Part shown: positions 1 to 64,000 of the stretch, piece after piece
How the letters are laid out: every line of letters begins with the position of its first letter
Numbering within the stretch: position 1 is the first letter of the stretch
Source: an uncultured Saprospiraceae bacterium
GTDB taxonomy: Bacteria; Bacteroidota; Bacteroidia; Chitinophagales; Saprospiraceae
Assembly (NCBI GenBank): GCA_937926205.1
Contig: CALEYL010000031.1
Location: 34,121-98,120 of the forward strand
Direction of reading: 5' to 3'
Length of the DNA: 64,000 nt
Made by a program: the position numbers and the translations under genes
The notes under the pieces: generated by a model
Told to the model about the DNA's origin: nothing
Database searches by the model: none
What the model saw: only the letters and a program-made list of their open reading frames with translations

Positions 1-887
1 GCATTTGCTCCACTGGATGGTCTGACTCCTCCTGTACCCTGACCGAATTCTGTTTGAAAATCAAAGAAATTCAAAGCTTCCTGCGTGGTATAACTGGAAG
101 AATACTCAACACCAAAGTTTTGATTCAATTTCCCGGATTTAGTCGTGATGATGATGGCGCCGTTGGCTGCTCTGGAACCATAGATTGCAGCAGCAGTCGC
201 ACCTTTTAGCACGGTCATGCTTTCAATGTCATCCGGGTTAATATTGGTTAAGTTATCCCCAAGGTCCCTGGTTTGTCTCGGACCGGCATCGTCGCGGTTT
301 GCCCCCTGGGCGCCCTGGTCAATTGGCAGACCATTGATGACAATAAGAGGTGCGTTGTTTGCTCCTGCAAAAGCTGCCTGGCCGCGTAAACGAATTTGCA
401 TACTGGAACCAGCCCCGGCAGCCGGAGGTGTAATATTCAAACCTGCTACCCGCCCCACAAGGGATTCTACCACGTTTGTGGTCCTGTTTTCCAGGAGCTG
501 GGTTGGATCCACAGTAGTTACGGAGTATCCCAGTTTCTTGGATTCCTTTCGGATACCCAGTGCCGTTACAACGACTTCATTCAAGCCCTGGGCGTCCTCC
601 TCCATGGATACCTCCAGGGTTTTTTCGTTGCCAATTGTAATTTCAATTGGCCGATACCCAATGTAGCTAAAAACTAAAATGCTGCCCGGATTGACAGCAA
701 TCTGGAATGTTCCATCCGTGTCTGAAATGGTACCAGTCAGGCTTTCTTTTACGGTGATATTTACCCCGATGAGGGGAGTTCCTTCTTTGGCAGAAGTCAC
801 TTTACCTGTTATTTGTTGCGCATTTGCTGTTATGAAGCAGCAAAGTATTGCAACAATTAGTAAAATTGGTTTGGTAAGTTTTGTCAT
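1..887 (-). CDS. SusC/RagA-family TonB-dependent outer-membrane receptor, N-terminal part (3' end lies beyond window edge)
   Basis: Not in ORF track because there is no stop in the window. Complement of 885-887 is ATG. Hand translation gives MTKLTKPILLIVAILCCFITANAQQITGKVTSAKEGTPLIGVNITVKESLTGTISDTDGTFQI (signal peptide plus carboxypeptidase-regulatory-like domain), EVVVTALGIRKE (TonB-box-like) and MTVLKGATAAAIYGSRAANGAIIITTKSG (plug). Listed + ORFs 217..903 are antisense shadows. Confidence 0.85.
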   Translation of the reverse strand, partial: MTKLTKPILLIVAILCCFITANAQQITGKVTSAKEGTPLIGVNITVKESLTGTISDTDGTFQIAVNPGSILVFSYIGYRPIEITIGNEKTLEVSMEEDAQGLNEVVVTALGIRKESKKLGYSVTTVDPTQLLENRTTNVVESLVGRVAGLNITPPAAGAGSSMQIRLRGQAAFAGANNAPLIVINGLPIDQGAQGANRDDAGPRQTRDLGDNLTNINPDDIESMTVLKGATAAAIYGSRAANGAIIITTKSGKLNQNFGVEYSSSYTTQEALNFFDFQTEFGQGTGGVRPSSGAN

Positions 888-1376
888 TTACGTAAGGTTT
901 TAAAGTTAGAAAAAGCTATGAGGCTGCTTTTGTCAGCAAATAAAAACTCACTTTTTAAGCTCATTGGTTTTATCAAGTGTTAAAATTACACTTATTTTTT
1001 TTTCCGCCATCACTTTGGCCAATATTTTTTTTAGATTGATCGAATTTTTAGATTTTTCTTCTTCAAATAAAGCCTACAGTGACTTTATCTTTCGCTTTTT
1101 AAAAGGATACCCAAATGAGTAGGAAAGTAAAACTATCATTTTAAAATAGCGAAGGTCATGCGGCTATACAGATTGGGCAGCACGTCGAACAGACAAGTTA
1201 CCGGATGCAGGCCTGTATCCGGTGCTGGTGGGACACCACCTGATTCAGCTCACAGAAAGTGGAAAAAGAGACCTGGCAAAGGTTAAGTAAGTGGCATATC
1301 CAGATATCATGAGCTATGACAATCAATAGCATTACGGGGCAGCCAGGAGCTTATTCGGAAATCTCTCAACCCGGAT

Positions 1377-1793
1377 TTATCCCCATATCGTAAGGAAAAA
1401 TGTGCATATAAATAAGATCAATGCCAAAAGTATACCGGTAAACGGGATGTTAAACCAATATTTCTTTGCCAATGCTAAATAGGTAAGAGCAGTCATAATA
1501 TTAAAGGCAAAAAAGAAAATGTCGTCTTGCAGGATTGAAAAATAGTTGGCTGCTAAATAAATATTCATAATGCCGATAAACATTGCGCCGATGCTGTGAC
1601 TGGCATTAAATCCTATCCAGGCTTTCCAGATTGTTGTCCGCCTGGTCAACAGCGGGAAAGAAGTTTTCATCTCAGTAACTAAATGCTCGTTTTTCGATGA
1701 AAATTTGTCTGTAAAAAAGGTGTAATACAAGTGTAGGCTACCCAGCAACAGGAATATCAAAGCACCTGATTCCAATAAATACATTGCGATCAT
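1377..1793 (-). CDS. small hypothetical membrane protein (about 4 hydrophobic segments)
   Basis: 138-aa ORF with repeated hydrophobic stretches (LLESGALIFLLLGSLHLYY, IGAMFIGIMNIYLAANYF, FFFAFNIMTALTYLAL, FTGILLALILFICTFFLTIW). No family recognised. Confidence 0.55.
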   Translation of the reverse strand: MIAMYLLESGALIFLLLGSLHLYYTFFTDKFSSKNEHLVTEMKTSFPLLTRRTTIWKAWIGFNASHSIGAMFIGIMNIYLAANYFSILQDDIFFFAFNIMTALTYLALAKKYWFNIPFTGILLALILFICTFFLTIWG

Positions 1794-2075
1794 TTCTGCT
1801 TTATTTATGGTAAAAAATTCATTTCAGTATAAAAATAAATACCCCACTGTTGCAGGTGTTTAATATTAAATAAAATCCGAATAATTAAATTCATGTCACA
1901 AATATATCTGCGCCCGGATCGCGTCTCCAAATCTGATGAGTAAACGGCTGAATGGCTTATTCAGCGGTAAGTATTCCCGCTGTATGTGTTTACTATGAAG
2001 CATTGTTTCTTACTTTCGCTTTCCCCTTTTCACCATACCACGACATCATCTCAGACAAGCAAATAACCAGCAGGC

Positions 2076-2693
2076 ATGAACCTACAACAACTCAGACACG
2101 AGCTTCAAAACATCGATATTTACCTGCTCGATCAGATCATGAAAGGCCGGTACCTTCCCGGTGATAAGATACTGGATGCCGGTTGCGGCGGCGGGCGCAA
2201 CTTTTTCTGGTTTTTGAAAAACCACTATGACATTTACGGGGTGGATGTGAATGGTGCAGCACTGGAATCCCTCATGCAAACAGCAAACAGCCTGGGGCTC
2301 ACCATTCCGGCCGATCACCTGAAAACCGGCGACCTTCAATCTCTGGAATTCACTGACGAATGTTTTGATCACGTCATCAGCAGCGCCGTACTTCATTTTG
2401 CAAAAAGCCATGAGGCCTTCCGGCAAATGTTTGCCGAAATGGTTCGGGTTTTAAAGCCCGGGGGCGCCCTTTTCATTCGCATGACTTCCAACATAGGCAT
2501 CGAAAATCTGGTGGATGAAATAGAAAGTGGCGTCCACAACATTCCCGATGGATCAATCCGGTATTTACTCACCAGGTCCATGCTGGACGAAATCATACAG
2601 TTTCACCGGCTGTCCTTCATTGAACCTTTAAAAACGGTGAATGTGGCCGATGAAAGGTGTATGAGTACGCTCGTGTTGCGAAAATCAGATTGA
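2076..2693 (+). CDS. class I SAM-dependent methyltransferase
   Basis: Motif I ILDAGCGGGRN, post-I DIYGVDVN and motif LKPGGALFI. Confidence 0.8.
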   Translation: MNLQQLRHELQNIDIYLLDQIMKGRYLPGDKILDAGCGGGRNFFWFLKNHYDIYGVDVNGAALESLMQTANSLGLTIPADHLKTGDLQSLEFTDECFDHVISSAVLHFAKSHEAFRQMFAEMVRVLKPGGALFIRMTSNIGIENLVDEIESGVHNIPDGSIRYLLTRSMLDEIIQFHRLSFIEPLKTVNVADERCMSTLVLRKSD

Positions 2694-2695
2694 AT

Positions 2696-4480
2696 TCATC
2701 TTTTAATCGTTTCTGTGACAGAACCGCATTTCAGCATTTTATCGCCGAAATAAGGGTTTTTGATTTCCTTATCCAGACTCAGCCAATCGGCGCCGGTATT
2801 GTCATCAGCCATCGGGCAATGTTGTACGTAAATGGCTGATTCGAACGGCCCAAAGGCTTTTGCCAGTGCCAGCATCTGTTCGGAAAGCGGCTTAAACTGC
2901 AGTCTGGCCTCTTCCACGTCTTTGGCAGCTGTCAATTTGTTGAGTGCAGCTACCGCAGCGCTTTGGTGCTTCATCCATTGTTCGTGTTCTTTACCTTTGA
3001 ACAGGCTCATTTTGGTACTTTCAAAGGCTTTTTTCAAGGCTCCGGATTGCGTAACGGCAGTTTTCAGGTCGTCTTTTACCAATGCATCTTTCATGGGAAA
3101 ATAGCGGTCAAATAAGCGCTGAATGGCTTCTTTTGTCTGTTTGCTTACCTCCATGCCATCCGCTGAAGGCTTATTTTCTGAGTGGTTGTGACCAGTCGTT
3201 GCAGTTCCGCCGCCAGGGTTCATCATGCTTGGTTTGCCCGCCAGCTGGGCTGCGGCATCAATGGAAAAGGTACCATTCACAGCAATTTCAGCACCGGGTT
3301 CCAGTCCTTTTTTGATTACATAATTGTCGCCGACCAATGGGCCAAGGGTGACTTCCTGCATCTGAAATCCAACCCCTTTTTCTGTGGACTTTTTCAAATA
3401 AACCACCGAGCGCTCCCCCGTCCACATGACGGCTGACTTAGGCGCCATCAGGCTTTCTTTTTGAGTGGGCAACTGGGTTTTGACGGTGCCGCTGGCAAAC
3501 ATTTCAGGTTTGAGTTTACCGCCGGGATTGGCTATTTCCACCCGGGCCTTTGCCACCCTTGTCGCAGGATTGATGACCGGATCGATGAAAGTGATTTTCC
3601 CGCTGAAGTTTTCGCCGGGCAGCGACTGCACCGTGAATTGTACCATACTGCCCACTTTCGTCCAGGGCAGGTCGCTTTCGTAGACGTCAAAAAGCAACCA
3701 GACTCTGGATAAATCGACGATGTCATATAGCGGCATGCCCCTCATCAGGTAGTCGCCAAGATTTACTCTTTTCTCCAGAACGATGCCGCTGACATCAGCC
3801 TGGATGGGGAATCGCTCCTGCGGTTTGCCTGTGGAAAGGATGTGCTGAATCTGCTGCTCCGTCAGCTTCCAGTTTTTGAGTTTTTGTTTTGCGGCGTTGT
3901 ACAAAGCAGGCTGCATGTCCTTTATTTTCAGGGCAGCAAAAAGCTCTTCCTGTGCGGTGACCAGTTCCGGCGAATAAAGGCTTGCCAGTTTTTGCCCTTT
4001 GCGAACGGGCTCTCCGGTAAAATTGACGGCGAGTTGTTCCACCCTTCCGTCGAGGTGGCTTACCTGCGAGTAGATCAAGCGCTCATCAGGTTGCACCTTG
4101 CCGTTCATGCGTACTTCTTTGGTCGGCATCCCATAGCCGACAACAGCTGTCTGTACATTGGCGAGTTGCATCGCCGTGGCCGACATCCTGATTTCCAATG
4201 GATCTTCATCAGATCCGCTATTGTCGTCCAAGGGGATCAAATCCATTCCGCATATGGGGCATTTACCAGGTTCAGGCTGCCGTATTTGCGGGTGCATGGA
4301 GCAGGTCCAGATCGTAGCCTGAGCAGCATCCGCATTTTCCGTTTCATGCCCTTCGTGGGCAGCCTCAACAGAAGAAGAAGGCTTGGCCAGCCAACCTATG
4401 AGCAAACCCGCTGCCAACATGATGAGGGCCATTATGACTGTCTGACGATTGATTTTCAACTTTTCCATATCGCTGTTCAT
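2696..4480 (-). CDS. efflux RND periplasmic adaptor (CusB-like) with N-terminal heavy-metal-binding domain and C-terminal DUF3347-like domain
   Basis: TM anchor, then WTCSMHPQIRQPEPGKCPICGMDL (HMBD-type Cys motif). Central HlyD/CusB-like barrel-sandwich region. C-terminus has QHCPMADDNTGADWLSLDKEIKNPYFGDKMLKCGS, typical of DUF3347. Confidence 0.85.
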   Translation of the reverse strand: MNSDMEKLKINRQTVIMALIMLAAGLLIGWLAKPSSSVEAAHEGHETENADAAQATIWTCSMHPQIRQPEPGKCPICGMDLIPLDDNSGSDEDPLEIRMSATAMQLANVQTAVVGYGMPTKEVRMNGKVQPDERLIYSQVSHLDGRVEQLAVNFTGEPVRKGQKLASLYSPELVTAQEELFAALKIKDMQPALYNAAKQKLKNWKLTEQQIQHILSTGKPQERFPIQADVSGIVLEKRVNLGDYLMRGMPLYDIVDLSRVWLLFDVYESDLPWTKVGSMVQFTVQSLPGENFSGKITFIDPVINPATRVAKARVEIANPGGKLKPEMFASGTVKTQLPTQKESLMAPKSAVMWTGERSVVYLKKSTEKGVGFQMQEVTLGPLVGDNYVIKKGLEPGAEIAVNGTFSIDAAAQLAGKPSMMNPGGGTATTGHNHSENKPSADGMEVSKQTKEAIQRLFDRYFPMKDALVKDDLKTAVTQSGALKKAFESTKMSLFKGKEHEQWMKHQSAAVAALNKLTAAKDVEEARLQFKPLSEQMLALAKAFGPFESAIYVQHCPMADDNTGADWLSLDKEIKNPYFGDKMLKCGSVTETIKR

Positions 4481-4495
4481 TTTTTGAAATTGATA

Positions 4496-6538
4496 TCAGG
4501 CAATGGTTTTCAACTTGGTTTTTAATAACTGCGCATTAAAAGCGACTACGATGGTACTCAGACTCATGAAAACGGCGCCAACGGCCGGACTGAGCATAAA
4601 AGATGGATACAAAATACCAGCCGCCAGTGGTATCGCCACAACGTTGTAAGCAGTTGCCCAAATGAGGTTTTGAACCATTTTCTGATAAGTTGCCCGGCCA
4701 AACAGGATAAGGTTGGCAATGTCTCCGGGGTCGCTGTTCACCAGAATGATGTCAGCTGTTTCTGCGGCAACATCCGTACCGGAACCGACAGCGATTCCCA
4801 CGTCAGCCTGTGCCAGTGCCGGAGCGTCGTTCACACCATCACCGGTCATGGCGACAAAATGGCCTTCCTGCTGCAGTTTCTTCAACACTTCCACTTTTTG
4901 GTGCGGCAACACTTCAGAAAAGTAGCCATCCAGCCCCAAACGATCACTGACGGCTTTTGCCGTTTTTTCGTTATCGCCGGTCGCCATATACAATTTGATG
5001 CCCTTGCTTCTTAAAACTTTGATGGCCATAGGGCTTTCCTCCCTTACTTTGTCAGAAAGAGAAATAAAGCCTTTGACTGCGCCGTCGGAGACAACGAATA
5101 CGACCGTTTCTGCCTGGTCCGAAACAGCTGCTGCCGGTATTTCTATTTGATGCGTTCTCAAATATCCGGGACTAACGACCAGCCATTTCTTACCATTTAT
5201 TTCTCCCTCTATCCCTTGCCCTGTGATGGTAGAAAATGCTTCGACTTTTTTCAGGGCAATTTCGTTTTCTTTGGCCTTTATCAGAATGCCCTGAGCAATG
5301 GGGTGCTCACTACCCTCTTCCAGTGAAGCGGCGAGGGCGAGTATTTCATTTTCTGAAAATTCACTATCCAGACTTTCAATGCGGTTTACGCCAAATTTAC
5401 CTTCCGTCAAGGTGCCTGTTTTGTCAAAGACCAGCGCCGTAATTTTTCGGGAATTTTCAAAAGCCGTCCGGTTGCGAATGAGCAGACCGTGTTGTGCCGA
5501 AAGTGAAGTGGAAATCGCCACCACCAGCGGAATGGCCAGTCCCAGCGCGTGCGGACAGGAAATAACCATCACCGTAACCATGCGCTCCAGTGCAAAAGCA
5601 AATTCTTTGCCCAAAAACAGCCAAACTGCAAGTGTGCTAAACCCTGCTGTCAGTGCAATGAAAGTCAGCCATTTTGCTGCCTTGTTCGCCAGATTTTGAG
5701 TCTTTGACTTTGTCTTCTGGGCTTCTTCAACAAGAGATATCACTTTGTTCAGGTAGCTCTCTTTGCCCGTTTTGCTCACACTGACCCGGAGTGGCTGCTT
5801 GCCATTGACCGAGCCGCCAATAACGGCATCGCCAACCGTTTTTTTCACCGGGCGGCTTTCGCCGGTTAACATGCTTTCGTCGAGGTAGCTCTCCCCTTCC
5901 GAAATGATTCCATCGGCAGGCAGCTTTTCATGGGCTTTTACCAAAATCAAATCACCGGGCTTTAATTGCTGAACGGGCACATCCATGATGTGATCGCCGT
6001 GAACAAGGTGGGCTTCTGAAGGCATCATTTTCACCAGCAACTCCAGGGCCCGGGAAGCGCCCGCAACTGATTTCATTTCAATCCAATGCCCCAGCAGCAT
6101 GATGACGATGAGCGTGACCAGTTCCCAGTAAAACGACATGCCCTGCAAGCCAAATACAGTTGCAGTACTATAAGCCCAGGCAACGGTTATGGCGACGGCA
6201 ATGAGCGTCATCATGCCGGGGTTTCTGTCTTTCAGCTCATCGAGCAACCCTTTCAGAAATGGATAGCCCCCGTAAAAAAAGACGATGCTCGACAGCACAA
6301 ACGAAAGGTAATCCCTTCCGGGAAAATTAAATTCGTAGCCGAAAAAAAGCTGAATCATCGGCGCCAAAAAGAGTACCGGCAATGAAAGTATGAGGCTTAT
6401 CCAAAACCTTTTTTTAAAATCCTCAATCATGTGTGCATGGTGATTTTGATGCCCCTGCCCTCCATGATTGTTGTGGCCCTCCATGCCTTTATGCTCCTGG
6501 TGGTGATCCTGTGGGTGATTGTGGTGTGTATGATCCAT
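4496..6538 (-). CDS. copB: heavy-metal P1B-type ATPase, CopB-like (His-rich N-terminus, CPH motif)
   Basis: N-terminus MDHTHHNHPQDHHQEHKGMEGHNNHGGQGHQNHHAH. TM motif SCPHALGLA (CPH). Phosphorylation site DKTGTLT. Hinge GDGVNDAPAL. Confidence 0.9.
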   Translation of the reverse strand: MDHTHHNHPQDHHQEHKGMEGHNNHGGQGHQNHHAHMIEDFKKRFWISLILSLPVLFLAPMIQLFFGYEFNFPGRDYLSFVLSSIVFFYGGYPFLKGLLDELKDRNPGMMTLIAVAITVAWAYSTATVFGLQGMSFYWELVTLIVIMLLGHWIEMKSVAGASRALELLVKMMPSEAHLVHGDHIMDVPVQQLKPGDLILVKAHEKLPADGIISEGESYLDESMLTGESRPVKKTVGDAVIGGSVNGKQPLRVSVSKTGKESYLNKVISLVEEAQKTKSKTQNLANKAAKWLTFIALTAGFSTLAVWLFLGKEFAFALERMVTVMVISCPHALGLAIPLVVAISTSLSAQHGLLIRNRTAFENSRKITALVFDKTGTLTEGKFGVNRIESLDSEFSENEILALAASLEEGSEHPIAQGILIKAKENEIALKKVEAFSTITGQGIEGEINGKKWLVVSPGYLRTHQIEIPAAAVSDQAETVVFVVSDGAVKGFISLSDKVREESPMAIKVLRSKGIKLYMATGDNEKTAKAVSDRLGLDGYFSEVLPHQKVEVLKKLQQEGHFVAMTGDGVNDAPALAQADVGIAVGSGTDVAAETADIILVNSDPGDIANLILFGRATYQKMVQNLIWATAYNVVAIPLAAGILYPSFMLSPAVGAVFMSLSTIVVAFNAQLLKTKLKTIA

Positions 6539-6601
6539 TTTAAGTTTGTTAAAAGAATGAAAAATGATGCCCGATTTACTTCATAGGTCACAAAAACCGA
6601 G

Positions 6602-7837
6602 TTAATCCGTTTTCCCTGTCAGGTAATCCAGCTTCACCAGGGTCAACTGATATCCGGTCTGTGCTGAAACTTTTTCCAACCGATATCGGAACAATTGCTG
6701 CTGCATGCGCAACACTTCTTCGAAATCTCTGCCCGCATTGCTGTAGGCCGCCATCTGCAGTTCAATAACCTGCTGTGTTTTCTTCATCTGCGCGTCCAGT
6801 AGTTCAACCATTTGCGCCATCTTTTCCAGTTCGTAGAAAGACATTTCGTACATAGCGGCGAGCTCGTTTGCCATCTCCTTTTTCATATCAGCGTACATGA
6901 GTTGCATCAGGCGGCGCTCCTCAATGGCTGCATTGTATTTTTTGTGCCATATGGGAACAGTCACCGAAAACATGGGCATGATCATATCCCGGCCGGTATT
7001 GGGTGGAAGAACAAGGTCAGTACCTTTTCTTTTGATCAGCGGCATGTATTGCAATCCGGCGCCAATCATTGGCTTTCGCATGTAGCCTGCAACTTCCTGT
7101 TCTGCAATGCTTGCCTGAATTTGTTTGTCGAAAACGGCCAACACCGGGTTGTTGCCAAGCAGGCTGTCGCGACGTGCCTCACCCGCTGGAATGGCTTCAG
7201 GCAGGCTTCCGGAAATGGCAACGGGCAAATGGTCATCCCGGTCAAGCAGACGGTTGAAAGCCACTTCGAGCGGCCTGCGCTTTTGTTCCAGCAGGGCAAT
7301 TTCGGTTGTCACTTCGCCGATCATGATGTCGGCCCTGAGGGCATCCGTCATGGGCGCCTGCCCGTATTGAAATTTACTGGTTGCCAACTCTTTGTCGGTT
7401 TCCAGAAGCCGGAGGTACTCACGTTGAATCCGGATTTGCTCCTCCAGTTCGAATAAAGGATACCAGGCGTTTTTTACTTTGAAAAACAGCTCATTCAGGG
7501 CAACCTGCACCGCCTGGCGTTTCACCGCTGCCATCCGTGCAGCTTCTTCTTCCATGGCGCCAAGCGCTCCGAACCAGGGAAACATCTGCATCGCCGAAAT
7601 GCTGCCCAGCTGATTGCCCATCGGCAACATCATGGGGTTGATGAAAAAAGAAGCATTCACCTGCGGATCCGGCAGTGCTTTTGCCTGTGGGAGTTTTTGC
7701 AACGCAGCCTGAAACTCCGTCTGTTTTGCCTTGATGCCGGGGTTGTTTTCCGCAGCGATTTTCAGATAATCTTCCAGTGTTTGAGCCGATAGGGTCGTGG
7801 ACACAAGGGCCAAAAGAAAGAGAATGAATAAGCGCAT
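6602..7837 (-). CDS. TolC-family outer-membrane efflux protein
   Basis: Start moved to the internal Met (MRLFILFLLALVSTTLSAQ signal peptide). This removes the overlap with the upstream RND gene. The body is a coiled-coil-rich OEP-like sequence. Confidence 0.8.
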   Translation of the reverse strand: MRLFILFLLALVSTTLSAQTLEDYLKIAAENNPGIKAKQTEFQAALQKLPQAKALPDPQVNASFFINPMMLPMGNQLGSISAMQMFPWFGALGAMEEEAARMAAVKRQAVQVALNELFFKVKNAWYPLFELEEQIRIQREYLRLLETDKELATSKFQYGQAPMTDALRADIMIGEVTTEIALLEQKRRPLEVAFNRLLDRDDHLPVAISGSLPEAIPAGEARRDSLLGNNPVLAVFDKQIQASIAEQEVAGYMRKPMIGAGLQYMPLIKRKGTDLVLPPNTGRDMIMPMFSVTVPIWHKKYNAAIEERRLMQLMYADMKKEMANELAAMYEMSFYELEKMAQMVELLDAQMKKTQQVIELQMAAYSNAGRDFEEVLRMQQQLFRYRLEKVSAQTGYQLTLVKLDYLTGKTD

Positions 7838-7865
7838 GGTATTATCTTTTTCAAAATGATTCAAT

Positions 7866-10800
7866 TCAATTTTCATTTTCCTGTCCGTTTTGCGCTGTTT
7901 CAACAGCTCTATTAGCGCGGGCCAGCTGTCTTTTTACCACACCTTCCCGCCAATAGGCCTGCAACACCGGTACCACAAACATGGTCATCAACTGGATGGT
8001 CATGCCTCCAAAAGTCGGAATGGCCATGGGAACCATGATGTCGGCGCCTTTCCCTGTAGAAGTCAGCACGGGCAGCAAGGCGATGATGGCGACAGCGGCG
8101 GTCATCATGGCTGGCCGAACCCTTTTTTTCCCGGCTTCCAAAACGGCGGCACGAACCTCCGGTACGGTGGCAGGCTGCCTTTCTTCAAATACCTGGTGGA
8201 TGTAAGTTCCCATAATCACCCCGTCGTCGGTAGCAATGCCGAAGAGGGCGATAAAGCCCACCCAGACTGCCACACTGAGGTTGATGGGGTGTAATTGAAA
8301 CAGCTCCCGCATGCTCACGTCGGCAATGGAAAAATCCAGAAACCAGTCTTGCCCGTACAACCACAGCATGATGAAGCCGCCGGCGAATGCCACGAACACT
8401 CCGGAAAAGTGGATAGAAGATGCCACAACCGTTTTGAATTGAAAAAACAGCAGCAAAAAGATGGTAATGAGGCTGATGGGAATGACGATGGACAGCCGTT
8501 TCATAGCCCGCAGCTGGTTTTCATAAGTACCTGAAAATTTGAAACTTACACCAGCAGGGATGACCAGACTGCCATTGTCAATCCGCTCCTGGATGAAGCG
8601 CTGTGCTTCTTCCACCACATCCACTTCCGGATAGCCGTCTTTTTTGTCGAGCAGGACATAGCCGGTGAGGAAAGTGTCTTCACTTTTGATCATTTGCGGA
8701 CCGCGAACGTATTCGATTTTAACCAGTTCACCCAACGGCACCTGTGCCCCGACCGGCGTGGGTACGAGCATTTTTTTGATGCTTTCAGGGCTGTCGCGCA
8801 GTTCCCGGGGATAGCGCACGCGCACAGGGAAGCGTTCCCGACCTTCGACCGTAGTCGTTACATTCATGCCGCCAACAGCCGTTTCAATAAAATTCTGAAT
8901 GTCTTCAATGTTGAGGCCATAACGGGCTGCGGCGCCCCGGTCGATATTCAGATGGAGGTAGGGTTTCCCAACAATCCGATCGGCAAAAACGGCTTCGGCT
9001 TTCACAGACGGCACTTCTTTTAAGATGGCTTCGAGTTGCATGCCGAATGTTTCGATGGTTTGAAGATTGGGACCATAGACTTTGATGCCCATAGGGGCGC
9101 GCATACCAGTTTGCAACATGACCAGGCGGGTTTCAATGGGTTGCAGCCTGGGCGCAGAGGTAACCCCGGGAATTTTGGTCACCCGAATAATTTCGTCCCA
9201 GATATCGTCGGGATTCTTGATTTTGGGACGCCAATTCCGGAAATACTGCCCGTCGGGGTCGGGGATCAGATCAGAGGATTTTACTTTTCGCAACAGCGCT
9301 TCCTCATTGCTGAGCGTATCCCCCGAAACAAGAATAAAGCGATCTTTTTTATCCGTTTTAAAAGTTTCCCTTTTTCCATTTTCGTTGATTAAAAATTCAG
9401 GCTTGTAATTGATGAGGTTTTCAAACATGGAAATGGGGGCTGGATCAAGGGCAGTCTCTGCACGGCCTGCTTTTCCAACAGCCAAATCCACTTCGGGGAT
9501 GTTGGCCAGCAACATGTCGAGCTGGGCCACGATCCGCTGGTTTTCTTCCACCCCGGAGTGTGGCATGGAGGTCGGCATCAACAGAAAACTGCCTTCATTA
9601 AGCGATGGCATGAATTCTTTTCCCATGCCCGGGAATTTGTGCAGCATAAAGCTCCAGACTCCGTTCTCCCGCACATTCCAGCCAACCTGATCGAATCCCC
9701 TGGCGACGAAGCCCAGACTCCTGTTCCAACCCAACCAGATGAGCAAGCCAAAAAGTATGGTAAACAAAGGCAGGAGCATAAATTTGCCTTTATTCGCCAG
9801 ACACCATTTTAATACCGGTTCATAAAAATGAACAATGGACATCAGCCCCCCGAGGATGATGCCGAGCAGCACCACCACGAATAAGTAATTGGTCAGGATA
9901 GAATTGTAGTGGCCGAGTGGAACCCATTCTTCCGCCAGAATAAAGGTAGCAACCAGCAGGATAATGGCAATGTTGATGAAGTTCGGCCAGGTACGTCTTT
10001 TCTCCGGCCACCTGTATTCCAACAGGTTGTTGATGCCTATTGCCACCAGCCAAACGGGCAACCAGGTTTTATAAACCAGCGCAAACAGGATGCCTGCGGC
10101 TATCAGGGCTATGTTCCAGACGTTTCGCACCCTTTTTTTATCAAAATTCAGGGACAAAACGAGGTGCGCCAATGCGGGCAATACGACGATGCCGAGTACA
10201 AATGAAGCGCCCAATGCAAAGGTTTTGGTAAAAGCAAGTGGCTTAAACAGCTTTCCTTCAGCGGATTGCATGGCAAAAACGGGCAGAAAACTGACCACTG
10301 TTGTCGCGAGCGCTGTTGTAATGGCGGAAGATACTTCTACCGTCGCCTCGTAGATGACTTCGAGCAGACGTTTTCCCCTCACACCTTCGTTTTCAGGCAT
10401 TTCGAGGTGCCGTATGATGTTTTCCACAAAAACAATACCCACGTCAACCATCACACCGATGGCAATGGCAATACCGGAAAGCGCCACGATATTGGCATCC
10501 ACACCGGCATAACGCATCACAATAAAGGCCATCAGCACCGCGACGGGCAGCATGCTGGATATGAGCAGGGAGGCCCGCAGGTTGAGCACCAGCAAAATGA
10601 CCACGATGATGCTGATGATGATTTCGTGAGAAAGCGCCCGTTCCAGCGTTCCCAGGGTTTCCTGGATGAGTTGGGTGCGGTCGTAAAAAGGCACAAGGGT
10701 AAGTTGACTTACGACGCCATTTGACAGCTTCTTTTTGGGCAGCCCGGGCGCCATTTCTTTGATTTTTTCTTTGACGCCATTGATGACGTGCAGGGGGTTG

Positions 10801-11729
10801 GAACCATAGCGGGCGATGACAACTCCGCCGGCTACTTCCGCGCCGTCTTTGTCGAGTAAGCCCCTCCGGGTAGCAGGCCCAAGGGAAACAACCCCAATGT
10901 CTTTGATGCGGATGGGTACGTTGTCGTTTACGGCCACCACGGCCAGTTCCAGGTCTTCCACTTTTTTGATGTACCCAAGGCCCCGAACGAAGTATTCTGC
11001 TTTATTTATTTCTATGGTTTGGGCTCCGGCGTCGCGGTTCGATTTTTTTACAGCCGTCATTACATCCATGAGGGGAATGCCATAGGATTTCAAAGCATCG
11101 GGATTGACATCCACCTGGTATTCCTTCACCTGGCCACCAACGGAAGCAACTTCCGAGACGCCCTCAACGGCATTGAGTGCATATTTTACATAAAAATCCT
11201 GGACAGTTCTTATTTCATTCAGATCCCAGCCTCCGGTAGGGTTGCCGGCAGAATCGCGGCCCTCAATGGTGTACCAGTACACCTGACCCAATGCGGTGGC
11301 GTCAGGGCCCAGAGAAGGCTGTACGCCCGGGGGCAACAAACCGGATGGCAACGAATTCAGCTTTTCTAAAATTCGGCTTCGCGACCAATAGAATTCTGTT
11401 TGTTCATCAAAAATGACGTAAATGATGCCAAAGCCAAACATGGAGGTGCTCCGGATCGATTTCACGCCGGGGATACCCAGCAAAAATGTTGTGAGCGGAT
11501 AGGTAATTTGATCTTCCACATCCTGCGGAGAGCGACCCATCCAGTCGGCGAAGACAATTTGCTGGTTTTCGCCAAGATCGGGAATCGCATCCACCGGGAC
11601 CGGATCAGATGGCAGAAATGTATTCCAGCCAAAAGGCGCCGTGACCATGCCCCAGCCAATAAACAACAGCAAAAGCAGCAGGGTAACAAATTTGTTTTCC
11701 AGAAAAAACCGAATGATTCCGTTTAGCAT
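7866..11729 (-). CDS. CusA/CzcA-family heavy-metal efflux RND permease (1287 aa, oversized)
   Basis: Typical N-terminus MLNGIIRFFLENKFVTLLLLLLFIGWG. AcrB/CusA-like periplasmic and TM blocks (VVIARYGSNPL, IAIAIGVMVDVGIVFVENI, LFGIATDDGVIM). Extra hydrophobic segments sit between canonical TM6 and TM7. Confidence 0.9.
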   Translation of the reverse strand: MLNGIIRFFLENKFVTLLLLLLFIGWGMVTAPFGWNTFLPSDPVPVDAIPDLGENQQIVFADWMGRSPQDVEDQITYPLTTFLLGIPGVKSIRSTSMFGFGIIYVIFDEQTEFYWSRSRILEKLNSLPSGLLPPGVQPSLGPDATALGQVYWYTIEGRDSAGNPTGGWDLNEIRTVQDFYVKYALNAVEGVSEVASVGGQVKEYQVDVNPDALKSYGIPLMDVMTAVKKSNRDAGAQTIEINKAEYFVRGLGYIKKVEDLELAVVAVNDNVPIRIKDIGVVSLGPATRRGLLDKDGAEVAGGVVIARYGSNPLHVINGVKEKIKEMAPGLPKKKLSNGVVSQLTLVPFYDRTQLIQETLGTLERALSHEIIISIIVVILLVLNLRASLLISSMLPVAVLMAFIVMRYAGVDANIVALSGIAIAIGVMVDVGIVFVENIIRHLEMPENEGVRGKRLLEVIYEATVEVSSAITTALATTVVSFLPVFAMQSAEGKLFKPLAFTKTFALGASFVLGIVVLPALAHLVLSLNFDKKRVRNVWNIALIAAGILFALVYKTWLPVWLVAIGINNLLEYRWPEKRRTWPNFINIAIILLVATFILAEEWVPLGHYNSILTNYLFVVVLLGIILGGLMSIVHFYEPVLKWCLANKGKFMLLPLFTILFGLLIWLGWNRSLGFVARGFDQVGWNVRENGVWSFMLHKFPGMGKEFMPSLNEGSFLLMPTSMPHSGVEENQRIVAQLDMLLANIPEVDLAVGKAGRAETALDPAPISMFENLINYKPEFLINENGKRETFKTDKKDRFILVSGDTLSNEEALLRKVKSSDLIPDPDGQYFRNWRPKIKNPDDIWDEIIRVTKIPGVTSAPRLQPIETRLVMLQTGMRAPMGIKVYGPNLQTIETFGMQLEAILKEVPSVKAEAVFADRIVGKPYLHLNIDRGAAARYGLNIEDIQNFIETAVGGMNVTTTVEGRERFPVRVRYPRELRDSPESIKKMLVPTPVGAQVPLGELVKIEYVRGPQMIKSEDTFLTGYVLLDKKDGYPEVDVVEEAQRFIQERIDNGSLVIPAGVSFKFSGTYENQLRAMKRLSIVIPISLITIFLLLFFQFKTVVASSIHFSGVFVAFAGGFIMLWLYGQDWFLDFSIADVSMRELFQLHPINLSVAVWVGFIALFGIATDDGVIMGTYIHQVFEERQPATVPEVRAAVLEAGKKRVRPAMMTAAVAIIALLPVLTSTGKGADIMVPMAIPTFGGMTIQLMTMFVVPVLQAYWREGVVKRQLARANRAVETAQNGQENEN

Positions 11730-11840
11730 GATATTCCATCATTTGTGTGAATGAACCGGACTGCTTTTCAGCGGTGGCCAAATGAGATAAATCCCAGCTG
11801 TGGACGCGCCGTTCAGCTGTGAAACACAATATGGAATGGT

Positions 11841-12317
11841 CTAAAACCGAAATACCTGCAACACGGAATGGATGTCCTTGCGGGTTCGTACAGGTGGTTT
11901 ATAAAACAGGAAAGCGGAAAGAGACGCTTCAGAGATGGACAAAGAGAAAAGATAAGGGATAAACAGTGCGGCAGAAACTACAGGCAGTTTCAGAGAAAAG
12001 GCATAGGCGCCTTTGTTTTTTTGATCCTGACCAGACTTGAGAAAGTCGACCGTATTCTGGCAGCAACTTTTTTTAGTCCATTTTTGGTGCCCGTCACATG
12101 GTAGATCTCGTTTACATGCGCTTTGTTCAGCGCCCATACAGCCTTTCGCTTTGGAAAACAGCGCCGTGTTTTTCAGTTCGCCCCTGCAAAAGTGCTTGTC
12201 CACAACAAAGCCCGTCGAGCTGGCCAGCACGGCAAAAGAAAGGATGATATGGAGCACACTGGCTATACGATGACGCATGGTACTTACAAATATAAGGAAT
12301 TTAGGTCTAATATTCAA
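11841..12317 (-). CDS. small secreted/membrane Cys-rich protein leading the efflux operon (possibly HYC_CC_PP-type)
   Basis: Hydrophobic N-terminus. Motifs KHFC, SCCQN and YKPP in the order that gives the HYC_CC_PP family its name. The family call is from memory and was not searched. The real start may be Met14 (12278). Confidence 0.5.
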   Translation of the reverse strand: MNIRPKFLIFVSTMRHRIASVLHIILSFAVLASSTGFVVDKHFCRGELKNTALFSKAKGCMGAEQSACKRDLPCDGHQKWTKKSCCQNTVDFLKSGQDQKNKGAYAFSLKLPVVSAALFIPYLFSLSISEASLSAFLFYKPPVRTRKDIHSVLQVFRF

Positions 12318-12387
12318 AATTCAGCAAGGTTATGAGTCTGTTAGTCAGAGCAAAACAAAGCCTATTTGAGATCTTTTCAAAATGCTA

Positions 12388-12549
12388 AGAGTTTGTTCGG
12401 GATTTACTGATTGAGCGAGGGTGAGGAAATTTTATTTTAGACGAGGCGGATTTTGCAGACATAGCCAGCAGCTATGGCGAAAAAATTCAACGCTGAATAA
12501 AATAAAATTTGCCACTCACAGCCAATTGAGGAATTTCCGAACAAGCTCT
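12388..12549. repeat. about 162-nt imperfect palindrome (arms of about 52 nt) between the SDR gene and the efflux operon
   Basis: Left arm agagtttgttcgg...aaattttatttta versus right arm taaaataaaattt...ccgaacaagctct. The outer 13 nt and inner 13 nt are near-perfect complements and the middle is diverged. Central mini-hairpin catagccagcagctatg. Confidence 0.6.
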
Positions 12550-12652
12550 AATACAAAGGTAGGCGACTCCCTATTGAAATGTGGTGCAAAATTTTGGTAA
12601 AGCGTTACAAAATTTCGCACGTTACAGAGGAGCTTTCAGCAGGATAGGCAGT

Positions 12653-13585
12653 CTATTTTTGATAATCGGATTTTACAATCGCCTTAATCCCGTCAAGATA
12701 TGGTGTCGGTTTAAAATCAAACCTTTTTTCAAATTTGTCGCTATTAAACACGTAGTCCCGATCGTATTGATACATCATTTCGGGCATCTCTTTCATCACC
12801 GGAATAAACAATCCAATGATCCGCATCATCCATTTGGAGGCGACCAGGTAACGGGGTTTCACGCCCATTTCTTTTGCAATGACTTCAATCCATTCTTTGC
12901 CTGTATACGGATTCCCTGTTGTCGGAAGGTGCCAGATTTGATTGTAAGCATCCTCTGTATTGCCCAGCAAAGCAGTTGCTTTGCCGGCATCCGGGGTATA
13001 GGTATAGGAATGTTTGTAATCTACGGAGCTCATCCAATTGGCCTTTTTGCCCTGACTAAGCGGTTTGAAAACCGTTTCTGTGAGGACACTGGTGTTTTGG
13101 ATCTGAGGGCCGTAAAAATCGGCCGAACGGGCAATTAGCGCCGTTAAAGTGCCCTTTTCGACTTCCTCCATAATCCTGTCTGCAATCTCAGCCCGAATTT
13201 TACCTTTTTTGCTTGGTGGATTTGTCGGCGTTTCTTCTGTCATGCCATTCAGGTATGCGGGGTCATACATGTAAATGTTGTCAAAAAAGACCAATTTACA
13301 GGCGTGCTTTTTACAGGCATCGATGACACTGTCAACAAATCCGGGCCAACATTGCCGCCATACTTTTACATTGTATGGAAAACCAACAGTGATATAAACA
13401 ACGGACGAGCCCTGAACGGCCTTATCAACTTCTGCGGGGTTTAATAAATCTGCTGCGAAAAGCTCGTCCGTAGGGTTGACCTTTTTTGGATTTCTGCTTA
13501 CCAGTCTGATTTCGTTCGTGAATGCTGTTAGTGATTTTGCTAATTCAATCCCTATGATACCTCCTGACCCCAATATTGTTTGCAT
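12653..13585 (-). CDS. NAD(P)-dependent epimerase/dehydratase-family (atypical SDR) protein
   Basis: Start moved to MQTILGSGGIIGIELAK (Rossmann GxxGxxG). The upstream 34 codons of the listed ORF lack coding character. Confidence 0.75.
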   Translation of the reverse strand: MQTILGSGGIIGIELAKSLTAFTNEIRLVSRNPKKVNPTDELFAADLLNPAEVDKAVQGSSVVYITVGFPYNVKVWRQCWPGFVDSVIDACKKHACKLVFFDNIYMYDPAYLNGMTEETPTNPPSKKGKIRAEIADRIMEEVEKGTLTALIARSADFYGPQIQNTSVLTETVFKPLSQGKKANWMSSVDYKHSYTYTPDAGKATALLGNTEDAYNQIWHLPTTGNPYTGKEWIEVIAKEMGVKPRYLVASKWMMRIIGLFIPVMKEMPEMMYQYDRDYVFNSDKFEKRFDFKPTPYLDGIKAIVKSDYQK

Positions 13586-13788
13586 ACCGATTTTGATGTA
13601 TAAAACCCGGAGATAAGCCAGGCACTTTTTAGCGGAAAAATAGTTCTCCGCTAGCCAAAGATAGAAAAGAGGAAATAATTGTATCAAGGGTTTATGATAA
13701 AAATCAATAATTTTTTAGGAGCTATTTGAGATATGCTGCGGATGGAAGCCGGGGAGAAACGCCCCGGCTATGCATCCATGAATTTTGT

Positions 13789-14991
13789 CTAATACACCTG
13801 CACTTTCTGCCAGCCCAGTACTTGTCCATACTGATCCCTGAGTTGCAACAGCAACATTCCAGGCGCCAACGTGGAAGGAACAGACACCTCAATTTGGCCT
13901 GCTATTGAATCGAATTGGGTTTGATACACTTCCCGGCCGGTTAAATCAATGAACTGCACCGTGCCGGAAATAAGGTCGGAATCTATAGCGAGATGAAACG
14001 TCTCGCCGGCAGTAACAGGGTTTGGATATGCCCTGAAAACCGAGTTAAAAATTTCATCGACCGCTGTGGCCGTTTCGGCTGCCTTGGGATGGCAAAAAGG
14101 GTCACCAGGCTGGTTGCCGTAAATGTCGATAGAAAACACATACCCCCCAAAATCCGGTTTGTAAAAAACATAAAAACTGTCTGCCGCCATACTGCCCTGT
14201 ACCAGTCCAAACGCTGCGGTTAAGGCAGGTGGCGCCGGGGCGCCGCCCAAAAAGAAACTATCCTGAGATGACCGGACTACTTTCATCATCAATACATCGA
14301 GGTTGCCCGAAGGGTTGCCGTCGACTTGAGGAATCATCATAGTACCGTATCCAACGACTTCCCGATGCTGGGTATGCCTTCTTTTTTGGGCGCCAGGCAC
14401 ATGGTTAAGGCCAAATGCTGCCACCGTAAGCTCAAAGTTGGTGCTTTCCACATAGCTTCCTGACCACGAACTTCCATAGGTCATTGGAAATTGAACGAGA
14501 TTGATGCGGCCCTGGTAAACATCCGCACTTCCGACAAAAACCAAAGAGTCATTGGGGCCGCCAGTTAGTGCAGCAATGGAATAGCCTGTTTGGGCATTTA
14601 CCTTACCGATGTCATGCCAACCTTCATTGTCAATGGCTTCGTATGCATTGCTGGGGATGAAGAATTGTTGAAAAAGCAGGTTGCGCTCCCGAACATTCAA
14701 AGCACCGGGAATATAAGGATCATCCGCTGCATCGAAATATTCAATCTCGATGAGTTCAGATATGCCCATATCGGAATAATCCCAAACCTGGTCAGGGCCT
14801 TCCTGAGGAAGTGAACCCACGGATATCCCCTGGATAATCGTATCGGTAAAACCCGCCAGGCGAGGAAAATTATCCTTTGTAATGGTTACCTGTGCATGTC
14901 CCTGAAACATGGAACCCATGCACGCTAAGGTAATGAAAAGGCTTGCGTTAAAAAGTCTCATATTATTGAATTTATTGGTGATAAAATGCAT
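13789..14991 (-). CDS. secreted protein with T9SS (Por) C-terminal sorting domain
   Basis: Signal peptide MRLFNASLFITLACMGSMFQGHAQ. C-terminal stretch of about 80 aa, FRAYPNPVTAGETFHLAI...VQFIDLTGREVYQ...GMLLLQLRD, is typical of type-A T9SS CTDs. The N-terminal domain is unknown. Confidence 0.65.
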   Translation of the reverse strand: MHFITNKFNNMRLFNASLFITLACMGSMFQGHAQVTITKDNFPRLAGFTDTIIQGISVGSLPQEGPDQVWDYSDMGISELIEIEYFDAADDPYIPGALNVRERNLLFQQFFIPSNAYEAIDNEGWHDIGKVNAQTGYSIAALTGGPNDSLVFVGSADVYQGRINLVQFPMTYGSSWSGSYVESTNFELTVAAFGLNHVPGAQKRRHTQHREVVGYGTMMIPQVDGNPSGNLDVLMMKVVRSSQDSFFLGGAPAPPALTAAFGLVQGSMAADSFYVFYKPDFGGYVFSIDIYGNQPGDPFCHPKAAETATAVDEIFNSVFRAYPNPVTAGETFHLAIDSDLISGTVQFIDLTGREVYQTQFDSIAGQIEVSVPSTLAPGMLLLQLRDQYGQVLGWQKVQVY

Positions 14992-15216
14992 GAAAAGGCT
15001 GCTCTAATCCTGGTGGTATACACCCGATCAGTTCATAAATTGCCAGCAATTAATATGGGGAATGCTTTTTTTGCCCCCGCACGATGTTTATCCCTCAGAA
15101 GCATGACAAAGGTGGGGCAGAAAGAGAGAAAAGGGATATCAAAAAAAGGAGGAATTGTGTCAATTTTCGAACATGGCTGTCAAAAAATGAACATCTTCAG
15201 GGCTAGCAGTGTCACA

Positions 15217-18021
15217 TTAATCCTGTTCTTCAAGAAGCGCTCCGGGAGTTGTCCCGTATTGTTCCCTGAAACATTTCACAAAATAAGAGGTGCTGCTAAA
15301 ACCCGTTTGGAAAGCAATTTCGGACACATTGCCTGCTTTTTCTTTCAGCAGGATGAGGGCTTGCTGAAGCCGGAAGAGCAGGATGAATTTAGAGGCAGAA
15401 TGGTCTGTCAGGGCTTTTAATTTTCGATTGAGGTGAACCCTGCTCATTCCCACGGCGCTTGCCAGCATTTCGACACTGAATTGCTCGTTGCCGAGCTCTG
15501 TCTCGATGGTAGCGCATATTTTTTCCATAAAAGCCTGGTCAATTTCGTTGGTACCCACTTCCCATGGGTCAATAAGCGCGGATTCTGCAAAACGCCGGCG
15601 CAAGGTCTGTCGCAAGCGAATGAGGTTGCGCACCCGAACTTCAAGTTCTTTGGTATCAAAGGGCTTGACGAGGTAATCATCGGCCCCGGTTTCCAGGCCT
15701 TCAATTTTTTCTTCGTCCACCGCTTTGGCCGTCAATAAGATGACGGGTATATGGCTGGTGCGCTGGTCATTTTTTAATTCCAGGCATAATTCATATCCAT
15801 TTTTTTGGGGCATCATGACATCGCTGATGACAAGGTCGGGAAGGTGTTTTCTGGCTTTTTCAAGGCCTTCTGCTCCGTCGACAGCTTCCAGAATTTTAAA
15901 AGAATTGCAGAGTTGTTGTTTGATATATGCCCGCACATCTTCATTGTCTTCCACAATCAACACACAGTGCAACCTCGTCATCTGTTCCAGTTGAGGTGGC
16001 CTCAAACGGTTTTCCTCAACGACAAGAGGGCTAATTACTTCGTTTCTGCTCATGGCAATTGGGAGGGTAACAGGAGTTTCGCCGACAGGCGCTTCTTCTT
16101 CCGGCAGCGCCAGAGCTTTTGGTAATATGACCTTAAAAGTGCTGCCTTTTCCCGGTTTGCTGGCCACCTGAATGCTTCCATGATGCAACTCAATGAGTTC
16201 TTTTACCAGTGCCAGCCCGATGCCTGTACCCTCCTCTACCCTGATTTCTTTGTTGTGGATTTGAGAAAAACGGTCAAAAATATGGGACAAGCGGGCTTCC
16301 GGAATCCCTATACCTGTGTCGCGTACGAGGATTTCAACCTGGTCTTTGTGATCAGTCACCATTACCGAAACCTCACCACCGTCTTTTGAAAATTTGAAAG
16401 CATTGGACAACAGGTTGTAAAAAATCTTTTCCACTTTGTCTTTGTCAACGTGTAGCAACAAAAGTTCTTTTTGACTCACAAAATGGAGGCGGATGTTCTT
16501 TTTGATGGCAAGGGATTCGAACGACATGACAATGCCTTTCAACAAGGCTGCAAAATTCAGCTTTCTTAGCTTCAGTTCCATCTTACCTGCTTCCAGCTTC
16601 GACAGGTCCAAAAGCTGGTTAATGAGTTGAAGCAGCCGTTGCGCATTCCGATAGGTCAATTGCAACAGGCTTTTTTCCTCAGCGTTTCTGGGCGTTTCCA
16701 TAAGTTCTTTCACCGGCCCCAGAATCAGGGTAAGAGGGGTTCGAAATTCATGTGAGATGTTGGTAAAAAACCGCGATTTCAGGCGATCAAGCGCTTCTAC
16801 CTTTTGCTTTTCCTGACGTATGGTGTTAATTTTATCGAACAATCCATAGAACAGGATGCCTGAAAAAACAAGTGTTCCAACCTGTGCGCTGTATTCCATC
16901 CAATGGTAATAAATAATCATCCGTTGCTGCCCCAAAAGGCCAATTATGGCTCCAATCAACAGGATGCCGGCTGAGATCAGTGCTATTCGGGCAGAGGGAT
17001 CTCTTTTTAAAGCGAGCATAACGACCAGGATGAGGGTCATTACAAGCCACGCCAAAACCAAAAAATTATGGGCATACACCGTCCAGGAAGCATCTCTTGT
17101 CAATAATCTGGCTACATGCGCAAAGACAGCAACGATGATGGTAGCCACCAGATAGACCCTGTAATAGCTGGGCATACGCCGGGACAACTTAAGGTAGCTA
17201 TTGCAAAACAAGAAGGCTAAAACAAGATAACACGAAACAATGGCCTGGCCAACTGAGAAATATTCGTTTCGGATCCGATACATCAGCAGGTCATCGGCAA
17301 TGTCGCTCATTTTCAGATAATAGGCCGCGAAAACAAACACCAAAAGCCCGTAATAGACAAATACGCGCTCACCAAATGTGGCGGCAAAAAACAGGCTAAC
17401 CAAACAAAAAATCAACATGATCCCGGCATAAAAAAATTGCCAGGCATAGGTATTAATTCGCTTATCGATTAATAACTCGGCAGGATATAAGGCCAATGAA
17501 GAGACTTCTCTGAGCTTAACCGGACTGGAAAAACAGGTTCGGAAATAAAAGTTGGTTGCCCCACCGGCAGCTAATGTAACCGGAAGATAATTGCGCCACG
17601 ACCTCAGGCTTTTTTGTGTCGGGCGCATCCTTCGACCTGCCTGGCGCTGATCCGTAACCTGTCCGTTTTGAACACTGTAAACGGTAACAGAATCTGCCAC
17701 GGAACTCACCTGAAAATAAGCTTGTATGGCTTCCCTTCCCTGATTGTCTAAGCGAATTCTGGACCATACTGCAAAAGGCACACGGGGTATTTCAACTTGC
17801 CCGGGGGGATAAAACCGGTCGTCAGAAAATCCTGTTATTTCTTCAATTGAAAACTGCCGGTTCGGATCAATCAATAGCTGAATATCGGCATTTAGCCCGT
17901 AGTTTGTCAGCATCCCGTGACTGAAAACAATCGTAGCAATGGTATCCGAGGCAAAGGCAGCAGGGAGTATCGGCAAATTCAGGAAGCTTACAAAAAGGAT
18001 GCTTGCAAAAAAACGATTCAT
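15217..18021 (-). CDS. hybrid sensor histidine kinase / response regulator with 7TMR-DISM-like sensor and C-terminal AraC HTH
   Basis: Signal peptide, extracellular domain and about 7 TM segments. H-box FTNISHEFRTPLTLI. ATPase boxes RDTGIGI and GTGIGLALV. Receiver VLIVEDNEDVR...DLVISDVMMP. AraC HTH IAFQTGFSSTSYFVKCFREQYGTTPG. Confidence 0.9.
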   Translation of the reverse strand: MNRFFASILFVSFLNLPILPAAFASDTIATIVFSHGMLTNYGLNADIQLLIDPNRQFSIEEITGFSDDRFYPPGQVEIPRVPFAVWSRIRLDNQGREAIQAYFQVSSVADSVTVYSVQNGQVTDQRQAGRRMRPTQKSLRSWRNYLPVTLAAGGATNFYFRTCFSSPVKLREVSSLALYPAELLIDKRINTYAWQFFYAGIMLIFCLVSLFFAATFGERVFVYYGLLVFVFAAYYLKMSDIADDLLMYRIRNEYFSVGQAIVSCYLVLAFLFCNSYLKLSRRMPSYYRVYLVATIIVAVFAHVARLLTRDASWTVYAHNFLVLAWLVMTLILVVMLALKRDPSARIALISAGILLIGAIIGLLGQQRMIIYYHWMEYSAQVGTLVFSGILFYGLFDKINTIRQEKQKVEALDRLKSRFFTNISHEFRTPLTLILGPVKELMETPRNAEEKSLLQLTYRNAQRLLQLINQLLDLSKLEAGKMELKLRKLNFAALLKGIVMSFESLAIKKNIRLHFVSQKELLLLHVDKDKVEKIFYNLLSNAFKFSKDGGEVSVMVTDHKDQVEILVRDTGIGIPEARLSHIFDRFSQIHNKEIRVEEGTGIGLALVKELIELHHGSIQVASKPGKGSTFKVILPKALALPEEEAPVGETPVTLPIAMSRNEVISPLVVEENRLRPPQLEQMTRLHCVLIVEDNEDVRAYIKQQLCNSFKILEAVDGAEGLEKARKHLPDLVISDVMMPQKNGYELCLELKNDQRTSHIPVILLTAKAVDEEKIEGLETGADDYLVKPFDTKELEVRVRNLIRLRQTLRRRFAESALIDPWEVGTNEIDQAFMEKICATIETELGNEQFSVEMLASAVGMSRVHLNRKLKALTDHSASKFILLFRLQQALILLKEKAGNVSEIAFQTGFSSTSYFVKCFREQYGTTPGALLEEQD

Positions 18022-18195
18022 TGATGAGGCGTTTTGGCAAGTATAAGCAATTTTGCGCTTTTTCCAGACATAAGGCTGAAAAGGATTGCCGTTCTTTCAG
18101 GCCTTGAATATAGTCCTTCCTCCATACCGGCATATTTTCTAATGATAATATGCCTACAAACCAATAAATGCTTGTCGCAAAGCAAGCTTAGCGTG

Positions 18196-20100
18196 CTACA
18201 TCTCTCCAAGTAATTCTTCTAAATTCACATAAGCCCTGGCGATAATTGCGGCGCCATCCCGATCCCAGGTTTGCGGATTTCGCCTGATAAGCATCGAGCA
18301 TTCCTTAAATGCTAATGCGATGTCTTCCGTTTGACTTTTGAACTGAGAAGTGCTATTATCAATCAACCTGGGTAACTTTTCATAGTAATCATTTTTTTCC
18401 CGGAGAAATCCTTTAAATTCTTCTGCTAATGCAACGCTTTGACCATTTTGGATTTTCTGGTAGTGGAGGTTCAGAAAATCCAAATCACTCCTTACGACCT
18501 CTTTTTGGAACAACACGAATTCCCGAAATTCTTCTTCAAGAAAAGCAATTTGCGTTTCAACAAAATCACGATCACTCGGATTTGGACAGAGGGTCAGGTA
18601 TTTTCGGTAGTTCTTGATTGCCTCTTTATAAAAATCATTGGCTTCCTGCATAAGGGCAAGATTGTAAGCGCCATGGCAATCGTCGGAATGCTGCTTCGCG
18701 AAAGCCGTGTAGACACTCAAGGCTTCATCGAAGTATTCTTCCTTTATTTGGGTAACCCCCTTCATAAAATTGCTGACAGAGGGAGTGGGGAGACCCGATA
18801 GCGCTGGACTCTCTTTTGGCTGGTAAACCCGGTTGAATTTACGAAATGCCCGAACGAGTTGCGTTTGGTTTTGCACATTCAGATACTTCCCCCCTGATAT
18901 TTGGGAGAGATACTGTAAATCACGTTCAGCAGGTGAACCCGGAGGAATATTGAATCCAACGGTATAATAACTTACTCCAACATTGGCGCTGTTTGAAAGC
19001 CCGCATTTGCCCGCATCAACAAAAATAAAGCGGTTTCGTTGCAATGGTGCAGAATTATAGGTTCCGGGGGGTCGGATATTCCCGCAAGTACCCTGCCCAT
19101 CACTGAGAATAATCAGCTTTCCTCTTTTTTGGCCCTCCTTTTGCAAATGCGCCGCCATTTTGCATTCCGCTGCACGAATGGCATTGTCTAAAGGAGTACC
19201 CCCACCGGCGAACATACTGTTGATTTGACTTTGTACGGTAATTAAATCATCGGTAAATGCTGAAATTTCGATGGTCGGATCGGGAACGCAGTCTCCACTG
19301 AAGCCATAGACGGCAACTTGATTCTTTACTCCCTGACTTCCTGATTGCAGGCCATCGATGGTAATTTTACTGGCAGCTTTTGCCTGTTCAATTTTAGGAA
19401 TTGTACCCCCGCCGTTTTCGTTCATACTGCCGGAAAGATCGAAGAGAAAAAGGGTGGAGGTGGTTGTACATTTATTGTAATTCTTATTTAACTGTTTTAA
19501 GCTCTTAATATAATCTATTGGAAGCCTCAAAGTATAAGAAGGTTTTTTTAAATTACAGACTTGGGAAGCTACCTCATCTACAAAATCAATACAATTTTCA
19601 GCCAATAGATTATATTTTTTGGCATCCCATTTATCTTTTATACTTAAAGCCTTATAAAAATCTTTTTTTGACACTTCTACAGATAACCCTATGTCTTTTT
19701 GTCTAGCTAAATCGTTTCTAATACTTCCTTCAACGTACCCAAACAATCCTATACCATCTTTAGGATAAAAACCCCAACAAGCTACAATTACCGTCTGTTG
19801 TAATAAGTTGTCCTCTTTGAGATAAGTAACAAATGAATGACCAGTAAGAGTACTATTATCTGCATAAAAAATAACCCAATACTTTTCTTCATTTATTTGG
19901 GTATGTATATTTACATTGCTAAATCCCATAAGAGTATTTTGCAATTTCAATAACAAAATAAATATCAATACAACTGTTTTTTTATTAAAAAATATATTAA
20001 CAATCATACTATTAAAAAATTCACAAAACAACTGATATGAAAATTGCAACTTTATCATATAACTTTCTATTTTCTGCATGATTTTATTTTCAGAATTCAT
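18196..20100 (-). CDS. fusion protein: permuted papain-like (PPPDE/LRAT-like) domain, then vWA domain, then TPR-like helical C-terminus
   Basis: His88 (TGHSFVTY) and Cys170 in KYNLLAENCIDFVDEVA resemble the PPPDE/LRAT Y-x-LL-x-NC-x-x-F motif. vWA MIDAS residues LFLFDLSGSM, GGGTPLDNA and ILSDGQG. C-terminal TPR-like helices. Hydrophobic segment TVVLIFILLLKL near the N-terminus. The true start may be an internal Met. Confidence 0.75.
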   Translation of the reverse strand: MNSENKIMQKIESYMIKLQFSYQLFCEFFNSMIVNIFFNKKTVVLIFILLLKLQNTLMGFSNVNIHTQINEEKYWVIFYADNSTLTGHSFVTYLKEDNLLQQTVIVACWGFYPKDGIGLFGYVEGSIRNDLARQKDIGLSVEVSKKDFYKALSIKDKWDAKKYNLLAENCIDFVDEVASQVCNLKKPSYTLRLPIDYIKSLKQLNKNYNKCTTTSTLFLFDLSGSMNENGGGTIPKIEQAKAASKITIDGLQSGSQGVKNQVAVYGFSGDCVPDPTIEISAFTDDLITVQSQINSMFAGGGTPLDNAIRAAECKMAAHLQKEGQKRGKLIILSDGQGTCGNIRPPGTYNSAPLQRNRFIFVDAGKCGLSNSANVGVSYYTVGFNIPPGSPAERDLQYLSQISGGKYLNVQNQTQLVRAFRKFNRVYQPKESPALSGLPTPSVSNFMKGVTQIKEEYFDEALSVYTAFAKQHSDDCHGAYNLALMQEANDFYKEAIKNYRKYLTLCPNPSDRDFVETQIAFLEEEFREFVLFQKEVVRSDLDFLNLHYQKIQNGQSVALAEEFKGFLREKNDYYEKLPRLIDNSTSQFKSQTEDIALAFKECSMLIRRNPQTWDRDGAAIIARAYVNLEELLGEM

Positions 20101-20464
20101 TAAAATTGTTTGTAATGGTAAATTTAATTTTTCTAACTCGAATTTTAAAAAAAGAAAAAAGTTTTAAAAACGTTTTCATTACTTTATCTACTTTTTAGCA
20201 TTGCGCGAAAAATTTTCTCACAAATATATTAAACATGGAATCAAGTGGATTGAAAAATGTATTAAATTCTCAAACCCACTTGGTTACATGCAACTTATAC
20301 TTACTTATTTCAAGCAACTATAACATGTGCTAAAAACACCTTTTGCTTGAAGCTTGACTGTACTTTTCCGACCTAAAATTACATCAAAAAGCCTCTTTTT
20401 GTTTTTTATTTCATTAAATGATTGAACTCATTGTGATTTATTGATTTTTTACACCACCCATGTA

Positions 20465-22039
20465 TTATTTCCCTATTATATTTGAATATTTATCCCCATT
20501 AACCTTCATCTTCTCCCAATCTGTATCCACATAAACCGAGCCTACCAGTTTATTGACTGCCTGGGCGCGCTTTTTTGCTTTAGGGTGAGAGGTATAAATG
20601 GTATCCAAAATTTGTTTAGCCAAAACGTCACTTCCAGCTACACTTAGTTTGGTCATCACACTCGCATTACTGGTGCTCAAACGATTAGACTTTAGGGAAT
20701 TCATTAAGTCTGAGGTGATTTTTGACTGGAAATTTTGATCAGAAGTCAGTTCCTGCATTTTATTCCAAAACGAAGCTGCTTCCCGAATATCGTAACCCGC
20801 TTGATAAGCATAGTAAAGGCCGACACGATCCGCTTGCGCCTCCATTTTTGTTTGAGGCTTCATCAAATTAGAAACAGCAGCTGGTGTGATGGACTTTGAC
20901 AATTGGTTGACAGATCTGACCATATCCAAGGGAAGTGATGGCGCCAGCTGAATAATTTGCTTGTTTAGCGTCTTATCAAAAAAAACATCAGCTATCGTTC
21001 CAATATCTGCCATCAATCCGGTGTTTTCATACCGTTCTCGGCCATGCTCATGAGTAACATGGGCAATTTCATGTCCAAGAACTGCCGCAAGCTGCGCTTC
21101 GTTTTCTATAATGTTCAATAATCCGGTGTGGATAAAAATCATGCCATTTGGAAAAGCGAATGCATTGGGAACAGGGTCATCAATTACATAAAATCTATAA
21201 TAAACAGCCCCTTGATTGGCTTGTTCTTTTTTTGCCCGAGCAGGCAACAGCTTGTAGCCAATCTGGTTGATATACCCCTGAATTTTAATATCATTGGTTA
21301 ATTTGTAACTGTATTGACCAACTTTGATTTCACCATTATACAAGCTCATATTTATGGCTTTCAGGTCGGCTGGAATATTTTGCAACCCTGTCGTTGCATC
21401 CGTCAAATTTCCATTAACCGCAGCCAGCAGTTCTTGCTCTGGTTTTCCAAAACCGTTTCGACAGAGTTCTGCAAAGTTGGCATTTATGACCCCCTGCTCG
21501 TCCATTTTTCCTTGAATTTCCACATAGAACTGCCCTGGGGATACTAAGGGGCTCTCAAAATTTGGCACAACGAGTCCGCTACATTCACATTTATTTTTCT
21601 TACTCCCTTGAAGCCTTACCCCCGGAAGTAACAAAACAGGATAGCCATCTATGATGGCCTTGTCATCCCGAAACCCTTCAAACAAGCCGTATATTTTGAT
21701 GCGTCCGTCTGCAGAAATATCTGTTTCTATGGAAAGCGCAAAATATTCTTCACCGATAAGCTCGTAAGATAACTTGTTGATCAATGTTCCTTCCTGAATT
21801 TCTTCAGGAGTAATTTTTTTGTTTTTTTCTCCTTTAAATGTGGTTTTGTCATTGATAATTAATGGTAATTCTGTACCAAAGTAACTGATGTTGATCTCGG
21901 AAAAAGGTGGATTAAAGGATGTGACTTCTACCTCTTCAAACGCCCCTTTCTGGGCTAAAAGGGTGGAGGATGTTGTAAAGCTAATTAAGGTTATTGCCAA
22001 TAGAGTTATATTAGCAACAAAGCTATTAGAAGAGGCCAT
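20465..22039 (-). CDS. secreted M48-family zinc metallopeptidase with N-terminal beta-rich domain
   Basis: Signal peptide. HExxH in LGHEIAHVTHEHG. Downstream EAQADRVGLYYAYQAGYD is typical of M48. Confidence 0.85.
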   Translation of the reverse strand: MASSNSFVANITLLAITLISFTTSSTLLAQKGAFEEVEVTSFNPPFSEINISYFGTELPLIINDKTTFKGEKNKKITPEEIQEGTLINKLSYELIGEEYFALSIETDISADGRIKIYGLFEGFRDDKAIIDGYPVLLLPGVRLQGSKKNKCECSGLVVPNFESPLVSPGQFYVEIQGKMDEQGVINANFAELCRNGFGKPEQELLAAVNGNLTDATTGLQNIPADLKAINMSLYNGEIKVGQYSYKLTNDIKIQGYINQIGYKLLPARAKKEQANQGAVYYRFYVIDDPVPNAFAFPNGMIFIHTGLLNIIENEAQLAAVLGHEIAHVTHEHGRERYENTGLMADIGTIADVFFDKTLNKQIIQLAPSLPLDMVRSVNQLSKSITPAAVSNLMKPQTKMEAQADRVGLYYAYQAGYDIREAASFWNKMQELTSDQNFQSKITSDLMNSLKSNRLSTSNASVMTKLSVAGSDVLAKQILDTIYTSHPKAKKRAQAVNKLVGSVYVDTDWEKMKVNGDKYSNIIGK

Positions 22040-22301
22040 AACTAAAAGGTTTTGAGTTTTTAGATATAATATTTAAAGTTCTTTTTTCTCTTTTAATGAC
22101 TTCTTAAGTGTCAATTATTTTAGTTTTCCGATTGCATTTTGTCTTAACTTTAAGCAGGCGATGCTATTCGTTATCATAGGTATACAATGAAAAATCGAAG
22201 AAATTCTATTTCACACTGATGTATTGCAAGTATATAAAATCTTTTTTTGATGGGTGCAAGATAGTACTATTTTTCATAATAGGAAAATCGTTAAGAAAAA
22301 A

Positions 22302-23375
22302 TTATTCCCCCGCCACCTCAAAAAGTTTAACCGCAATATCCGACACCCGCTGCATGACGCCAGAGGTATTGGAAAGCACCACAATGCTTGTTTTTTGATC
22401 CGGCAACAAAAAGAGGAAAGTCGAAGCGCCGGTTTGGGTTCCATTGTGCCCAAAAACGTTGCCGAATTTCGGGTTTTTACCATACAGATACCACCCGAGG
22501 CCGTACGCATTCCCTTCCTCTTTGAGATGGGGATCTTCCAGCATCATGTCCAGCGTATTTTGACTGACCAGGGTGTTATTTAAAACAGCATCTCCAAACT
22601 TCAGCATGTCCGTAACGCAGGAGTAAATGCCTCCGCCGGGAATCCGATCGCTCAGGTTGGTTCGTTTGGCTGCTTTGATTTTCCCTTTTGAACTTCTGTG
22701 GTAAATTTTTGATTGGTTTGGGACTGGATGGTTAAAATATTCAATCCCGGTTTGCGTCATGCCGGCTTTGTCCCAAATGTTCGCTTTCAGATAGGTTTCA
22801 TAGCTCATGCCCGATACTTTTTCAATAATTAATCCCAGAACAACGTAACCATAAGTGGTATAGTGAAACGCTTTACCCGGTTCTGAAACCAGATTCCTGT
22901 CCTGAAAAAGGGCAACAACGTCGCGAAGGCCCGCATAATTTTTGGTATTTTCCTGCTCTTTACTGGATCGGTATCCATCCAGTCCCGATGTGTGCTGCAA
23001 CAGTTGTCTGGTACTTATTTTTCCTTCTTTTTTGACGGGAAAATCCGGTAAATAGGTTTGAATAGGGGCATCTAAATCCAGTTTGCCCTGCTCAAAGAGT
23101 TGCATGATGGCGATTGCAGTCATCGGTTTGGCTACAGAAGCAAGTCGGGTCAGGGAAGAAGCCTCAAAAGCTTCTTTGCTCTTTTCATCGCTTAGCCCTG
23201 CCCCACCCTGCCATTTGTGCATGCCATTCACCGAAAATCCCGCTGCAATCCCCATACATTCCCCATTTGAAACAGCGTCTTTCAACAGGCGGTCGGCAAC
23301 CGGGTAAACTGAATCTTGTGCTGCGAGCGGACTAAGTCCGCAAAAAAACGCCATGGCCAATAACATACATCTCAT
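22302..23375 (-). CDS. serine hydrolase, beta-lactamase/PBP4*-like (class C fold)
   Basis: Signal peptide MRCMLLAMAFFCGLSPLAAQ. S-x-x-K as LASVAKPMT. The length and HTSG motif region match the beta-lactamase family. Confidence 0.8.
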   Translation of the reverse strand: MRCMLLAMAFFCGLSPLAAQDSVYPVADRLLKDAVSNGECMGIAAGFSVNGMHKWQGGAGLSDEKSKEAFEASSLTRLASVAKPMTAIAIMQLFEQGKLDLDAPIQTYLPDFPVKKEGKISTRQLLQHTSGLDGYRSSKEQENTKNYAGLRDVVALFQDRNLVSEPGKAFHYTTYGYVVLGLIIEKVSGMSYETYLKANIWDKAGMTQTGIEYFNHPVPNQSKIYHRSSKGKIKAAKRTNLSDRIPGGGIYSCVTDMLKFGDAVLNNTLVSQNTLDMMLEDPHLKEEGNAYGLGWYLYGKNPKFGNVFGHNGTQTGASTFLFLLPDQKTSIVVLSNTSGVMQRVSDIAVKLFEVAGE

Positions 23376-23483
23376 TCCAGATTATTTTGTTGAGTGCGCA
23401 AGATCGCCGGTCGTTTGGGATTTTCAGTCCCGGAAAGCCGGAGAAGTGTCTCGAATCATGATTTGATACAAGAATGGGGCTTT

Positions 23484-24311
23484 CTACCTGATAGAACGGA
23501 TGTATTCGCCCGGAGTCATTTGGAGGCGCTTTTTGAATGCCCGGTTAAAGGTTGCTCTGGAATTGAACCCGCAGTTTTCCGAAATGCCGGTAATCGTAAG
23601 GGTTTTGTGCTGCCCGTTTTTCAGGCATTGCAACACAGCTTCAATGCGGTAATGATTGATGAAATCGTTGAAGTTTTGCCCATAGCCCTGGTTAATGGCC
23701 TGGCTGAGTACGGAGTTGTTGACACCAAGCATACCCGCCATTTTCTGCAGGGTCATCGTACTATCCAGATAGACTTCAGCGTCCATCAATTGCTGGATTT
23801 TGGGTTTCAAGCCTTCCAGATCAGTGCGTTCCGACAAACTTTTTTTCACAGTTTCCCGGGGATGCTCTGACTTAAAAAACAACCACCTTAACAGGGCCAG
23901 TAACGGGAGAAATATCGCCAGACTGGGCAGGTAAATTACCACCACGAATTTCAAAAAATCATAATCCCCGTTGATGATTTCCGATTGATAATAAAGGTAG
24001 GAACCCAAAAGGTTTAGGGAAAAGACGAAGCCAAAAATCGCAGCTTCTTTTTCCACACGAAGCTTCAAAGAACCTGCGTAAAACCAATGCTGCAATGGAA
24101 TCGAAAGGAAATAGGAAATGGCAAAGATCAGTCCGTAGCCCCCCATCACTTGTACCCGCCATTTAAGCGTCAAAATTCCGGTATCAAACGGGCCCACAAA
24201 AACCAAAAACAAGGTGATCCACAAGGCGCCAACAAGGGCGATAAGGCTGTTCTTTTTAATTTCGTGAAGGCTGCTGCAGCGCATTGGTTTACAAGTGTTA
24301 TTTGATACCAT
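23484..24311 (-). CDS. membrane-anchored AraC-family transcriptional regulator
   Basis: About 4 N-terminal TM segments followed by the AraC HTH LQKMAGMLGVNNSVLSQAINQ ... ISENCGFNSRATFNRAFKKRLQMTPGEY. Confidence 0.8.
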   Translation of the reverse strand: MVSNNTCKPMRCSSLHEIKKNSLIALVGALWITLFLVFVGPFDTGILTLKWRVQVMGGYGLIFAISYFLSIPLQHWFYAGSLKLRVEKEAAIFGFVFSLNLLGSYLYYQSEIINGDYDFLKFVVVIYLPSLAIFLPLLALLRWLFFKSEHPRETVKKSLSERTDLEGLKPKIQQLMDAEVYLDSTMTLQKMAGMLGVNNSVLSQAINQGYGQNFNDFINHYRIEAVLQCLKNGQHKTLTITGISENCGFNSRATFNRAFKKRLQMTPGEYIRSIR

Positions 24312-24609
24312 CAGCGTTTAGGGAAACATTTTCCGGCAAACCAATATCCGGATTGAGTAAGATTGAGGGAGGAGACAAATCGGAGATAAAAAACTAATTT
24401 TAAGTAATTTATCATTTATTGGTTGTAAATTAATGACGCTGCTGAGTTAAACAATTCTGCTAATCTACCAAAAAAACAGGAGTCATGTGAATTCGGGGCT
24501 AAAGTAATAGGCATCAAATCGATTCAACCCTCAGAAATAATCCATGATTCTTATGTTCATCATCTCCTTTCTTCCTACCTTTCACGACTAAAGTTGATAC
24601 CTGTAAAAC

Positions 24610-25881
24610 ATGAAAATAGCACTCCTCGTGGCAGCCCTCCTTATCGTGATCGTGGCCGCCTACCTGTACTCGACAACCCAAAGCAAAAACACGTTTTTTA
24701 AAGATATCCAATATGGCCCTTTTACGGTACGGGTAACCGCCAAAACGGGTAAAACCTTCAACATGAACTACGGCATGGTCAAATCTACCACTGTCATTTA
24801 CAGCATTTTGCACGAAGGCAAACCCGTCGTTTTCCCGGGCGCCTTGCAGACCAATACGGGCCTGCCGTTTTTGTGGGGCGTCTACGCATTGTCTGATGCC
24901 CCTGATCCAACCCTCGTGGCGGGAAGCCAAAGTTTGTATCTAGTTTATTTGAAAAATGGCGCGCCGGTTGTTGAACCGATTATGGAACAGGGCTACGACT
25001 TTGCCTCGTTGCAGTTTTTAGACAGCGAAAATGGTCAACCCGGTAAATATGATGAAGTGTTCATGAAGGGGGATACAGCCGATCTGGGGACTTTAGACAG
25101 CCTGAAAGGCGGGCGTTACCTGCTGGTCAGCGAACACGCAGTACTCGACGTGCAGACCCGCAAAACCTGGCCCTTAAATAAGAACAACGAGGCTGTAGAC
25201 AACTACGCTTTTCCCTCGCCGCACGGCGCGCTGGCCTTTTCACCCGACCAGAAAAGCATCGTTTTTAATGCCCAGTTTCAAAGTTGGAACACGCAAAACG
25301 AAAATTTGCCCGACTCGGAACACGCACTGGTAGCCTATAATTTTGAAAAAGACAGTGGTTATCTGGTTAAATACGACGACACGGATACACGCATGATCAG
25401 CACTCAGTATATTGACCAGCAATGGTTCAATACTTATTTTGAATGGAAAAATTCCCCTGAGGGTGATCGCCTGCATCTGAAAGTCCTCAAAAATCGGCCT
25501 AACTGGACCGGCAAATACGATCCGCGCGACAATTATTACACGATTTACCCCGTGAAGCCGGGGATGTTGCCTGTTTTTCTGGATTTCGTGCTGGCGCAAA
25601 TGAGCTGGTCAAAAGACAATATCCTGAAAGATGAAACGGGGGAATACACGGGGCGCCGCATAAATCTTGGCGCCGGAGACGTGAAGCTGGACATTGGTTT
25701 TCAGGAAGATGAGCAACAACTAAGCTTTAGCAAATACCTCTACGCCGACAGAACGCCGGAATACGACGTGCTGGTGAAAAAAATCGCCGATGCCTTCGAT
25801 GCGGAACTCCGCAGTGGAAAACACCAGGAGCATTTTGGACGTATCATCAGCGAAACAAAGCGGATTATGGGGCTGGAATAA
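24610..25881 (+). CDS. hypothetical membrane-anchored/secreted protein, no recognised domain
   Basis: 423-aa ORF with N-terminal TM MKIALLVAALLIVIVAAYLY and good coding character. No motif recognised. Confidence 0.65.
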   Translation: MKIALLVAALLIVIVAAYLYSTTQSKNTFFKDIQYGPFTVRVTAKTGKTFNMNYGMVKSTTVIYSILHEGKPVVFPGALQTNTGLPFLWGVYALSDAPDPTLVAGSQSLYLVYLKNGAPVVEPIMEQGYDFASLQFLDSENGQPGKYDEVFMKGDTADLGTLDSLKGGRYLLVSEHAVLDVQTRKTWPLNKNNEAVDNYAFPSPHGALAFSPDQKSIVFNAQFQSWNTQNENLPDSEHALVAYNFEKDSGYLVKYDDTDTRMISTQYIDQQWFNTYFEWKNSPEGDRLHLKVLKNRPNWTGKYDPRDNYYTIYPVKPGMLPVFLDFVLAQMSWSKDNILKDETGEYTGRRINLGAGDVKLDIGFQEDEQQLSFSKYLYADRTPEYDVLVKKIADAFDAELRSGKHQEHFGRIISETKRIMGLE

Positions 25882-25913
25882 TTTTCAGCTTGCTCCGACA
25901 CCACGGAAAAGAG

Positions 25914-26897
25914 TCAAAGATTCTGTTTAAACCATTCAATTGCCAGACTGCTTGCTTCGGGCAGTTTTTCCATGTACGGCGAGAAATGTTGCCCATCCAT
26001 GTAAATGAGCTTTTTGGGTTCAGTCGCCTTATTGTAAACATCCAGAATCAGCTGCTCCGGTATCAATTCATCATTCCGGGCTATGATGAACAACTTTGGT
26101 ATGGCACTTATGTTTTGAACATAATAGCCCGGTTCATACTCCAATTGCATTTCAAGGCTCTTGAGCGTAACCTGGTTTTCATAGGTAGGAGCATAGTCCT
26201 TAAAGCTCTGAATAAAATCCCAGGCATTTCTGCCGGAAACGGCAGCAAATTGTTTGCTGTCATTTGTGGCTACCGGAATCCTGGCAGGCGTTTCACCTTT
26301 TACCCGGGACAACCGGTCTGCATTAAACTGCTGTACCAGAAAAGATTTCACCTCAGCGGGAAGGTTGTTTAAATAGAAAGATCCGCTGGTAAAAGGCGTC
26401 ATGGAAACCAGACATTTAACTCTGTGATCCATTGCACTCACGACAATAGCATGGCCTCCTGAATAGCTTCCTCCCCAAACGCCTATCCTGTTCCCATCTA
26501 TTTCGTCGCGGCTTTCCAAATAGCTTATGCCGTCTCTGTATGCCTGAACTTGTTGCCAGGGATCAACCTCTCCCCTTACCAGTCCGGCGCTTTCGCCAAA
26601 ATTTGGATAGTCAAAAAGAAGAACAGCAAAACCTTCTTTGGAAAAATTTGAAGCGAAAAACTGGTAATTACATTCCCTGGTTCCGGAAAATCCGGGCGCC
26701 ATGACAATCGCCGGAAGCTTTTTATGACTTGAATCAACCGGCAAAAACAGCCATCCTTTGATCAATAACCCGTTCGAAAGGAAACTAATATTCATTTTTG
26801 TGCTTTCAGTAAACCCTGCATTTTGTCCTAAACAAAAAGGTTCATTTCCCAGACTAAAGGAAAGAACAAGTGCCATATAGCTCATCAACGACTTCAT
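25914..26897 (-). CDS. alpha/beta-fold hydrolase (dienelactone-hydrolase/esterase-like), secreted
   Basis: Start moved to MKSLMSYMALVLSFSLG (signal peptide). Nucleophile elbow GGSYSGG. Also APGFSGTRE. Confidence 0.8.
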   Translation of the reverse strand: MKSLMSYMALVLSFSLGNEPFCLGQNAGFTESTKMNISFLSNGLLIKGWLFLPVDSSHKKLPAIVMAPGFSGTRECNYQFFASNFSKEGFAVLLFDYPNFGESAGLVRGEVDPWQQVQAYRDGISYLESRDEIDGNRIGVWGGSYSGGHAIVVSAMDHRVKCLVSMTPFTSGSFYLNNLPAEVKSFLVQQFNADRLSRVKGETPARIPVATNDSKQFAAVSGRNAWDFIQSFKDYAPTYENQVTLKSLEMQLEYEPGYYVQNISAIPKLFIIARNDELIPEQLILDVYNKATEPKKLIYMDGQHFSPYMEKLPEASSLAIEWFKQNL

Positions 26898-27152
26898 GTT
26901 ATATTTTTTTATGATCGTAATGAATGTCATGGATTTACTGCCGTACATCCACCGCCGCGACACATAAGAATGCAGCTTGCAAATTACTTGAGTTCTCTGA
27001 TAAAAGCAAGCACGGACTCCCCGCCTGCTGGCCGGCCCGCCTACCGGTCATGGGACAGTTAAAATACCGACCAGCAATGCAGGCATACACAATAAATATG
27101 CGCAACAGAGGCTCGGCGGTTGAGGTAGTTAAAGACAAACACTAGCCGGCAC

Positions 27153-27241
27153 GGCGAAATCCCTTTTTCACCCCACATTTCGCCCGGTCAAATTTTTCAT
27201 TTCGGCGAAATCTATTTGTTTTTGTATACATTTCGCCGAAA
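27153..27241. promoter_or_regulatory. cluster of TTTCGCC/GGCGAAA words including an 11-nt inverted pair (operator-like)
   Basis: ggcgaaa (about 27153), tttcgcc (about 27178), tttcggcgaaa (about 27200-27210) and its exact reverse complement tttcgccgaaa (about 27231-27241). Confidence 0.3.
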
Positions 27242-27508
27242 CGCACAAATATGCTAAACAATCAACTGACAGGTCAGAAAGAAGAACAAAGGATTTTGCG
27301 CAAGCCTAATCGCCCTGGGCTGGTGGAGAAGGCGATTGATTTGGAGGCGTTGTTTGAGGGGTGAGGGGGAAAACAGCGGGTGGTCAGTTCCCAGACTCGA
27401 CTTTATTTATCTTTTTATTATTTCAGCAATCCCTATTAAAACTACTTCCTTTATACCTTTGTGGGTTGGGTTTGCCGCAAATAGGCATAGATGTATTGAT
27501 GGGCGTTT

Positions 27509-28306
27509 TTACTTATTTAACAAGGCTGTACTCCCTATAATTATAATAACTAAAAGTGCTACAAACCCTAAAAATCCATTGAGCAACATTTTCCACATCT
27601 TGAACTCTGGTCCGCTTGGATTAGGGATGGGGGACAATATACTCACTCCAATCCAAGCGATTGCTCCCAGGCCCATTATGATAGCGATGTTGGCTGTCGA
27701 AAGTCCATTTAGTGGCAATAATTTAGCGAGCAAAAAAGCCAAAAGAATTAACCCGGTTCCAATTTGATGCTTTTTAGTAAATTTAATATTGCTTTTTACA
27801 GTTTCTGTTTGGCTTTGTGGGAACTCATTTTGCTCTTCCCGAAATGATGTCGATTTTTCTGGCGTATTCGTAGCATCTAGTATGTACTCATTTTGCTTTT
27901 CGCTTCTCCAAATAAATCCGTTATCTGCCAGTTCTTGCTCTTTTTTAGGGCTGATAAATGCAATTCCAAAATCCAATACATTGCCATTAACAGGAACAAA
28001 TCTTCTTTCCCCCACATATCCTACTTCAAAAAGTATTGGGTTCAATTCCCCTAACATTCTATCTACATCAACCGTATCTGAGTAAATGTTAACCTTGAAA
28101 TAGAAAGGTGTTTCATTGATGACAAGGTCAAGTTGGTACTCCTCATCAACCTTAGTTCCGTTGAAAGAATTAAAAACAAGTACTCCATTCGTAATTTCAC
28201 ATGCCTTTTGAATAAGTTCAGCATAATCTGATGCTTCGTTGATACACTCTATGTCTACACCATCAAAAAATTCATTGTCAGCAATAATATTGTTAAAGCA
28301 ATTCAT
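27509..28306 (-). CDS. hypothetical protein: soluble N-terminal domain plus C-terminal cluster of about 3 TM segments (low-GC orphan)
   Basis: 265-aa ORF. C-terminus has GTGLILLAFLLAKLL, IAIIMGLGAIAWIGVSIL and LNGFLGFVALLVIIIIGSTALL. The gene is visibly more AT-rich than its flanks. Confidence 0.6.
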   Translation of the reverse strand: MNCFNNIIADNEFFDGVDIECINEASDYAELIQKACEITNGVLVFNSFNGTKVDEEYQLDLVINETPFYFKVNIYSDTVDVDRMLGELNPILFEVGYVGERRFVPVNGNVLDFGIAFISPKKEQELADNGFIWRSEKQNEYILDATNTPEKSTSFREEQNEFPQSQTETVKSNIKFTKKHQIGTGLILLAFLLAKLLPLNGLSTANIAIIMGLGAIAWIGVSILSPIPNPSGPEFKMWKMLLNGFLGFVALLVIIIIGSTALLNK

Positions 28307-28775
28307 TTCTATATTTTATTTTTTGATTTTTTTTACGCCCATCTATTGTTTCACGCAACTCCCCTATAGCCCCTATTGCGTCAAAACCCGCTTTGTCAAC
28401 AGCGATTGAGCATATCCCAGTTGCGTAAAGCCAACCATTCCAACTGGCTTTACGAAACTGCTGAACCAATAAATGAGGAAAAAAGAAAAAGCATAAGGTT
28501 CATATGGTGGTTGTTTAGCTGTGTAAATGTAGCTTGAAGTTTCAGGTTTTCAGACCCTCTATTCGATTTTTATATTTGAAGTCGAATGTGCCCCAGATAG
28601 ATGTAAATCATCACCCCCCAACCCCACTCTTCAAAGGCACACCCTTCCGCCGTTCCATCTCCAAATCATACGAAACCTGAACCCGCATCCATTACTCGGC
28701 GCTGATGCCAGGAGGGCTTCTAATTTCAATGCCAGCGCTACACTGGCATCCCCCCTACCACAAATTTTTCCTAAC

Positions 28776-31010
28776 TTGCGCCCGCTTAAAAAAGATCAGT
28801 TCATGAGCCAACGCAAGCAACAACCGCGCAAACCCGCAACACCAGCAGCTAAGGCGCCTGTCACGCCAAAAAAGCCGGCTGCTCCGGAAAAAGAAGACAT
28901 CACCACGCCAATCGATCCCTTTTTGCGCAAGCTATTTTATGGCCTGGCAGCTGGCATGCTCCTGATCATGCTGGTCCTGGCGCCCGGCAGCGGCATCAAC
29001 GCCGACGACGAATACCAGGTGGATTACTCCGAAAAACTAGTCAACTACTACAGCAGCATGGGCGCCGACACCTCCGCGCTCAATATTCCCAAAGGCAACA
29101 TGCACCTGTACGGCGGCCTGTTCGACCTCACAGCGGGCGCCATCAACCACGGACTGGGGTATACTGAGTACGACGCGGGTTATCATGTCGTGCGCCACTT
29201 ATTGATTGCCCTTTTCGGCTTTCTGGCGTTGTTGTTTACGGGGTTGCTGACCAAAGAAATCGGGGGATGGCGGGCAGCCATTCTCGCGCTGTTGCTCCTG
29301 TTTTTGTCGCCGCGTTTTCTGGGCCATTCGCTGATGAACCCCAAAGACATTCCTTTCGCAGCAGGTTTTGCCATTTCACTGTACTACCTCACGCGTTTGT
29401 TGCGGGAGTTGCCGCAATGGTCATGGCGCTCAGCCTTGGGACTCACCGCAGGCATTGCCGTCGCTTTGGCAACGCGCTCCGGCGGTCTGATGCTCATTGG
29501 CTACCTTGGCTTGTTTGCCGGACTTGATTTTTTGGCGAAAGCCGCTTCAAAAAAACTGCCGAATACCGGCAATGCGCTCATCAACTACGCTTCAGCGGTG
29601 GCTGGCATCGCCATTGCCGGGTATTTTCTGGCGGTGCTCACCTGGCCCGCAGCTTTGGTGGATCCGCTTCGGCATCCGCTGGCGTCTTTGGCTGAATTTT
29701 CCAAACTCGGCGTGCGCATCCGCGTCCTGTTTATGGGCGACAATGTGCTTTCCGACGCCACACCCTGGTATTACCCGCTGTTGTGGATCGTTAAAACCAT
29801 TCCACTCGCTGCTTTGATTGGATTTGCCGGCGGCCTGATCGCCCTGCCTTTCATGCTGCGGCGATACCGGGCTTTGCCAGTGTTCCTGCTGATTTTTGCG
29901 GCCATTTTCCCGTTGGCTTATATCATTTACAAAGATTCGCTGTTGCACGACGCGTGGCGACACCTGATGTTTGTTTATCCGGCCATGGTGGTTTTGTCCG
30001 CGCTGTTCTGGACTGCTTGCGAGCAGTGGTTGTCCGGCAACAAAATTGGTCGCTACGCCCTCATCGGCGTGCTGGCGCTTGGCTTATTGGAACCCGCTGT
30101 TTTTATCGCCCGAAACCTGCAATTTCCTTATGTTTATTTCAACCCGATCGGCGGTGGTCTGCACGGCGCATACGGCAATTACGAAACCGATTACTGGGGC
30201 GTAAGCGCCAAACAGGGCATCGACTGGCTGAAAAAAGAAGGCATCCTGAAGCCGGATATGACAGATACCCTGACCATCGGCACCAGCCTTTATTTCAATG
30301 TGAGCCGACAGTTGGGCAGTGCCTACAAGGACAAAGTGAAAGTAAAATACGTGCGTTTCAACAACCGCTATTCGGAAGCCTGGGATTACGGCATTTTCCC
30401 GTCGCGCTACATCCGCGGGCCACACCTGCGCACCGGCAACTGGCCAAACGAAAAGACGGTGCACACCATCACGGCCAACGGCGTGCCGCTACTGGCTATT
30501 GAGAAAGATACGGAACACCATGCCTATAAAGGCGACCAGGCCGTGAAACAGCGTGCCTGGGACGTCGCCATTTCGGAGTATCTGGAAGAAACAAAAGCCA
30601 CTCCGAAAAACGAATTGGCCTGGCTCGGTTTGGCCAACAGCTACATCAACAGCGGCAAAAACGACGAAGCTTTAGCCGCCGCAGAACAGGCGCTGAAACT
30701 GGCGCCCGACAACGAAAACGGCCTGTACTACAAAGGCTTGATCCTGATGCAAAAAGGCAATGCCAACGAAGCCGCAACGGCCTTTGAACGCCTGATCGTC
30801 ATCAACGATGAATTTCCTGCAGCTTATTATTATCTGGCCAACATTTACCAGACACGCGGGGATTCTCTGCAGGCGCTGAAGTTTTTACAGGAGGCCATCC
30901 GGCTGAACCCGAGATTCAAGGAAGCCTACCTGTTTGCGGCACAAATTCTGGAACAACAGGGCGATGCCCAAACGGCCGAAAAATACCGGCAGGCCGCGGC
31001 TCAATTCTAA
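28776..31010 (+). CDS. GT-C-fold membrane glycosyltransferase (PMT/ArnT, GT39-like) with C-terminal TPR repeats
   Basis: More than 10 TM segments. First-loop acidic motif GINADDEYQVDY. C-terminal TPR repeats (LAWLGLANSYINSGKNDEALAAAEQALKLAPDNENGLYYKGL...). The start could be Met10 (28803). Confidence 0.7.
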   Translation: MRPLKKDQFMSQRKQQPRKPATPAAKAPVTPKKPAAPEKEDITTPIDPFLRKLFYGLAAGMLLIMLVLAPGSGINADDEYQVDYSEKLVNYYSSMGADTSALNIPKGNMHLYGGLFDLTAGAINHGLGYTEYDAGYHVVRHLLIALFGFLALLFTGLLTKEIGGWRAAILALLLLFLSPRFLGHSLMNPKDIPFAAGFAISLYYLTRLLRELPQWSWRSALGLTAGIAVALATRSGGLMLIGYLGLFAGLDFLAKAASKKLPNTGNALINYASAVAGIAIAGYFLAVLTWPAALVDPLRHPLASLAEFSKLGVRIRVLFMGDNVLSDATPWYYPLLWIVKTIPLAALIGFAGGLIALPFMLRRYRALPVFLLIFAAIFPLAYIIYKDSLLHDAWRHLMFVYPAMVVLSALFWTACEQWLSGNKIGRYALIGVLALGLLEPAVFIARNLQFPYVYFNPIGGGLHGAYGNYETDYWGVSAKQGIDWLKKEGILKPDMTDTLTIGTSLYFNVSRQLGSAYKDKVKVKYVRFNNRYSEAWDYGIFPSRYIRGPHLRTGNWPNEKTVHTITANGVPLLAIEKDTEHHAYKGDQAVKQRAWDVAISEYLEETKATPKNELAWLGLANSYINSGKNDEALAAAEQALKLAPDNENGLYYKGLILMQKGNANEAATAFERLIVINDEFPAAYYYLANIYQTRGDSLQALKFLQEAIRLNPRFKEAYLFAAQILEQQGDAQTAEKYRQAAAQF

Positions 31011-31020
31011 CTACAAAAAC

Positions 31021-31821
31021 ATGAACTACAAACTACTGTTTCCGACTTACCGAAACCGGTTTTTGTTTATCCGGCGCCAACTGAAGCGCATCACGGCTGA
31101 ACAACAACCTGCAAAAGCGCTCAACCTCGGGGCGGGAGAAGGAGACTATGATATGATGATTGCCGGACATTGCCAACAACTGGTTTCCTGTGACATCAAT
31201 GAACAGGATGTGGCCTACGCCAAAGAACTCAACCGCGAAGTTCCCAATGTGGAATACCGGGTGGAAAATGCATTAAAACTGACCTTCCCTGAGAATACAT
31301 TCGACCTCTTGTTGTCGATGGAAGTCATCGAACATGTGGGCGACCCCGAACGCATGGTATCGGAAGTGCGGCGGGTGCTCAAGCCGGGAGGATTGGCGCT
31401 CATTACTTTTCCTTCGCTCGATTTTCCGTTTACCTACGATCCCATCAACCGGATATTGAGCTGGTTTTCCGACAAAAAAATATCGCAGGGCGCTTACGCT
31501 TTTGGCCACGAATACCTGATCTCACCCGCAAAATTCCGGGAATGGGCAGCGGCCTACGGATTGGAAATCGTGGAAGAAACCAACCTCAGCGGCTATCTGG
31601 TCGGACTGCTGGAAATGTACTGGACGGGCCTGATTCAACGCATTTTTAAAGCAAATGCCACCAACCTGCAGGAAGATCAGAAAAAAAGCCTGACCCTGCG
31701 CCCTTCTATGAAAGAACCGGCACTGGCGGTGGTTACTGATGGCATTCTGGCCATCGACCGCGCTTTGTTTGGCAAGGCCGGGCATTCGGTGGGAAAAGGA
31801 TTTGTACTGAGGAAAAACTGA
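31021..31821 (+). CDS. class I SAM-dependent methyltransferase (type 11-like)
   Basis: Start moved to MNYKLLFPTY to remove the overlap with the upstream gene. Motif I ALNLGAGEGDY. Also LKPGGLALITFP. Confidence 0.8.
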   Translation: MNYKLLFPTYRNRFLFIRRQLKRITAEQQPAKALNLGAGEGDYDMMIAGHCQQLVSCDINEQDVAYAKELNREVPNVEYRVENALKLTFPENTFDLLLSMEVIEHVGDPERMVSEVRRVLKPGGLALITFPSLDFPFTYDPINRILSWFSDKKISQGAYAFGHEYLISPAKFREWAAAYGLEIVEETNLSGYLVGLLEMYWTGLIQRIFKANATNLQEDQKKSLTLRPSMKEPALAVVTDGILAIDRALFGKAGHSVGKGFVLRKN

Positions 31822-32031
31822 GAAATCCCTTTTCGAAAACTTGGGTTTGCTGTTGATTTCGGGTAATTTGCGTGCCTGATTGAATCCTTTGCAAAAAACG
31901 GTCCGAAAAATGCAACAAGACTTTACAAAGGATATGACTAAGGCAGTCGAAGAACGCTTACACAATGCCTGATTTCTATACATTTTATTACCTTGCAGCT
32001 CCATTTTCCGAAATTAGTTTTAGCCACAACC

Positions 32032-33573
32032 ATGGACAGCCAATTAGAATTACTCCAGCATAAAATAGCCGAGGCCCATTTGGGCGGAGGCAAGGCGCGC
32101 ATTGCTTCCCAACACGAAAAAGGAAAGCTGACAGCACGGGAACGCATCCATTTTTTATTGGACGAAGGTTCTTTTGAAGAAATCGGTATGCTGGTAACCC
32201 ACCGGAGCAGTGATTTCGGCATGGAAAAGCAACAGGTTCCCGGAGATGGCGTCGTGACCGGCTATGGCACCGTGCATGGCCGTATGGTTTATGTGTTTGC
32301 TCAGGATTTTACCGTTTTCGGGGGTTCTCTTTCAGAAACCCACGCCGAAAAAATTTGTAAAATCATGGACCTCGCCATGCGCAACGGCGCTCCGGTCATC
32401 GGACTAAACGACTCCGGCGGCGCGCGCATCCAGGAAGGTGTAAATTCACTGGGGGGATATGCGGATATTTTTTATCGCAACGTGCAGGCATCCGGCGTTG
32501 TGCCTCAAATTTCAGCCATTATGGGCCCTTGTGCCGGCGGCGCCGTATATTCTCCGGCCATGACCGATTTTACGATCATGGTGGAACAGTCGTCCTACAT
32601 GTTTGTCACCGGTCCCAACGTTGTAAAAACCGTCACCAATGAAGAGGTCAGTTCAGAAGAACTCGGTGGCGCGCACACCCACGCCACCAAATCCGGCGTC
32701 ACGCATTTTACTGCCGACAACGACCTCGACTGCATCAATAAAGTGAAACAGCTGCTCTCTTACCTGCCTCAAAATTGTGAAGGAACGGCGCCCATGCTGC
32801 CATTCGAGCCGGGTGATGAATACCGGGAGCAGCTCCGCTACCTCATCCCGGAAAATGCCAACCAACCCTACGACATGCGCGAGGTGATTGAAGGCATTGT
32901 GGATGAAAGCTCTTTTTTTGAAGTCCACAGTGACTTTGCGGAAAACATCGTGGTCGGATTTGCACGCTTAGGCGGTCGAAGCATTGGCATCGTAGGCAAC
33001 CAGCCCATGAGTCTGGCCGGCGTGCTCGACGTGAACAGTTCCCGCAAAGGCGCGCGCTTTGTGCGTTTCTGCGATTGCTTCAACATTCCGTTGCTGGTTT
33101 TGGTGGATGTGCCCGGTTTTCTGCCCGGTACCGACCAGGAATGGAGCGGCATCATCACCAACGGAGCCAAGCTGCTTTATGCATTCAGCGAAGCCACGGT
33201 GCCCCGCGTTACACTCATTACCCGCAAGGCCTATGGCGGCGCTTATGATGTGATGAATTCCAAACACATCGGCGCGGACATGAATTATGCCTGGCCAACG
33301 GCCCAAATTGCCGTTATGGGGGCAAAAGGAGCTTCAGAAATTATTTTCAAAAAAGAAATCCAGGAAGCGCCCGATCCGGCTGCCATGCTGGTGGAAAAGG
33401 AAAAGGAATATCAGGAGAAGTTTGCCCACCCCTATCGGGCCGCCCAGCGTGGTTTTATCGACGAGGTCATTGATCCCATTGACACCCGCCGCAAGCTGAT
33501 CAAATCTTTTTCCATGCTGGAGAACAAAGTGGCGCACCGGCCAAGGAAGAAGCATGGGAATATACCGTTGTGA
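32032..33573 (+). CDS. acyl-CoA carboxylase carboxyltransferase (beta) subunit / methylmalonyl-CoA decarboxylase alpha-like
   Basis: Start at [20 protein letters not shown]. Conserved blocks [49 protein letters not shown] and [11 protein letters not shown]. Confidence 0.9.
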
Positions 33574-33683
33574 TTAATTTGAAGATGTGAGTATTTGAAA
33601 ATTTGATAATTGGGCAGGGGAATTGCCTAAAAAAGCTTGCTCAATGATTATCAATATAGCATAGTGCTCCCATCTTCAAATTA
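33574..33683. repeat. left flank of the four-helix-bundle cassette: 8-nt-periodic array plus internal 16-nt inverted repeat
   Basis: tgaagatg tgagtatt tgaaaatt tgataatt gggcaggg gaattgcc. aatttgaagatgtgag pairs with ctcccatcttcaaatt about 75 nt away. Confidence 0.6.
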
Positions 33684-34043
33684 TCAAATCACTAATCCTC
33701 TTTTCGTCGTCCCAATGATTTTGGAAAGAATTTTAACAATGGCATCTATATCGGCTAAAAGCGCTTCGGAAGAAGGGTAGTTTTTTGAATGGTTACAAAG
33801 CAACAACCAGTATAGTGTTTCATCTGCTTCTTTGGATGCAATCTTCAGTTTGTGGATAAAATCAGCTTTACTTTCTGCATTCTGAGCTTCATGCACAAGA
33901 GCACCAATGGCTGTACCGCTTCTGAATAGCTGATTGGCCATGTTGAATTTCCTGAGTAGTTCAAGGCCTTCAGTGAATTCAATAACTTTCAAAGCAAACT
34001 CAAACGTCAAGTTTACAATCAAATTGGGTTTGTCGTTTCTCAT
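33684..34043 (-). CDS. four-helix-bundle protein (23S rRNA intervening-sequence protein family, TIGR02436-type)
   Basis: 119 aa. ANQLFRSGTAIGALVHEAQNAESKADFIHKLKIASKEADETLYWLLL is a characteristic signature of this family. Confidence 0.85.
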   Translation of the reverse strand: MRNDKPNLIVNLTFEFALKVIEFTEGLELLRKFNMANQLFRSGTAIGALVHEAQNAESKADFIHKLKIASKEADETLYWLLLCNHSKNYPSSEALLADIDAIVKILSKIIGTTKRGLVI

Positions 34044-34133
34044 GATGGATAAGTTTGGGATGAAATATTTTGTGTTTTATTTACAATAATAAAACAATTA
34101 ATTATCAACCGCAATATCTCCATCATAAAATCA

Positions 34134-34221
34134 CCGTTGCCGAAAAAGTATTTTGATTAATACTAATTTTCGGGCATCCAGAATCCCAATCTCCAAATTT
34201 TCAAATTGCCAAATTTTCAAA
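34134..34221. repeat. right flank of the cassette: about 65-nt dispersed element (inverted relative to copies at 52.3-52.5 kb) plus 8-nt-periodic array
   Basis: ccgttgccgaaaaagtattttgattaatactaattttcgggcatccagaatcccaatctccaaa, then ccaaattt tcaaattg ccaaattt tcaaatc. Its reverse complement matches 52475-52537 at roughly 56 of 64 positions by hand alignment. Confidence 0.7.
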
Positions 34222-34791
34222 TCAACTTTTCCACTTAATATTACACCCCGCGCTCGGATACTGCACTTCGCTAACAGGCAGTCCTTCCAACACCGCATCG
34301 ATTGCCGCACGCAGGTCTGCGCCGGTTAATGGATGGGTATTTTTAGGCCGTGAATCGTCGATTCTGCCCCGGTAAACCAGGCGCATCTGGCTGTCAAAAA
34401 CATAGAAGTCGGGCGTGCAGGCGGCATCGTAAGCCCGGGCAACTTCCTGAGATTCGTCGTACAAATACGGAAATGTATAACCAACCGCTCTGGCGTGAGG
34501 GCCCATTTTTTCAGGCGCATCATCCGGATAATTTTCCACATCGTTTGAACTGATGCCGATAAAACTGACGCCTTTTGCCTGATAATCGCGGGCCAGCCGC
34601 ACGATTTCGGGATTTACGTGGATCACATAAGGGCAGTGGTTGCAAAGAAACATCACGACGGTCGCCTTGTCAGAACGCAAATCAGACAAGCGCATCACCT
34701 TTCCCGAAACGGTATCGGGCAATTCAAATTCAGGCGCTGTTGTGCCCAGCGGAAGCATGTTGGATTCGGTATAAGCCATATTATCGTTCAA
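34222..34791 (-). CDS. thioredoxin-fold protein (redoxin/AhpC-TSA-like)
   Basis: VVMFLCNHCPYV with a CxxC-type site (CNHC) in a thioredoxin-like context. 189 aa. Confidence 0.8.
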   Translation of the reverse strand: MNDNMAYTESNMLPLGTTAPEFELPDTVSGKVMRLSDLRSDKATVVMFLCNHCPYVIHVNPEIVRLARDYQAKGVSFIGISSNDVENYPDDAPEKMGPHARAVGYTFPYLYDESQEVARAYDAACTPDFYVFDSQMRLVYRGRIDDSRPKNTHPLTGADLRAAIDAVLEGLPVSEVQYPSAGCNIKWKS

Positions 34792-34883
34792 TTGTCACAA
34801 AGCAAACAAAGCAAGTTGCATTCGGGTTGCCCGAGGCTACGCTATTTTATCAGGATTGTCGTTTTATGCGTGACGACATTTTT

Positions 34884-37800
34884 ATGATGAGAAAAACTAC
34901 CCTGTTTTTGATTGGTATGCTTGGCCTGGCGGCAATGTGCACTGCGCAGTCGCCCGGTCTGTCCAACTTAAGAAGCAGGATAGTCCTTCCGATAGCCGGC
35001 GAAGGCTTTGCTGACACGCTTAGCTTGGTTCCGGAGTCCGTCGTGGTAACTGGTATCAGGAGCGGTATGCGGTTAGATACAAGCCATTACCAGATCATCA
35101 ACCGGCGATTGCTGTGGCTTAAAAGCAGTAATGATTCCGTGTTGGTGCGTTACCGCGTCCTGCCTTTCGACCTCGGGCAAACCGTGTTGCGCCTGGATAC
35201 AGCGCGTCTGGCTGCAGACAATGCTCCGGATGAACCTCCGGGGCTTCGATACAACCCCTACGAACGCAGCGAAAGCAGTGGTTTGTTTGACGCAAAAGGC
35301 ATCGATTACAACGGAAGTTTTTCAAGGGGCATTTCATTTGGCAACAGCCAGGACCTGGTGCTCAACTCCAACTTCAACCTTCAATTATCGGGCAATATTG
35401 GCGATGGCGTGGAAATTCTCGCTGCCATCAGCGACGAAAACATCCCCCTGCAGCCAGAGGGCAATACCCGCCAACTGCGAGAATTTGACCGCATTTTCAT
35501 CCAATTAAAAAAAGGCAACAACCGCCTGATTGCCGGAGATTATGAATTGCGGCGCCCCAACAGCTATTTCATGAATTATTTCAAAAAATTGCAGGGGGCT
35601 ACCTTCAGTACGGCTTTCAAAACCGGAGAGACAGGAGAAGTACAAACCACAGCCAGCGTCGCCATTTCCCGGGGACAATTTGCGCGCAATACCATCGCGC
35701 AACAGGAAGGCAACCAGGGGCCGTATAAACTTAACGGCAATTCGGGAGAGCGCTTCCTCATTGTCCTGTCAGGAACAGAAAAAGTATGGATAGACGGCAA
35801 ACTGCTCACGCGCGGCCTCGAAGGCGATTACATCATTGACTACAACCGCGGCGAACTGACATTTACCAACAGGCAGCTCATTACCAAAGACAGCCGCATC
35901 ATTGTGGAGTTTGAGTACTCCGATCAGGGTTACCTCCGTTCTCTGACGGCTTTTAACGCCGATTACCAACAGGATCGCTGGCGCCTGCACCTCAACTGGT
36001 TTGCGCAGCAGGACAGTCGGACGTCAACCGGCGACCAAAACCTGAGTGATGCTGAAAAACAGGCATTACAGGAAGCCGGCGACAATCTGGCGCTTGCTTC
36101 CGGCATCGATACGCTGGAAGAATTTTCTGCTTTCCGGGCCAGCTATCAACGCCTCGACACGGTGTTGAACTGTGGCAACCGCGACACCCTGATCCAATAT
36201 TTAAAACTTTCTTCTGACGCCGAAACGGCGCGTTACACCGCACGTTTTTCTCTGGTTGGAGAAGGAAACGGCGACTATGTACTCGACGAGTCTCAAGGCG
36301 CCAATGAGCGCGCATACCGCTGGGTGGCGCCTGATCCGGTAACGTGCCGGCGTCGGGGAAACTATGCCCCGGTAGTGCAACTGGCTGCGCCCAAACAGCA
36401 ACAATTGATAAGCGCCGGAGTGGATTATCGCTTTGCCAAAAACGGCATGGTAAAAACAGAAGTGGCGCTGAGCCGCAACGACCTCAACCGTTTTTCGAAG
36501 CTCGACAGTGAAGACGACACGGGCCTGGCTGCGTTCGTAAACGTTCAAAAAGACATTCGGATTGGTCCCGACAGCAACGGCTGGAAACTGGAAACAGCCA
36601 CAAGCTATGAATTTGTGCAGCGCAATTTCAAAGCCCTGAACCCCTATCGCGACCCTGAGTTTTTACGCGACTGGAGCCTGGCCAACCAACAGGGAATAGG
36701 TGTTGCACCAGCTGCCGATGAACACCTTGCGCGCACAGCAATGGCCTTGCGCTTCAAAAACCGGGGAAGTTTGCAGTATGGATTCGGCGCTTTTTTGCGC
36801 GATTCTTTGTACACCGGACTTCGACACAACGCTGCTTTCATCTGGCAACAAAATGGTTGGGATTTGAATGCTGAAGCCAGTCTGCTCGCCAGCGATGAAA
36901 GCACCCAACGCACCCGTTTTTTTCGCCCGCGCGTCAACTTTTCCAAAACGATTCCCAAACTAAAAAACTGGCGGTTGGGCTTGAGTGGTGAACGTGAAAA
37001 AAGCGATCGCAGAGCCATCAACAGCGATAGTCTGCTTGTCACCAGTTTTTTTTACGACAACTTTCGTTTGTTTGCGGAAAGCGCCGCTTCAGAAAAAAGC
37101 AACCTGAGTTTATCTGCAGGCAGGCGCTGGGATTATGCCCCTTTCGGTGAAGATTACCGATCCCTTAGCGTTGCAACGGAATACCGTGCAGCAGGCGCCT
37201 GGCAGGCCGCAAAATCCGTGCAATGGAGTGGCAGTCTGGGGTATCGAAAGCTGGAAGTTTCGGCTTCTGCACCAACTACTTTAATGCCCGCTTCTACTTT
37301 CCTGGGACGCATGGATTTTAACGGCAATTTTTTCAAAGGCGCCGTTCGCACCGTAACGGTTTACGAACTCAGTGCCGGTCAGGAACCTAAATTAGAATTT
37401 ACTTACGTTCCCGTAACGCCGGGCTCCGGCACACACATCTGGTTAGACTCGCTCTACAACAATGACGGAAAAATACAGTCTTACGAAATGGAGCCGGCGC
37501 CGTTTCAGGATCAGGCCGACTACATTCGGGTCAGCACCATCAGCGATACTTACGTGCGCACCGACAATGCCAATCTGAATTACAGCGTTCAGATCGAGCC
37601 CCGTGCCGTCTGGTTTGCCGCTAAAGATTACCGGAAAGCACTTAGCAAGTTTTCGATTTTGTCTTCTTTGCAAATCAACCGAAAAACCCGGGAAGCGCCC
37701 GGTGTTGAAGCCTGGAATCCATTTCAGTTGTCGATTCCCGACACGGCGCTCGTATCCGTAAACCTCAATGCGCGCAATACAGTGTTTTTCAATCGCGCCG

Positions 37801-38405
37801 ATCCAAGGTTTGACCTTCAGCTGGGGCAAACAAATCTTCGAAGCAGAATTGTACAGGTTTCGGGTTTTGAAAGCAGGCAGACGCTCGAAAACTTCCTGCG
37901 CGGCCGCTGGAACCCTGATCAGCACTGGAGCCTACAACTCGGCGTAACGCAAGGCAGGCGCGAAAGCGATTCTGAATTTTTCGATACGCGGGACTATACA
38001 ATTCTGTCGTGGAAGGGCGAACCTCAAATTACCTACCTGCCCAATAAAACGTTTCGGACCATCCTGCGCTACCGGCTCCAGCGCGACCGGAATACCCTGA
38101 ACGACGCCGGTGAAACGGCTTTGCACAACGACTTCAGCCTTGAAGCGGCCTACAACCAGTCAGCAAAATCTTCCTTTCGCTTAAGGGCTTCCTACATTTC
38201 GATAGCGTTTGACGGGCAAGTCAATTCTCCCGTTGGTTTTGCGCTCCTGAACGGCTTGCAAAAAGGTCAGAATTACCTGTGGAATCTGGGATTGGATCGC
38301 CAGCTGGGCAAAAACCTGCGCCTTTCTATGAGTTATGAGGGGCGGAAAACCGGAAAATCAGAAGTAGTCCATGTTGGCCGGATGCAGGTAACGGCAGTTT
38401 TTTAG
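34884..38405 (+). CDS. large predicted outer-membrane beta-barrel protein, family not recognised
   Basis: Start moved to [22 protein letters not shown] (signal peptide). The listed ORF start 34575 runs antisense through the thioredoxin-like gene. Beta-strand-rich with alternating hydrophobicity, ending ...GRMQVTAVF (aromatic C-terminal residue typical of OMPs). Confidence 0.75.
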   Translation: [1173 protein letters not shown]

Positions 38406-38408
38406 CAT

Positions 38409-39395
38409 TTACAAATATTGCCTGAAAATGGCCTTCTCCTGATCAAGGTTCAAAAAAGGAAACTCCTGGTGCAATGTTTCTATTAAACCCAGTTGTTGTT
38501 GTATAAAAATCCGGTGCTCGGCAGTATCAGGATGCAAAGGCCGGTGGCGTGCGGCAGCGCTGATTTTGGAAATGCGGCGGTTGAGCGCAAGTGTCTCTTC
38601 AGTAAACCAGCTTGCCGCAAAATAATCCCGGATATAGCCAATTGCCTGCTCGTTTGGATGGATCATGTCTGTTTCGTAAAAGCGGTAGTCGCGCAAGTCA
38701 TCCAGCAACAACTCATACGCCGGAAAATAGTGGACAAAAGGAAATTGCCTGCAAAGCGCTTCGAGGGCCAGAACCAGGGTCGCCTTGCTGCGCTGGTTTT
38801 CCACCATCCCATCCCTGATGTGCCGTACCGGGCTGACCGATACCAGGATTTCAAGATCGGGGCGGCTTGCTTTCCACTGCGCTATGGGCGCAGAAAGAGC
38901 GCCGACCACCTCTCCTACCCCAAGGCGACGTTTTTCAAAATCCGCAGCAGGAAACTTGTGACAATTGGCAGCCACGCGACCGCTTTCCTTTCGGGTATAC
39001 ACCAGAGCCGTTCCAGGGGTCAGAATCAACCTGTTTGCGCGCTGTGCAAAAGCAAAACCGTCCTCCAGTGCTTTATTTATACCCTGAAGTGCCTGATTTG
39101 CATTGGAATACGAAAAAACACCATGATGGTCGAAGCTATGCCACAACCCGCCATGCTGTACCAGGTCTGATGCCGTATAAGGCTCTTGTGTCAGCAAACG
39201 CGACAAGCCTTCGCCCATAGAAACCGGATTGTATAAAATGCCGAAAGGGTTGATCAGGCAGGAGAATTTCAGATTTTGCAGCCAATCCCCCATATGCGTT
39301 GCAAAACAGGATCCCATGCACAGAATGGCGTCCTGATGACCGATGGAAACAGCGCTTTTTAAAGGAGCGGGCAGACTTGTGCGAAATTCGCTCAT
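38409..39395 (-). CDS. GSCFA-domain protein
   Basis: The literal family motif is present: ILCMGSCFATHMG. 328 aa. Confidence 0.85.
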   Translation of the reverse strand: MSEFRTSLPAPLKSAVSIGHQDAILCMGSCFATHMGDWLQNLKFSCLINPFGILYNPVSMGEGLSRLLTQEPYTASDLVQHGGLWHSFDHHGVFSYSNANQALQGINKALEDGFAFAQRANRLILTPGTALVYTRKESGRVAANCHKFPAADFEKRRLGVGEVVGALSAPIAQWKASRPDLEILVSVSPVRHIRDGMVENQRSKATLVLALEALCRQFPFVHYFPAYELLLDDLRDYRFYETDMIHPNEQAIGYIRDYFAASWFTEETLALNRRISKISAAARHRPLHPDTAEHRIFIQQQLGLIETLHQEFPFLNLDQEKAIFRQYL

Positions 39396-39546
39396 GGATT
39401 ACAGCATTGCGATTGGCCAAAAGTACTAATTTTGTCGGGAGGATGTATGAAAGAACCGAAAGCAGGATACCAGCTTTATCCTGTAAGCGGTCATACAAAG
39501 ATTAAGGTGCAACAACGGGTAATCGTAATGTTTCCCGAAAACACCT

Positions 39547-39588
39547 TCTAAAGTCTATCATCTGATATCTAAAATCTAAAGTCTAACC
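39547..39588. repeat. six tandem degenerate heptamers (TCTAAAG-type) abutting a start codon
   Basis: tctaaag tctatca tctgata tctaaaa tctaaag tctaacc, followed by ATG at 39589. Confidence 0.8.
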
Positions 39589-40899
39589 ATGAGTATCTGG
39601 GATCGCCTGTTTGGCAACAACACTTCAGTAGCCATTCAACCGGACATCAAATTCGGGCGATACAGCGATGCTTATAAGACGGAGTTGCAGCACGAAGCCT
39701 GGGACAGATCGCTTTCTGAGTTTGAATCACAGGAATACCTGAGCGCCTATATTTCTTTTTTGGAATACCTTAAAGACCCGGATGAAGACAATGTGCACTG
39801 GCAATTGGACAATGGGCAATTGTGTTTTGAATTATACCAGGGATCCAAAAAAATAAACGGCTATGCCGATGCGCTAAAAATCAAAATTGAATCAAAAATC
39901 GTCAAAACGCAAACGCTGAGTACAGCCATTCTCCGGCGTTTAATGGAGCAGAATTTCAGTCTCCAATTCAGTCGATTTGCATTGGATCCGGACAACAACC
40001 TCACCATCGTATTTGACACCTACACCCTCGACGGTTCGCCTTACAAATTGTACTACGCCTTGAAAGAACTGGCAACCAATGCCGACAAGCAGGACGATCT
40101 GCTGATGGATGAATTTGCCAACCTCGAGCCAGTGGAAGTAGCGCACCTCAAGCCGATTCCGGAAACAGAAAAAGAAGTGAAGTACAGCTGGCTGGAAAGG
40201 GAAATTCGCGAAACGCTGGAAGAGATTGATCACGGAAAATTGGATAAAAATCAATATCCGGGCGGTATTTCCTACCTGCTGCTCAACCTGGTCTACAAAT
40301 TGGACTATTTGATCAAGCCCGAAGGGTTTATGATGGAAACACTGGAACGGATGCACCGCTTGTATTTTGCAAAAGACGACCGAACTGTAGCGCAAAAAAA
40401 TCTTTTGTTTTGCAAAGAATTGCAGAAGCTGTCCGCTCGTCCCAAAGAAGCTTTTTTTAAAGAAATGTACCGGGTGCCCGCTACATTTGGCATTACCGTT
40501 TCGGTAGGCCACGAACAAGTTGTTCAGGTCATTAAGAGTGAGTTGCCGAAGATGGACTGGTACGAAGAAAACAACTACGAAAAAGTCGCGCTGGCCATTC
40601 CGGGCTACATTGCTGGTAAGTGTCTGTTCAATTTCGCGGTACCCAAACTCGACCGGGCTTTATTTCTCCTTTTTTTCCAGATTATGGAATCCGGGTATTT
40701 CACAGCCCTGGGATTTACGGAAAGTTATCGCGAAAGCGACGGGCAGACCTTTCAAAAAAAGGCGATAAAAAAAGCAATCGAGCAAATCGCGGAATCCCAC
40801 CAAAACCCTGCTCCGGATACCAGTTTGTTGGTTTTCGACAATCCTGCAAGCTTCGCCCGTTCCTTTTTGCAAATGATGGCGGAGATGAAAATCAAATAG
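39589..40899 (+). CDS. hypothetical cytoplasmic protein, no recognised domain
   Basis: 436-aa ORF with no signal peptide or TM segment and good coding character. Confidence 0.7.
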   Translation: MSIWDRLFGNNTSVAIQPDIKFGRYSDAYKTELQHEAWDRSLSEFESQEYLSAYISFLEYLKDPDEDNVHWQLDNGQLCFELYQGSKKINGYADALKIKIESKIVKTQTLSTAILRRLMEQNFSLQFSRFALDPDNNLTIVFDTYTLDGSPYKLYYALKELATNADKQDDLLMDEFANLEPVEVAHLKPIPETEKEVKYSWLEREIRETLEEIDHGKLDKNQYPGGISYLLLNLVYKLDYLIKPEGFMMETLERMHRLYFAKDDRTVAQKNLLFCKELQKLSARPKEAFFKEMYRVPATFGITVSVGHEQVVQVIKSELPKMDWYEENNYEKVALAIPGYIAGKCLFNFAVPKLDRALFLLFFQIMESGYFTALGFTESYRESDGQTFQKKAIKKAIEQIAESHQNPAPDTSLLVFDNPASFARSFLQMMAEMKIK

Positions 40900-40902
40900 G
40901 CG

Positions 40903-41844
40903 TTACTTTTTTTTCGATGTACTAATCAGCAAAACGCCGGCCAGAACCAGCGCCGTGCCCGGAATCTGCCAACCGCCAAACCTTTCACCCAGAAAAATAT
41001 ACCCCATTGCAATCGTAGCGATGGGTCCGATGCTGCTGATAATAGCGGTATTGGAAGCTCCGATAATCCGGATCCCTTCGCTGACCAGAAGGGTGGGCAA
41101 TACTGTAGAAAAGATGGCCATCGCCAGTACCAAACCGTAAAGCCCTGGCGGATAATCCATTAAGTTCCAGGGGTGTGTCACTGTGTGGTGCAGAATAATG
41201 GCAATACTGGCAATAATCATGGCTGTAGACGTATAGCGCACTGCCCCCATGCGCAAAATGTACTTTGTACTGCCCACCATATATATGGCGTATGCCAGCG
41301 CACTGATGAAGATCAAAGTTGCTCCAAGGGGGACATTGCTGCCGCCAAGTTCCGATCGGTCCAGTAAAGCCACCGCAACACCGCCATAAGTGAGGGCCAG
41401 GGCGATGTACTGGATACGCACAATGGCTTTTCTGAGAAAAAAAGCCGACAGCAGCAACACCATTGTTGGATAGATAAACAGAATCAGACGCTCCAGCCCC
41501 GCCGTAATGTATTGCAAACCCATAAAATCGAACAAGCTGGCGATGTAATATCCCGACAATCCAAAAACGGCAATGGACATCCAGTCGCGCCGACTCAAAG
41601 GGGTATATTGATCTGATTGCTGCTGGCGTCGTTTTCCTATCCAGGCATTGAAGAGAAAAAAAGGCAGCGAAAACAACATGCGCAGGGTGAGCAGGGAAAC
41701 ACTGTCTATTTCAAAGCGATAGGCCAATTTGACCAAAACGGCTTTGGCCGAAAAACAAATAGCACTAAGCAACACCAGGAGGGAGGCAATGATCCGAACC
41801 TTTTGGGAAGGAGAGGATGAAGCGGAGGGTGTGATTATTGACAT
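40903..41844 (-). CDS. DMT-superfamily (EamA-like) transporter
   Basis: About 10 TM segments in two EamA-like halves. 313 aa. Confidence 0.8.
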   Translation of the reverse strand: MSIITPSASSSPSQKVRIIASLLVLLSAICFSAKAVLVKLAYRFEIDSVSLLTLRMLFSLPFFLFNAWIGKRRQQQSDQYTPLSRRDWMSIAVFGLSGYYIASLFDFMGLQYITAGLERLILFIYPTMVLLLSAFFLRKAIVRIQYIALALTYGGVAVALLDRSELGGSNVPLGATLIFISALAYAIYMVGSTKYILRMGAVRYTSTAMIIASIAIILHHTVTHPWNLMDYPPGLYGLVLAMAIFSTVLPTLLVSEGIRIIGASNTAIISSIGPIATIAMGYIFLGERFGGWQIPGTALVLAGVLLISTSKKK

Positions 41845-41883
41845 CGGTGATGATTCATTGGCGAATTTGTCTGATGCTCACAT

Positions 41884-43365
41884 TCAATGTGCCGAAACCC
41901 GCTTCAGCAGGTTGTTCCGTTCGATTGCATACACGACCAGTACATACAACCCCAGCCAGGCGGTATTTGCCGTCGTGCGGAGGGCGAGGCCCGAAGGACT
42001 GAGCCATTCGCTCATGAAATAGATTCCAACTGCGAGGGCAATGTAAAGCGCCATCCTCCCTATCGGATAAGGAATGGGGTAATAACGCTGCCCGATGAGG
42101 TAGCCCGCAGCCATCATAGAGCCAAAGCAGGCCAATGCAGCCCATGCTGATCCGGCATAACCGATTTGCGGAATCAGTACAATGTTGGCCACAACGGTTA
42201 CCACAGCGCCACCTACAGAAATGTAAGCGCCTATGTGGGTTTGGTCTGTGAGTTTATACCAGGCCGAAAAATTGTAGTAGATGCCTAAAAACAGATAGGC
42301 AAGCAGGGTAATCGGAACAATGGCCAGCCCTTCGCGGTAACTCCCAGCTATGAGGAACTGAAAATAATCAAGGTATAACATGATGCCCAGAAAAGCCAGA
42401 CCTCCGGCCAACGCAAAGGATTGCCCCACCTGAGCATAGAGTTGCCGGGCATCGCTGCGCTCCGAATGGCTGAAAAAGAAAGGTTCTGCGGCGTATTTAA
42501 AAGCCTGGGTAAACAGGTTCATAAGTACGGCAATTTTGATGCAGGCATTGTAAACCCCCAATTGATCGAGGTTCTCACGGAGGTCTCCGGGCAGCAATTC
42601 CTTTAGCAAAAAGCGGTCTGAGAGCTGGTTGATCATGCCGGAAATACCAACGATGACCAGAGGCAGGGCATAAGCCATCATTTTCCGCCAAAGCATCTGA
42701 TCGAATTGCCAGCGCACCTTGCGCCACCACGGCAACAGCATGACGAATGTGACCACGCTCGCCAGCAAATTGGCGATGAAAACGTAATGCAGCTCATTCC
42801 CCGGGTAGTACAGCCCCGACAAAGAACCTTCGCCCTTTCCAATGATTGGTCCAATTTCCAGAAAAAAGACAATCAAGGTTCCGTTTACAACTACGTTCAC
42901 CACCTTCAGCATGGCAAAACGCATGGGGCGGTTTTCCAGGCGCATCCGCGCAAAGGGAATGGCGCACAGGGCATCAAGGCCGAGGATCAGGGCAAAATAA
43001 ATGACGTAGGCGGCATCCGAACGTTGAGTCAGCAGCCCCGCAATGCCCGGCGAAAAAACAATCATCAGGGAAGTGAAGGCCAATGTGCTGACCAACAAAG
43101 AAATAGAAGCTGTTGAATAGGCCCGCTCCCGATCTTCCATTTGACGGCCAAAACGAAAAAAGGCCGTTTCCATGCCGTAAGTTAGAAACACCATCAACAA
43201 ACCTGCAAAGGCATACATGAGTCCGTGAACACCGTATTCATCGCGCTTTCCTGCCAGTATCCGTGTCAGATAGGGCGTAATGATGATGAAGTTCAGGAGG
43301 TGAGACAGTATCGTGGCGCCTCCGTATATGGCAGTTTCGCCGGCTAATTTTTTTAGCAGGGACAT
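41884..43365 (-). CDS. polysaccharide/oligosaccharide flippase (Wzx/MOP-superfamily)
   Basis: N-terminus MSLLKKLAGETAIYGGATILSHLLNFIITPYLTR is typical of Bacteroidota polysaccharide-biosynthesis flippases. About 14 TM segments. Confidence 0.8.
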   Translation of the reverse strand: MSLLKKLAGETAIYGGATILSHLLNFIIITPYLTRILAGKRDEYGVHGLMYAFAGLLMVFLTYGMETAFFRFGRQMEDRERAYSTASISLLVSTLAFTSLMIVFSPGIAGLLTQRSDAAYVIYFALILGLDALCAIPFARMRLENRPMRFAMLKVVNVVVNGTLIVFFLEIGPIIGKGEGSLSGLYYPGNELHYVFIANLLASVVTFVMLLPWWRKVRWQFDQMLWRKMMAYALPLVIVGISGMINQLSDRFLLKELLPGDLRENLDQLGVYNACIKIAVLMNLFTQAFKYAAEPFFFSHSERSDARQLYAQVGQSFALAGGLAFLGIMLYLDYFQFLIAGSYREGLAIVPITLLAYLFLGIYYNFSAWYKLTDQTHIGAYISVGGAVVTVVANIVLIPQIGYAGSAWAALACFGSMMAAGYLIGQRYYPIPYPIGRMALYIALAVGIYFMSEWLSPSGLALRTTANTAWLGLYVLVVYAIERNNLLKRVSAH

Positions 43366-43404
43366 TTGAGCTGTTTTGAGGATGCAAGTTTAGGCATTAG
43401 AATT

Positions 43405-43479
43405 GAGATGTCAGATGTTAGATGTTAGATATTAGACGCCAGACGCCAGATGCCAGACGCCAGATGCCAGATGCGACGC
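43405..43479. repeat. ten tandem degenerate heptamers (YAGAYGY)
   Basis: gagatgt cagatgt tagatgt tagatat tagacgc cagacgc cagatgc cagacgc cagatgc cagatgc (gacgc). Lies in the divergent intergenic region between the flippase and pterin dehydratase genes. Confidence 0.85.
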
Positions 43480-43562
43480 AAAACAAGATAGAACAAGTTG
43501 CGCTCCACGATGTTGCTGTGTTTAGAATCAATTGTTAAGTCTAAAATTGAAATTACAAGGCC

Positions 43563-43805
43563 ATGTGGACCGAAGCCAACAACCAACTCAGCGCTGAATT
43601 GCGCTTTCAGGATTTTTCAGCTGCTTTTGCTTTCATGACAGAAGTCGCCCTGCTTGCTGAAAAAATGAATCACCATCCTAACTGGAGTAATGTCTGGAAC
43701 AAAGTAGACATTCACCTCAACACCCACGATGCCGGCAATACGGTTACTGAAAAAGACCGAAAACTGGCTGCTGCCATCGAAAAAGTCTTTGAAAAATACC
43801 AGTAA
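43563..43805 (+). CDS. 4a-hydroxytetrahydrobiopterin (pterin-4a-carbinolamine) dehydratase
   Basis: 80 aa. [36 protein letters not shown] is a PCD signature. Confidence 0.85.
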
Positions 43806-43813
43806 ACACTGTT

Positions 43814-44443
43814 TTATGGAATGTGGAGCACTTTATGTGTTTGAAGGCTCAGGCGCCATTTAGGATGTGCGAGACAATAATCGAGGGTAAGCTTGATGTT
43901 TGCTGCCTGCTGGGGACTGTCCATCGGCTGCAGAAAAAAATGCCTGAAATCGAGCTGCTCAAAACGCTCAGGTTCTGCGCCAGCTTGCGGAAAAACCAGC
44001 TTCATTTCATCGCCTGATAACAAAACCAGTTCTGAACCCGCTTTCGGACTGACGCAAATCCAATCTATACCCGGAGGAGGCAGTATGGTTCCGTTGGTTT
44101 CAATAGCCACTTCAAAACCCTGCTTGTGCAAAGCATCGAGCAAAGGGACATCCAACTGCAACAGAGGTTCGCCGCCCGTACACACAACGTATGGTTTACC
44201 ACCACCGGGCCATTGTGCCGCAATAGCAGCAGCCAGGGATTCCGGCGTCTTGAAGCGACCGCCATTTGGCCCGTCTGTTCCGACAAAATCGGTATCACAG
44301 AACTGACAAATTGCTTTGTGGCGGTCTTCCTCCCTGCCGCTCCAAAGGTTGCAGCCGGTGAAACGGCAGAATACAGCAGCACGGCCTGTTTGTGCTCCTT
44401 CACCCTGTAAAGTATAGTATATTTCTTTGACTTTGTAAGACAT
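43814..44443 (-). CDS. queE: 7-carboxy-7-deazaguanine synthase (radical SAM)
   Basis: Start moved to MSYKVKEIYYTLQGEG. Cluster motif C-x14-C-x2-C (CNLWSGREEDRHKAICQFCDTDF), as in Burkholderia-type QueE. The 19 upstream codons of the listed ORF are the heptamer array. Confidence 0.85.
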   Translation of the reverse strand: MSYKVKEIYYTLQGEGAQTGRAAVFCRFTGCNLWSGREEDRHKAICQFCDTDFVGTDGPNGGRFKTPESLAAAIAAQWPGGGKPYVVCTGGEPLLQLDVPLLDALHKQGFEVAIETNGTILPPPGIDWICVSPKAGSELVLLSGDEMKLVFPQAGAEPERFEQLDFRHFFLQPMDSPQQAANIKLTLDYCLAHPKWRLSLQTHKVLHIP

Positions 44444-44444
44444 T

Positions 44445-44493
44445 GGTAAGCGGTGAACGGTGGACGGTGGACGGTAGAGGGTGGACGGTGGAG
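44445..44493. repeat. seven tandem degenerate heptamers (GGTGGAC-type)
   Basis: ggtaagc ggtgaac ggtggac ggtggac ggtagag ggtggac ggtggag. Starts 1 nt from the queE ATG. Confidence 0.85.
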
Positions 44494-44520
44494 CGAGCAT
44501 ATGAAAGCAGTCTGCCCCCC

Positions 44521-44576
44521 TTTAACCTTTATCCTTTCTACTTTAACCTTGTTCCTTTAACCTTATTCCATTAACC
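44521..44576. repeat. eight tandem degenerate heptamers (TTTAACC-type)
   Basis: tttaacc tttatcc tttctac tttaacc ttgttcc tttaacc ttattcc attaacc. Ends just before the nusB stop. Confidence 0.85.
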
Positions 44577-44581
44577 TTCAA

Positions 44582-45517
44582 TTATTCAATCAGTCCACGC
44601 CCTTCCTTCACAATTTTACCGTCTTTCTGCAGTTTTTTCATCAGTCGGTCCAGTATGCCGTTGATAAAATCCTTGCTTTTGTCGGTACTGTAGATCTTTG
44701 ATATTTCAACATATTCATTCAAAGTCACCTTGGTAGGAATGCTCGGAAAAAACATCATTTCGCACAGCGCCATTTTGATAAGAATCATGTCAATAATAGC
44801 AACGCGCTCAGCATCCCAGTTTTTTAGTGCCGGTTCGATGATGTCAAGCAATTCGGTATTGGCATGGAAAGATTTTTCAACCAGCAGCTCTCCAAATTCT
44901 TTCACTGCTTCTTCCGGAGGCCGGTATGCTTCATGAAAATTAGGCTCTGCAGGCAGGGCTTTCAGTATTTTTTTCATGGAACCAACGATGAGCGACTTGT
45001 CATCGATCCAGGCTGGATAGTTATCTTCGATGAGCTCGTTGAAGGTTTCATCGCCACAGCAGTGCTTATAGAGGAACAGCAACATCTCCATGTGATCTTC
45101 CTCTGTGGTATCGTCCTTCAGAACGTAGTTTTTGTACAATTCTGATTTGGCAAACTCCGTGTAGATCAATCTGACATTGTCCTCATCAATAAGTTCATCC
45201 AGGTGATAAGCCCGAATCAGGCGTTTAAGCTCTTCATTGTCGGCAATGGAAGCCATCAGGCTGTTGTCGCAGAGTTTGGTATTGAAGAGCCGGTCTTCAT
45301 CTGTCGGGCGTAATTTAGCTGTTTTTTTGGCGGCGTCCTGACGCGCAAACCCTGCAATGCGGATCAGTGCATCCAGATTAAACAACAACAACTCAAAAGA
45401 GCGGCTGATGCTTTTGCGATACAATTGCATGACACTGCCAAAGGTCAGTTCCTGATCTTTGCCGGCTGCATAAAGCACCTGCATAACTTTGATACGAACA
45501 TTTCGTCTGCTCAACAT
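44582..45517 (-). CDS. nusB: transcription antitermination factor NusB (long Bacteroidota form)
   Basis: N-terminus MLSRRNVRIKVMQVLYA. C-terminal NusB core ERVAIIDMILIKMALCEMMFFPSIPTKVTLNEYVEISKIYSTDKSKDFINGILDRL. Confidence 0.8.
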   Translation of the reverse strand: MLSRRNVRIKVMQVLYAAGKDQELTFGSVMQLYRKSISRSFELLLFNLDALIRIAGFARQDAAKKTAKLRPTDEDRLFNTKLCDNSLMASIADNEELKRLIRAYHLDELIDEDNVRLIYTEFAKSELYKNYVLKDDTTEEDHMEMLLFLYKHCCGDETFNELIEDNYPAWIDDKSLIVGSMKKILKALPAEPNFHEAYRPPEEAVKEFGELLVEKSFHANTELLDIIEPALKNWDAERVAIIDMILIKMALCEMMFFPSIPTKVTLNEYVEISKIYSTDKSKDFINGILDRLMKKLQKDGKIVKEGRGLIE

Positions 45518-45581
45518 GACTTTTCTGGAAGCAGTTTTTTTTTGAGACTGTAAAGGAAAACAATTTTCCCAACTACCTCGC

Positions 45582-47102
45582 CTATTTCATGAACTTCTCT
45601 TTGATATTCTCATAATTCGGTAGTTGCCGGTAATGCCATTTCATGATCACCTTTCCATTTTTCAACAGCAATAAGCCGGGATTGGACCGGATTATGGTTT
45701 TTAACAGGATATCGTCGGCAGTGTAGAATGGGTATTCTGCGCCAATTGTTTTGCTGAAATCCCCTATCGTTTCCGCATTCAGATAAGCTGTGATAACATA
45801 TGCATTGTAGCCCTCCTTCTTCGCAGCCATCATAATGGGGTTGATTTTTTCACCCCAGGCCTTCATATAGGAAGCATTGTTCCAGGCTTTGCGACTGAAA
45901 GCTTCCTCGCGTTTTTTGACGCCGGCAGCTTTTTGGACAACATACATGGAATCCGGAGTTCGGATGGTATCCGGTGCATAAATGGTGTCCATTAAAGTCA
46001 TCATTCCTGTCGTGTCCTTTCCGTACAGTTTGTGGGCAATTACCATAAAGCTGTAGTTGGAGTCGGCCAGAATAGCCTCCGTCATATCGCTCCCCTGAAG
46101 GTCGGACACCTCAAATTCGCTGATTTTGGTTTGAGGTATCGTAGGTTCTGTTTTGATCTGTTCCAGGCTCCATTCTTCACCAGGATATTTCTGAAATTCC
46201 TTCATATACTGGTCATAAGGCAGCTCCACTACTTCGCCAGTTGTTTTATTGGTCATTTTATAAGCGAGGATATCCACTGCATTGAGGGCGTCGCTTTCTG
46301 CTTCTTTTTGTTCGCGAATGTTAACGCCAACTTTGAAAGGACGAAAATCTACATCAGGCAGATTCCAAACGAAGTTGCTCATACAATAGAGGGTGAGCAA
46401 AGCAATGGATATGCTGGTAATCCCCATATTGACCCGCGCACTGAAAAGATGGTGCATGCGTCGGAAGCTGAACAGGAAAAGGAAGGCCGGAATGAGTAAA
46501 AACAGGTCTTTAAAGAAAGAAACTTTTGGTTTCAGTTTGATGAAATCACCGAAGCAACCACAATCGGTCACTTTCATGTTGGTTTCTACAAATGCGTCCC
46601 ATTTGCCGAACTGGAAAAAGTTGACGCCTTCCGGTACGTATCCGGTCAGGTAAGTAAACCCGGTGAGAAAAGTAAAAAAGCCAACGAGAATGAGAAAAGC
46701 CCAGGCTGTAAATTTGCGATAAGCCCCCGTAAGGAGAAAAATGCCCAGCACAATTTCAAAAACGATCATAAAGACCGAAAAACTGGCTGAGTAGGCAGAC
46801 AGTTTGGGAAACAAAGGAGACAGGAAAGAAAACCAGGTCGGTTTAAATACTTCTTGAAACTGGTCGAAATACTGTTCCATCTTGTAGGCGGTCCCCAATG
46901 GATCAATGGCTTTGACAGCGCCGGAAAAAACAAAAAGTGCACCGGCGAAATTCTGAAAAAAGCTGACAATCCAGCTGTTTACCTTGCGAAGGCCAAAGTG
47001 CATAAAAGCGGTCAAAAAAAGCGCCACAATGGCTGTTGAAATAAAAATAGTACCTAAGCCCATGATTGGAAACGATTTGGTAGCGATTTTCTGCTTGTTC
47101 AA
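45582..47102 (-). CDS. DoxX/MauE-like membrane protein with C-terminal soluble (thioredoxin-like?) domain (BT_3928-like)
   Basis: Membrane N-terminal half with AVKAIDPLGT and the MauE/DoxX-type TDCGCFGDF motif. The C-terminal region of about 250 aa is soluble. Confidence 0.65.
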   Translation of the reverse strand: MNKQKIATKSFPIMGLGTIFISTAIVALFLTAFMHFGLRKVNSWIVSFFQNFAGALFVFSGAVKAIDPLGTAYKMEQYFDQFQEVFKPTWFSFLSPLFPKLSAYSASFSVFMIVFEIVLGIFLLTGAYRKFTAWAFLILVGFFTFLTGFTYLTGYVPEGVNFFQFGKWDAFVETNMKVTDCGCFGDFIKLKPKVSFFKDLFLLIPAFLFLFSFRRMHHLFSARVNMGITSISIALLTLYCMSNFVWNLPDVDFRPFKVGVNIREQKEAESDALNAVDILAYKMTNKTTGEVVELPYDQYMKEFQKYPGEEWSLEQIKTEPTIPQTKISEFEVSDLQGSDMTEAILADSNYSFMVIAHKLYGKDTTGMMTLMDTIYAPDTIRTPDSMYVVQKAAGVKKREEAFSRKAWNNASYMKAWGEKINPIMMAAKKEGYNAYVITAYLNAETIGDFSKTIGAEYPFYTADDILLKTIIRSNPGLLLLKNGKVIMKWHYRQLPNYENIKEKFMK

Positions 47103-47121
47103 TTAGTTGTATTCAGTGGGA

Positions 47122-47664
47122 TCAACCCTTCTCTGAAAGTTTAATGAGTGCAAAAATAGCATAGTTAATGATATCGCGGTAATTCGCATCCACTCCTTCT
47201 GAAGCAATGGTCTCTCCGAGCTTGTCTTCAATCTGCCGGATGCGCAGCAATTTTGATAAAATAAGGTCAGTCATGGAGCTTACCCGCATTTCCCGCCAGA
47301 CCTCTCCATAATCGTGGTTTTTTTGCTGGAGCAGCCGGCGGGTTTCCGCCAGTTGCTTGTCGTACAGTGCCGTCACGGTTTCGAGCGGCAACTCTAAAGG
47401 CGTATCTTCCGGTAAGCTTTCCTGGATCAGGGCAATGATGCTGTAATTCACCAATCCAAGATATTCATCTGATACAGAATCACTTACCTGCTGAACACCC
47501 TTTTCTTCGATGCTGCGGATGCGCCAGGCTTTGATGTAAAGCTGATCGGTCAGCGAACTCAGCCGCAGTATCCTCCACGAAGTCCCGTAATCATGCGTTT
47601 TATTGATAAAAACGTTACGACATTTTGCCGTAATCGCATCAAATTGTTGGAGTGTATGTTCCAT
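47122..47664 (-). CDS. DUF1599-like protein (two internal repeats)
   Basis: Two repeats: KTHDYGTSWRILRLSSLTDQLYIKAWRIRSIE and KNHDYGEVWREMRVSSMTDLILSKLLRIRQIE. The family name is from memory. Confidence 0.65.
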   Translation of the reverse strand: MEHTLQQFDAITAKCRNVFINKTHDYGTSWRILRLSSLTDQLYIKAWRIRSIEEKGVQQVSDSVSDEYLGLVNYSIIALIQESLPEDTPLELPLETVTALYDKQLAETRRLLQQKNHDYGEVWREMRVSSMTDLILSKLLRIRQIEDKLGETIASEGVDANYRDIINYAIFALIKLSEKG

Positions 47665-47749
47665 ACTTTATTTTGGTAAAGATACCAGGCTGTCAACAAT
47701 AGGGCAGTTAATAAGTTGTTACAGATTGGTTAATGAAATTTCCGGGAGA

Positions 47750-48130
47750 TCAAACGAGATCGCTTTCATCCCAGTTTTTACCACGTTTTTCTTTTACAAT
47801 TTCTTTCAATTCAAGGGATTCATCGGGTTCTTCACGGGGGGGAGCCCCACCCTTCCGCCGAATTTTTTCCAATTCTTTCTCAATGGCGCGCTCTTCCCAG
47901 TCATCCGTTCCATGTTCCATACCGGGAATCCCGAACACGCTCATGAAATGAATCGCCAGGCCAATCCCCCAGCCCAGCATCGGATAAAAGAACCACCAGT
48001 CTCCAAAACTGGTTACAATATTCAGCAATAATAAAAAGCCACCCACACTCACATAGGAATTCAGGTGTTTGTAAAATTCCTTTTTTGCTTTGACCCTTTT
48101 TTGGGCCTGTTCGTAAGGATCCATTTTCAT
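47750..48130 (-). CDS. 2TM-domain membrane protein
   Basis: KAKKEFYKHLNSYVSVGGFLLLLNIVTSFGDWWFFYPMLGWGIGLAIHFMSVFG matches the 2TM pattern. Charged C-terminal tail. Confidence 0.7.
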   Translation of the reverse strand: MKMDPYEQAQKRVKAKKEFYKHLNSYVSVGGFLLLLNIVTSFGDWWFFYPMLGWGIGLAIHFMSVFGIPGMEHGTDDWEERAIEKELEKIRRKGGAPPREEPDESLELKEIVKEKRGKNWDESDLV

Positions 48131-48161
48131 GAAAAGCTAATGTGGTTTAATAAACAAACGG

Positions 48162-48560
48162 CTACTTTAAAAAGGCTACCCGCAATAATTTCCCCAACCA
48201 GGCGCCCAGTCCGCCGTACAAACCGCCAAAGATCGCCGTAAGCGCAATGGCGCCCATAGCGCCTATGCCGCCGAACAATCCGCCGATGCGGTTACCGAGG
48301 ATGCCGCCGTTCAGGTCGCTAAGATACGAAGCATGAAGCCCCCAAAGGAGCATTCCGCCTGCAAAACCTGCTGCAAAAACCCATTTTTTCAATCCGCCGG
48401 CAAATAGAAGACCGCCCAATAATCCAAAAAGCAGCAGGCGCCACCACGGCAAAAAAGGCGCCGTAAACCACCCACCGACAGCAATGAGCAGCGCAATGGC
48501 CGCCAGCAGGAGCCCTTGCTTGAGGTTGAATGCATTGTTTTTTTCCATGTGATCAGGCAT
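48162..48560 (-). CDS. Gly-rich small membrane protein, hypothetical
   Basis: 132 aa with about 4 Gly-zipper-like hydrophobic segments. Confidence 0.55.
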   Translation of the reverse strand: MPDHMEKNNAFNLKQGLLLAAIALLIAVGGWFTAPFLPWWRLLLFGLLGGLLFAGGLKKWVFAAGFAGGMLLWGLHASYLSDLNGGILGNRIGGLFGGIGAMGAIALTAIFGGLYGGLGAWLGKLLRVAFLK

Positions 48561-48578
48561 TAGCTTTGCACTTTTCTT

Positions 48579-51089
48579 TTATCTGGATTTGAACGCTACA
48601 ACATTCCGGATTTTTCCCCGGCCATCGTTGAGGTCTTTCATAAACAGCAATTCATAATACTTCCCTGTAGCCCAATCGGCAATCGAGTTGTCATAGAAAG
48701 GACTGCCGGGATTGCCGGATTGTCCGCCAGGGTAAACGCCATGCGCTTTGACGGTATCGCCGAGTTCCACAATCATGCGCCACGACGGGCCATTGGCTTC
48801 CCTTATGGCATTCGGTGCATCACCATAACCGCCACATCGGATGTTTTTGACAGAAAATGCCGGAATATTGGCAATGTGAGAGATAGTAGTCCCTTTCTGA
48901 ACTGCCCAGTTGAAATCGCTTGCCGCATAACTTTTCCGGAGTGTTTCCACCATTTCCCCATAGGCCTGGGTGACAATTTCTTTGGCGTGTTCCATGTTTT
49001 TGGAGCAATAATCATCGAAAACGGCATTTTCAGGCTGTTCCTGCAACATTTCCAGCAAACGCCAGGTCTCAGGGAACAAAATCTCCATGGAATCGCGCAG
49101 CTCGAAATCAATGATGTCTTCAAAAGCGCGCCGTTGTAAAGCTTTAAACCAAACATCAAACGCCGCCGCCGCCTTGGAATCAGCCTCAAACCGGAAGTCC
49201 CATTTTTTTAAATCAGCGAGGATTGAACGACTTAGGGGATCCGTTAATTGAGACTCATCTAAAAGCCCCAGCATTAAAGGCACCCCTTCTTCTGCTTTGA
49301 TGCTGTAGTTATCGTTTTGGAGGGCTTCCATGTCTTCCAGTGTTGCCCCCTGCATGGCTTCGATGCGCCGGTTGATGTAACGGCCACGGTAGTCATCGAA
49401 CCCTCCGTTATAATAATAAGGGTAGTCGGGGCTTGTGGAATTCTGATTTGCAGAAGCCACAAAACCGCGCTTCGGATTGAGTACTTTTGGTATTTGAGAT
49501 GGGGGAATAAACCCTTGCCAGGCATTGGCCGAAGAGCTTCCGTCCTGAACAAAGCGCCCCTGTTCTTTGTGTTTGATGGGAAATTTTCCGGCAACGGTAA
49601 TGGCAATGTCGCCACTTCCTGAAGCAAAGACGATGTTTTGAGCCGGGCTTTCATAACAGGCAATGCTTTCTGCGTAATCGCTGAATCCCTTCCCTTTCAT
49701 AAAATTGAAAAACATACCAATTTCATGGATGCAGCCTTCCGCCGGCATGTCGTGCGCAACCCAGCGCATGGCCATATCCAGGTATTCCGAAGGTTCGGTT
49801 TCATACACTACCGGCCCCCAAACGGTGTATTTTACCTGATCCACGACGGCCTCTTTACGGCCTCGCACGTTTATGACTTCTTCACGAATGTCAACCGGTG
49901 TTGGCTTTCCATCCAACAGGTAATTTTGCTTGCTTTTGTCAGTCCAGCGAATGCGGTACCAGTCAAGCACATCCTGCCCGACATTGGTCAGACCCCAGGC
50001 GATGTTTTCATTGAATCCGATTACAATACCCGGAGCTCCCGGCAGGGAAACGCCGTAGGCATTCAGGGAAGGTGTATGCAGTTGCACCTCGTACCATACT
50101 GAAGGCAACGTAAGGCGCAGGTGTGGATCGTTGCAGAGGATGGGATTTCCGGAAGCGGTTTTGCTGCCCGACAAAGCCCAGTTGTTGCTCCCAATACCCT
50201 CCGGTGATTGCGGCAGATTCCGATAAGGAATCAGGCCGCTCATTTTGGGTTGGGGATCCGGCGTTGTTACCGGGAGGAAGTTCCAGCTTACATCAGCGGG
50301 GATGATGGGCGATTGTTTTGGATTGTATTCTGGAAACAGAAAGCGAAACTGTTCTTCTCCAAACAGCTCAAGGGCATTCGACGCCGCAACATCTTCATTT
50401 CGGAAACAGAGGGTTTCGGCCATGTTTTTCAGCATGAGGGCCGTTTTGAGAGGGGTCCAGGGTTCCGGAGCATAGCCCAATAGCTTGAATTCCAGCGGAT
50501 ACTGCTCGGGGGTCAGGGTGGCTACCCAGGCATTGATGCCGGCGGTATATGCCTCAACAACAGCGATTTCGTCGGGATTTTTTTTCCATGCTTCCAGGGT
50601 GCGTTCGGCGGCATAAACCATCCCTTTACGGCGTTGCAATTTGTCGCGCTTCAGGGTACGCGCACCCAGCACTTCCGATAAGCGCCCGCTTACCGAACGC
50701 GTGGCTATGTCCATTTGCCACAATCGGTATTGCGCTGTAATGTAGCCCTGTGCAAATGCAAGGCTGGTTTCGTCTTCCGCAAAAATATGAGGAACAAGCC
50801 GGTCATCGAAGGCAACAGTAACCTGTTTTCCTTCCAGGGGCAGCTCAATGGACTGGTCTGCCGTTGCCCCAAGCGCTTCTGCGTTTTGCCAGAAGCCTTT
50901 GGCAGGGTCAAAAAAGGGGCCGATGGCTGGCAAAGGGGCCCCAAACGGGTGGAACCAATTGCTGATCAGAACAATACATACAATCAAGGCAAGTGCAATT
51001 CCCGCCTTTATTCGCGGTGACCTGCTGCTGAGAGACAATTTTGGTAGCGTCACTTTCCTGCATTTTTTCGAGGGCAAAAAGGTACGCAT
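48579..51089 (-). CDS. penicillin-acylase-family (S45, Ntn-hydrolase) protein
   Basis: 836 aa. Putative autoprocessing site and nucleophile in EGIGSNNWALSG. N-terminal membrane anchor or signal. Confidence 0.85.
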   Translation of the reverse strand: MRTFLPSKKCRKVTLPKLSLSSRSPRIKAGIALALIVCIVLISNWFHPFGAPLPAIGPFFDPAKGFWQNAEALGATADQSIELPLEGKQVTVAFDDRLVPHIFAEDETSLAFAQGYITAQYRLWQMDIATRSVSGRLSEVLGARTLKRDKLQRRKGMVYAAERTLEAWKKNPDEIAVVEAYTAGINAWVATLTPEQYPLEFKLLGYAPEPWTPLKTALMLKNMAETLCFRNEDVAASNALELFGEEQFRFLFPEYNPKQSPIIPADVSWNFLPVTTPDPQPKMSGLIPYRNLPQSPEGIGSNNWALSGSKTASGNPILCNDPHLRLTLPSVWYEVQLHTPSLNAYGVSLPGAPGIVIGFNENIAWGLTNVGQDVLDWYRIRWTDKSKQNYLLDGKPTPVDIREEVINVRGRKEAVVDQVKYTVWGPVVYETEPSEYLDMAMRWVAHDMPAEGCIHEIGMFFNFMKGKGFSDYAESIACYESPAQNIVFASGSGDIAITVAGKFPIKHKEQGRFVQDGSSSANAWQGFIPPSQIPKVLNPKRGFVASANQNSTSPDYPYYYNGGFDDYRGRYINRRIEAMQGATLEDMEALQNDNYSIKAEEGVPLMLGLLDESQLTDPLSRSILADLKKWDFRFEADSKAAAAFDVWFKALQRRAFEDIIDFELRDSMEILFPETWRLLEMLQEQPENAVFDDYCSKNMEHAKEIVTQAYGEMVETLRKSYAASDFNWAVQKGTTISHIANIPAFSVKNIRCGGYGDAPNAIREANGPSWRMIVELGDTVKAHGVYPGGQSGNPGSPFYDNSIADWATGKYYELLFMKDLNDGRGKIRNVVAFKSR

Positions 51090-51221
51090 AAATTGGCAAA
51101 TGTTAAGGGAAAGCCTGTATATTTGCCTAATTACTATTTAGTAGTTTTTGTGTTTATTTGTTTGGGTTAGAGGCCCTTGCCTTTACTGGCAAGGGCTCTT
51201 TTTTTGGGAAAAAGTTTTGGT

Positions 51222-51740
51222 TTATGCCCGGAATCGATTCTCAGGCAATGATTTCAGGTGCTCTGCTCCATCCACATCGATATCGAGATCGTTCAGGTCG
51301 CTAAAGCGCAATTTGCATTCCAGATGCAACATCAGGAATTCATCTGTTTCACGGACTAAGATCAATATGTTGTTAATAATGCCGTCCTTTTCCCGGATGA
51401 GCAGGTTCACATGTTCATTGTTTCCCCTCATCATGATGAGGTCTTCATAAGATTCTGCTTTCACCCCTTTTATCAAACGGTCGAAATCTTCCTGCAAAGG
51501 TTGTTCTCCGTTCTCGAGTTGCAACAATTCCAACCGGCTGATTTTCCGCAACAATTTTGACGCATCTTCTGCATCTGTAACTTTGGATGCCAAACGGATA
51601 AACAAACCCTGAATGCGCACGCCGGTAGCATTAGGAGAAGTATTATAATGTCTGTAAAAATCCCGGATCGGGTCTTTCTGAGCCTGTGTAAGGGTGCTGC
51701 AAAGCAAAGTCAGTATGGCGATGAAAATAGTTTTTTTCAT
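51222..51740 (-). CDS. DUF4252-like secreted protein
   Basis: Signal peptide MKKTIFIAILTLLCSTLTQAQ. About 170 aa. Position downstream of the ECF sigma/anti-sigma pair is typical for DUF4252. The family call is from memory. Confidence 0.6.
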   Translation of the reverse strand: MKKTIFIAILTLLCSTLTQAQKDPIRDFYRHYNTSPNATGVRIQGLFIRLASKVTDAEDASKLLRKISRLELLQLENGEQPLQEDFDRLIKGVKAESYEDLIMMRGNNEHVNLLIREKDGIINNILILVRETDEFLMLHLECKLRFSDLNDLDIDVDGAEHLKSLPENRFRA

Positions 51741-51772
51741 GTTGTTTTGTTTATTGGTTTAAGGAATCCAAA

Positions 51773-52300
51773 TCAATCCTCCTGTTTCTTATCCCCTTTG
51801 TTTTTTTCAACGGACCGGGCCATTTTCGTCACCTTATTCAGGTTGATTTTGCCCAGAAAGCTAATCAGGACAAACTCGTCATCGTAAGAAAGCAGCAGCA
51901 ATTCATCTATGGTTTCCCCATTGCTTCCTTTAGCCAGAAACTCGAGGTTGGTGCCATCTTTTTCTTTTACCGTCATCAGGACTTCATATTCTGATGTGTT
52001 GATTTTTGACTTGAATTCCTTGTAGAATTTGTCGGGTGTCGTTTCTGTCGTGAGGATTCTCAATGATTTGATGTCCTTGGCGATGTCTTTCATGACCTCG
52101 CCTTCTTCTTCTCCATCGAAGACCATGTTATTGACTTCAATATTCCCAAGCATTTCAAACATTTTCGGGCTGATGTAAACCACCGAAAAACGGCTGTCTT
52201 CGACATACTGGGAAAAGTACTTGTCAATGGCATTGTCCTGCGCAGAAAGCATGGTGGACAAGCCGGTTGTAAAAAGCAGAACAGTCAGGAATTTTTGCAT
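51773..52300 (-). CDS. DUF4252-like secreted protein (paralogue)
   Basis: Start moved to MQKFLTVLLFTTGLSTMLSAQ (175 aa). The 73 upstream codons of the listed ORF (TTG start) are translated repeat DNA (KSSNFQIF...). Confidence 0.6.
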   Translation of the reverse strand: MQKFLTVLLFTTGLSTMLSAQDNAIDKYFSQYVEDSRFSVVYISPKMFEMLGNIEVNNMVFDGEEEGEVMKDIAKDIKSLRILTTETTPDKFYKEFKSKINTSEYEVLMTVKEKDGTNLEFLAKGSNGETIDELLLLSYDDEFVLISFLGKINLNKVTKMARSVEKNKGDKKQED

Positions 52301-52677
52301 AACGATTAAAATTTGATGATTTGAAAATTTTAAAATTTGGTGATTGGGATTCGGGATGCCCGGAAAGTTGTGTTCATCAAAGTACTTTTCTGGCATTATT
52401 GATTTGATGATTTGAAAATTTGATGATTTGAAAATTTGAAAATTTGATGATTTGAAAATTTGATGATTTGATGATTTGGTGATTGGGATTCGGGATGCCC
52501 GGAAATTCGTATTTATCAAAATGCTTTTACGGCATTGGAAACTTGAAAATTTGAGAATTGGGATTCGATATGCCCCCTGTTTCCGGAATGCCTCATTTTC
52601 AAATCATCAAATCAACTCATCTTCAAATTAATCCCCTCATTTTCAAATTTTCTAATAAACACATCTTCAAATTAACA
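52301..52677. repeat. gene-less repeat locus: two good copies and one degenerate copy of the 65-nt element, each preceded by 8-nt-periodic arrays, then an oppositely oriented array
   Basis: Copies at about 52335-52397 and 52475-52537 (tttggtgattgggattcgggatgcccggaaa...ggcatt). Degenerate copy at about 52541-52595. Arrays are gatgattt/gaaaattt. Inverted words attttcaaatcatcaaatc and catcttcaaatta lie at 52596-52677. Confidence 0.8.
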
Positions 52678-53139
52678 TCAATCCCCCTTCTCCAAAATCC
52701 GCACGCCCCGATTCAACCCCTCTGACACTTTCATCAAAGCATTTCGGGTAATTTGCAGGGCTTCTTCTTTCGTTTTGGGCTCGTATTTTGACCAGTCAAT
52801 GGTTGCCACCGGAGCTTCCGGAGCAGGGCTTATTTCCCGATACACCAAAGTACCAGCGATCAGGGCCAACGCAAAAATGGCTGCAGCGGCCGCAACCCGA
52901 ATGGGATTCAGGCGGAAACGACGCGCCTGTGGCACAGATAATTCAGCATCAAGGCGCCGCTCAAAACCAGCAGGCAGGGAACGCGACTTTTCAGCATCCA
53001 GAAAGCGAAACAAAGGGATGTATTTTTCCAGTTCTTTTTCCACTACTTCCTGCGAGTTGAAGTAAGCTTTCAGACGTTTTTCTTCTTCCAGCGTCGTTGT
53101 TCCGGCAAAGTATTTTTCGATCAGCGTTTTATAATCCAT
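52678..53139 (-). CDS. putative single-pass anti-sigma factor
   Basis: Start at MDYKTLIEKYF, overlapping the sigma gene stop by 11 nt. One TM (IRVAAAAAIFALALIAGTLVY). The call rests on position immediately after the ECF sigma gene. No zf-HC2 motif seen. Confidence 0.5.
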   Translation of the reverse strand: MDYKTLIEKYFAGTTTLEEEKRLKAYFNSQEVVEKELEKYIPLFRFLDAEKSRSLPAGFERRLDAELSVPQARRFRLNPIRVAAAAAIFALALIAGTLVYREISPAPEAPVATIDWSKYEPKTKEEALQITRNALMKVSEGLNRGVRILEKGD

Positions 53140-53644
53140 GATTTTCTGTTTGGAGATACAAGCTCCGGACGGCATTGCGCGCCCGGAACAAATTCACTTT
53201 CACCTGATTCATCGGCAGATCCAGTAATTCAACAATTTCCTGATAACTCATTTCTTCTATGTCGCGCAGGTGCATGACCAGGCGCTGTTTTTCCGGTAGT
53301 TGCTGCATCAGCTTCAGCAGATGTGCCATGGTATCTGAATATTCGGCAGCTGCTAAAGGAGTAGGCTCGTGATCTGCCAGCCCGGGCAGGGATTCTGCTT
53401 CCAGATACCCCCTTCGTTGCTTCCCGCTGCGGATTTTATCAATGGCCTGATTTTTTACCAGCTTCATACACCAGGCCTCCACATTCCGGATGGCCGGCCA
53501 GGCATCCTGCTGACGCCATGCTTTTACCAGTACCTCCTGCACGACATCCTGCGCTTCTGCGTCATCGCTCAGGATGCGCAGGGCAAGTCGGTAGAGTTTG
53601 TCTTTAACCGGCAGGATATGTTGCTTGAAGTAGGTTAAGCTCAT
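53129..53644 (-). CDS. ECF-type RNA polymerase sigma-70 family factor
   Basis: Region 2 DAEAQDVVQEVLVKAW. Region 4 LPEKQRLVMHLRDIEEMSYQEIVELLDLPMNQVKVNLFRAR. Confidence 0.9.
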   Translation of the reverse strand: MSLTYFKQHILPVKDKLYRLALRILSDDAEAQDVVQEVLVKAWRQQDAWPAIRNVEAWCMKLVKNQAIDKIRSGKQRRGYLEAESLPGLADHEPTPLAAAEYSDTMAHLLKLMQQLPEKQRLVMHLRDIEEMSYQEIVELLDLPMNQVKVNLFRARNAVRSLYLQTENHGL

Positions 53645-53655
53645 TTCTTTGGCAC

Positions 53656-53682
53656 GACGATTGTAAGGAATAGAATGTTACA
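53656..53682 (-). promoter_or_regulatory. candidate ECF-type promoter (TGTAAC-N17-CGTC) upstream of the sigma gene
   Basis: The minus strand reads ctcTGTAACattctattccttacaatCGTCgtgccaaagaaATG. This fits the generic ECF AAC/CGT pattern and implies a near-leaderless mRNA. Confidence 0.3.
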
Positions 53683-53863
53683 GAGGGTATCATTTTTTTT
53701 TGTTGATTAAGCGGAGGGTGTCTCGAAAAGGTGTCACCTCGTTAAAATGCAAAAAAATCCTTCGCAAAAAAAAGTTTGGCACGGTTTTAGAATTACACCT
53801 GACATCTTTATCAAATTATTTTTCTTCAAAAATCATTCGTTCATCACTATCAAATTTTTGTCT

Positions 53864-54445
53864 ATGAAAACGTCCATTTTTTCGCTCGCTTTTGTTACAC
53901 TTTTTACAGGCGCTTTGAATGCACAGGAGCAACTTGCTACCAGCAGCAGCGCACCATTTGCACTGGCATCCTACACCGCCGGTTCAGATCAGGCACAACT
54001 TCCGTGTAATGCCGACTACGCACCAAAAAAAATCGAAATGGGGCTGCCTTTAACCGACTGTGAGTTCGATGTGGCACCTAAATACGCCAGCAAAGACGGT
54101 TCACTGGAGCAAGACCTCATCGCCGAAGTGCGCAAACAATCAAAATTCAGTGATTTTGAAATGGGGATGGAATACATGCCGCATTCAGTTATCCTGGTAT
54201 CCAATACAACGCCGATGCAGGACAAGCAAGGTTTCCTTGTCAGCATGGTGATCAACAAAAAAGGCCAGGCCGCCAAAGTGAAGGTATACGGACAAGGCCA
54301 CCTTGCCGGGTTGGTTGAGGCCACCTTGAAGACGACCATGTGGGAACCGGCAGAATACGAAGGGGTTCAGGTAGACAGCAAGGTATGGTACGGTGTGACG
54401 CTGCAATCGCGTACTCAGGTTGCCATTGCGCCTTTCCAGCCGTAA
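53864..54445 (+). CDS. hypothetical secreted protein (C-terminal part weakly TonB-C-like)
   Basis: Start moved to MKTSIFSLAFVTLFTGALNAQ (signal peptide). Confidence 0.6.
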   Translation: MKTSIFSLAFVTLFTGALNAQEQLATSSSAPFALASYTAGSDQAQLPCNADYAPKKIEMGLPLTDCEFDVAPKYASKDGSLEQDLIAEVRKQSKFSDFEMGMEYMPHSVILVSNTTPMQDKQGFLVSMVINKKGQAAKVKVYGQGHLAGLVEATLKTTMWEPAEYEGVQVDSKVWYGVTLQSRTQVAIAPFQP

Positions 54446-54531
54446 TTTGAGGTATACTTAACTCAGCTATCGGTTTCCCTTTTTCGCCAGCCCGCCTCCC
54501 GGAGGGCAGGTAAGTAAAGAAGATAAATGAC

Positions 54532-54562
54532 AAAAGCGCGCCACGAAAGTGAGCGCGCTTTT
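54532..54562. terminator. bidirectional intrinsic terminator between convergent genes
   Basis: aaaagcgcgc-cac-gaaa-gtg-a-gcgcgctttt: a GC-rich stem with a GAAA loop, flanked by an A-run and a T-run. Confidence 0.7.
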
Positions 54563-54587
54563 GTCATAAAAAGCAAAAGGCAAAAAA

Positions 54588-54971
54588 TTAAAGCGCTTCG
54601 TCTTCTTCTTTTAACTCCCGCTCTAATTCTTCCATGAATATGAATTCAATGCTTTCTTCAACGGTAGGAATGATGGTCAATACCGTATCCAGTCTCGAAA
54701 TTTCAATCAGCTTTTTCACACTTGGCTGCACGATGCCCGTTAACACAAACGAGCCATTCATTTTCCAGAGGCGATTGGCTGTGAGAATGGCACTGAGGCC
54801 GGATGAATCAATGTATTTTACATCAGTAAGGTCGAGAATCAGGTTCACGATACCCTCATTGGCGAAAATAACAAATTCAGATTTGAGGTTAGGGGCAAGC
54901 ATGGAATTCAGGTTCTCTTCTTCCAGGCGAAACACAGCATATTTCTCCTTCTTGTCAATCGAATATTTCAT
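54588..54971 (-). CDS. STAS-domain protein (anti-sigma-factor antagonist, SpoIIAA-like)
   Basis: 127 aa. LILDLTDVKYIDSSGLSAILTANRL is a STAS signature containing the conserved Ser. Confidence 0.8.
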   Translation of the reverse strand: MKYSIDKKEKYAVFRLEEENLNSMLAPNLKSEFVIFANEGIVNLILDLTDVKYIDSSGLSAILTANRLWKMNGSFVLTGIVQPSVKKLIEISRLDTVLTIIPTVEESIEFIFMEELERELKEEDEAL

Positions 54972-55124
54972 TATTCAGTTATTTTTTTCGTTTCTGAATC
55001 ATTCCATGATCCATACAGTTCAAATAGAATTGCAAAAGTATCAAATCCAACTAAGTAAGAATAACGTATTCAGGAGAAAGTTATTGATCAATCCTTTCTT
55101 AAAAAAAACTTATATAACTTTTCC

Positions 55125-56465
55125 TTATGCCCGTTCTTTCTGACTTTTGCTCAGCATGCGGTAAACTTGCGGCAAATTAGCAGCCAGAAAAGGACGCGCC
55201 TGGTGATGAATGGCCCTATGCCAGGCCAGCGCACTCAAAACCCGGGTTGCCCTTCCGATGTATTCAACCGTAGCGACTACATATTGCTGCCAATATTTAC
55301 GGAGTATCTCAATGTTGTAAACCATCCAGATGAAGAAAGCTTCAAATAATACAGCGCCAATGACACACTGCAGGGGAGTCAGACTGTGTTTGAAAAAATA
55401 AGACAGTCCGTATCCAAACAGGGCGCCGTACAAAATGATGTAATGCACCGTATAAATGGTCAGTGTTTCGCTGCCGATTTTCGTAACCAAAGCTGGCATG
55501 CGTTTCCAGAGCGGTGTAATTAACATAATGATCCCGGCAACGGTAATGGCGTGTCCAAGTTCAATAAAAAGGTAATTGTAATTGCCCAACTCCAGGAAAT
55601 TATCCCAACCGGTAAATACGTGCAGCAGTTTAAACCACTTGGTAGAATAAAAATGCAGCATCAATCCCCCGCCGATCATCGCAGCGGGAAGCCAATTCGT
55701 GAAAGCCAGAGCCGGCCTTTTGTGCAGCACATAGCCCAACAGACCCCCCAATAATGAAAATCCAACCCAGGGTATGACCGTGAAGACAGAAAAGCTTTTC
55801 ATGAAATAGGCCGCGATTGGCAAAGGCAGCCAGGACCAATCTGCGCCAAACACATCAGGGCTGATAAAAAAGACCATTAAGCCGGCAAAAGCGAGCAAGC
55901 GCGGCAACGGAATCAAAGTAGCCGTATGCAGGGCGTAAACGCCAATCAGTGATAACAAAGCCAGGCCCATACAATGCAACACATCTACCCCAAACATGGA
56001 ATGATAGTGTTCCATTTGAAAATAGTCGATATAAACCAGTGCATTGATGTTGAAACGAAGCAGATAGGCCAGTCCAATAAGCATAAAAGCCCGTCGAATG
56101 CCTTTTTTGACCCGCTCATTCTCCCGAAGCGGTCGGCCGTCTTTCAACAGCAAAAAAGTAAAAATCAACCCGGCAGAAAAGAAAAATATAGGAGCCGTCA
56201 TGCCGCGAAAGAAAGACCAGAACGCATAAATCGGATTGTTGTAATCCCGGTAAGCGTCAGAAAGCAGCGTGTCGGTGAAATGCCCCTGAAGCATCATCAT
56301 GACAGCATAGGCCCGCAGAACGTCTATGAAAAGAATCCGCGGCAGTTTGGCGGTTGAATGCGTAGATTCGATAGCAATTGTATTTTTGTTAAAATTCGCC
56401 TCTATACGACGTAATAACGCGGCAAAGTTACAATAAAAAACACGATCTAACGCTGAAAGTTCCAT
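55125..56465 (-). CDS. polytopic membrane protein, acyltransferase/DUF1624 (HGSNAT-like) family
   Basis: RILFIDVLRAYAVMMMLQGHF at the first TM and about 10 TM segments. The start codon is uncertain. Confidence 0.6.
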   Translation of the reverse strand: MELSALDRVFYCNFAALLRRIEANFNKNTIAIESTHSTAKLPRILFIDVLRAYAVMMMLQGHFTDTLLSDAYRDYNNPIYAFWSFFRGMTAPIFFFSAGLIFTFLLLKDGRPLRENERVKKGIRRAFMLIGLAYLLRFNINALVYIDYFQMEHYHSMFGVDVLHCMGLALLSLIGVYALHTATLIPLPRLLAFAGLMVFFISPDVFGADWSWLPLPIAAYFMKSFSVFTVIPWVGFSLLGGLLGYVLHKRPALAFTNWLPAAMIGGGLMLHFYSTKWFKLLHVFTGWDNFLELGNYNYLFIELGHAITVAGIIMLITPLWKRMPALVTKIGSETLTIYTVHYIILYGALFGYGLSYFFKHSLTPLQCVIGAVLFEAFFIWMVYNIEILRKYWQQYVVATVEYIGRATRVLSALAWHRAIHHQARPFLAANLPQVYRMLSKSQKERA

Positions 56466-56686
56466 TATTTAATGGCTTGATTGTTAAGCTTCCCCAAATT
56501 CAGGCGTCCATATTATCAGCCTGACTTTCGGCCAGACAAGCGATATTTTCCCGCAATGCCCGAATGCCAAACGAGAGGGGGATTTTGACTCCCTTTCCCA
56601 TTTTTCGTCTTTTTTTTACAGGAATTACCCATCAGGCTTCTTTATCTTTCCGCTTTTTAGAACAAGCTCTAAACCTGAACCTAATC

Positions 56687-58834
56687 ATGAGAAGTATTTT
56701 TTCAACTTTACTGCTTGCTTGCGCGTTGTTTGCCTGCCAGCAGGAAAAAACAGATACAGCTGCCAATTACCCACTTATGGAAGTGCAATATCCTGAAACA
56801 AAGACTGTCGATCAAACCGACGATTATAACGGCACAACGGTCGCTGATCCCTACCGCTGGCTGGAAGCCGACACTGCTGCCGATGTCGGCCAATGGGTAA
56901 AAAGCCAGAATAAAGTGACTTTTGGTTATCTGGAAAAAATTCCTTTCCGCAAGCAAATCCAGGATCGCCTCACCGAATTGGTCAATTACCCCCGGTATTC
57001 TTCTCCCTTCCAGGTCGGCGAGTACTACTTTTTTAACAAAAATGACGGGCTTCAAAACCAGTCGGTTATCTACATCCAGAAAGGCCTTACCGGGCAACCG
57101 GAAGTCTTCATTGACCCCAATGCCATGTCGAAAGAAGGGACAACAGCCATCAACATCGTTGGCGTATCAGACGACGACAAGTACCTGGCCTATGCCAAAC
57201 AGGAAGCGGGTTCCGACTGGGCAGAGATCCACGTCATGGACATTGCCGCCAGAAAAAAATTACCGGACGTTTTGAAATGGGTGAAATTTTCGGGCGCAGA
57301 ATGGCATAAAAACGGCTTTTTCTACAGCCGTTATCCCGCGCCCGCGCCTGGTTCTGAACTTTCCGGCAACAACCAGTACCACTCGGTGTATTATCACAAA
57401 TTGGGCGACGACCAGTCGAAAGACAAACTGGTATACGAAGACCGGAAAAACCCCAATATGTACCACAACTGCTCCATCACGGAAGACAACAAATACATCA
57501 TTCTTTACGCGGCGCCAGGCACCGATGGTTATGCCGTTTATTTCCGGGAACTGGACAAAGAGGGGCCTTTCAAAGTACTGTTCGAAGGCTATGCCAATAA
57601 AAGTTCTGTCGTTCACCACCACAACGGCAAATTTTTGGTGCAAACCGACATTGACGCCCCCAAATACCGCCTTGTAGAAGTTGATCCGGCAAAGCCACAA
57701 AAAGAAAACTGGAAAGAAATTATCCCGGAATCGGATGACCTGTTGCAGAGCGTGAGTACAGGCGGCGGCAAATTATTTGCCAATTATCTAAAAAATGCCA
57801 CCGACCGTTATTACCAAATGGAGTACGACGGCAGCGGCAAAAAAGAAATCCAGCTGCCGGGCCTTGGTAGTGCCGGAGGCTTTGGCGCACGCGAAAAATA
57901 CAAAACGCTGTTCTACACTTTTACGTCGTTCATTTATCCGTCTACCATTTTCAAATACGACATTGAAACGGGCAACTCGGAGCCTTTCTTCAAATCGGAA
58001 TTGAAATTCAATCCTGAAGATTACACAGAACGCCAGGTTTTCTACAAAAGTAAGGATGGCACAGAGGTTTCCATGTTTCTGGTACATCGCAAAGACCTGA
58101 AAATGAATGGTCAAAACCCCTGCTACCTTTATGGCTACGGTGGATTCAACGTCAGCCTCACGCCCGGTTTCAGCGCCACCCGGTTGCCCCTGCTCGAAAA
58201 CGGCGGGGTCTTTGCCATGCCCAACCTTCGGGGCGGCGGCGAATACGGTGAAGCCTGGCACAAAGCCGGTATGTTGCAGAACAAGCAAAATGTGTTCGAC
58301 GACTTTATCTCCGCAGCAGAATACCTCATTGCTCAGAAATATACCTCTAAGGATAAACTGGCCATTGCCGGCGGTTCCAACGGCGGCCTGCTCGTCGGCG
58401 CATGTATGACCCAGCGCCCCGATCTGTTCGCAGTAGCGCTGCCTGCAGTTGGTGTCATGGATATGCTGCGCTATCACAAATTCACTGTTGGAAAAGGCTG
58501 GATTCCGGAATATGGCTCCAGCGACGACCCGGAGCAGTTTAAAAACCTGCTCTCTTATTCGCCGCTGCACAACCTGAAAGCAGGCGTAACTTATCCGGCT
58601 ACCATGATCACTACCGCCGACCACGATGATCGCGTGGTGCCCGCCCACTCGTTTAAGTTTGCCGCACAACTTCAAAAATCGCATCAAGGCAAAAATCCGG
58701 TGTTGATCCGCATTGAAACAAACGCAGGTCACGGCGCCGGTAAACCCATTGCCAAAGTCATTGAAGAACAAGCAGACATCTGGTCGTTTTTGTTTTACAA
58801 TACAAACTCGCCGGTAAAATATCTGGCGAATTAA
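56687..58834 (+). CDS. prolyl oligopeptidase (S9A) family serine peptidase, lipoprotein-type signal
   Basis: Start moved to MRSIFSTLLLACALFAC. DPYRWLE N-terminal motif. Catalytic Ser in IAGGSNGGLLVG, Asp in TADHDDRV and His in NAGHGAG. Confidence 0.9.
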   Translation: MRSIFSTLLLACALFACQQEKTDTAANYPLMEVQYPETKTVDQTDDYNGTTVADPYRWLEADTAADVGQWVKSQNKVTFGYLEKIPFRKQIQDRLTELVNYPRYSSPFQVGEYYFFNKNDGLQNQSVIYIQKGLTGQPEVFIDPNAMSKEGTTAINIVGVSDDDKYLAYAKQEAGSDWAEIHVMDIAARKKLPDVLKWVKFSGAEWHKNGFFYSRYPAPAPGSELSGNNQYHSVYYHKLGDDQSKDKLVYEDRKNPNMYHNCSITEDNKYIILYAAPGTDGYAVYFRELDKEGPFKVLFEGYANKSSVVHHHNGKFLVQTDIDAPKYRLVEVDPAKPQKENWKEIIPESDDLLQSVSTGGGKLFANYLKNATDRYYQMEYDGSGKKEIQLPGLGSAGGFGAREKYKTLFYTFTSFIYPSTIFKYDIETGNSEPFFKSELKFNPEDYTERQVFYKSKDGTEVSMFLVHRKDLKMNGQNPCYLYGYGGFNVSLTPGFSATRLPLLENGGVFAMPNLRGGGEYGEAWHKAGMLQNKQNVFDDFISAAEYLIAQKYTSKDKLAIAGGSNGGLLVGACMTQRPDLFAVALPAVGVMDMLRYHKFTVGKGWIPEYGSSDDPEQFKNLLSYSPLHNLKAGVTYPATMITTADHDDRVVPAHSFKFAAQLQKSHQGKNPVLIRIETNAGHGAGKPIAKVIEEQADIWSFLFYNTNSPVKYLAN

Positions 58835-58919
58835 TGCCCTCTTTTTCCTGCCCGAGGGAGTTTAGACAGGCTATTAGACACCCTTTAAGTTTTGGCTTCC
58901 AACTTTTTATCAAAAAACA

Positions 58920-58953
58920 GCAGGAGGCATCCCGAATTTGGGATGCCTCCTGC
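58920..58953. repeat. perfect 14-bp stem-loop built from the dispersed-repeat core
   Basis: gcaggaggcatccc-gaattt-gggatgcctcctgc contains GGCATCCCGAAT. It is preceded by an A-run, so it looks like a terminator only for minus-strand transcription. Confidence 0.65.
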
Positions 58954-59034
58954 GAATCAAGCGTAAAATCTGTTTGTGTACGCTATGAATTTCGCACCCA
59001 CTCACTTTTTTGGAGTGGAAAGACATGCGGATTT

Positions 59035-59161
59035 CTTTTGAATGTCGAACACTGAATATCGAACAAGGAACCGCAGAAGTGAAGCAGTCTTGCTCCACTT
59101 CGACATTCGATATTCGACATTCAATATGCTGCTGTTCTAAACTCTTTTGAATGTCGAACAC
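59035..59161. repeat. composite direct/inverted repeat built from GAATGTC/GAACACT-type heptamers
   Basis: 18-nt direct repeat cttttgaatgtcgaacac at about 59035 and about 59144. gaatgtcgaacactgaatatcgaa (59040-59063) is roughly the reverse complement of ttcgacattcgatattcgacattc (59099-59122). Confidence 0.7.
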
Positions 59162-59330
59162 CAGGCGGGCTCTCCGGCTGCCTGTTCTCGGTCGCCCGAT
59201 CTTCCTTTTCAGCTGCTCTTTTTTCCCGTTCAACTAAATTTGTATACCCTGTCGGCATGGTAAATTCTTACTTTAGCGAAGAGCAACCTATTGGTAAAAA
59301 TCACCTTACATCCTATTTAATTATCCGACG

Positions 59331-62300
59331 ATGACGATACCCTTACGCACCCTAAACCTTACTTTATTCTTCCTGGCCGCAACTTTTTCCGGCGTACACG
59401 CCCAAACCTGCCAGGCGGGCTTTAGTTATGTCCTCAACGGTTTGAGTGTTCAATTTACCCAGGAGTCTACCGCTTCGTCAACCATTACAGGGTTCCTTTG
59501 GGATTTTGGCGACGGCGCCAGCTCCACTCTGGCCAATCCGGAGCATACCTATACCGATTCAGAAGACCTGATGGTCTGCCTGACGATCACAACGGCAGAT
59601 GGCTGTACCGACCAGTTTTGTGCAGAAGTGGAACCCTGCCAGCTTAATTTGACAGTCTCAGTAGGCGATTGTAATACAAACGGTGAAATACCACTCGGAA
59701 TTAATATTACAGATGTATTCGGCAACGCGCGGGAGATCAATATTTCCATAGACGGCGTATTGCTGCCGGGAAGCCCGTTTCTCATCGACAACGACCTGCC
59801 TGTTTTTACCAATGCACTGATCAACGGCGACGGCCTGGTACATACCATTTCTGTGGTTTCTACCCACAATGCAGCCTGCACGGCAAGCTATACTTTCACA
59901 GCGCCGGACTGTGCCTCCAGTTGCTTCCTTTCCGGATTAAATGTGGCGATTGCTCAGGGCGCCATAAAAACAGTGAATGTTGGCAGTAACTTTTTCAACC
60001 CTGTAAATACCACCATCGAAGTCGGTGAACTGGTGCGTTTCAATTGGACAACTGGTGGTCATACCTCAACTTCTGATGCCACATCAGGTCCCGACAGCTG
60101 GAATTCAGGGCTATTGGGCGCCGGAGCAACCTACGATGTGCGCATCAAAAATCCGGGCATTCATCCATATTATTGTATTCCACACGGTGGTCCCGGCGGT
60201 GTGGGCATGTCGGGTATGATTGTTGCAAACTGCCCGAACGGGAATAATTTCACCCTGCAAATTACTTTCAATACCACACAGGCCGGAGCTCAAGGCTACA
60301 ATTTCCGGATTGATGGCGTCCTGCAGCCGGGGAGTCCGTTTGCTTATAATGGAACGGGGTTGCAATCGCTAAGCGCAACAATGGCCGGCGACGGACAGGA
60401 TCATACTTTTGAGATTGCCGATGCAGGTGATCCGGGCTGTTCCCAAATTCGCACCTTTACTGCACCTGATTGCGGTGCGGCGCCAACGTGCAGCATGAGC
60501 GTCAGTGCCCAGCAAAATGGCGGCTGCAATGTTGCCAATCAAATAGAGGTCAGTGTACAGATCAACAGTGTCAATGGTGGAGCAGCCGGGTTTGAGGTTC
60601 TTTTTGACGGCGTGGCAAGCGGCGGACCTTATGTGTACTCGGCCACGGGTGTCACCACCGTTTCCATTTTCGTTCCCGGCGATGGCCAATCCCATACCAT
60701 CAGCGCCAGAGACCTGAATACACCAACCTGCGAAGGCAGCACGCTTTTTGTTGCGCCTGATTGCTCCACTCCCTGCAATCTGGGTAACATCACAGCAGCA
60801 ACCGGCGGAGGGATTACCCATATAGTAGAAGTGCAGGATTTTCAGTTTGTCCCCCAAAACCTCACCATAGCTGCCGGGGATCGGGTAGAATGGCACTGGA
60901 CAGGCTCTGTCGCACATACCAGTACCTCTGACGCTGCAACTGGCGCAGACAGCTGGAACAGCGATTTGCTGCACCACGGCGCCACGTATCTATCACCCGT
61001 ACTCTCTGCCGGCATCCATCCCTACTATTGCATCCCGCATGGCGCGCCTGGCGGTATAGGCATGACCGGTGTCATTACCGTTCAGGCCAACTGCGCCAAT
61101 GGACAGGTTCCTATTGCGCTGAGCTTTACGGAATCAGGCGGTGGATTTGGCGGTTTTCAGGTATGGGTTGACAGTGTGGCGGCAGGCACTTTTGCTTACG
61201 CTGCTTCCGGGTTTGATACCATAAACGTTCTTGTACCCGGCGATGGGATGCCACATACCCTGCTGGTTCAGGATGCAGAAAATCCAGATTGCAGCGCCTC
61301 GGTAGCCATCACTACGCCGGATTGCAATGCTTCCACCTGCCGTTTGACTTTGCAGGCTCAGGAAAATGGCCCTTGCGATACGCTTTTGCAGCTGCCGGTA
61401 GAAGTATTGATTACCGATTTAGGAGGCGGAGAAGGTGGTTTCATCCTTTTTGCCGATAGTGTTCTGGTGGATACTTTTTTATACGGGGCCAACGATTCTA
61501 CCCTCGTATCGCTATTGCTTCCGGGTGACGGACTCCCTCACATTTTCTTCGCGGCAGACCTGTCCGATTCAATGTGTATTGCTTCCGATACCCTGACTAC
61601 CCCCAATTGCATGCTCCCATGTCAACTGTCCAACCTCCTGCTGGCAAGTGGCGGGGGCGGCGATCCGGTTATACATACGGTAGAAGTTGTGGATTTTTCA
61701 TTTATCCCCAATCACATCAATGTTCAGGTAGGAGACATCGTCCGCTTTATCTGGAATGGCCATGTACAGCATACAACTACTTCAGATGCCATTACCGGGC
61801 CCGACGTCTGGAACAGTGGTTTGCTGGGCCATGGGAGTGTTTTTGATGTCACCATAACCAGCGAAGGGGTGCACCCATATTATTGTATCCCGCACGGCGC
61901 GCCAGGGGGCATCGGCATGGCAGGAGACATAACAGCTACGCCGCCCTGCCAGGATGGAATGGTCAGCGTTGCCGTTTCATTCGACGCTACGATGGGCAGC
62001 AGCCAGGGCTACGAGGTTTTTGTGGATGGAGTGCAAACTGGTGGCCCATTTGCTTACAATGATCCGAATGGCAGCAACCAGACCACTGTGATGGTTGCGG
62101 GTGACGGACTGACACATAACATCAGCCTTCAGGATGTGGATGGTGCGGAATGCGGGATCAGCGCTGACATACAAACCCCTAATTGCGCGGGCGGTTGTAA
62201 TATCGCCAATCTGGACATTCAATTTCCGGATACAACCTGTAACAACGGGATGATCCCGGCGAGCTTGTCCTTTACAGCAGCGGGAAGCGGCGATCAGGGA

Positions 62301-64000
62301 TACCATGTGTTTATTGACGGCATTCTGGAAGCCGGAAGTCCGCACGACTATACGCCCGGCGGCTTCAATACCCTGGACTTCCAGATCAACGGAGACGGAG
62401 GAATGCATGCACTCCGTATAGAAGACGTCGGTAACACAACCTGCATTGCCGATACTATTTTTCATGCGCCGCAATGCCCTGATGCCTGCCAAATCCGCTT
62501 ATCAACAGAAATGGTAGGGACTTGTAACGGGGAGGGACTGGTCAGTTACCAGATCATGGTGATGGCTTCCAATGTGGGAAGCAATGGTTTTAACTTTTTT
62601 GTGGACAATTTACCTTTGGCTGGAAACCCCTTCCCATACGGGGCTGGCGGCATCAGCCTGGTTGACATTGTCCTTCCCGGCGATGGACAAATCCACCTGA
62701 TAGCTGTTGCAGACGCCAGTCAGGGTTCGTGCAGCGCTTCGGCGAGTATTCAAAGTCTGAACTGTGGCATTGGTTGTAATTTGGTTGTAAATGCAGTCCA
62801 GTCCGGCGCCTGCAATACTGTGGACCAGGTGCCTTTTAATGTAATGGTTCAGGCCACGACGCCGGGTAATGAAGGATTTGAACTGTTAATCGATGGCGTA
62901 CCTGATCCGGGCAGTCCTTTTGTTTATCAGGCTAATGGCCTGACAACGGTTGCGGTGCTTTTGCCGGGAGATGGTTTGGCGCACAGCCTACAAGTCATCG
63001 ATGTCGCTTTTGCGAATTGCCGGGACTCTGTCATTGTCCATACGCCGCTCTGTGGCGCCAATTGCGCCATGGGCAATTTTTCGATAGCGTACAATGTGCC
63101 CCAAACCTTTACGGTTGAGGTGCGCGACTTTAATTTTTTTCCAAATGATTTAACCGTGAGCGTGGGCGATACCGTTCGCTTTTTGTGGACCGGCCAGATC
63201 CCGCATACTACCACGTCGGATGTACTGGGTGGGCCGGACTCCTGGAACAGCGGCCTTCTGGGTCAGGGCTCGGTGTATGATTTGGTGATCGAATCGACAG
63301 GAAACCACCCCTATTACTGCATTCCCCATGGTAGTCCGGGAGGCATTGGGATGTCAGGGATCATTCGGGTACAAAATCCCTGCGATGATGGCCGATTGAG
63401 CGTCCGCGTTACTTTTAGCGCCATCAACGGCAGTTTCGAGGGTTATTCCGTTTACCTCGACGACGATGAATTCATTACCAGTGGTTTGTATCAACCTTCC
63501 GGAACAAATCAGGTGGTTTTTACTGTTCCGGGGGACGGCGCTTTGCACCATGTTCTGATTCAGGATGCAACCGATCCCGACTGCCAGTTGCACGAACATT
63601 TTGACATGCCCGATTGTGGCGATCCATGCTTTGGGTTTGAAGCGCAGTTTGCCTATCAAATCAATTATCAAACCCTCGAGGTTCAGTTTACAGATGCCTC
63701 AGCCGGAATGCCACAAACCTGGATGTGGGCATTTGGCGACGGGCAGACTTCAACAGAAGCAAATCCCGTTCATACTTTTGAACCTGGGGCCTACCCCGTC
63801 TGCCTCGCTATAGAAAACGATGATCTTGGTTGTGTGAATGTTTTTTGCGACACCCTCTATCTAAATCTGGTCGTATGCGAACCCTCTTTTGTTTTGGAAC
63901 ACGATGGATTGACGGTGTTTTTCAAAGACCATTCACAAACAAGTCAACCCATCAACAATTGGATCTGGACTTTAGGTAATGGCCAGCAGATCGTCGGAGA
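59331..64000 (+). CDS. giant secreted multi-domain protein: signal peptide, PKD, 4 cupredoxin (type-1 Cu) domains, 10 Cys-framed modules, PKD, PKD... (3' end beyond window)
   Basis: Not in ORF track because there is no stop in the window. I hand-translated the frame from ATG 59331 to 64000 and found no stop. N-terminus is MTIPLRTLNLTLFFLAATFSGVHAQ. PKD signatures are WDFGDGASSTLANPEHTY and WAFGDGQTSTEANPVHTF. The listed antisense and off-frame ORFs here are shadows. Confidence 0.85.
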   Translation, partial: MTIPLRTLNLTLFFLAATFSGVHAQTCQAGFSYVLNGLSVQFTQESTASSTITGFLWDFGDGASSTLANPEHTYTDSEDLMVCLTITTADGCTDQFCAEVEPCQLNLTVSVGDCNTNGEIPLGINITDVFGNAREINISIDGVLLPGSPFLIDNDLPVFTNALINGDGLVHTISVVSTHNAACTASYTFTAPDCASSCFLSGLNVAIAQGAIKTVNVGSNFFNPVNTTIEVGELVRFNWTTGGHTSTSDATSGPDSWNSGLLGAGATYDVRIKNPGIHPYYCIPHGGPGGVGMSGMIVANCPNGNNFTLQITFNTTQAGAQGYNFRIDGVLQPGSPFAYNGTGLQSLSATMAGDGQDHTFEIADAGDPGCSQIRTFTAPDCGAAPTCSMSVSAQQNGGCNVANQIEVSVQINSVNGGAAGFEVLFDGVASGGPYVYSATGVTTVSIFVPGDGQSHTISARDLNTPTCEGSTLFVAPDCSTPCNLGNITAATGGGITHIVEVQDFQFVPQNLTIAAGDRVEWHWTGSVAHTSTSDAATGADSWNSDLLHHGATYLSPVLSAGIHPYYCIPHGAPGGIGMTGVITVQANCANGQVPIALSFTESGGGFGGFQVWVDSVAAGTFAYAASGFDTINVLVPGDGMPHTLLVQDAENPDCSASVAITTPDCNASTCRLTLQAQENGPCDTLLQLPVEVLITDLGGGEGGFILFADSVLVDTFLYGANDSTLVSLLLPGDGLPHIFFAADLSDSMCIASDTLTTPNCMLPCQLSNLLLASGGGGDPVIHTVEVVDFSFIPNHINVQVGDIVRFIWNGHVQHTTTSDAITGPDVWNSGLLGHGSVFDVTITSEGVHPYYCIPHGAPGGIGMAGDITATPPCQDGMVSVAVSFDATMGSSQGYEVFVDGVQTGGPFAYNDPNGSNQTTVMVAGDGLTHNISLQDVDGAECGISADIQTPNCAGGCNIANLDIQFPDTTCNNGMIPASLSFTAAGSGDQGYHVFIDGILEAGSPHDYTPGGFNTLDFQINGDGGMHALRIEDVGNTTCIADTIFHAPQCPDACQIRLSTEMVGTCNGEGLVSYQIMVMASNVGSNGFNFFVDNLPLAGNPFPYGAGGISLVDIVLPGDGQIHLIAVADASQGSCSASASIQSLNCGIGCNLVVNAVQSGACNTVDQVPFNVMVQATTPGNEGFELLIDGVPDPGSPFVYQANGLTTVAVLLPGDGLAHSLQVIDVAFANCRDSVIVHTPLCGANCAMGNFSIAYNVPQTFTVEVRDFNFFPNDLTVSVGDTVRFLWTGQIPHTTTSDVLGGPDSWNSGLLGQGSVYDLVIESTGNHPYYCIPHGSPGGIGMSGIIRVQNPCDDGRLSVRVTFSAINGSFEGYSVYLDDDEFITSGLYQPSGTNQVVFTVPGDGALHHVLIQDATDPDCQLHEHFDMPDCGDPCFGFEAQFAYQINYQTLEVQFTDASAGMPQTWMWAFGDGQTSTEANPVHTFEPGAYPVCLAIENDDLGCVNVFCDTLYLNLVVCEPSFVLEHDGLTVFFKDHSQTSQPINNWIWTLGNGQQIVG
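59961..60230 (+). other. cupredoxin domain 1 (type-1 Cu ligand pattern H...C-x2-H-x7-M)
   Basis: IKTVNVGSNFFNPVNTTIEVGELVRFNWTTGGHTSTSDATSGPDSWNSGLLGAGATYDVRIKNPGIHPYYCIPHGGPGGVGMSGMIVA. Confidence 0.75.
60812..61087 (+). other. cupredoxin domain 2
   Basis: ITHIVEVQDFQFVPQNLTIAAGDRVEWHWTGSVAHTSTSDAATGADSWNSDLLHHGATYLSPVLSAGIHPYYCIPHGAPGGIGMTGVITVQ. Confidence 0.75.
61668..61937 (+). other. cupredoxin domain 3
   Basis: VIHTVEVVDFSFIPNHINVQVGDIVRFIWNGHVQHTTTSDAITGPDVWNSGLLGHGSVFDVTITSEGVHPYYCIPHGAPGGIGMAGDITA. Confidence 0.75.
63102..63377 (+). other. cupredoxin domain 4
   Basis: QTFTVEVRDFNFFPNDLTVSVGDTVRFLWTGQIPHTTTSDVLGGPDSWNSGLLGQGSVYDLVIESTGNHPYYCIPHGSPGGIGMSGIIRVQ. Confidence 0.75.

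Follow-up and report, generated by a model that had tools for sequence, protein, structure and literature searches.

The locus, its gene and its inverted arms

The window, by which we mean the whole stretch of 64,000 nucleotides that was analysed (G000:C31:34121-98120), belongs to a genome assembly (G000) of 6.85 Mb, with 48% GC and 82 contigs. Here a carboxyltransferase gene and an AhpC/thioredoxin-like gene are convergent, and a single ORF, encoding a four-helix-bundle protein of 119 aa, is found between them (Table 1). The sequence-only reading of this DNA had described a gene which fills an intergenic gap between two unrelated genes, and this was borne out: the product shares the family of the 23S rRNA IVS proteins, matching the profiles PF05635 (23S_rRNA_IVP; E 6.3e-19) and TIGR02436 (four helix bundle protein; E 6e-24), and the gap, 648 nt from stop codon to stop codon, is exactly occupied by the cassette, i.e. 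the gene with a repeat arm on either side. The left arm begins at the first base past the carboxyltransferase stop, and the stop codon of the AhpC-like gene falls within the right arm, in its outermost repeat.

Table 1 Features of the cassette, its neighbours and the related locus (positions in the window)
Feature	Position	Strand	Description
Carboxyltransferase gene	31993..33573	plus	PF01039 (Carboxyl_trans), E 1e-207; stop TGA 33571-33573
Left arm (3' arm in the gene's sense)	33574..33614		Inverted repeat with 34185-34225; octamer units TTAATTTG AAGATGTG AGTATTTG AAAATTTG ATAATTGGG
Loop (~52 nt) of the local hairpin downstream of the gene	33615..33666		Between the arms of the local inverted repeats
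Inner inverted octamer array	33667..33690		Overlaps the stop and last codons of the four-helix-bundle gene
Four-helix-bundle gene (119 aa)	33684..34043	minus	23S_rRNA_IVP / TIGR02436 family; profile matches
AT-rich leader (94 nt), core to start codon	34044..34137	minus	Sequence read
Core (54 nt)	34138..34191	minus	GATTGGGATTCTGGATGCCCGAAAATTAGTATTAATCAAAATACTTTTTCGGCA; heart of the "65-nt element"; three genome copies
Right arm (5' arm in the gene's sense)	34185..34225		Reverse complement is TTGATTTG AAAATTTG GCAATTTG AAAATTTG GAGATTGGG
AhpC/TSA-Redoxin (AhpC/thioredoxin-like) gene	34222..34791	minus	Stop codon 34222-34224
Related gene-less locus	52301..52690		Sequence read and alignment

The four-helix-bundle protein is under purifying selection, with a dN/dS of ~0.07 against its orthologue in the congener G002 and of 0.02-0.07 across orthologues, for which dS is saturated. 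The nearest solved structure is PDB 2RLD (E 1.6e-19). Domain searches returned only PF05635 and TIGR02436, with no nuclease or recombinase domain and no catalytic motif; nucleic-acid binding appears the likeliest activity because the protein is homologous to Avd. The AT-rich leader may be the site of the gene's own promoter, and scans of the locus for sigma-70 promoters and intrinsic terminators gave nothing above chance. An Rfam search of positions 33300-34500 and a PADLOC search for defence systems gave no match.

The two arms are complementary at 78% over 41 nt, rising to 89% in their best 19 nt. Each is a series of RATTTGAW octamers whose inner end reads ATTGGG, with a period of 8, not 7 as in Coxiella. 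The imperfect inverted flanks described earlier therefore hold up, ranking 23rd of 5,124 genes in the scan given below, and as to the earlier worry that the flank similarity might not reach beyond low-complexity arrays, the inverted repeats are real and their similarity lies almost wholly within the repeat arrays. The left flank also forms a local hairpin of its own, in which 33575-33591 pairs with 33667-33683 (17 nt at 94%), with further local pairing between 33593-33613 and 33669-33689 (81%).

A "65-nt element" in the right flank had been described as a dispersed repeat with copies at 52.3-52.5 kb. Its recurrence there was confirmed, in the form of a 54-nt core with three copies in the genome (34138-34191 on the minus strand, 52342-52395 and 52481-52534) and a degenerate one at 52556-52577, which align with a mean column identity of 85% across ~110 nt. 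Its dispersal was not: no further copies of the core were found in the 6.85-Mb assembly, even allowing 5 mismatches per 25 nt, and none in 30 relatives. The dispersed component is the octamer array (RATTTGAW)n, which occurs 156 times in the genome but 5 times after shuffling, and not the core, which is local. At 52.3 kb the order is an octamer array and core (52342-52395), an 80-nt array (52401-52480) and core (52481-52534), a short array and the degenerate core (52556-52577), and then inverted octamer arrays at about 52590-52680. We read this as local copying of an [array+core] unit between the 5' arm of the cassette and the gene-less locus, and we read the core itself as a spacer or loop module joined to the octamer array. 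The core was also considered as a structured RNA; the stability of its hairpin does not stand out clearly from that of shuffled sequence (z = -1.2 at the cassette; about -1 to -2), which together with the lack of an Rfam match ruled against this candidate.

Short-repeat arrays and family members across the genome

We found 346 intergenic arrays of period 7 and 97 of period 8 in the genome, and fewer than 30 for each of the periods 5, 6, 9 and 10. The arrays fall into about 80 families by unit and form 93 inverted pairs, and many of the loci are gene-less and complex. Some ordinary genes are likewise bracketed by arrays. Such array-rich intergenic DNA could by coincidence place a gene between two arrays, and the abundance of arrays and the bracketed ordinary genes are what this explanation has in its favour.

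The family members of the genome speak against it. Searching with the protein by tblastn gave only 2 paralogues; the Pfam profile gave 9. Reading of the flanks places 8 of these 9 between inverted arrays of 7-8-nt units, namely GGTAGAG, GGTGGAC, GTTTATKT, GTTGTTC (twice), GTGTGGG, RATTTGAW and an ATCATCA-like unit. We scanned 5,124 crude gene calls for flanking inverted repeats by aligning the upstream 250 nt of each to the reverse complement of its downstream 250 nt, and 7 of the 8 testable paralogues were within the top 23 genes (top 0.45%). The studied gene was the 23rd, with a score of 37 (median 18; 99th percentile 29). The ninth paralogue (C12) was too close to a contig end for scoring, and its arms were seen by eye. 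One armed paralogue sits between tRNA-Val and tRNA-Pro genes on the same strand; among 20 sampled relatives, none was inside an rRNA or tRNA gene.

The sequence-only reading had asked whether paralogues are bounded by the same repeats and had counted other flanks against its proposal. Taken literally, other flanks are what we found: each armed paralogue has a different unit, apart from the one pair with GTTGTTC in common, making seven different units in all.

The sole paralogue without arms (C72:355754-356056) adjoins a reverse-transcriptase gene and lies between a VR and a TR of 130 nt, which differ by 26 mismatches, 22 of them at TR adenines. This paralogue is a true DGR Avd.

In 21 of 23 cassettes the G-rich arm precedes the other, as it does in the gene-less hairpins of the genome, and arrays directly past stop codons are G-rich on the sense strand in 179 cases versus 30. 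The polarity of these post-stop arrays matches that given in a report on Xanthomonas (PMC4692102). It should be noted that a G-first palindrome reads alike on both strands and is therefore uninformative about gene direction; the idea that an upstream G-rich arm ties arm polarity to the direction of the gene was rejected.

Turnover of cassettes within the genus and arm periods across the order

A species tree from 3,788 nt of the flanking genes gave ((G001,G002),G003), with G004 and the genome under study (G000) outside. G002 has an orthologous cassette at the same junction, with a protein 81% identical and arms which are also of RATTTGAW. The architecture of its arms differs: one side carries five units of the form [array + 27-nt loop], whereas the other has a complete hairpin. 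G003 is without the cassette and has between the two stop codons only an unrelated MITE-like element of ~147 nt, of which G000 has at least 42 copies. The adjacency of the two flanking genes is lost in G001, and beyond the genus the carboxyltransferase and AhpC-like genes are not neighbours. A single gain and one loss cost the same number of events as two gains at this junction; we would favour a single gain with later loss in G003, because protein clade, arm type, orientation and exact position are all shared.

Other sites in the genus also differ between species. Site C carries a cassette in G000 and G001, a solo GTTGTTC array in G003, a gene-less GTTGTTY hairpin in G004 (where a gene of the same clade sits elsewhere, at C728) and a different array in G002. 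At a fadB-like/thiolase junction the sister species G001 and G002 (93% nucleotide identity) hold different cassettes, with proteins 43% identical, compared with 87-89% for true orthologues, and with arms of GGTAGAR versus TTAGAYN; both cassettes occupy precisely the space between the stop codon of the upstream gene and the start codon of the downstream one. G003 has a second GGTAGAR cassette at a site where G000, G001 and G002 have nothing but solo arrays with different units. In a protein tree of the genus, protein clades and arm units go together, and members of one clade are found at different sites. With protein clades matching arm units and sites filled, empty or swapped, the gene and its arms therefore move together as a unit, and the genus shows loss, relocation and replacement of cassettes.

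These observations bear on the earlier proposal of a small mobile or recombination-prone cassette, for which an empty site with a target-site duplication was to be sought in relatives. The discrete unit and the filled, empty and swapped sites stand, and G003 provides a site without the cassette. The proposed shared dispersed ends are not supported, and no target-site duplication was seen in the filled G000 and G002 sites compared with the G003 site, nor at the swapped junction, with a resolution limited by the repetitive arms. Our search for signs of mobility found no transposase or other movement enzyme and no near-identical second copy.

One could suppose a MITE-like non-autonomous DNA transposon, with terminal inverted repeats from a dispersed element and a transposase elsewhere. 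The inverted ends are real, some congeners have the cassette at the junction while others lack it, and the genome does contain true MITE-like and REP/RAYT elements, including a RAYT-like gene with REP flanks at C7:28926-29591. Against this, the 54-nt core has just 3 copies, all of them local, the paralogues are without common terminal inverted repeats, and target-site duplications were seen neither at the carboxyltransferase/AhpC-like nor at the swapped junction. The closest paralogue is only 37% identical in protein, indicating that there was no recent transposition burst, and related cassettes remain at the same operon junction across the order. We consider a transposon of this kind improbable.

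Across the order we compared 29 loci with homologues of the studied protein (55-66% identity) from many families. The arms of these homologues are almost all octamers of the form RAT+N5, such as AATTTGAA, GATGTGCC, AATTAGCA, GATTCGGT and AATTGACA, and the best arm period was 8 in 19 of the 22 armed loci of this clade. For homologues of the paralogue L001, heptamer arms were found in all 20 armed loci. Period and clade were strongly associated (Fisher p ~1e-9, for relatives which are not independent). Since arms of period 7 and of period 8 coexist within single genomes (at least 5, including the genome under study), the arm period goes with the protein clade and not with the host genome.

One flank-context group holds 20 of the 29 control-clade loci. 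The junction of the fadB-like/thiolase group is identified from the representative L091, and the other shared junctions are sdhA/sdhB, hmgA/hppD and a CoA-transferase context. In the representatives which gave a clear result, the flanking genes point the same way as the four-helix-bundle gene. Many related cassettes keep the same operon junction across the order, and movement is therefore rare.

At four conserved junctions, arms paired better with their own partner than with a foreign one (31.8 vs 20.7, 36.3 vs 25.4, 42.7 vs 26.6 and 45.9 vs 24.8), and the own arm ranked first among the possible partners in 19 of 41 loci, against a chance expectation of ~4. The preference for the own arm is co-variation of the two arms, for which selection on complementary pairing, a homogenising process acting on the arms or replacement of cassettes could be responsible. 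A test in which the order of units was shuffled favoured true mirror copies in 61 of 64 loci, a figure subject to selection bias as the boundaries had been chosen on the real alignment. Together with the ranking of the paralogues, the tracking of protein clade by arm period (with the same proviso about relatives) and the excess of within-locus over cross-locus pairing at the same junction leave the coincidence explanation effectively refuted, and we regard it as extremely improbable.

The main rival reading places the arms on DNA rather than RNA. The protein and repeats would be a cognate system resembling REP/RAYT, in which repeats of the protein's own period and unit are recognised by it or copied with its help, the scattered gene-less arrays are its offspring or targets, and the arms are putative binding sites with no RNA stem. 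We think this possible, if rather doubtful. In its favour, the arm period follows the protein clade even inside one genome, and the octamer arrays of the genome mostly contain the ATTTG word of the cassette's arms. Most of the large array families across the genus bracket a gene in at least one species: GGTGGAC, GGTAGAG, GTTGTTC and GATGATT each do so, GGCAGTT brackets L031 (reversed, C-first) and TTAGAYN brackets L023. The [array+core] module of the cassette's 5' arm is copied to 52.3 kb, and where site C lacks the gene, its unit persists there as a solo array or in a gene-less hairpin. However, the protein has no nuclease or recombinase domain, and the genome has 58 GGCAGTT and 52 AACCTTT arrays and no gene with such arms. 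Joint descent of gene and arms, with the period kept by slippage, also explains a clade-specific period without recognition.

More speculative still, and in our view unlikely, is a generalisation in which every protein clade of the family is matched to short tandem repeats, whose period (7 or 8 nt) and unit it would conserve, recognise or assist in copying. The cassette would then represent a self-propagating element in its "autonomous" form, the hundreds of unexplained heptamer/octamer arrays (STRR-like repeats) of bacterial genomes would be its gene-less offspring and the 23S rRNA IVS would be one landing place among others.

Probable pairing in the transcript and comparison with known systems

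The explanation we prefer, and to which we give about an even chance, is that the locus is an armed four-helix-bundle cassette, an rRNA-IVS-like unit outside rRNA whose arms probably pair once transcribed. In such a cassette, a functional PF05635 gene is inherited, lost and replaced together with two mirror-image short-tandem-repeat arrays (here RATTTGAW). The unit is supported by the exact filling of the gap, the family- and clade-specific arms, the co-variation of the arms, purifying selection and the turnover of sites among congeners. By analogy with the rRNA elements, the cassette would be co-transcribed with the upstream AhpC/thioredoxin-like gene on the same strand, and the two arms would pair in the RNA to form a long stem around the ORF. 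This stem might be a substrate of RNase III or a hairpin protecting a 3' end, and might keep the insert separate from the host's own messages, which would cost the host little.

Folding of the sense transcript by minimum free energy predicts ~40 base pairs between the arms, enclosing the ORF. This count of enclosing pairs is non-specific, as the unarmed DGR locus used as a control scored 60. RNAduplex on the whole 300-nt flanks paired nearly everything and was set aside as uninformative. Within the genus, a G.U wobble test showed no sense-strand bias (37 vs 40), and the arm mismatches were mostly transversions. Order-wide, the mismatches of the arms lean to G.U on the sense strand of the gene (94 vs 42 mismatches; 26 vs 8 loci), an asymmetry which comes down to the 5' arm being richer in G overall (131 vs 48). 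Mutation bias could contribute to it, because the background GC skew at four-fold degenerate sites (+0.11), although milder, runs in the same direction. A gene for RNase III is present in the genome (C52:102560-102925). Against a long stem, the arms are only 78% complementary, and the left arm can alternatively pair with the inner array at the stop codon. The arms probably do pair in the transcript, to judge from the rRNA elements; because the indirect tests are mixed, we see the RNA-stem mechanism as a whole as evenly balanced.

To our knowledge, the rRNA IVS with its "S23p" ORF has gone unexplained since the early 1990s, as have the heptamer arrays of cyanobacteria and Xanthomonas. The cyanobacterial STRR sequences were reportedly described by Mazel et al. 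in 1990. The locus and its relatives tie the rRNA IVS gene family to short-repeat arrays at ordinary gene junctions, and our literature searches turned up no report of a PF05635 gene flanked by such arrays other than in 23S rRNA. Whole cassettes are swapped or lost between species which are 93% identical in DNA, making the question approachable in ordinary bacteria. For annotation, "hypothetical four helix bundle proteins" mark inserted cassettes in operons, e.g. sdhAB, fadB-thiolase and hmgA-hppD. This locus contributes a genus with filled, empty and swapped sites, a DGR Avd as an internal unarmed control, a relation of period to clade within single genomes and the correction of a "65-nt dispersed repeat" to a local module.

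Several known systems resemble the cassette in part. With the Avd of DGRs it shares a homologous small four-helix-bundle protein, but the studied gene has no reverse transcriptase, template or variable repeat nearby (none of 5 RVT_1 matches is on contig C31, the DGR of the genome being at C72), and the real Avd has no arms. REP/REPIN sequences with their RAYT similarly comprise a gene flanked by inverted repeat copies which are also scattered without a gene. However, the RAYT is a HUH tyrosine transposase and REPs are fixed palindromes, whereas here the flanked gene matches only PF05635 and TIGR02436, not a HUH tyrosine transposase, has no catalytic motif and lies between tandem arrays which vary by copy.

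The arrays themselves are STRR-like, being enriched between genes, with units of 7-8 nt in 3 or more copies and 93 inverted pairs in the genome. Intergenic arrays are known for GGGAATC in Xanthomonas and GGGGAYT in Nostoc (PMC4692102), and paired octanucleotide sites in Geobacter metallireducens (PMC2700814). Common to these and our arrays are a period of 7-8 nt, intergenic positions, frequent convergent pairs, the G-rich arm first and hundreds of arrays per genome. In the two reports the arrays are gene-less and G-quadruplexes or regulator binding sites are proposed; the passages searched do not mention a link to PF05635.

The closest parallel is with the 23S rRNA IVSs (Coxiella burnetii S23p, Leptospira), which share with the cassette the PF05635 family, an ORF inside terminal inverted repeats with the capacity for a long stem, and short tandem repeats in the termini. 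The IVS of C. burnetii contains a PF05635 ORF, a terminal stem of 28 bp and tandem heptamers (GACAGAT x3), is cleaved in vitro by RNase III at the first repeat, and has been proposed to be selfish or mobile without a known enzyme (PMC4990558). IVSs are situated in helix 25 or 45 of 23S rRNA, whereas the cassette is inserted between protein-coding genes (Carboxyl_trans and AhpC/TSA). Its arms are octamers rather than heptamers, and its protein is under strong purifying selection, unlike the Coxiella ORF, which was reported as decaying (PMC4990558). Cleavage by RNase III was observed in vitro in Coxiella; the cassette has a predicted stem, and RNase III is encoded in the genome. By this analogy, the cassette would work most like an ORF-bearing IVS.

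Repeat loci without a gene and dispersed elements

Four loci of the Saprospiraceae genome under study (G000) carry higher-order repeats without a gene, in which several tandem copies of a heptamer array plus a 50-90-nt spacer are followed by inverted arrays. The most frequent unit in this genome was GGCAGTT, with 58 arrays, despite which no gene in G000 was found between GGCAGTT arms. We also observed a MITE-like element of ~147 nt with termini TTAGTGTCTGTC...GACAGACACTAA, present in G000 in at least 42 near-full-length copies, one of which adjoins the tRNA-embedded cassette (L006); in the congener G003 this element fills the cassette-free site orthologous to that of the window's cassette. Separately, a RAYT-like (IS200-type tyrosine transposase-like) gene was found with inverted REP-like palindromes, AAGACTTCCGAAGTCTCGAAGACTTCGGAAGTCTG, on both sides.

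Where G000 has a GTTTATKT-armed cassette, G003 has an unrelated ~90-nt unit in five tandem copies (L046) and the congener G004 has a terminator hairpin only. At the cassette lying at the start of contig C12, the first ~55 nt, comprising the leader and the 5' end of the ORF, are duplicated ~165 nt upstream.

Coordinates of the features described
Feature	Location	Remark
Gene-less repeat loci	G000:C36:123675-124330; C51:50389-50877; C41:89119-89496; C77:3937-4511	
MITE-like copies	G003:C6:94383-94530 (L013); G000:C52:53834-53980; G000:C11:270022-270168; others	
Tandem ~90-nt units	G003:C111:9745-10330 (L046)	
RAYT-like gene	G000:C7:28926-29591	
C12 cassette	G000:C12:1-560 (L008)	
Diversity-generating retroelement	G000:C72:355554-357390 (L009)	outside window
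tRNA-embedded cassette	G000:C4:91991-95305 (L006)	GTGTGGG arms
tRNA genes of L006	1303-1379 and 1896-1971 within L006	same strand as cassette

The unarmed paralogue

Repeat arms were missing from just one PF05635 paralogue of G000, the Avd of a complete diversity-generating retroelement. This comprises, in order, a target gene ending in a 130-nt variable repeat, the Avd-type four-helix-bundle gene, the template repeat and the reverse-transcriptase gene. Variable and template repeats differ by 26 mismatches, 22 of them at template adenines.

Cassettes at operon junctions and between tRNA genes

Order-wide, armed four-helix-bundle cassettes were observed at conserved central-metabolism operon junctions (L061, L065, L066, L091 and their groups), in the same orientation as the neighbouring genes; these junctions were sdhA/sdhB, homogentisate dioxygenase/4-HPPD, a CoA-transferase context and 3-hydroxyacyl-CoA dehydrogenase/thiolase. 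A further armed cassette, that of L006, lies within a stable-RNA transcription unit, since its neighbours are tRNA-Val(gac) on one side and tRNA-Pro(ggg) on the other, with the cassette and both tRNA genes on the same strand, and it is the nearest analogue in G000 of the intervening sequences of 23S rRNA.

Follow-up and report, generated by a model that had tools for sequence, protein, structure and literature searches.

What does a bacterial cell do with a giant exported protein in which a blue-copper domain is repeated along the chain? Blue-copper proteins are textbook small electron carriers of the periplasm, the thylakoid lumen and the membrane. The gene analysed here lies at the end of the window, i.e. 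the whole stretch of 64,000 nucleotides from an uncultured Saprospiraceae bacterium, whose coordinates are used throughout; all domains of the protein are encoded on the forward (+) strand.

Gene and reading frame

The first-pass annotation described positions 59331–64000 as one uninterrupted frame of more than 1,550 codons, missing from the list of open reading frames since it is open-ended. Translation agrees on both points: there is a single stop-free frame of 1,556 codons, and the gene runs past the window edge. They cover the N-terminal 88 % of a protein of 1,771 aa, available as the public full-length sequence P0001 (100 % identity) on a 151,649-bp NCBI/ENA contig; because P0001 possibly comes from the same assembly as the window, it is not independent confirmation. 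Independent support for the gene comes from an HMM census, in which about 96 homologues show the same interleaving of domains. The four segments encoding the copper loops share 74–75 % nucleotide identity with many synonymous differences, and long identical DNA repeats were not found in the gene; since these copies have diverged and long identical repeats are lacking, a collapse artefact of the assembly is unlikely. The gene is real and encodes a secreted protein of a Saprospiraceae-like bacterium.

Upstream, a terminator-like hairpin with 17-nt arms (94 % complementary) is located at 58920..58953, just past the gene of an S9 peptidase, and suggests that the multi-Cu gene (Cu, cupredoxin domain) is its own transcription unit, the hairpin being a putative terminator. 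The sequence TAAATTTG at 59235..59242 (+), 89 nt upstream of the ATG, matches the Bacteroidota -7 promoter consensus TAnnTTTG; this match is weak evidence, since the window has no excess of such motifs (42 occurrences against an expected 49.5). An intergenic array of the GAATGTCGAA motif was considered as a conserved operator and rejected, as it is not conserved in relatives.

Overall layout and export

The protein is composed, in order, of a signal peptide, a PKD domain and then M, Cu, M M, Cu, M M, Cu, M M M M, Cu and M, where M is an Ig-like module; after the last M three to four PKD domains follow and, beyond the window end, a T9SS type-A sorting domain. It contains 60 Cys and is acidic (pI about 4.1). 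As first described, it starts with a signal peptide and a PKD domain. The predicted signal peptide (aa 1–24, 59331..59402), read directly from the translation, has a basic n-region and the hydrophobic core LTLFFLAATF, followed by VHA and Q; MTIPLRTLNLTLFFLAATFSGVHA stands before the cut, which is placed after VHA, and QT after it. The N-terminal PKD domain (aa ~26–102, 59406..59636) has its best PF00801 stretch at 33–88, and PDB PKD domains match residues 29–95 (E 1.2e-6). Towards the window end, a PKD domain at aa ~1433–1515 (63627..63875; PF18911 best stretch 1448–1503) is followed by the start of the next one (63876..64000), recognised from the P0001 sequence, where the gene leaves the window. 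Both PKD profiles score above the gathering threshold (PF18911 87.6 bits, PF00801 32.3 bits).

Concerning the C-terminus, P0001 adds 215 aa beyond the window, up to about window-equivalent position 64646; these comprise the rest of the PKD domain, another PKD domain and the sorting domain, and PKD_4 is also matched there. TIGR04183 (Por_Secre_tail) matches residues 135–215 of these last 215 aa with 36.3 bits (cut-off 23), and PF18962 reaches 25.5 bits, slightly below its cut-off of 27; as this domain is encoded past the window end, its sequence is taken from P0001, with its 100 % identity. Recovery of the C-terminus in this way bears out the earlier suggestion of a T9SS substrate: with its Sec signal peptide and type-A sorting domain, the protein is predicted T9SS cargo, and a location at the cell surface is expected. 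Por_Secre_tail proteins are also found in related loci, and GldN in L095.

Cupredoxin domains

Four cupredoxin domains had been proposed, and profile and fold searches both find them, each of about 105 aa. Cu1 spans aa 199–300 (59925..60230; PF00127 stretch and motifs), with the ligands H244, C282, H285 and M293; Cu2 spans aa 483–587 (60777..61091; PF00127 best stretch 500–585), with H529, C567, H570 and M578; Cu3 spans aa 765–872 (61623..61946; PF00127/PF13473 stretch 782–853 and motifs), with H814, C852, H855 and M863; and Cu4 spans aa 1245–1350 (63063..63380; PF00127 stretch and motifs), with H1292, C1330, H1333 and M1341. The positions by which the domains were first located (59961, 60812, 61668 and 63102) correspond to the V-x-V strand of each. 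The motif HT[ST]TSD is found four times (residues 244, 529, 814 and 1292), as is HPYYCIPHG (residues 278, 563, 848 and 1326).

A profile scan with Pfam matched PF00127, PF13473, PF00801 and PF18911. PF00127 (Copper-bind) is found in four stretches with 98.9 bits (E 2.4e-28, cut-off 21.2) and is precomputed on about 96 homologues. In the PDB, plastocyanin 2bz7 matches residues 1263–1337 (Cu4), and plastocyanin 2plt is matched at E 1.9e-11 by a profile built from 51 domains of the family; His37, Cys84, His87 and Met92 of plastocyanin align with the family ligands, with a 3-residue insertion before Met. The AlphaFold2 model of Cu2 (pLDDT 92.3) has a plastocyanin-like fold: of 434 Foldseek matches in the PDB (E ≤ 0.001) the best are plastocyanins, amicyanin and a Nitrosopumilus (N. 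maritimus) cupredoxin, with target-normalised TM of 0.68–0.81. Judged by HMM and predicted fold, all four are cupredoxins; none of them lacks a type-1 ligand, and copper would be expected to occupy them.

In all four domains the full His/Cys/His/Met set is present and the loop is C-x2-H-x7-M, longer than C-x2-H-x4-M, as had been noted. Looking at the family, the exact C-x2-H-x7-M is found in 476 of 499 domains and all four ligands in 471 of the 499 (94 %), and the conserved loop reads H-G-x-P-G-G-[IV]-G-M. The Cu domains are 50–58 % identical within the protein, compared with 65–76 % to domains of other species. Cu1 is a strictly positional orthologue, its best relatives always being the first Cu domain of other proteins, and Cu2–Cu4 tend to match similar positions in other proteins. 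Since the domains are closer to those at like positions in other species than to one another, each Cu site has been kept separately for a long time. The x7 variant of the His–Met loop may tune the copper site.

Spacer modules

The M module is Ig-like, about 96 aa long, has four conserved Cys and is present in ten copies, to which the first-pass annotation gave no individual description (nor could it cover the C-terminus, which lies past the window end). Based on internal alignment of the ten modules and the HMM census, these are M1 (aa 103–198, 59637..59924), M2 (aa 301–386, 60231..60488), M3 (aa 387–482, 60489..60776), M4 (aa 588–669, 61092..61337), M5 (aa 670–764, 61338..61622), M6 (aa 873–955, 61947..62195), M7 (aa 956–1052, 62196..62486), M8 (aa 1053–1148, 62487..62774) and M10 (aa 1351–1432, 63381..63626); M9 (aa 1149–1244, 62775..63062) is all-beta in its AlphaFold2 model (pLDDT 93.9). 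Successive Cu domains are separated by two to four of these modules here and by one to four across the family.

M gave no match in the Pfam scan and no PDB sequence match better than E 0.17, and in Foldseek the M9 model has generic Ig-type matches only (E ≥ 0.011, TM about 0.5), with no cofactor-type matches; on these grounds M was rejected as a known domain. At E ≤ 0.001 the module occurs in 1,043 representative proteins, including copper-free T9SS proteins with heads of the M10 peptidase type and Cu-free giants with up to 35 copies. Since M also builds copper-free T9SS proteins, it is, as far as sequence and model indicate, a spacer module; a redox or metal-binding part as its primary role was rejected on the same ground, only the four Cys being invariant. 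A GDGxxH...D motif of M is 70–80 % conserved, and there is a weak filamin-like 'GSPF' resemblance. M would be a new Ig-like stalk module.

Family and comparison with known proteins

The homologue search gave at least about 120 database clusters with this architecture, in which the Cu-domain copy number varies from 2 to 12 per protein; going by these sequences, the multi-Cu family is widespread. The sources name its members only 'PKD domain-containing protein' or 'plastocyanin/azurin family copper-binding protein'. The earlier view that the repeated architecture is not a described family stands in so far as no paper on it was found; the protein is, however, not unique. The literature search returned no paper on DUF5777, tandem cupredoxins, a cupredoxin combined with T9SS, or Saprospiraceae plastocyanin-like proteins. 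There is also a sub-family (P0097, P0098, P0146–P0151) with degenerate Cu domains which lack Cys/His/Met.

The Cu domains share the fold of plastocyanin, amicyanin, pseudoazurin and halocyanin (PF00127; Foldseek TM up to 0.81), and their four ligands are in the same order as those of plastocyanin, in a residue-for-residue alignment. The C-x2-H spacing is the same as in plastocyanin, amicyanin and pseudoazurin, whereas the His–Met spacing is 7 in the family, 4 in plastocyanin and 2 in amicyanin. Known single-domain type-1 cupredoxins are small soluble periplasmic, lumenal or membrane-anchored carriers with one site; here there are four copies (2–12 in the family) on Ig-like spacers in a protein with T9SS export signals. 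Assignment to a named class was rejected in each case: plastocyanin proper (TIGR02656) since single domains score 30.4–38.2 bits against a cut-off of 87.85 and the loop is x7, not x4 (the 112.9 bits of the whole protein are reached only through the sum of four domains); halocyanin (TIGR03102) with 32.7–39.9 bits per domain against 93.8; amicyanin (TIGR02657) with 18–20 bits against 110.2; pseudoazurin (TIGR02375) with 21–22 bits against 109.85; and CopI (NF051440) with 35.5 bits for the whole protein and 16.5 for a single domain against 280.

The long x7 loop is not special to the tandem architecture, as it is also found in single-domain cupredoxins of several phyla (among them Anaerolineae, Ca. 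Kaiserbacteria and Ignavibacteriota), with the same H-G-x-P-G-G-x-G-M loop and HT.TSD first-His motif. These proteins have 85–200 aa and one domain and lack the M stalk, and some carry surface tags (Por_Secre_tail, LPXTG or IPTL-CTERM); P0291, P0319 and P0242 consist of one cupredoxin and a T9SS domain in about 195 aa, and P0268 is LPXTG-anchored. To our knowledge, no long-loop single-domain cupredoxin has been characterised.

Multicopper oxidases, NirK and ceruloplasmin likewise contain several cupredoxin folds per chain; their domains pack together and create inter-domain type-2/type-3 catalytic sites, whereas here the domains are separated by spacers and have the type-1 ligand set only. Pfam and NCBIfam scans of the protein gave no multicopper oxidase (PF00394, PF07731, PF07732) or NirK match. 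Bacteroidota T9SS adhesin-like repeat proteins have the same signal peptide, PKD, beta-sandwich stalk and type-A sorting domain, and M is common to Cu-free ones; the difference lies in the metal-site cupredoxin domains regularly inserted in the stalk. The cupredoxin fold, its ligands, PKD and the T9SS tag are known; tandem Cu domains on an Ig-like stalk, on which no paper was found, appear to be new.

Gene neighbourhoods

Ten protein-seeded loci and a DUF5777-seeded metagenome scan were compared. In seven of the ten (L005, L006, L008, L009, L011, L012 and L095) the gene is directly upstream of a cluster of two c-type cytochrome lipoproteins (one with CX4CH and CXXCH, the other with CXXCH), YceI and DUF5777, together with an OB protein. 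A metal-efflux adaptor often joins this neighbourhood. The DUF5777-seeded scan contributed the further gene-linked lineages L013, L040 and L058; of 36 DUF5777-seeded loci whose upstream DNA extends for 6 kb or more, only 5 have Cu domains. Because the cluster usually occurs without the gene, the linkage may reflect lineage synteny, not function. The window's own clade lacks the adjacent cluster, which counts against a redox reading. Exact look-ups of P0001 and of the S9 peptidase gave no contig, and a scan of the genome collection gave relatives only, so that we infer the downstream context of the window gene from L093, the syntenic relative with 68 % identity; there the gene is followed by a convergent CotH/T9SS gene and by purD, and in L001 by aromatic amino-acid genes. 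On these two grounds the cluster was rejected as an obligatory partner. It is itself widespread, and its DUF5777 protein may be an outer-membrane protein.

Concerning metal transport, an HMBD-containing CzcB/CusB-like adaptor is encoded 12–58 nt downstream on the same strand in L005, L011 and L095; in L004 a CusA/CzcA-like RND pump and an HMBD adaptor follow the gene (12–58 nt, same strand), and a CDF transporter is found upstream in L005 and L011. Among the DUF5777-seeded loci the adaptor is present in 4 of 5 with Cu domains and 1 of 31 without (Fisher p = 4e-4), a statistic which overstates independence, as the adaptor-positive lineages are related (DUF5777 74–78 % nucleotide identity) and some loci are duplicates. 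The close relative L016 has a joint deletion of the gene and the adaptor's 5' half; since this relative lost the gene altogether, the gene is dispensable. The window contains a copper-export island ~48 kb from the gene. These neighbourhoods give some support to both redox and copper-handling roles.

Possible functions

Proteins of this family probably serve to display copper redox centres at the cell surface. The reading that we favour, although tentatively, is that one-electron copper centres are arrayed there and work independently of one another, and that they do not make up a rigid wire. The signal peptide would export the protein to the periplasm, where folding, disulfide bonding of its Cys and copper loading would take place; the type-A sorting domain would then take it across the outer membrane, to be surface-anchored or released. 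The mature protein would be an acidic rod-like string of beta-sandwich domains, in which the Ig-like spacers hold the four plastocyanin-like Cu domains apart and PKD domains stand on the flanks. Each Cu domain may act as an independent extracellular Cu(II)/Cu(I) one-electron carrier, and together they would form a 'brush' of redox heads which trade electrons by collision with extracellular partners, other heads or the cell's own redox proteins. The periplasmic cytochrome lipoproteins, YceI and DUF5777 downstream in many relatives suggest an envelope-spanning redox route, and the heavy-metal efflux adaptor or pump, often present, may deliver periplasmic copper. Selection on the metal site is indicated by the 476 fixed loops and 471 full ligand sets among the 499 domains, the separately kept sites and the synonymous codon differences. 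No extracellular electron donor or acceptor was found for the protein.

The electron-transfer wire that had been suggested is unlikely in its rigid form. Electron tunnelling is limited to roughly 1.4 nm, and since two to four Ig-like modules would part successive Cu domains, rigid Cu-to-Cu tunnelling was rejected on the spacing expected from domain size. MtrCAB/OmcS-type surface cytochromes likewise hold many redox centres in one secreted surface polypeptide, a likeness extended in relatives by the linkage to periplasmic c-type cytochromes and DUF5777. Their haems are packed within tunnelling distance, whereas the copper centres here would be parted by whole Ig-like domains, which makes a continuous wire unlikely; there is no sequence or fold relationship, and the analogy would be functional only. 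Haem motifs were not found in the multi-Cu protein, and with cytochrome and DUF5777 adjacent only in relatives, a porin–cytochrome conduit was rejected.

An extended form of the favoured reading, a long shot when taken as a whole, is that copper takes the place which haem has in multihaem extracellular electron transfer, in Bacteroidota that are aerobic and surface-associated; the host group of the family consists of aerobic heterotrophs. T9SS-displayed chains of 2–12 blue-copper domains would be mobile tethered redox heads, passing electrons between an envelope module (DUF5777, YceI and the two c-type cytochrome lipoproteins) and extracellular substrates, for example Fe(II), Mn(II), reduced organics or the surface of a host or alga; a dedicated metal exporter would supply copper for loading.

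The main rival to the redox reading, which we consider somewhat unlikely, is copper buffering, sequestration or detoxification, in which 4–12 high-affinity sites per molecule would make a surface or secreted copper sponge; in a variant, CopI-like Cu(I)/Cu(II) handling would occur together with the adjacent heavy-metal efflux components. The adaptors, pump and CDF transporter agree no less well with copper handling than with a redox role, and the co-occurrence of adaptor and Cu domains and their joint loss in L016 point the same way. Alternatively, these efflux genes could provide the periplasm with copper for metallation; moreover, the interrelated lineages and duplicate loci weigh on the co-occurrence, six other lineages and the window's clade have no adaptor adjoining the gene, and the copper-export island of the window is distant. 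A buried stoichiometric type-1 site is also a poor high-capacity copper sink. CopI likewise has a cupredoxin-type domain tied to copper homeostasis genes, and linkage of the Cus/Czc type is seen here in some lineages; the CopI HMM match is weak (16.5–35.5 bits), far below its cut-off. According to PMC13308877, CopI is implicated in copper tolerance and described as a small periplasmic protein which captures copper through His/Met-rich and N-terminal His-rich regions; capture regions of the kind described there are absent from the multi-Cu protein, which has at most 5 His+Met in any 30 residues.

Another alternative is a dedicated electron donor or acceptor of one redox enzyme that is secreted or sits on the surface, for instance a lytic polysaccharide monooxygenase-type enzyme, a multicopper oxidase or an enzyme which handles nitrite/NO; the protein would then be a tethered analogue of pseudoazurin or amicyanin. 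Amicyanin, pseudoazurin and plastocyanin each serve defined partner enzymes, and such single-domain carriers are the closest folds; the T9SS route is common to many secreted enzymes and the stalk module to T9SS peptidases. This alternative is nevertheless quite unlikely, as no oxidoreductase recurs beside the gene in the ten protein-seeded loci and no candidate is found within 10 kb upstream in the window.

An adhesin or structural surface fibre, with Cu domains as rigid beta-sandwich blocks or binding modules and copper structural or without a role, is improbable. PKD domains, Ig-like repeats and a T9SS tag are the standard Bacteroidota adhesin build, M forms the Cu-free giants, and the degenerate Cu domains indicate that the fold can persist without the site; against this, 94 % of the 499 domains retain all ligands, with fixed loop length and conserved loop residues, and such retention over ancient duplications would be unexpected if the metal site were dispensable. 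Finally, an artefact of assembly or annotation (a repeat gene that is a chimera or has masked frameshifts), suggested by a repeat-rich gene in a metagenome-type assembly and a P0001 match possibly from that same assembly, is scarcely credible given 1,556 codons without a stop, DNA repeats which are short and just 74–80 % identical, and an interleaved pattern common to the homologues from independent samples, among them L093 with its conserved upstream synteny.

Significance

If the favoured reading is true, blue-copper chemistry would extend to the bacterial cell surface via T9SS. Beside the protein itself there are the conserved x7 loop variant, the M stalk module and the cytochrome/YceI/DUF5777 cluster; neither a Pfam model nor a paper was found for any of them. 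For bioelectronics the protein would be a naturally occurring scaffold on which redox centres are spaced, and marine and soil Bacteroidota (Saprospiraceae, Lewinellaceae, Chitinophagales) would gain an unrecognised extracellular redox or copper-handling capacity.

Architecture of the multi-copper protein

The gene at 59331-64000 (+) of the window contains 1,556 stop-free codons by translation and is absent from the ORF list because its frame passes the end of the window. The first-pass annotation had described a long open frame with a signal peptide and a PKD domain, and both are borne out: a Sec signal peptide can be read at the N-terminus (MTIPLRTLNLTLFFLAATFSGVHA, then QT) and Pfam places PKD domains at either end of the visible part. 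The cupredoxin motifs quoted in that annotation are each found four times in the places named, and PF00127 (Copper-bind) matches four stretches (98.9 bits, E 2.4e-28). A protein search retrieves P0001, a database protein of 1,771 aa from a 151,649-bp NCBI/ENA contig, with 100 % identity across the entire query. P0001 runs 215 residues past the window: the rest of the cut PKD and one further PKD come first, and a T9SS sorting domain of type A follows (TIGR04183: 36.3 bits, cut-off 23; PF18962: 25.5 bits, slightly under its cut-off of 27). The earlier guess of a T9SS substrate was right, because this sorting domain closes the protein beyond the window end.

Based on the cysteine positions and internal alignment, the order of the chain is: signal peptide, PKD, M1, Cu1, M2 M3, Cu2, M4 M5, Cu3, M6 M7 M8 M9, Cu4, M10, four PKD domains and the sorting domain, where Cu denotes a cupredoxin domain and M an Ig-like spacer module. 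The protein is strongly acidic (pI 4.1; 170 Asp+Glu vs 33 Lys+Arg) and contains 60 Cys. In summary, it is a predicted Sec- and T9SS-targeted protein with four cupredoxins, which have complete and strongly conserved type-1 ligand sets, and with Ig-like modules between them.

The copper domains

The four domains proposed in the first-pass annotation are cupredoxins by HMM, predicted fold and ligands. A 51-domain family profile matches plastocyanin 2plt with E 1.9e-11; in this alignment the HT.TSD His and then the Cys, second His and Met correspond to plastocyanin His37, Cys84, His87 and Met92, respectively, and an insertion puts the second His and the Met three residues further apart than in plastocyanin. 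The predicted structure of Cu2 is confident (pLDDT 92.3) and its closest folds in a structural search are plastocyanins, amicyanin and the Nitrosopumilus cupredoxin 5fc9 (target-normalised TM 0.68-0.81). Across 98 homologues, the exact C-x2-H-x7-M spacing is found in 476 of 499 Cu domains and all four ligands in 471 of 499; the Met is missing in 12 of the 499, in some of which it is replaced by Gln, and the Cys and His have been lost in a small sub-family that includes P0097 and P0098. The family has a fixed, unusual His-Met loop.

Taken one at a time, the Cu domains reach only 30-40 bits against the curated models for plastocyanin, halocyanin, amicyanin and pseudoazurin, which require 88-110, and 16.5 bits against the CopI model (cut-off 280). 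Plastocyanin and halocyanin are the top NCBIfam models for the whole protein, and a plastocyanin identity from the whole-protein score was rejected, 112.9 bits being a mere sum over four domains. By these scores the Cu domains are PF00127 members outside all five named sub-families tested. There are also no matches to multicopper oxidases or NirK, from which the protein differs in that its domains are not packed together.

Concerning the origin of the repeats, Cu1-Cu4 of P0001 are 50-58 % identical to one another and 65-76 % identical to relatives in other species. Cu1 pairs only with the first domains of other proteins, and Cu2-Cu4 tend toward similar positions. At the DNA level the four Cu-loop segments share only 74-75 % identity, with synonymous changes among the differences. 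These comparisons indicate that the duplications are old, with every site maintained separately, and make an assembly artefact very unlikely.

The M module

The M module has a length of ~96 aa (example: M9, 62775-63062 (+)), and only its four Cys are invariant among 48 diverse copies; the motifs G-D-G-x-x-H...D and G-S-P-F-like are conserved at 50-90 %. The former is 70-80 % conserved. No match is found in Pfam, and no relative in the PDB by sequence. The structure predicted with AlphaFold2 from the 48-sequence alignment is all-beta and confident (pLDDT 93.9), and in Foldseek it resembles generic Ig-type domains only (E >= 0.011, TM about 0.5). In an exhaustive profile search, M turns up in 1,043 representative proteins of up to 6,949 aa, with at most 35 copies each (further M-module proteins: P0121-P0237). 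Among the 117 newly found proteins, 93 contain no Cu domain, and several of these Cu-free proteins are T9SS proteins headed by M10 peptidase and TIG domains. Their existence speaks against M as a redox part and for M as a general stalk module of T9SS cargo; it looks like a repeat family that has not yet been described.

Distribution of the family and its relatives

The strictly interleaved Cu/M pattern is found in about 96 proteins from the first search and 24 further representatives, named as Saprospiraceae, Lewinellaceae, Phaeodactylibacter, Chitinophagales and 'Bacteroidetes'. The number of Cu domains does vary among homologues, from 2 to 12, and the architecture is not unique to the window protein; the largest member, P0121, carries 12 Cu domains and 22 M modules in 3,670 aa. 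The homologues are named only 'PKD domain-containing protein' or 'plastocyanin/azurin family copper-binding protein'. 'Dead' cupredoxins, which retain the M/Cu-fold layout and have lost the Cys, His and Met ligands, are also seen (P0097, P0098, P0146-P0151, P0159, P0162, P0174 and others); the sources name this sub-family merely as PKD repeat protein.

The long loop H-G-x-P-G-G-x-G-M is not confined to giant proteins. A Cu-profile search gives 120 small proteins, with the x7 spacing in 80 of them. Full single-domain forms with signal peptides are found in Anaerolineae, Ca. Kaiserbacteria and Ignavibacteriota; other forms are LPXTG-anchored, or of ~195 aa with one cupredoxin and a T9SS sorting domain. 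P0288, P0295, P0297, P0268, P0291, P0319 and P0242 are examples of these single-domain proteins. Judged by them, the window protein is the multimerised form, mounted on a stalk, of their uncharacterised cupredoxin clade, some members of which bear surface-sorting tags.

Genomic context

Upstream of the multi-Cu gene are genes for a prolyl oligopeptidase of family S9 (on the same strand), an acyltransferase, a STAS protein and a penicillin amidase, and one co-oriented block (51222-53644 (-)) in which an ECF sigma factor of the GFO_1088 family (185.5 bits) is accompanied by a putative anti-sigma factor and a pair of DUF4252 proteins (GFO_1090/1091-like). A terminator-like hairpin (58920-58953; 17-nt arms, 94 % complementary, no loop spacer) directly follows the peptidase stop codon and a TAAATTTG box is found 89 nt ahead of the multi-Cu ATG, which together weakly suggest a separate transcription unit. 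The intergenic region also contains a dense array of six GAAT(G/A)TCGAA / TTCGA(C/T)ATTC motifs (59034-59161), within which 19 nt are repeated exactly and in direct orientation (59034 and 59143) and an inverted repeat covers 26 nt. The array occurs once in the window (3 matches vs 0.25 expected), is absent upstream of all relatives checked, and might represent an array of operator sites, a small structured RNA or what is left of a mobile element. A complete copper-export island is located ~48 kb away (2696-11729 (-)). Its RND pump is of the CusA/CzcA family (7866-11729 (-); 784.6 bits on TIGR00914, above cut-off), and the other components are an outer-membrane factor (6602-7903 (-)), a P-type ATPase of the Cu-translocating type (4496-6538 (-); 603.5 bits on TIGR01511) and a CusB-like adaptor (2696-4480 (-)), in which HMBD and DUF3347 domains occur. 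The window also contains a 1,276-aa ORF (34575-38405 (+)) with no Pfam family at E <= 1e-5.

Seven of the ten homologue loci with known contigs (L005, L006, L008, L009, L011, L012, L095) have a common gene set downstream on the same strand, except that in L009 its cytochrome gene is upstream. The set comprises a ~250-aa lipoprotein with haem motifs CX4CH and CXXCH (Pfam PSCyt1), a ~120-aa lipoprotein with CXXCH, an OB-fold 'tRNA_anti-like' protein, YceI and DUF5777. Frequent additions are another YceI and a Y_Y_Y histidine kinase paired with a LytTR regulator. An HMBD-containing CzcB/CusB-like adaptor lies between the multi-Cu gene and the cytochromes in L005, L011 and L095, a CusA/CzcA-like pump and HMBD adaptor follow the gene in L004, and a CDF transporter is upstream in L005 and L011.

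In the reverse test, metagenomes seeded on DUF5777 gave 80 loci. The cytochrome/OB/YceI/DUF5777 cluster is widespread among them (most of L013-L092), with 66-76 % protein identity in DUF5777 across lineages. Of the 36 loci whose upstream DNA covers 6 kb or more, only 5 carry Cu domains. The HMBD adaptor co-occurs with the Cu gene (4/5 vs 1/31, p = 4e-4, in lineages that are related and partly duplicated). The cluster itself, with its PSCyt1-like dihaem lipoprotein, is a widespread and uncharacterised Bacteroidota cluster; no description of DUF5777 was found in a literature search falling short of many subscription papers.

Locus L016, with 97 % DUF5777 identity to L011, is a natural deletion variant: all that is left of the multi-Cu gene is a 122-nt remnant of its 3' end, and the HMBD adaptor has lost its 5' half (L016 6594-7026 vs L011 7995-15466). 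The unequal flank identities (87.7 % upstream, 95.5 % downstream) suggest recombination, and the absence indicates that the gene is dispensable between close relatives. L093, the 68 %-identical relative, is the most informative locus for the window, with which it shares the upstream synteny (STAS, acyltransferase, S9 peptidase); purD and a convergent CotH/T9SS gene make up its downstream side, where no cytochrome cluster is found. The downstream genes of L001 (51 %) are for aromatic amino acids. Cytochrome linkage is frequent across the family but, judged by these two loci, not a trait of the window's own clade.

Proposed function

Because T9SS cargo is folded in the periplasm, this is where it must gain its disulfides and copper. 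Type-1 copper sites are one-electron transfer centres, electron tunnelling in proteins is limited to roughly 1.4 nm and one Ig-like domain is ~4 nm long; these distances disfavour the electron wire suggested in the first-pass annotation. The copper domains may instead be redox heads that act independently on the outer side of the outer membrane, exchanging electrons by collision and not down a rigid wire. In many lineages the recurrent neighbourhood of cytochrome c, YceI and DUF5777 is a hint of a route through the periplasm and outer membrane. We tentatively place this surface redox carrier first, as a possible reading; any likeness to multihaem extracellular electron conduits is functional and speculative only.

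The efflux adaptor, pump and CDF could represent periplasmic copper supply for metallation, or mark a copper-homeostasis role; copper buffering or detoxification is a rather unlikely explanation. We give little probability to a dedicated partner of a secreted oxidoreductase; no redox partner is found among the genes upstream in the window. A mainly structural adhesin would fit the stalk modules, is faced with the conserved ligand sets, and is slightly less probable again. An artefact is practically negligible.

No description of the architecture, as the first-pass annotation had suspected, or of T9SS-exported cupredoxins was found in the literature searched, where many subscription papers fall outside the search and absence is not proof. 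The strongest contextual clue, the cytochrome linkage, is missing from the window's clade, and the multi-Cu protein is worth experiment. Its parts (cupredoxin, PKD, Ig-like stalk and T9SS tag) are known; what is new is their combination, which is undescribed and widespread.

Follow-up and report, generated by a model that had tools for sequence, protein, structure and literature searches.

A widespread cysteine-framed repeat, predicted to be Ig-like, with cupredoxins nested in four of its copies in a Saprospiraceae T9SS cargo protein

One end of a 64,000-nucleotide stretch of DNA from an uncultured Saprospiraceae bacterium (the window) encodes ten homologous copies of a cysteine-framed module that is conserved among homologues, occurs widely without cupredoxins and is absent from curated family libraries. 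We consider it likely that the module is an Ig-like spacer or stalk domain of T9SS surface proteins, and that four of the copies found here host cupredoxins inserted into one of their hairpins.

The gene is a single open frame on the forward strand, as are all features described below. It starts with the ATG at 59331 and runs off the window at 64000, so that the window holds its 5′ 4.67 kb, or 1556 of 1771 codons. The full-length product, P0001 (1771 aa), is 100% identical to the window-encoded part, and its closest genome match is only 63% identical. A hydrophobic core and an AQ cleavage motif in the translation indicate a signal peptide, MTIPLRTLNLTLFFLAATFSGVHAQ (59331–59405), which is followed by PKD domain 1 (59409–59636; Pfam PKD/PKD_4). 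Downstream of the modules, at 63627–63998, come PKD domain 2 and the beginning of PKD domain 3, assigned from a Pfam PKD_4 match at aa 1448–1503 and the C terminus of P0001; in P0001, additional PKD domains and the T9SS sorting domain follow past the window end. We take as T9SS cargo a protein that combines a C-terminal type A sorting domain (TIGR04183/PF18962) with an N-terminal signal peptide. The C-terminal sorting domain of P0001 scores 35.2 bits against TIGR04183 (cut-off 23), and from its sequence this multi-cupredoxin, multi-module product is thus a predicted T9SS cargo protein. A scan of the window returned no tRNA or Rfam features.

The ten modules, of 78–94 aa each, are joined by linkers of 3–8 residues. 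Modules in the long form, Ca–strand A–Cb...Cc-x10-Cd, are M1 (59637–59912), M3 (60489–60764), M5 (61338–61610), M7 (62196–62477), M8 (62487–62765) and M9 (62775–63053), while M2 (60231–60473), M4 (61092–61325), M6 (61947–62186) and M10 (63381–63617) appear as bodies that run from Cb to Cd. In a leave-one-out test, an HMM built from the remaining nine gave each module 54–90 bits, compared with at most 10 bits for 200 composition-matched shuffles. Together with the alignment, in which D39, G-D-G, H and three of the Cys do not vary, this establishes the repeats that had been aligned by eye as real, homologous copies at the place given for them; M1 and M2 are further supported by conservation in homologues, M3 by an AF2 model and M4 by an AF2 model of the whole cupredoxin unit. 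The order originally predicted also holds: a single module precedes cupredoxin 1 (Cu1), two modules follow each of Cu1 and Cu2, four follow Cu3 and one follows Cu4. Finer details needed adjustment. The spacing of Cu1–Cu2 and Cu2–Cu3, put at 851 and 856 nt, is 855 nt in both cases when measured between ligand Cys codons, and the spacing given as H-x(6)-D is in fact H-x5-D. A fourth conserved Cys, Ca, had been overlooked: it precedes, with a strand A of 11–13 residues, the first Cys of that alignment.

In the four modules that follow a cupredoxin, the Ca/strand A element is found on the far side of the cupredoxin. The detached strand A (Ca plus 11 aa) of M2 lies at 59922–59957, ahead of cupredoxin 1 (59958–60230); that of M4 at 60774–60809, ahead of cupredoxin 2 (60810–61091); that of M6 at 61620–61655, ahead of cupredoxin 3 (61656–61946); and that of M10 at 63063–63098, ahead of cupredoxin 4 (63099–63380). 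At the sequence level, each cupredoxin is inserted between strand A and Cb of a module, an arrangement that had not been recognized: the copper domains had been described as interleaved with the modules, and they are instead nested in them. The Cys frame, a splicing test and an AF2 model of the Cu2 unit all bear this out. The segment from the preceding Cd to Cb holds exactly four Cys (Cd, Ca, the copper-ligand Cys and Cb) in 363 of 370 homologous units. When the copper domain was spliced out and the remainder scored with an HMM built only from modules of cupredoxin-free proteins, the joined strand added 9.8 ± 3.1 bits to the module body alone, against 3.2 bits for a shuffled strand and 1.5 bits for a control strand, and close to the 8.4 ± 2.5 bits contributed by the genuine strand A of long-form modules. 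The Cys frame and splicing gain apply to all four detached strands; for M4, the AF2 unit model (pLDDT 94.6, pTM 0.77) renders the pre-copper segment as a 9-residue β-strand at residues 6–14 (pLDDT ~90), and this lends support to the equivalent segment of M2. This pTM, although good, falls short of demonstrating that the two domains keep a fixed arrangement. DCA on 534 units found covariation between the entry and exit stubs (pairs 15–114 and 16–109), signals that are weak and partly artefactual, with the strongest couplings reflecting joint loss of the copper loops.

The inserted domains themselves are readily assigned. The whole protein matches Pfam Copper-bind at 98.9 bits over four stretches and the NCBIfam plastocyanin model TIGR02656 at 112.9 bits. 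With a type 1 site defined as an H...C-x2-H-xn-M ligand set on a cupredoxin fold, the domains, whose ligand loop reads C-x2-H-x7-M, are predicted type 1 (blue) copper cupredoxins of the plastocyanin family, and the canonical H-C-H-M set is present in 495 of 537 units. A Foldseek search of the PDB with the Cu2 unit matched plastocyanins at TMt 0.75–0.81 and ~30% identity; it returned cupredoxins only (TMq ≤ 0.41), and no two-domain analogue of the unit.

AF2 predicts M3 as a seven-strand Ig-like sandwich (pLDDT 94.8, pTM 0.84) with strands at residues 8–19, 24–34, 41–45, 48–54, 61–69, 74–81 and 88–94, in agreement with the disulfide-framed Ig-like fold suggested previously. Foldseek ranks generic Ig C1-set, TRAP-beta and PKD domains highest (TM 0.5–0.6, probability 0.97–1.0, E ≥ 0.04), and by this prediction the module belongs to the Ig-like β-sandwich superfold (E-set/FnIII-like). 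We picture a ~95-residue sandwich of strands A, B, C, C′, E, F and G, in which Ca would stand before strand A and Cb at its end, with Cc before strand G and Cd after it. The disulfide pairing, the way the detached strand A packs on the module body and the His/Asp geometry were deduced from the secondary-structure string and Ig-fold rules. As the inter-strand links are all short, strands A and G should run parallel, which makes Ca–Cc and Cb–Cd the likely disulfides; these would staple the first and last strands at both ends. In mean-field DCA of 1437 long-form modules, artefacts from indels in strand A and from Cys occupancy outweighed any signal on the pairing.

The module could not be confidently matched to any known family, as the original prediction had held. 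No curated family emerged for it from Pfam and NCBIfam scans in which the queries were the whole protein, 80 individual modules and two consensus sequences, a profile search of the PDB reached a best E-value of 0.15 (ChiA), and Foldseek with the predicted module gave no match at E ≤ 1e-3. In NCBIfam, only cupredoxin models matched the whole protein, and neither the consensus modules nor the all-module proteins P0124 and P0130 matched anything relevant. SprB, HYR and CARDB, excluded by eye beforehand along with PKD, did not turn up with the whole protein (E ≤ 1) or the consensus sequences (E ≤ 10), nor among the 25 most frequent of the 41 families matched by the 80 modules. Two candidates fell short: DUF4183 (PF13799) matched 7 of 80 modules (best E 0.0059), all below threshold, and neither consensus sequence; ChitinaseA_N (PF08329) matched a single module of the 80 at E = 0.0033, below the domain-level gathering score. 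In the homologue P0082, the whole-protein sum for ChitinaseA_N is 25 bits, with no single stretch above threshold. The N-terminal domain of ChiA (PDB 3ars) is the best sequence-level neighbor with a solved structure. From strands C to G it shares with the module the stretch Y-N-V-Y-F-D-G-V...G-x-G...E-I-E-x-C-D...C, and over the aligned stretch that we inspected it lacks the four-Cys frame.

PKD domains flank the modules in the same protein, and PKD (PF00801/PF18911) and other E-set Ig-like repeats likewise form ~80–95-residue seven-strand tandem spacers in T9SS cargo. With the same size, Ig-like fold and context, a short likeness in the F–G hairpin (x-I-x-V-x-D....C in the module, Y-x-V-x-L.....GC in PKD) and a PKD domain among the Foldseek matches at TM 0.48, the module might be taken for a divergent PKD domain. 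We give this reading very little credence. An hhalign comparison of 300 modules with 150 PKD domains from the same proteins yielded a probability of 2.8% over 19 columns, and PKD membership at the family level is thereby essentially refuted. Pfam PKD and PKD_4 pick up the genuine PKD domains with strong scores, yet neither matches any of the ten modules or any in the set of 80, in which a single module gives PKD_3 at E = 0.09. The module also carries its own frame, Ca-x11-Cb...Cc-x10-Cd, and lacks W-x-F-G-D-G. Common ancestry of the two within the Ig-like/E-set superfold stays conceivable.

An exhaustive profile search found the module in 1026 protein clusters (50% identity), with up to ~35 stretches per protein. 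The ten-module profile gave no match in a word-indexed search of 5.8 billion proteins, a null that reflects the limit of the word index, since the exhaustive search recovered so many clusters. Among the best 150 of these 1026 clusters, the majority have no cupredoxin; the module is thus not tied to copper, and the co-occurrence raised earlier is not a property of the module as such. Cupredoxin-free examples include proteins with Peptidase_M10, TIG, 8–19 modules and a T9SS tail, and all-module proteins that end in a T9SS tail. The motif is well kept in homologues, as the original prediction required: among 812 modules from 98 protein clusters, the Cys are conserved at 99–100%, D28 at 92%, Y39 at 86%, G53 at 90%, G55 at 88%, H58 at 86%, D64 at 89% and D54 at 78% (with N in a further 15%). 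Among 1024 modules of cupredoxin-free proteins, only the four Cys approach 100%, and F40 stands at 82%, D81 at 80% and Y56 at 75%; the turns become N-G and G-N-G, and the His of GDG-xx-H falls to 16%.

The surface residues Y56 and F40 are aromatics kept family-wide, for which a pure spacer role gives no reason. They would fit a carbohydrate- or surface-binding domain, CBM-like or adhesin, whose arrays fasten the cell or its copper heads to polysaccharide or mineral particles. Tandem arrays of such length, when found in T9SS cargo, are characteristic of adhesins, and scattered sub-threshold matches to ChitinaseA_N, CE2_N, CIA30, NPCBM and Laminin_G_3 point the same way. However, all matches to sugar-binding families are below the per-domain curated cut-offs and vary from module to module, the ChitinaseA_N profile also picks up plain PKD arrays, and the ChiA match in the PDB stands at E = 0.15. 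On balance, we find a binding role improbable.

The conserved His and Asp had also led to speculation that each module holds its own metal site. In its full form, this idea has Cu, Zn or Ca bound by the Asp of each turn (D-G and G-D-G) together with the His and the later Asp, which would make the protein a copper sponge or a Ca-rigidified rod. The His is present in 91–95% and the strand-F Asp in 95–99% of post-cupredoxin modules, and the predicted topology would gather both turns, the His and the P-D-C end at the "top" end of the sandwich. A weak NCBIfam match to the copper-resistance cupredoxin CopI (E = 8e-9) is far below cut-off. One homologue adjoins a CDF transporter and a CusB-like gene with a heavy-metal-binding domain, but these neighbors are confined to that locus and absent in two other homologues, and we rejected copper efflux as a conserved context. 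Contrary to the proposed convergence, the His and the later Asp both fall on predicted strand F (74–81), six residues apart, and should therefore sit at opposite ends of the sandwich with no common site. The His is kept in 75–78% of long-form modules of the copper subfamily and is scarce elsewhere, where the turn Asp is mostly Asn, so any metal site would be a subfamily novelty. It also survives in 95% of units with non-canonical copper ligands, including units that have lost them altogether. Given its rarity outside the copper subfamily, its persistence after ligand loss and its distance from the Asp, a metal site in the module is unlikely on the predicted fold. D/N-G and G-D/N-G are classic turn sequences and coincide in the model with the C–C′ and E–F hairpin turns, while the His and Asp, one at either end of strand F, have the same parity as its core residues. 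From this predicted geometry, we interpret these motifs and residues as turn formers and core caps rather than as ligands of one metal site. A purely structural reading leaves the enrichment of the His in the copper subfamily unexplained, unless lineage inertia or contact with the inserted domain accounts for it.

We favor the spacer or stalk reading. The module would serve as a stalk domain in Bacteroidota proteins that are exported by the T9SS and held at the cell surface, with the short linkers joining successive copies into a rod. In the Saprospiraceae/Lewinellaceae subfamily that includes this gene, a cupredoxin would occupy the tip of the A–B hairpin of every second to fourth module, and by virtue of this insertion the stalk would display copper heads, numbering four in this protein and as many as about twelve in relatives. 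The rod shape, surface display and redox function are inferred.

Gene context suggests what the copper heads may do. In Saprospiraceae and Lewinellaceae homologues, the gene heads a conserved cluster in which it is followed by two c-type cytochromes, an OB-fold protein, YceI and a DUF5777 outer-membrane barrel, and the conservation of this cluster points to a cell-surface redox system. Tentatively, the protein might be the extracellular arm of a hitherto undescribed outer-surface electron-transfer system in these two families, in which arrays of type 1 copper domains inserted into a disulfide-stapled Ig-like stalk fill the role of the multihaem cytochromes in Mtr- or Cyc2-type conduits; we regard this as possible but less likely than not. 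It would exchange electrons with the two monohaem c-type lipoprotein cytochromes and work jointly with the OB-fold protein, YceI and the DUF5777 barrel, and the His specific to host modules in this subfamily could take part in an interface with the inserted copper domain or in a relay towards it. With two or more modules between them, copper centers probably lie too far from one another for direct hopping. Our literature search on cupredoxin/PKD/T9SS proteins, DUF5777, Saprospiraceae plastocyanins and cupredoxin-based extracellular electron transfer in Bacteroidetes found nothing relevant.

New Ig-like repeat families turn up regularly, and the module by itself is therefore a moderate finding. 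Its reach is larger: this uncatalogued domain family, with more than 1000 protein clusters, accounts for a large share of the sequence that lacks annotation in giant Bacteroidota proteins secreted by the T9SS, so that a Pfam-style model would bring annotation to thousands of regions now labeled "hypothetical". The nested units offer a clean natural case of a redox domain grafted into the hairpin of a structural repeat, and may interest protein engineers as a scaffold for display that carries two disulfide staples. Saprospiraceae are abundant in activated sludge and on marine particles, and the conserved cluster yields a testable hypothesis of a copper-based electron-transfer apparatus at the cell surface of aerobic members, for which Phaeodactylibacter xiamenensis KD52 and Neolewinella agarilytica DSM 24740 are available as cultured strains.

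Several known systems resemble parts of this architecture. The BIg extender domains of MpIBP region II and SiiE comprise dozens of ~100-residue β-sandwiches with very short linkers that form a rod at the surface, stiffened by Ca2+ at the domain junctions and exported by the T1SS. As these adhesins are generally described, the proteins studied here are similar in projecting functional domains on tandem sandwiches, in up to ~35 copies; they differ in that two disulfides per module would provide rigidity, in their T9SS export and in having no detectable sequence relation. The inserted domains share their H-C-H-M type 1 ligands and fold with plastocyanin-family cupredoxins but, rather than free soluble carriers, they would be extracellular domains set in the A–B hairpin of an Ig-like module, 4–12 to a chain. 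Outer-membrane electron conduits are known from Cyc2/rusticyanin in iron oxidizers and from MtrCAB porin–cytochrome complexes. At the level of the gene cluster, the likeness lies in a putative extracellular redox array encoded with c-type cytochromes and an outer-membrane β-barrel; unlike the Mtr and Cyc2 systems, the cluster contains neither a multihaem cytochrome nor a fused cytochrome–porin, and its extracellular centers would be type 1 copper.

The multi-cupredoxin gene is a single forward-strand open reading frame that begins at ATG 59331 and stays open through base 64000. A signal peptide opens the product, and the part encoded in the window is 100% identical to a 1771-aa database protein (P0001), which continues with further PKD domains and then a C-terminal T9SS type A sorting domain, whose score of 35.2 bits exceeds the cut-off of 23. 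The only domains of the product known to Pfam and NCBIfam are PKD domains and four plastocyanin-type cupredoxins (Cu1–Cu4); the remaining ~900 residues, outside these domains, are made up of ten copies of a 78–94-aa module (M1–M10, 59637–63617, forward strand). A short direct repeat at 59099–59127 (TTCGACATTCAATA, two copies), in the 500-bp intergenic region 5′ of the gene, may be a regulatory site or chance.

The modules are only 18–37% identical to the first copy. Each nevertheless scores 54–90 bits against an HMM built from the other nine, while the same residues, shuffled 200 times, score no higher than 10 bits, and alignment reveals invariant positions common to all ten (D, G-D-G, H and Cys). 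The repeats therefore exist where the original prediction placed them, and they are framed by cysteines as described, with four per module rather than three. The frame reads Ca, 11–13 residues, Cb, ~67 residues, Cc, 10 residues, Cd, with 3 residues between Cd and the Ca of the next module. Where a module follows a cupredoxin (M2, M4, M6 and M10), Cb comes directly after the copper domain, and Ca with a short strand lies before it.

Searches of Pfam (24,736 models) with the whole protein, 80 modules and two family consensus sequences (the latter at E ≤ 10) return nothing above threshold for the module, and NCBIfam gives no match. The best Pfam results among the 80 modules are sub-threshold scores to DUF4183 (7/80) and one match to ChitinaseA_N (E = 0.0033); against PDB sequences, the best match of the module profile is the chitinase A N-terminal domain (E = 0.15). 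Plain PKD arrays also draw weak scores from the ChitinaseA_N model, so this signal is one of general Ig-like flavor, not membership. In a profile–profile comparison, 300 modules and 150 PKD domains taken from these same proteins match at a probability of 2.8%. The literature searches turned up nothing relevant. The original prediction's statement that it could assign the module to no familiar family is upheld against Pfam, NCBIfam, PDB sequences and PKD profiles.

An AlphaFold2 model based on 80 diverse, aligned long-form modules, which carry their own uninterrupted Ca–strand A–Cb, has a pLDDT of 94.8 and a pTM of 0.84. It contains seven β-strands (8–19, 24–34, 41–45, 48–54, 61–69, 74–81 and 88–94) joined by links of 2–6 residues. 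Foldseek finds no match to this model in the PDB at E ≤ 1e-3, and its top matches are generic Ig C1-set, TRAP-β and PKD domains (TM 0.5–0.6). As modeled, the module has the Ig-like sandwich fold suggested from the sequence, and no close relative among solved structures. When the motifs are mapped on the strand string, Ca lies ahead of strand A and Cb at its end, Cc ahead of strand G and Cd after it; D-G forms a two-residue C–C′ turn, and G-D-G the E–F turn. Disulfides Ca–Cb and Cc–Cd appear implausible because a 12-residue strand separates the first pair and a similar distance the second. Since strand directions alternate, strands A and G would run parallel, making Ca–Cc and Cb–Cd the likely pairs.

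Four lines of evidence, namely cysteine bookkeeping, strand-A likeness, a splicing test and a model of the unit, point to insertion of the cupredoxin into its module, between strand A and Cb. Exactly four cysteines (Cd, Ca, the copper-ligand Cys and Cb) occur between the previous Cd and Cb in 363/370 homologous units. The segment ahead of the cupredoxin has the consensus C-S-[IL]-S-N-L-x-V..G-G, against C-S-L-S-L-S-A..G-G-C in the long form, and 60% of such segments lie above the random 95th percentile in strand-A likeness score. With an HMM trained solely on modules from cupredoxin-free proteins, joining this strand to Cb...Cd adds 9.8 ± 3.1 bits over the body alone, the same as a genuine strand A (+8.4 ± 2.5 bits), versus +3.2 bits for a shuffled strand and +1.5 bits for a control strand. 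The AlphaFold2 model of the Ca strand, Cu2 and M4 (48 sequences; pLDDT 94.6, pTM 0.77) renders the segment as a 9-residue β-strand (pLDDT ~90). Weak covariation couples the entry and exit stubs (columns 15–114 and 16–109/110), and likewise a copper-domain loop and the terminal P-D-C of the module (57–189..191). The inserted domain is plastocyanin-like (TMt 0.75–0.81, ~30% identity), and no PDB entry covers both domains.

Copper ligands are intact (H-C-H-M) in 495 of 537 units; 13 have H-C-H-Q, with Gln as axial ligand, and 29 have lost ligands. The latter are pseudo-cupredoxins, for example H-S-D-F or R-S---M. Ligand-altered units occur in P0097, P0098, P0153, P0155, P0156 and other homologs, and their host modules remain intact. 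The original prediction also raised, as speculation, a metal site of the module's own, and asked whether the His and Asp of GDG-xx-H...D converge. Both His 75 and Asp 81 fall on strand F in the model, and their parity matches that of core residues I77 and V79. Reasoning from this strand would place His 75 and the later Asp ~20 Å apart, too far to share one site, and a module metal site finds no support. His occurs in 16% of 1024 modules of cupredoxin-free proteins (Tyr in 32%), and it is kept in the host modules of 95% of the 42 units with non-canonical copper ligands; it therefore tracks lineage or the presence of an inserted domain, not copper binding.

When 1.84 billion representative proteins were searched exhaustively with the module profile in HMMER, 1026 matched at E ≤ 1e-3 and 680 of these at E ≤ 1e-10; a single protein can hold as many as ~35 module stretches. 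The cupredoxin-plus-module architecture occurs in 98 protein clusters with 4–15 modules each, and the motif is maintained across 812 modules of homologs. Co-occurrence with cupredoxins is not general, as most of the best 150 of the 1026 proteins lack a cupredoxin motif; the module is thus a general-purpose component of T9SS cargo, not a copper-domain partner. One cupredoxin-free class combines Peptidase_M10, TIG, 8–19 modules and a T9SS tail, and others pair modules with a T9SS tail or PKD domains; P0130 (3451 aa) shows zero Pfam domains. Among cupredoxin-free relatives (P0123, P0125, P0127, P0131, P0134; P0129, P0130, P0133), modules act as the stalk that bears M10 (matrixin-like) peptidase heads, or make up almost the whole protein, up to ~35 copies; one relative is annotated "proprotein convertase P-domain-containing". 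Conservation of ~100% is restricted to the four Cys in the 1024 modules of cupredoxin-free proteins; F40 (82%), D81 (80%) and Y56 (75%) are still retained, and the turns are mostly N-G and G-D/N-G. Post-cupredoxin modules are a subtype of the copper subfamily, with Phe at core column 13 in 98%, His in 93% and Asp in 100%.

With one genome per species, the copper unit is confined to Saprospiraceae, Lewinellaceae, Phaeodactylibacter, Neolewinella, Candidatus Opimibacter and Chitinophagales bins. Two contigs of 1.2–1.5 kb (L022 and L056) fall outside this range; they are binned as Gammaproteobacteria and Marinobacter MAGs and probably reflect mis-binning rather than lateral transfer. Upstream in the window, a prolyl oligopeptidase-like ORF and an opposite-strand membrane protein are uninformative. 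Across the homologous loci (L001–L078), five genes lie 3′ of the cupredoxin gene in the same order and direction in ~44 distinct loci, essentially every locus with enough downstream DNA. This cluster, located outside the window (for example L002:12241–15315), encodes a ~255-aa c-type cytochrome (PSCyt1 and cbb3-type domain, CxxCH), a ~120-aa CxxCH protein, an OB-fold (tRNA_anti-like) protein, YceI and the outer-membrane barrel DUF5777; by inspection, both cytochromes begin with lipoprotein-like signals. A Y_Y_Y histidine kinase and response regulator pair is often nearby. In a second class of loci (L013, L016, L020, L026, L028, L033, L034, L036, L037, L054 and L058), a divergent YceI gene (33–40% identity) lies upstream of the cupredoxin gene, and the downstream cluster is absent within reach. 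Because several genomes hold two copies, this class suggests paralogous systems. The conserved five-gene neighborhood points to a redox role at the cell surface for the displayed type 1 copper domains. An electron relay along the chain is unlikely, as the copper centers would be at least two modules of ~4 nm apart, and this favors multivalent display over a "wire".

Elsewhere in the window, two AT-rich tandem repeat arrays (52400–52484, units of 8/24 nt; 52591–52681, 44 nt) occur at or close to the 5′ end of an ORF at 51773–52519, whose N-terminal "SSNFQIFK" repeats probably come from translation of a non-coding repeat. Inspection of the translations by eye suggests an ECF sigma factor (53129–53644, reverse strand), overlapped by a putative anti-sigma gene (52678–53175), and a STAS-type anti-sigma antagonist at 54588–54971. 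G+C falls to 0.37–0.40 at 18001–22000, against ~0.48 elsewhere, and this region, with reverse-strand ORFs at 18196–20100 and 20465–22039, may be acquired DNA.

The finding adds the extent of the module family, the insertion of cupredoxins into the module A–B hairpin and the conserved cytochrome/YceI/DUF5777 neighborhood. Although uncatalogued, the module itself belongs to a familiar kind, the disulfide-framed Ig-like stalk repeats of proteins that Bacteroidota secrete.
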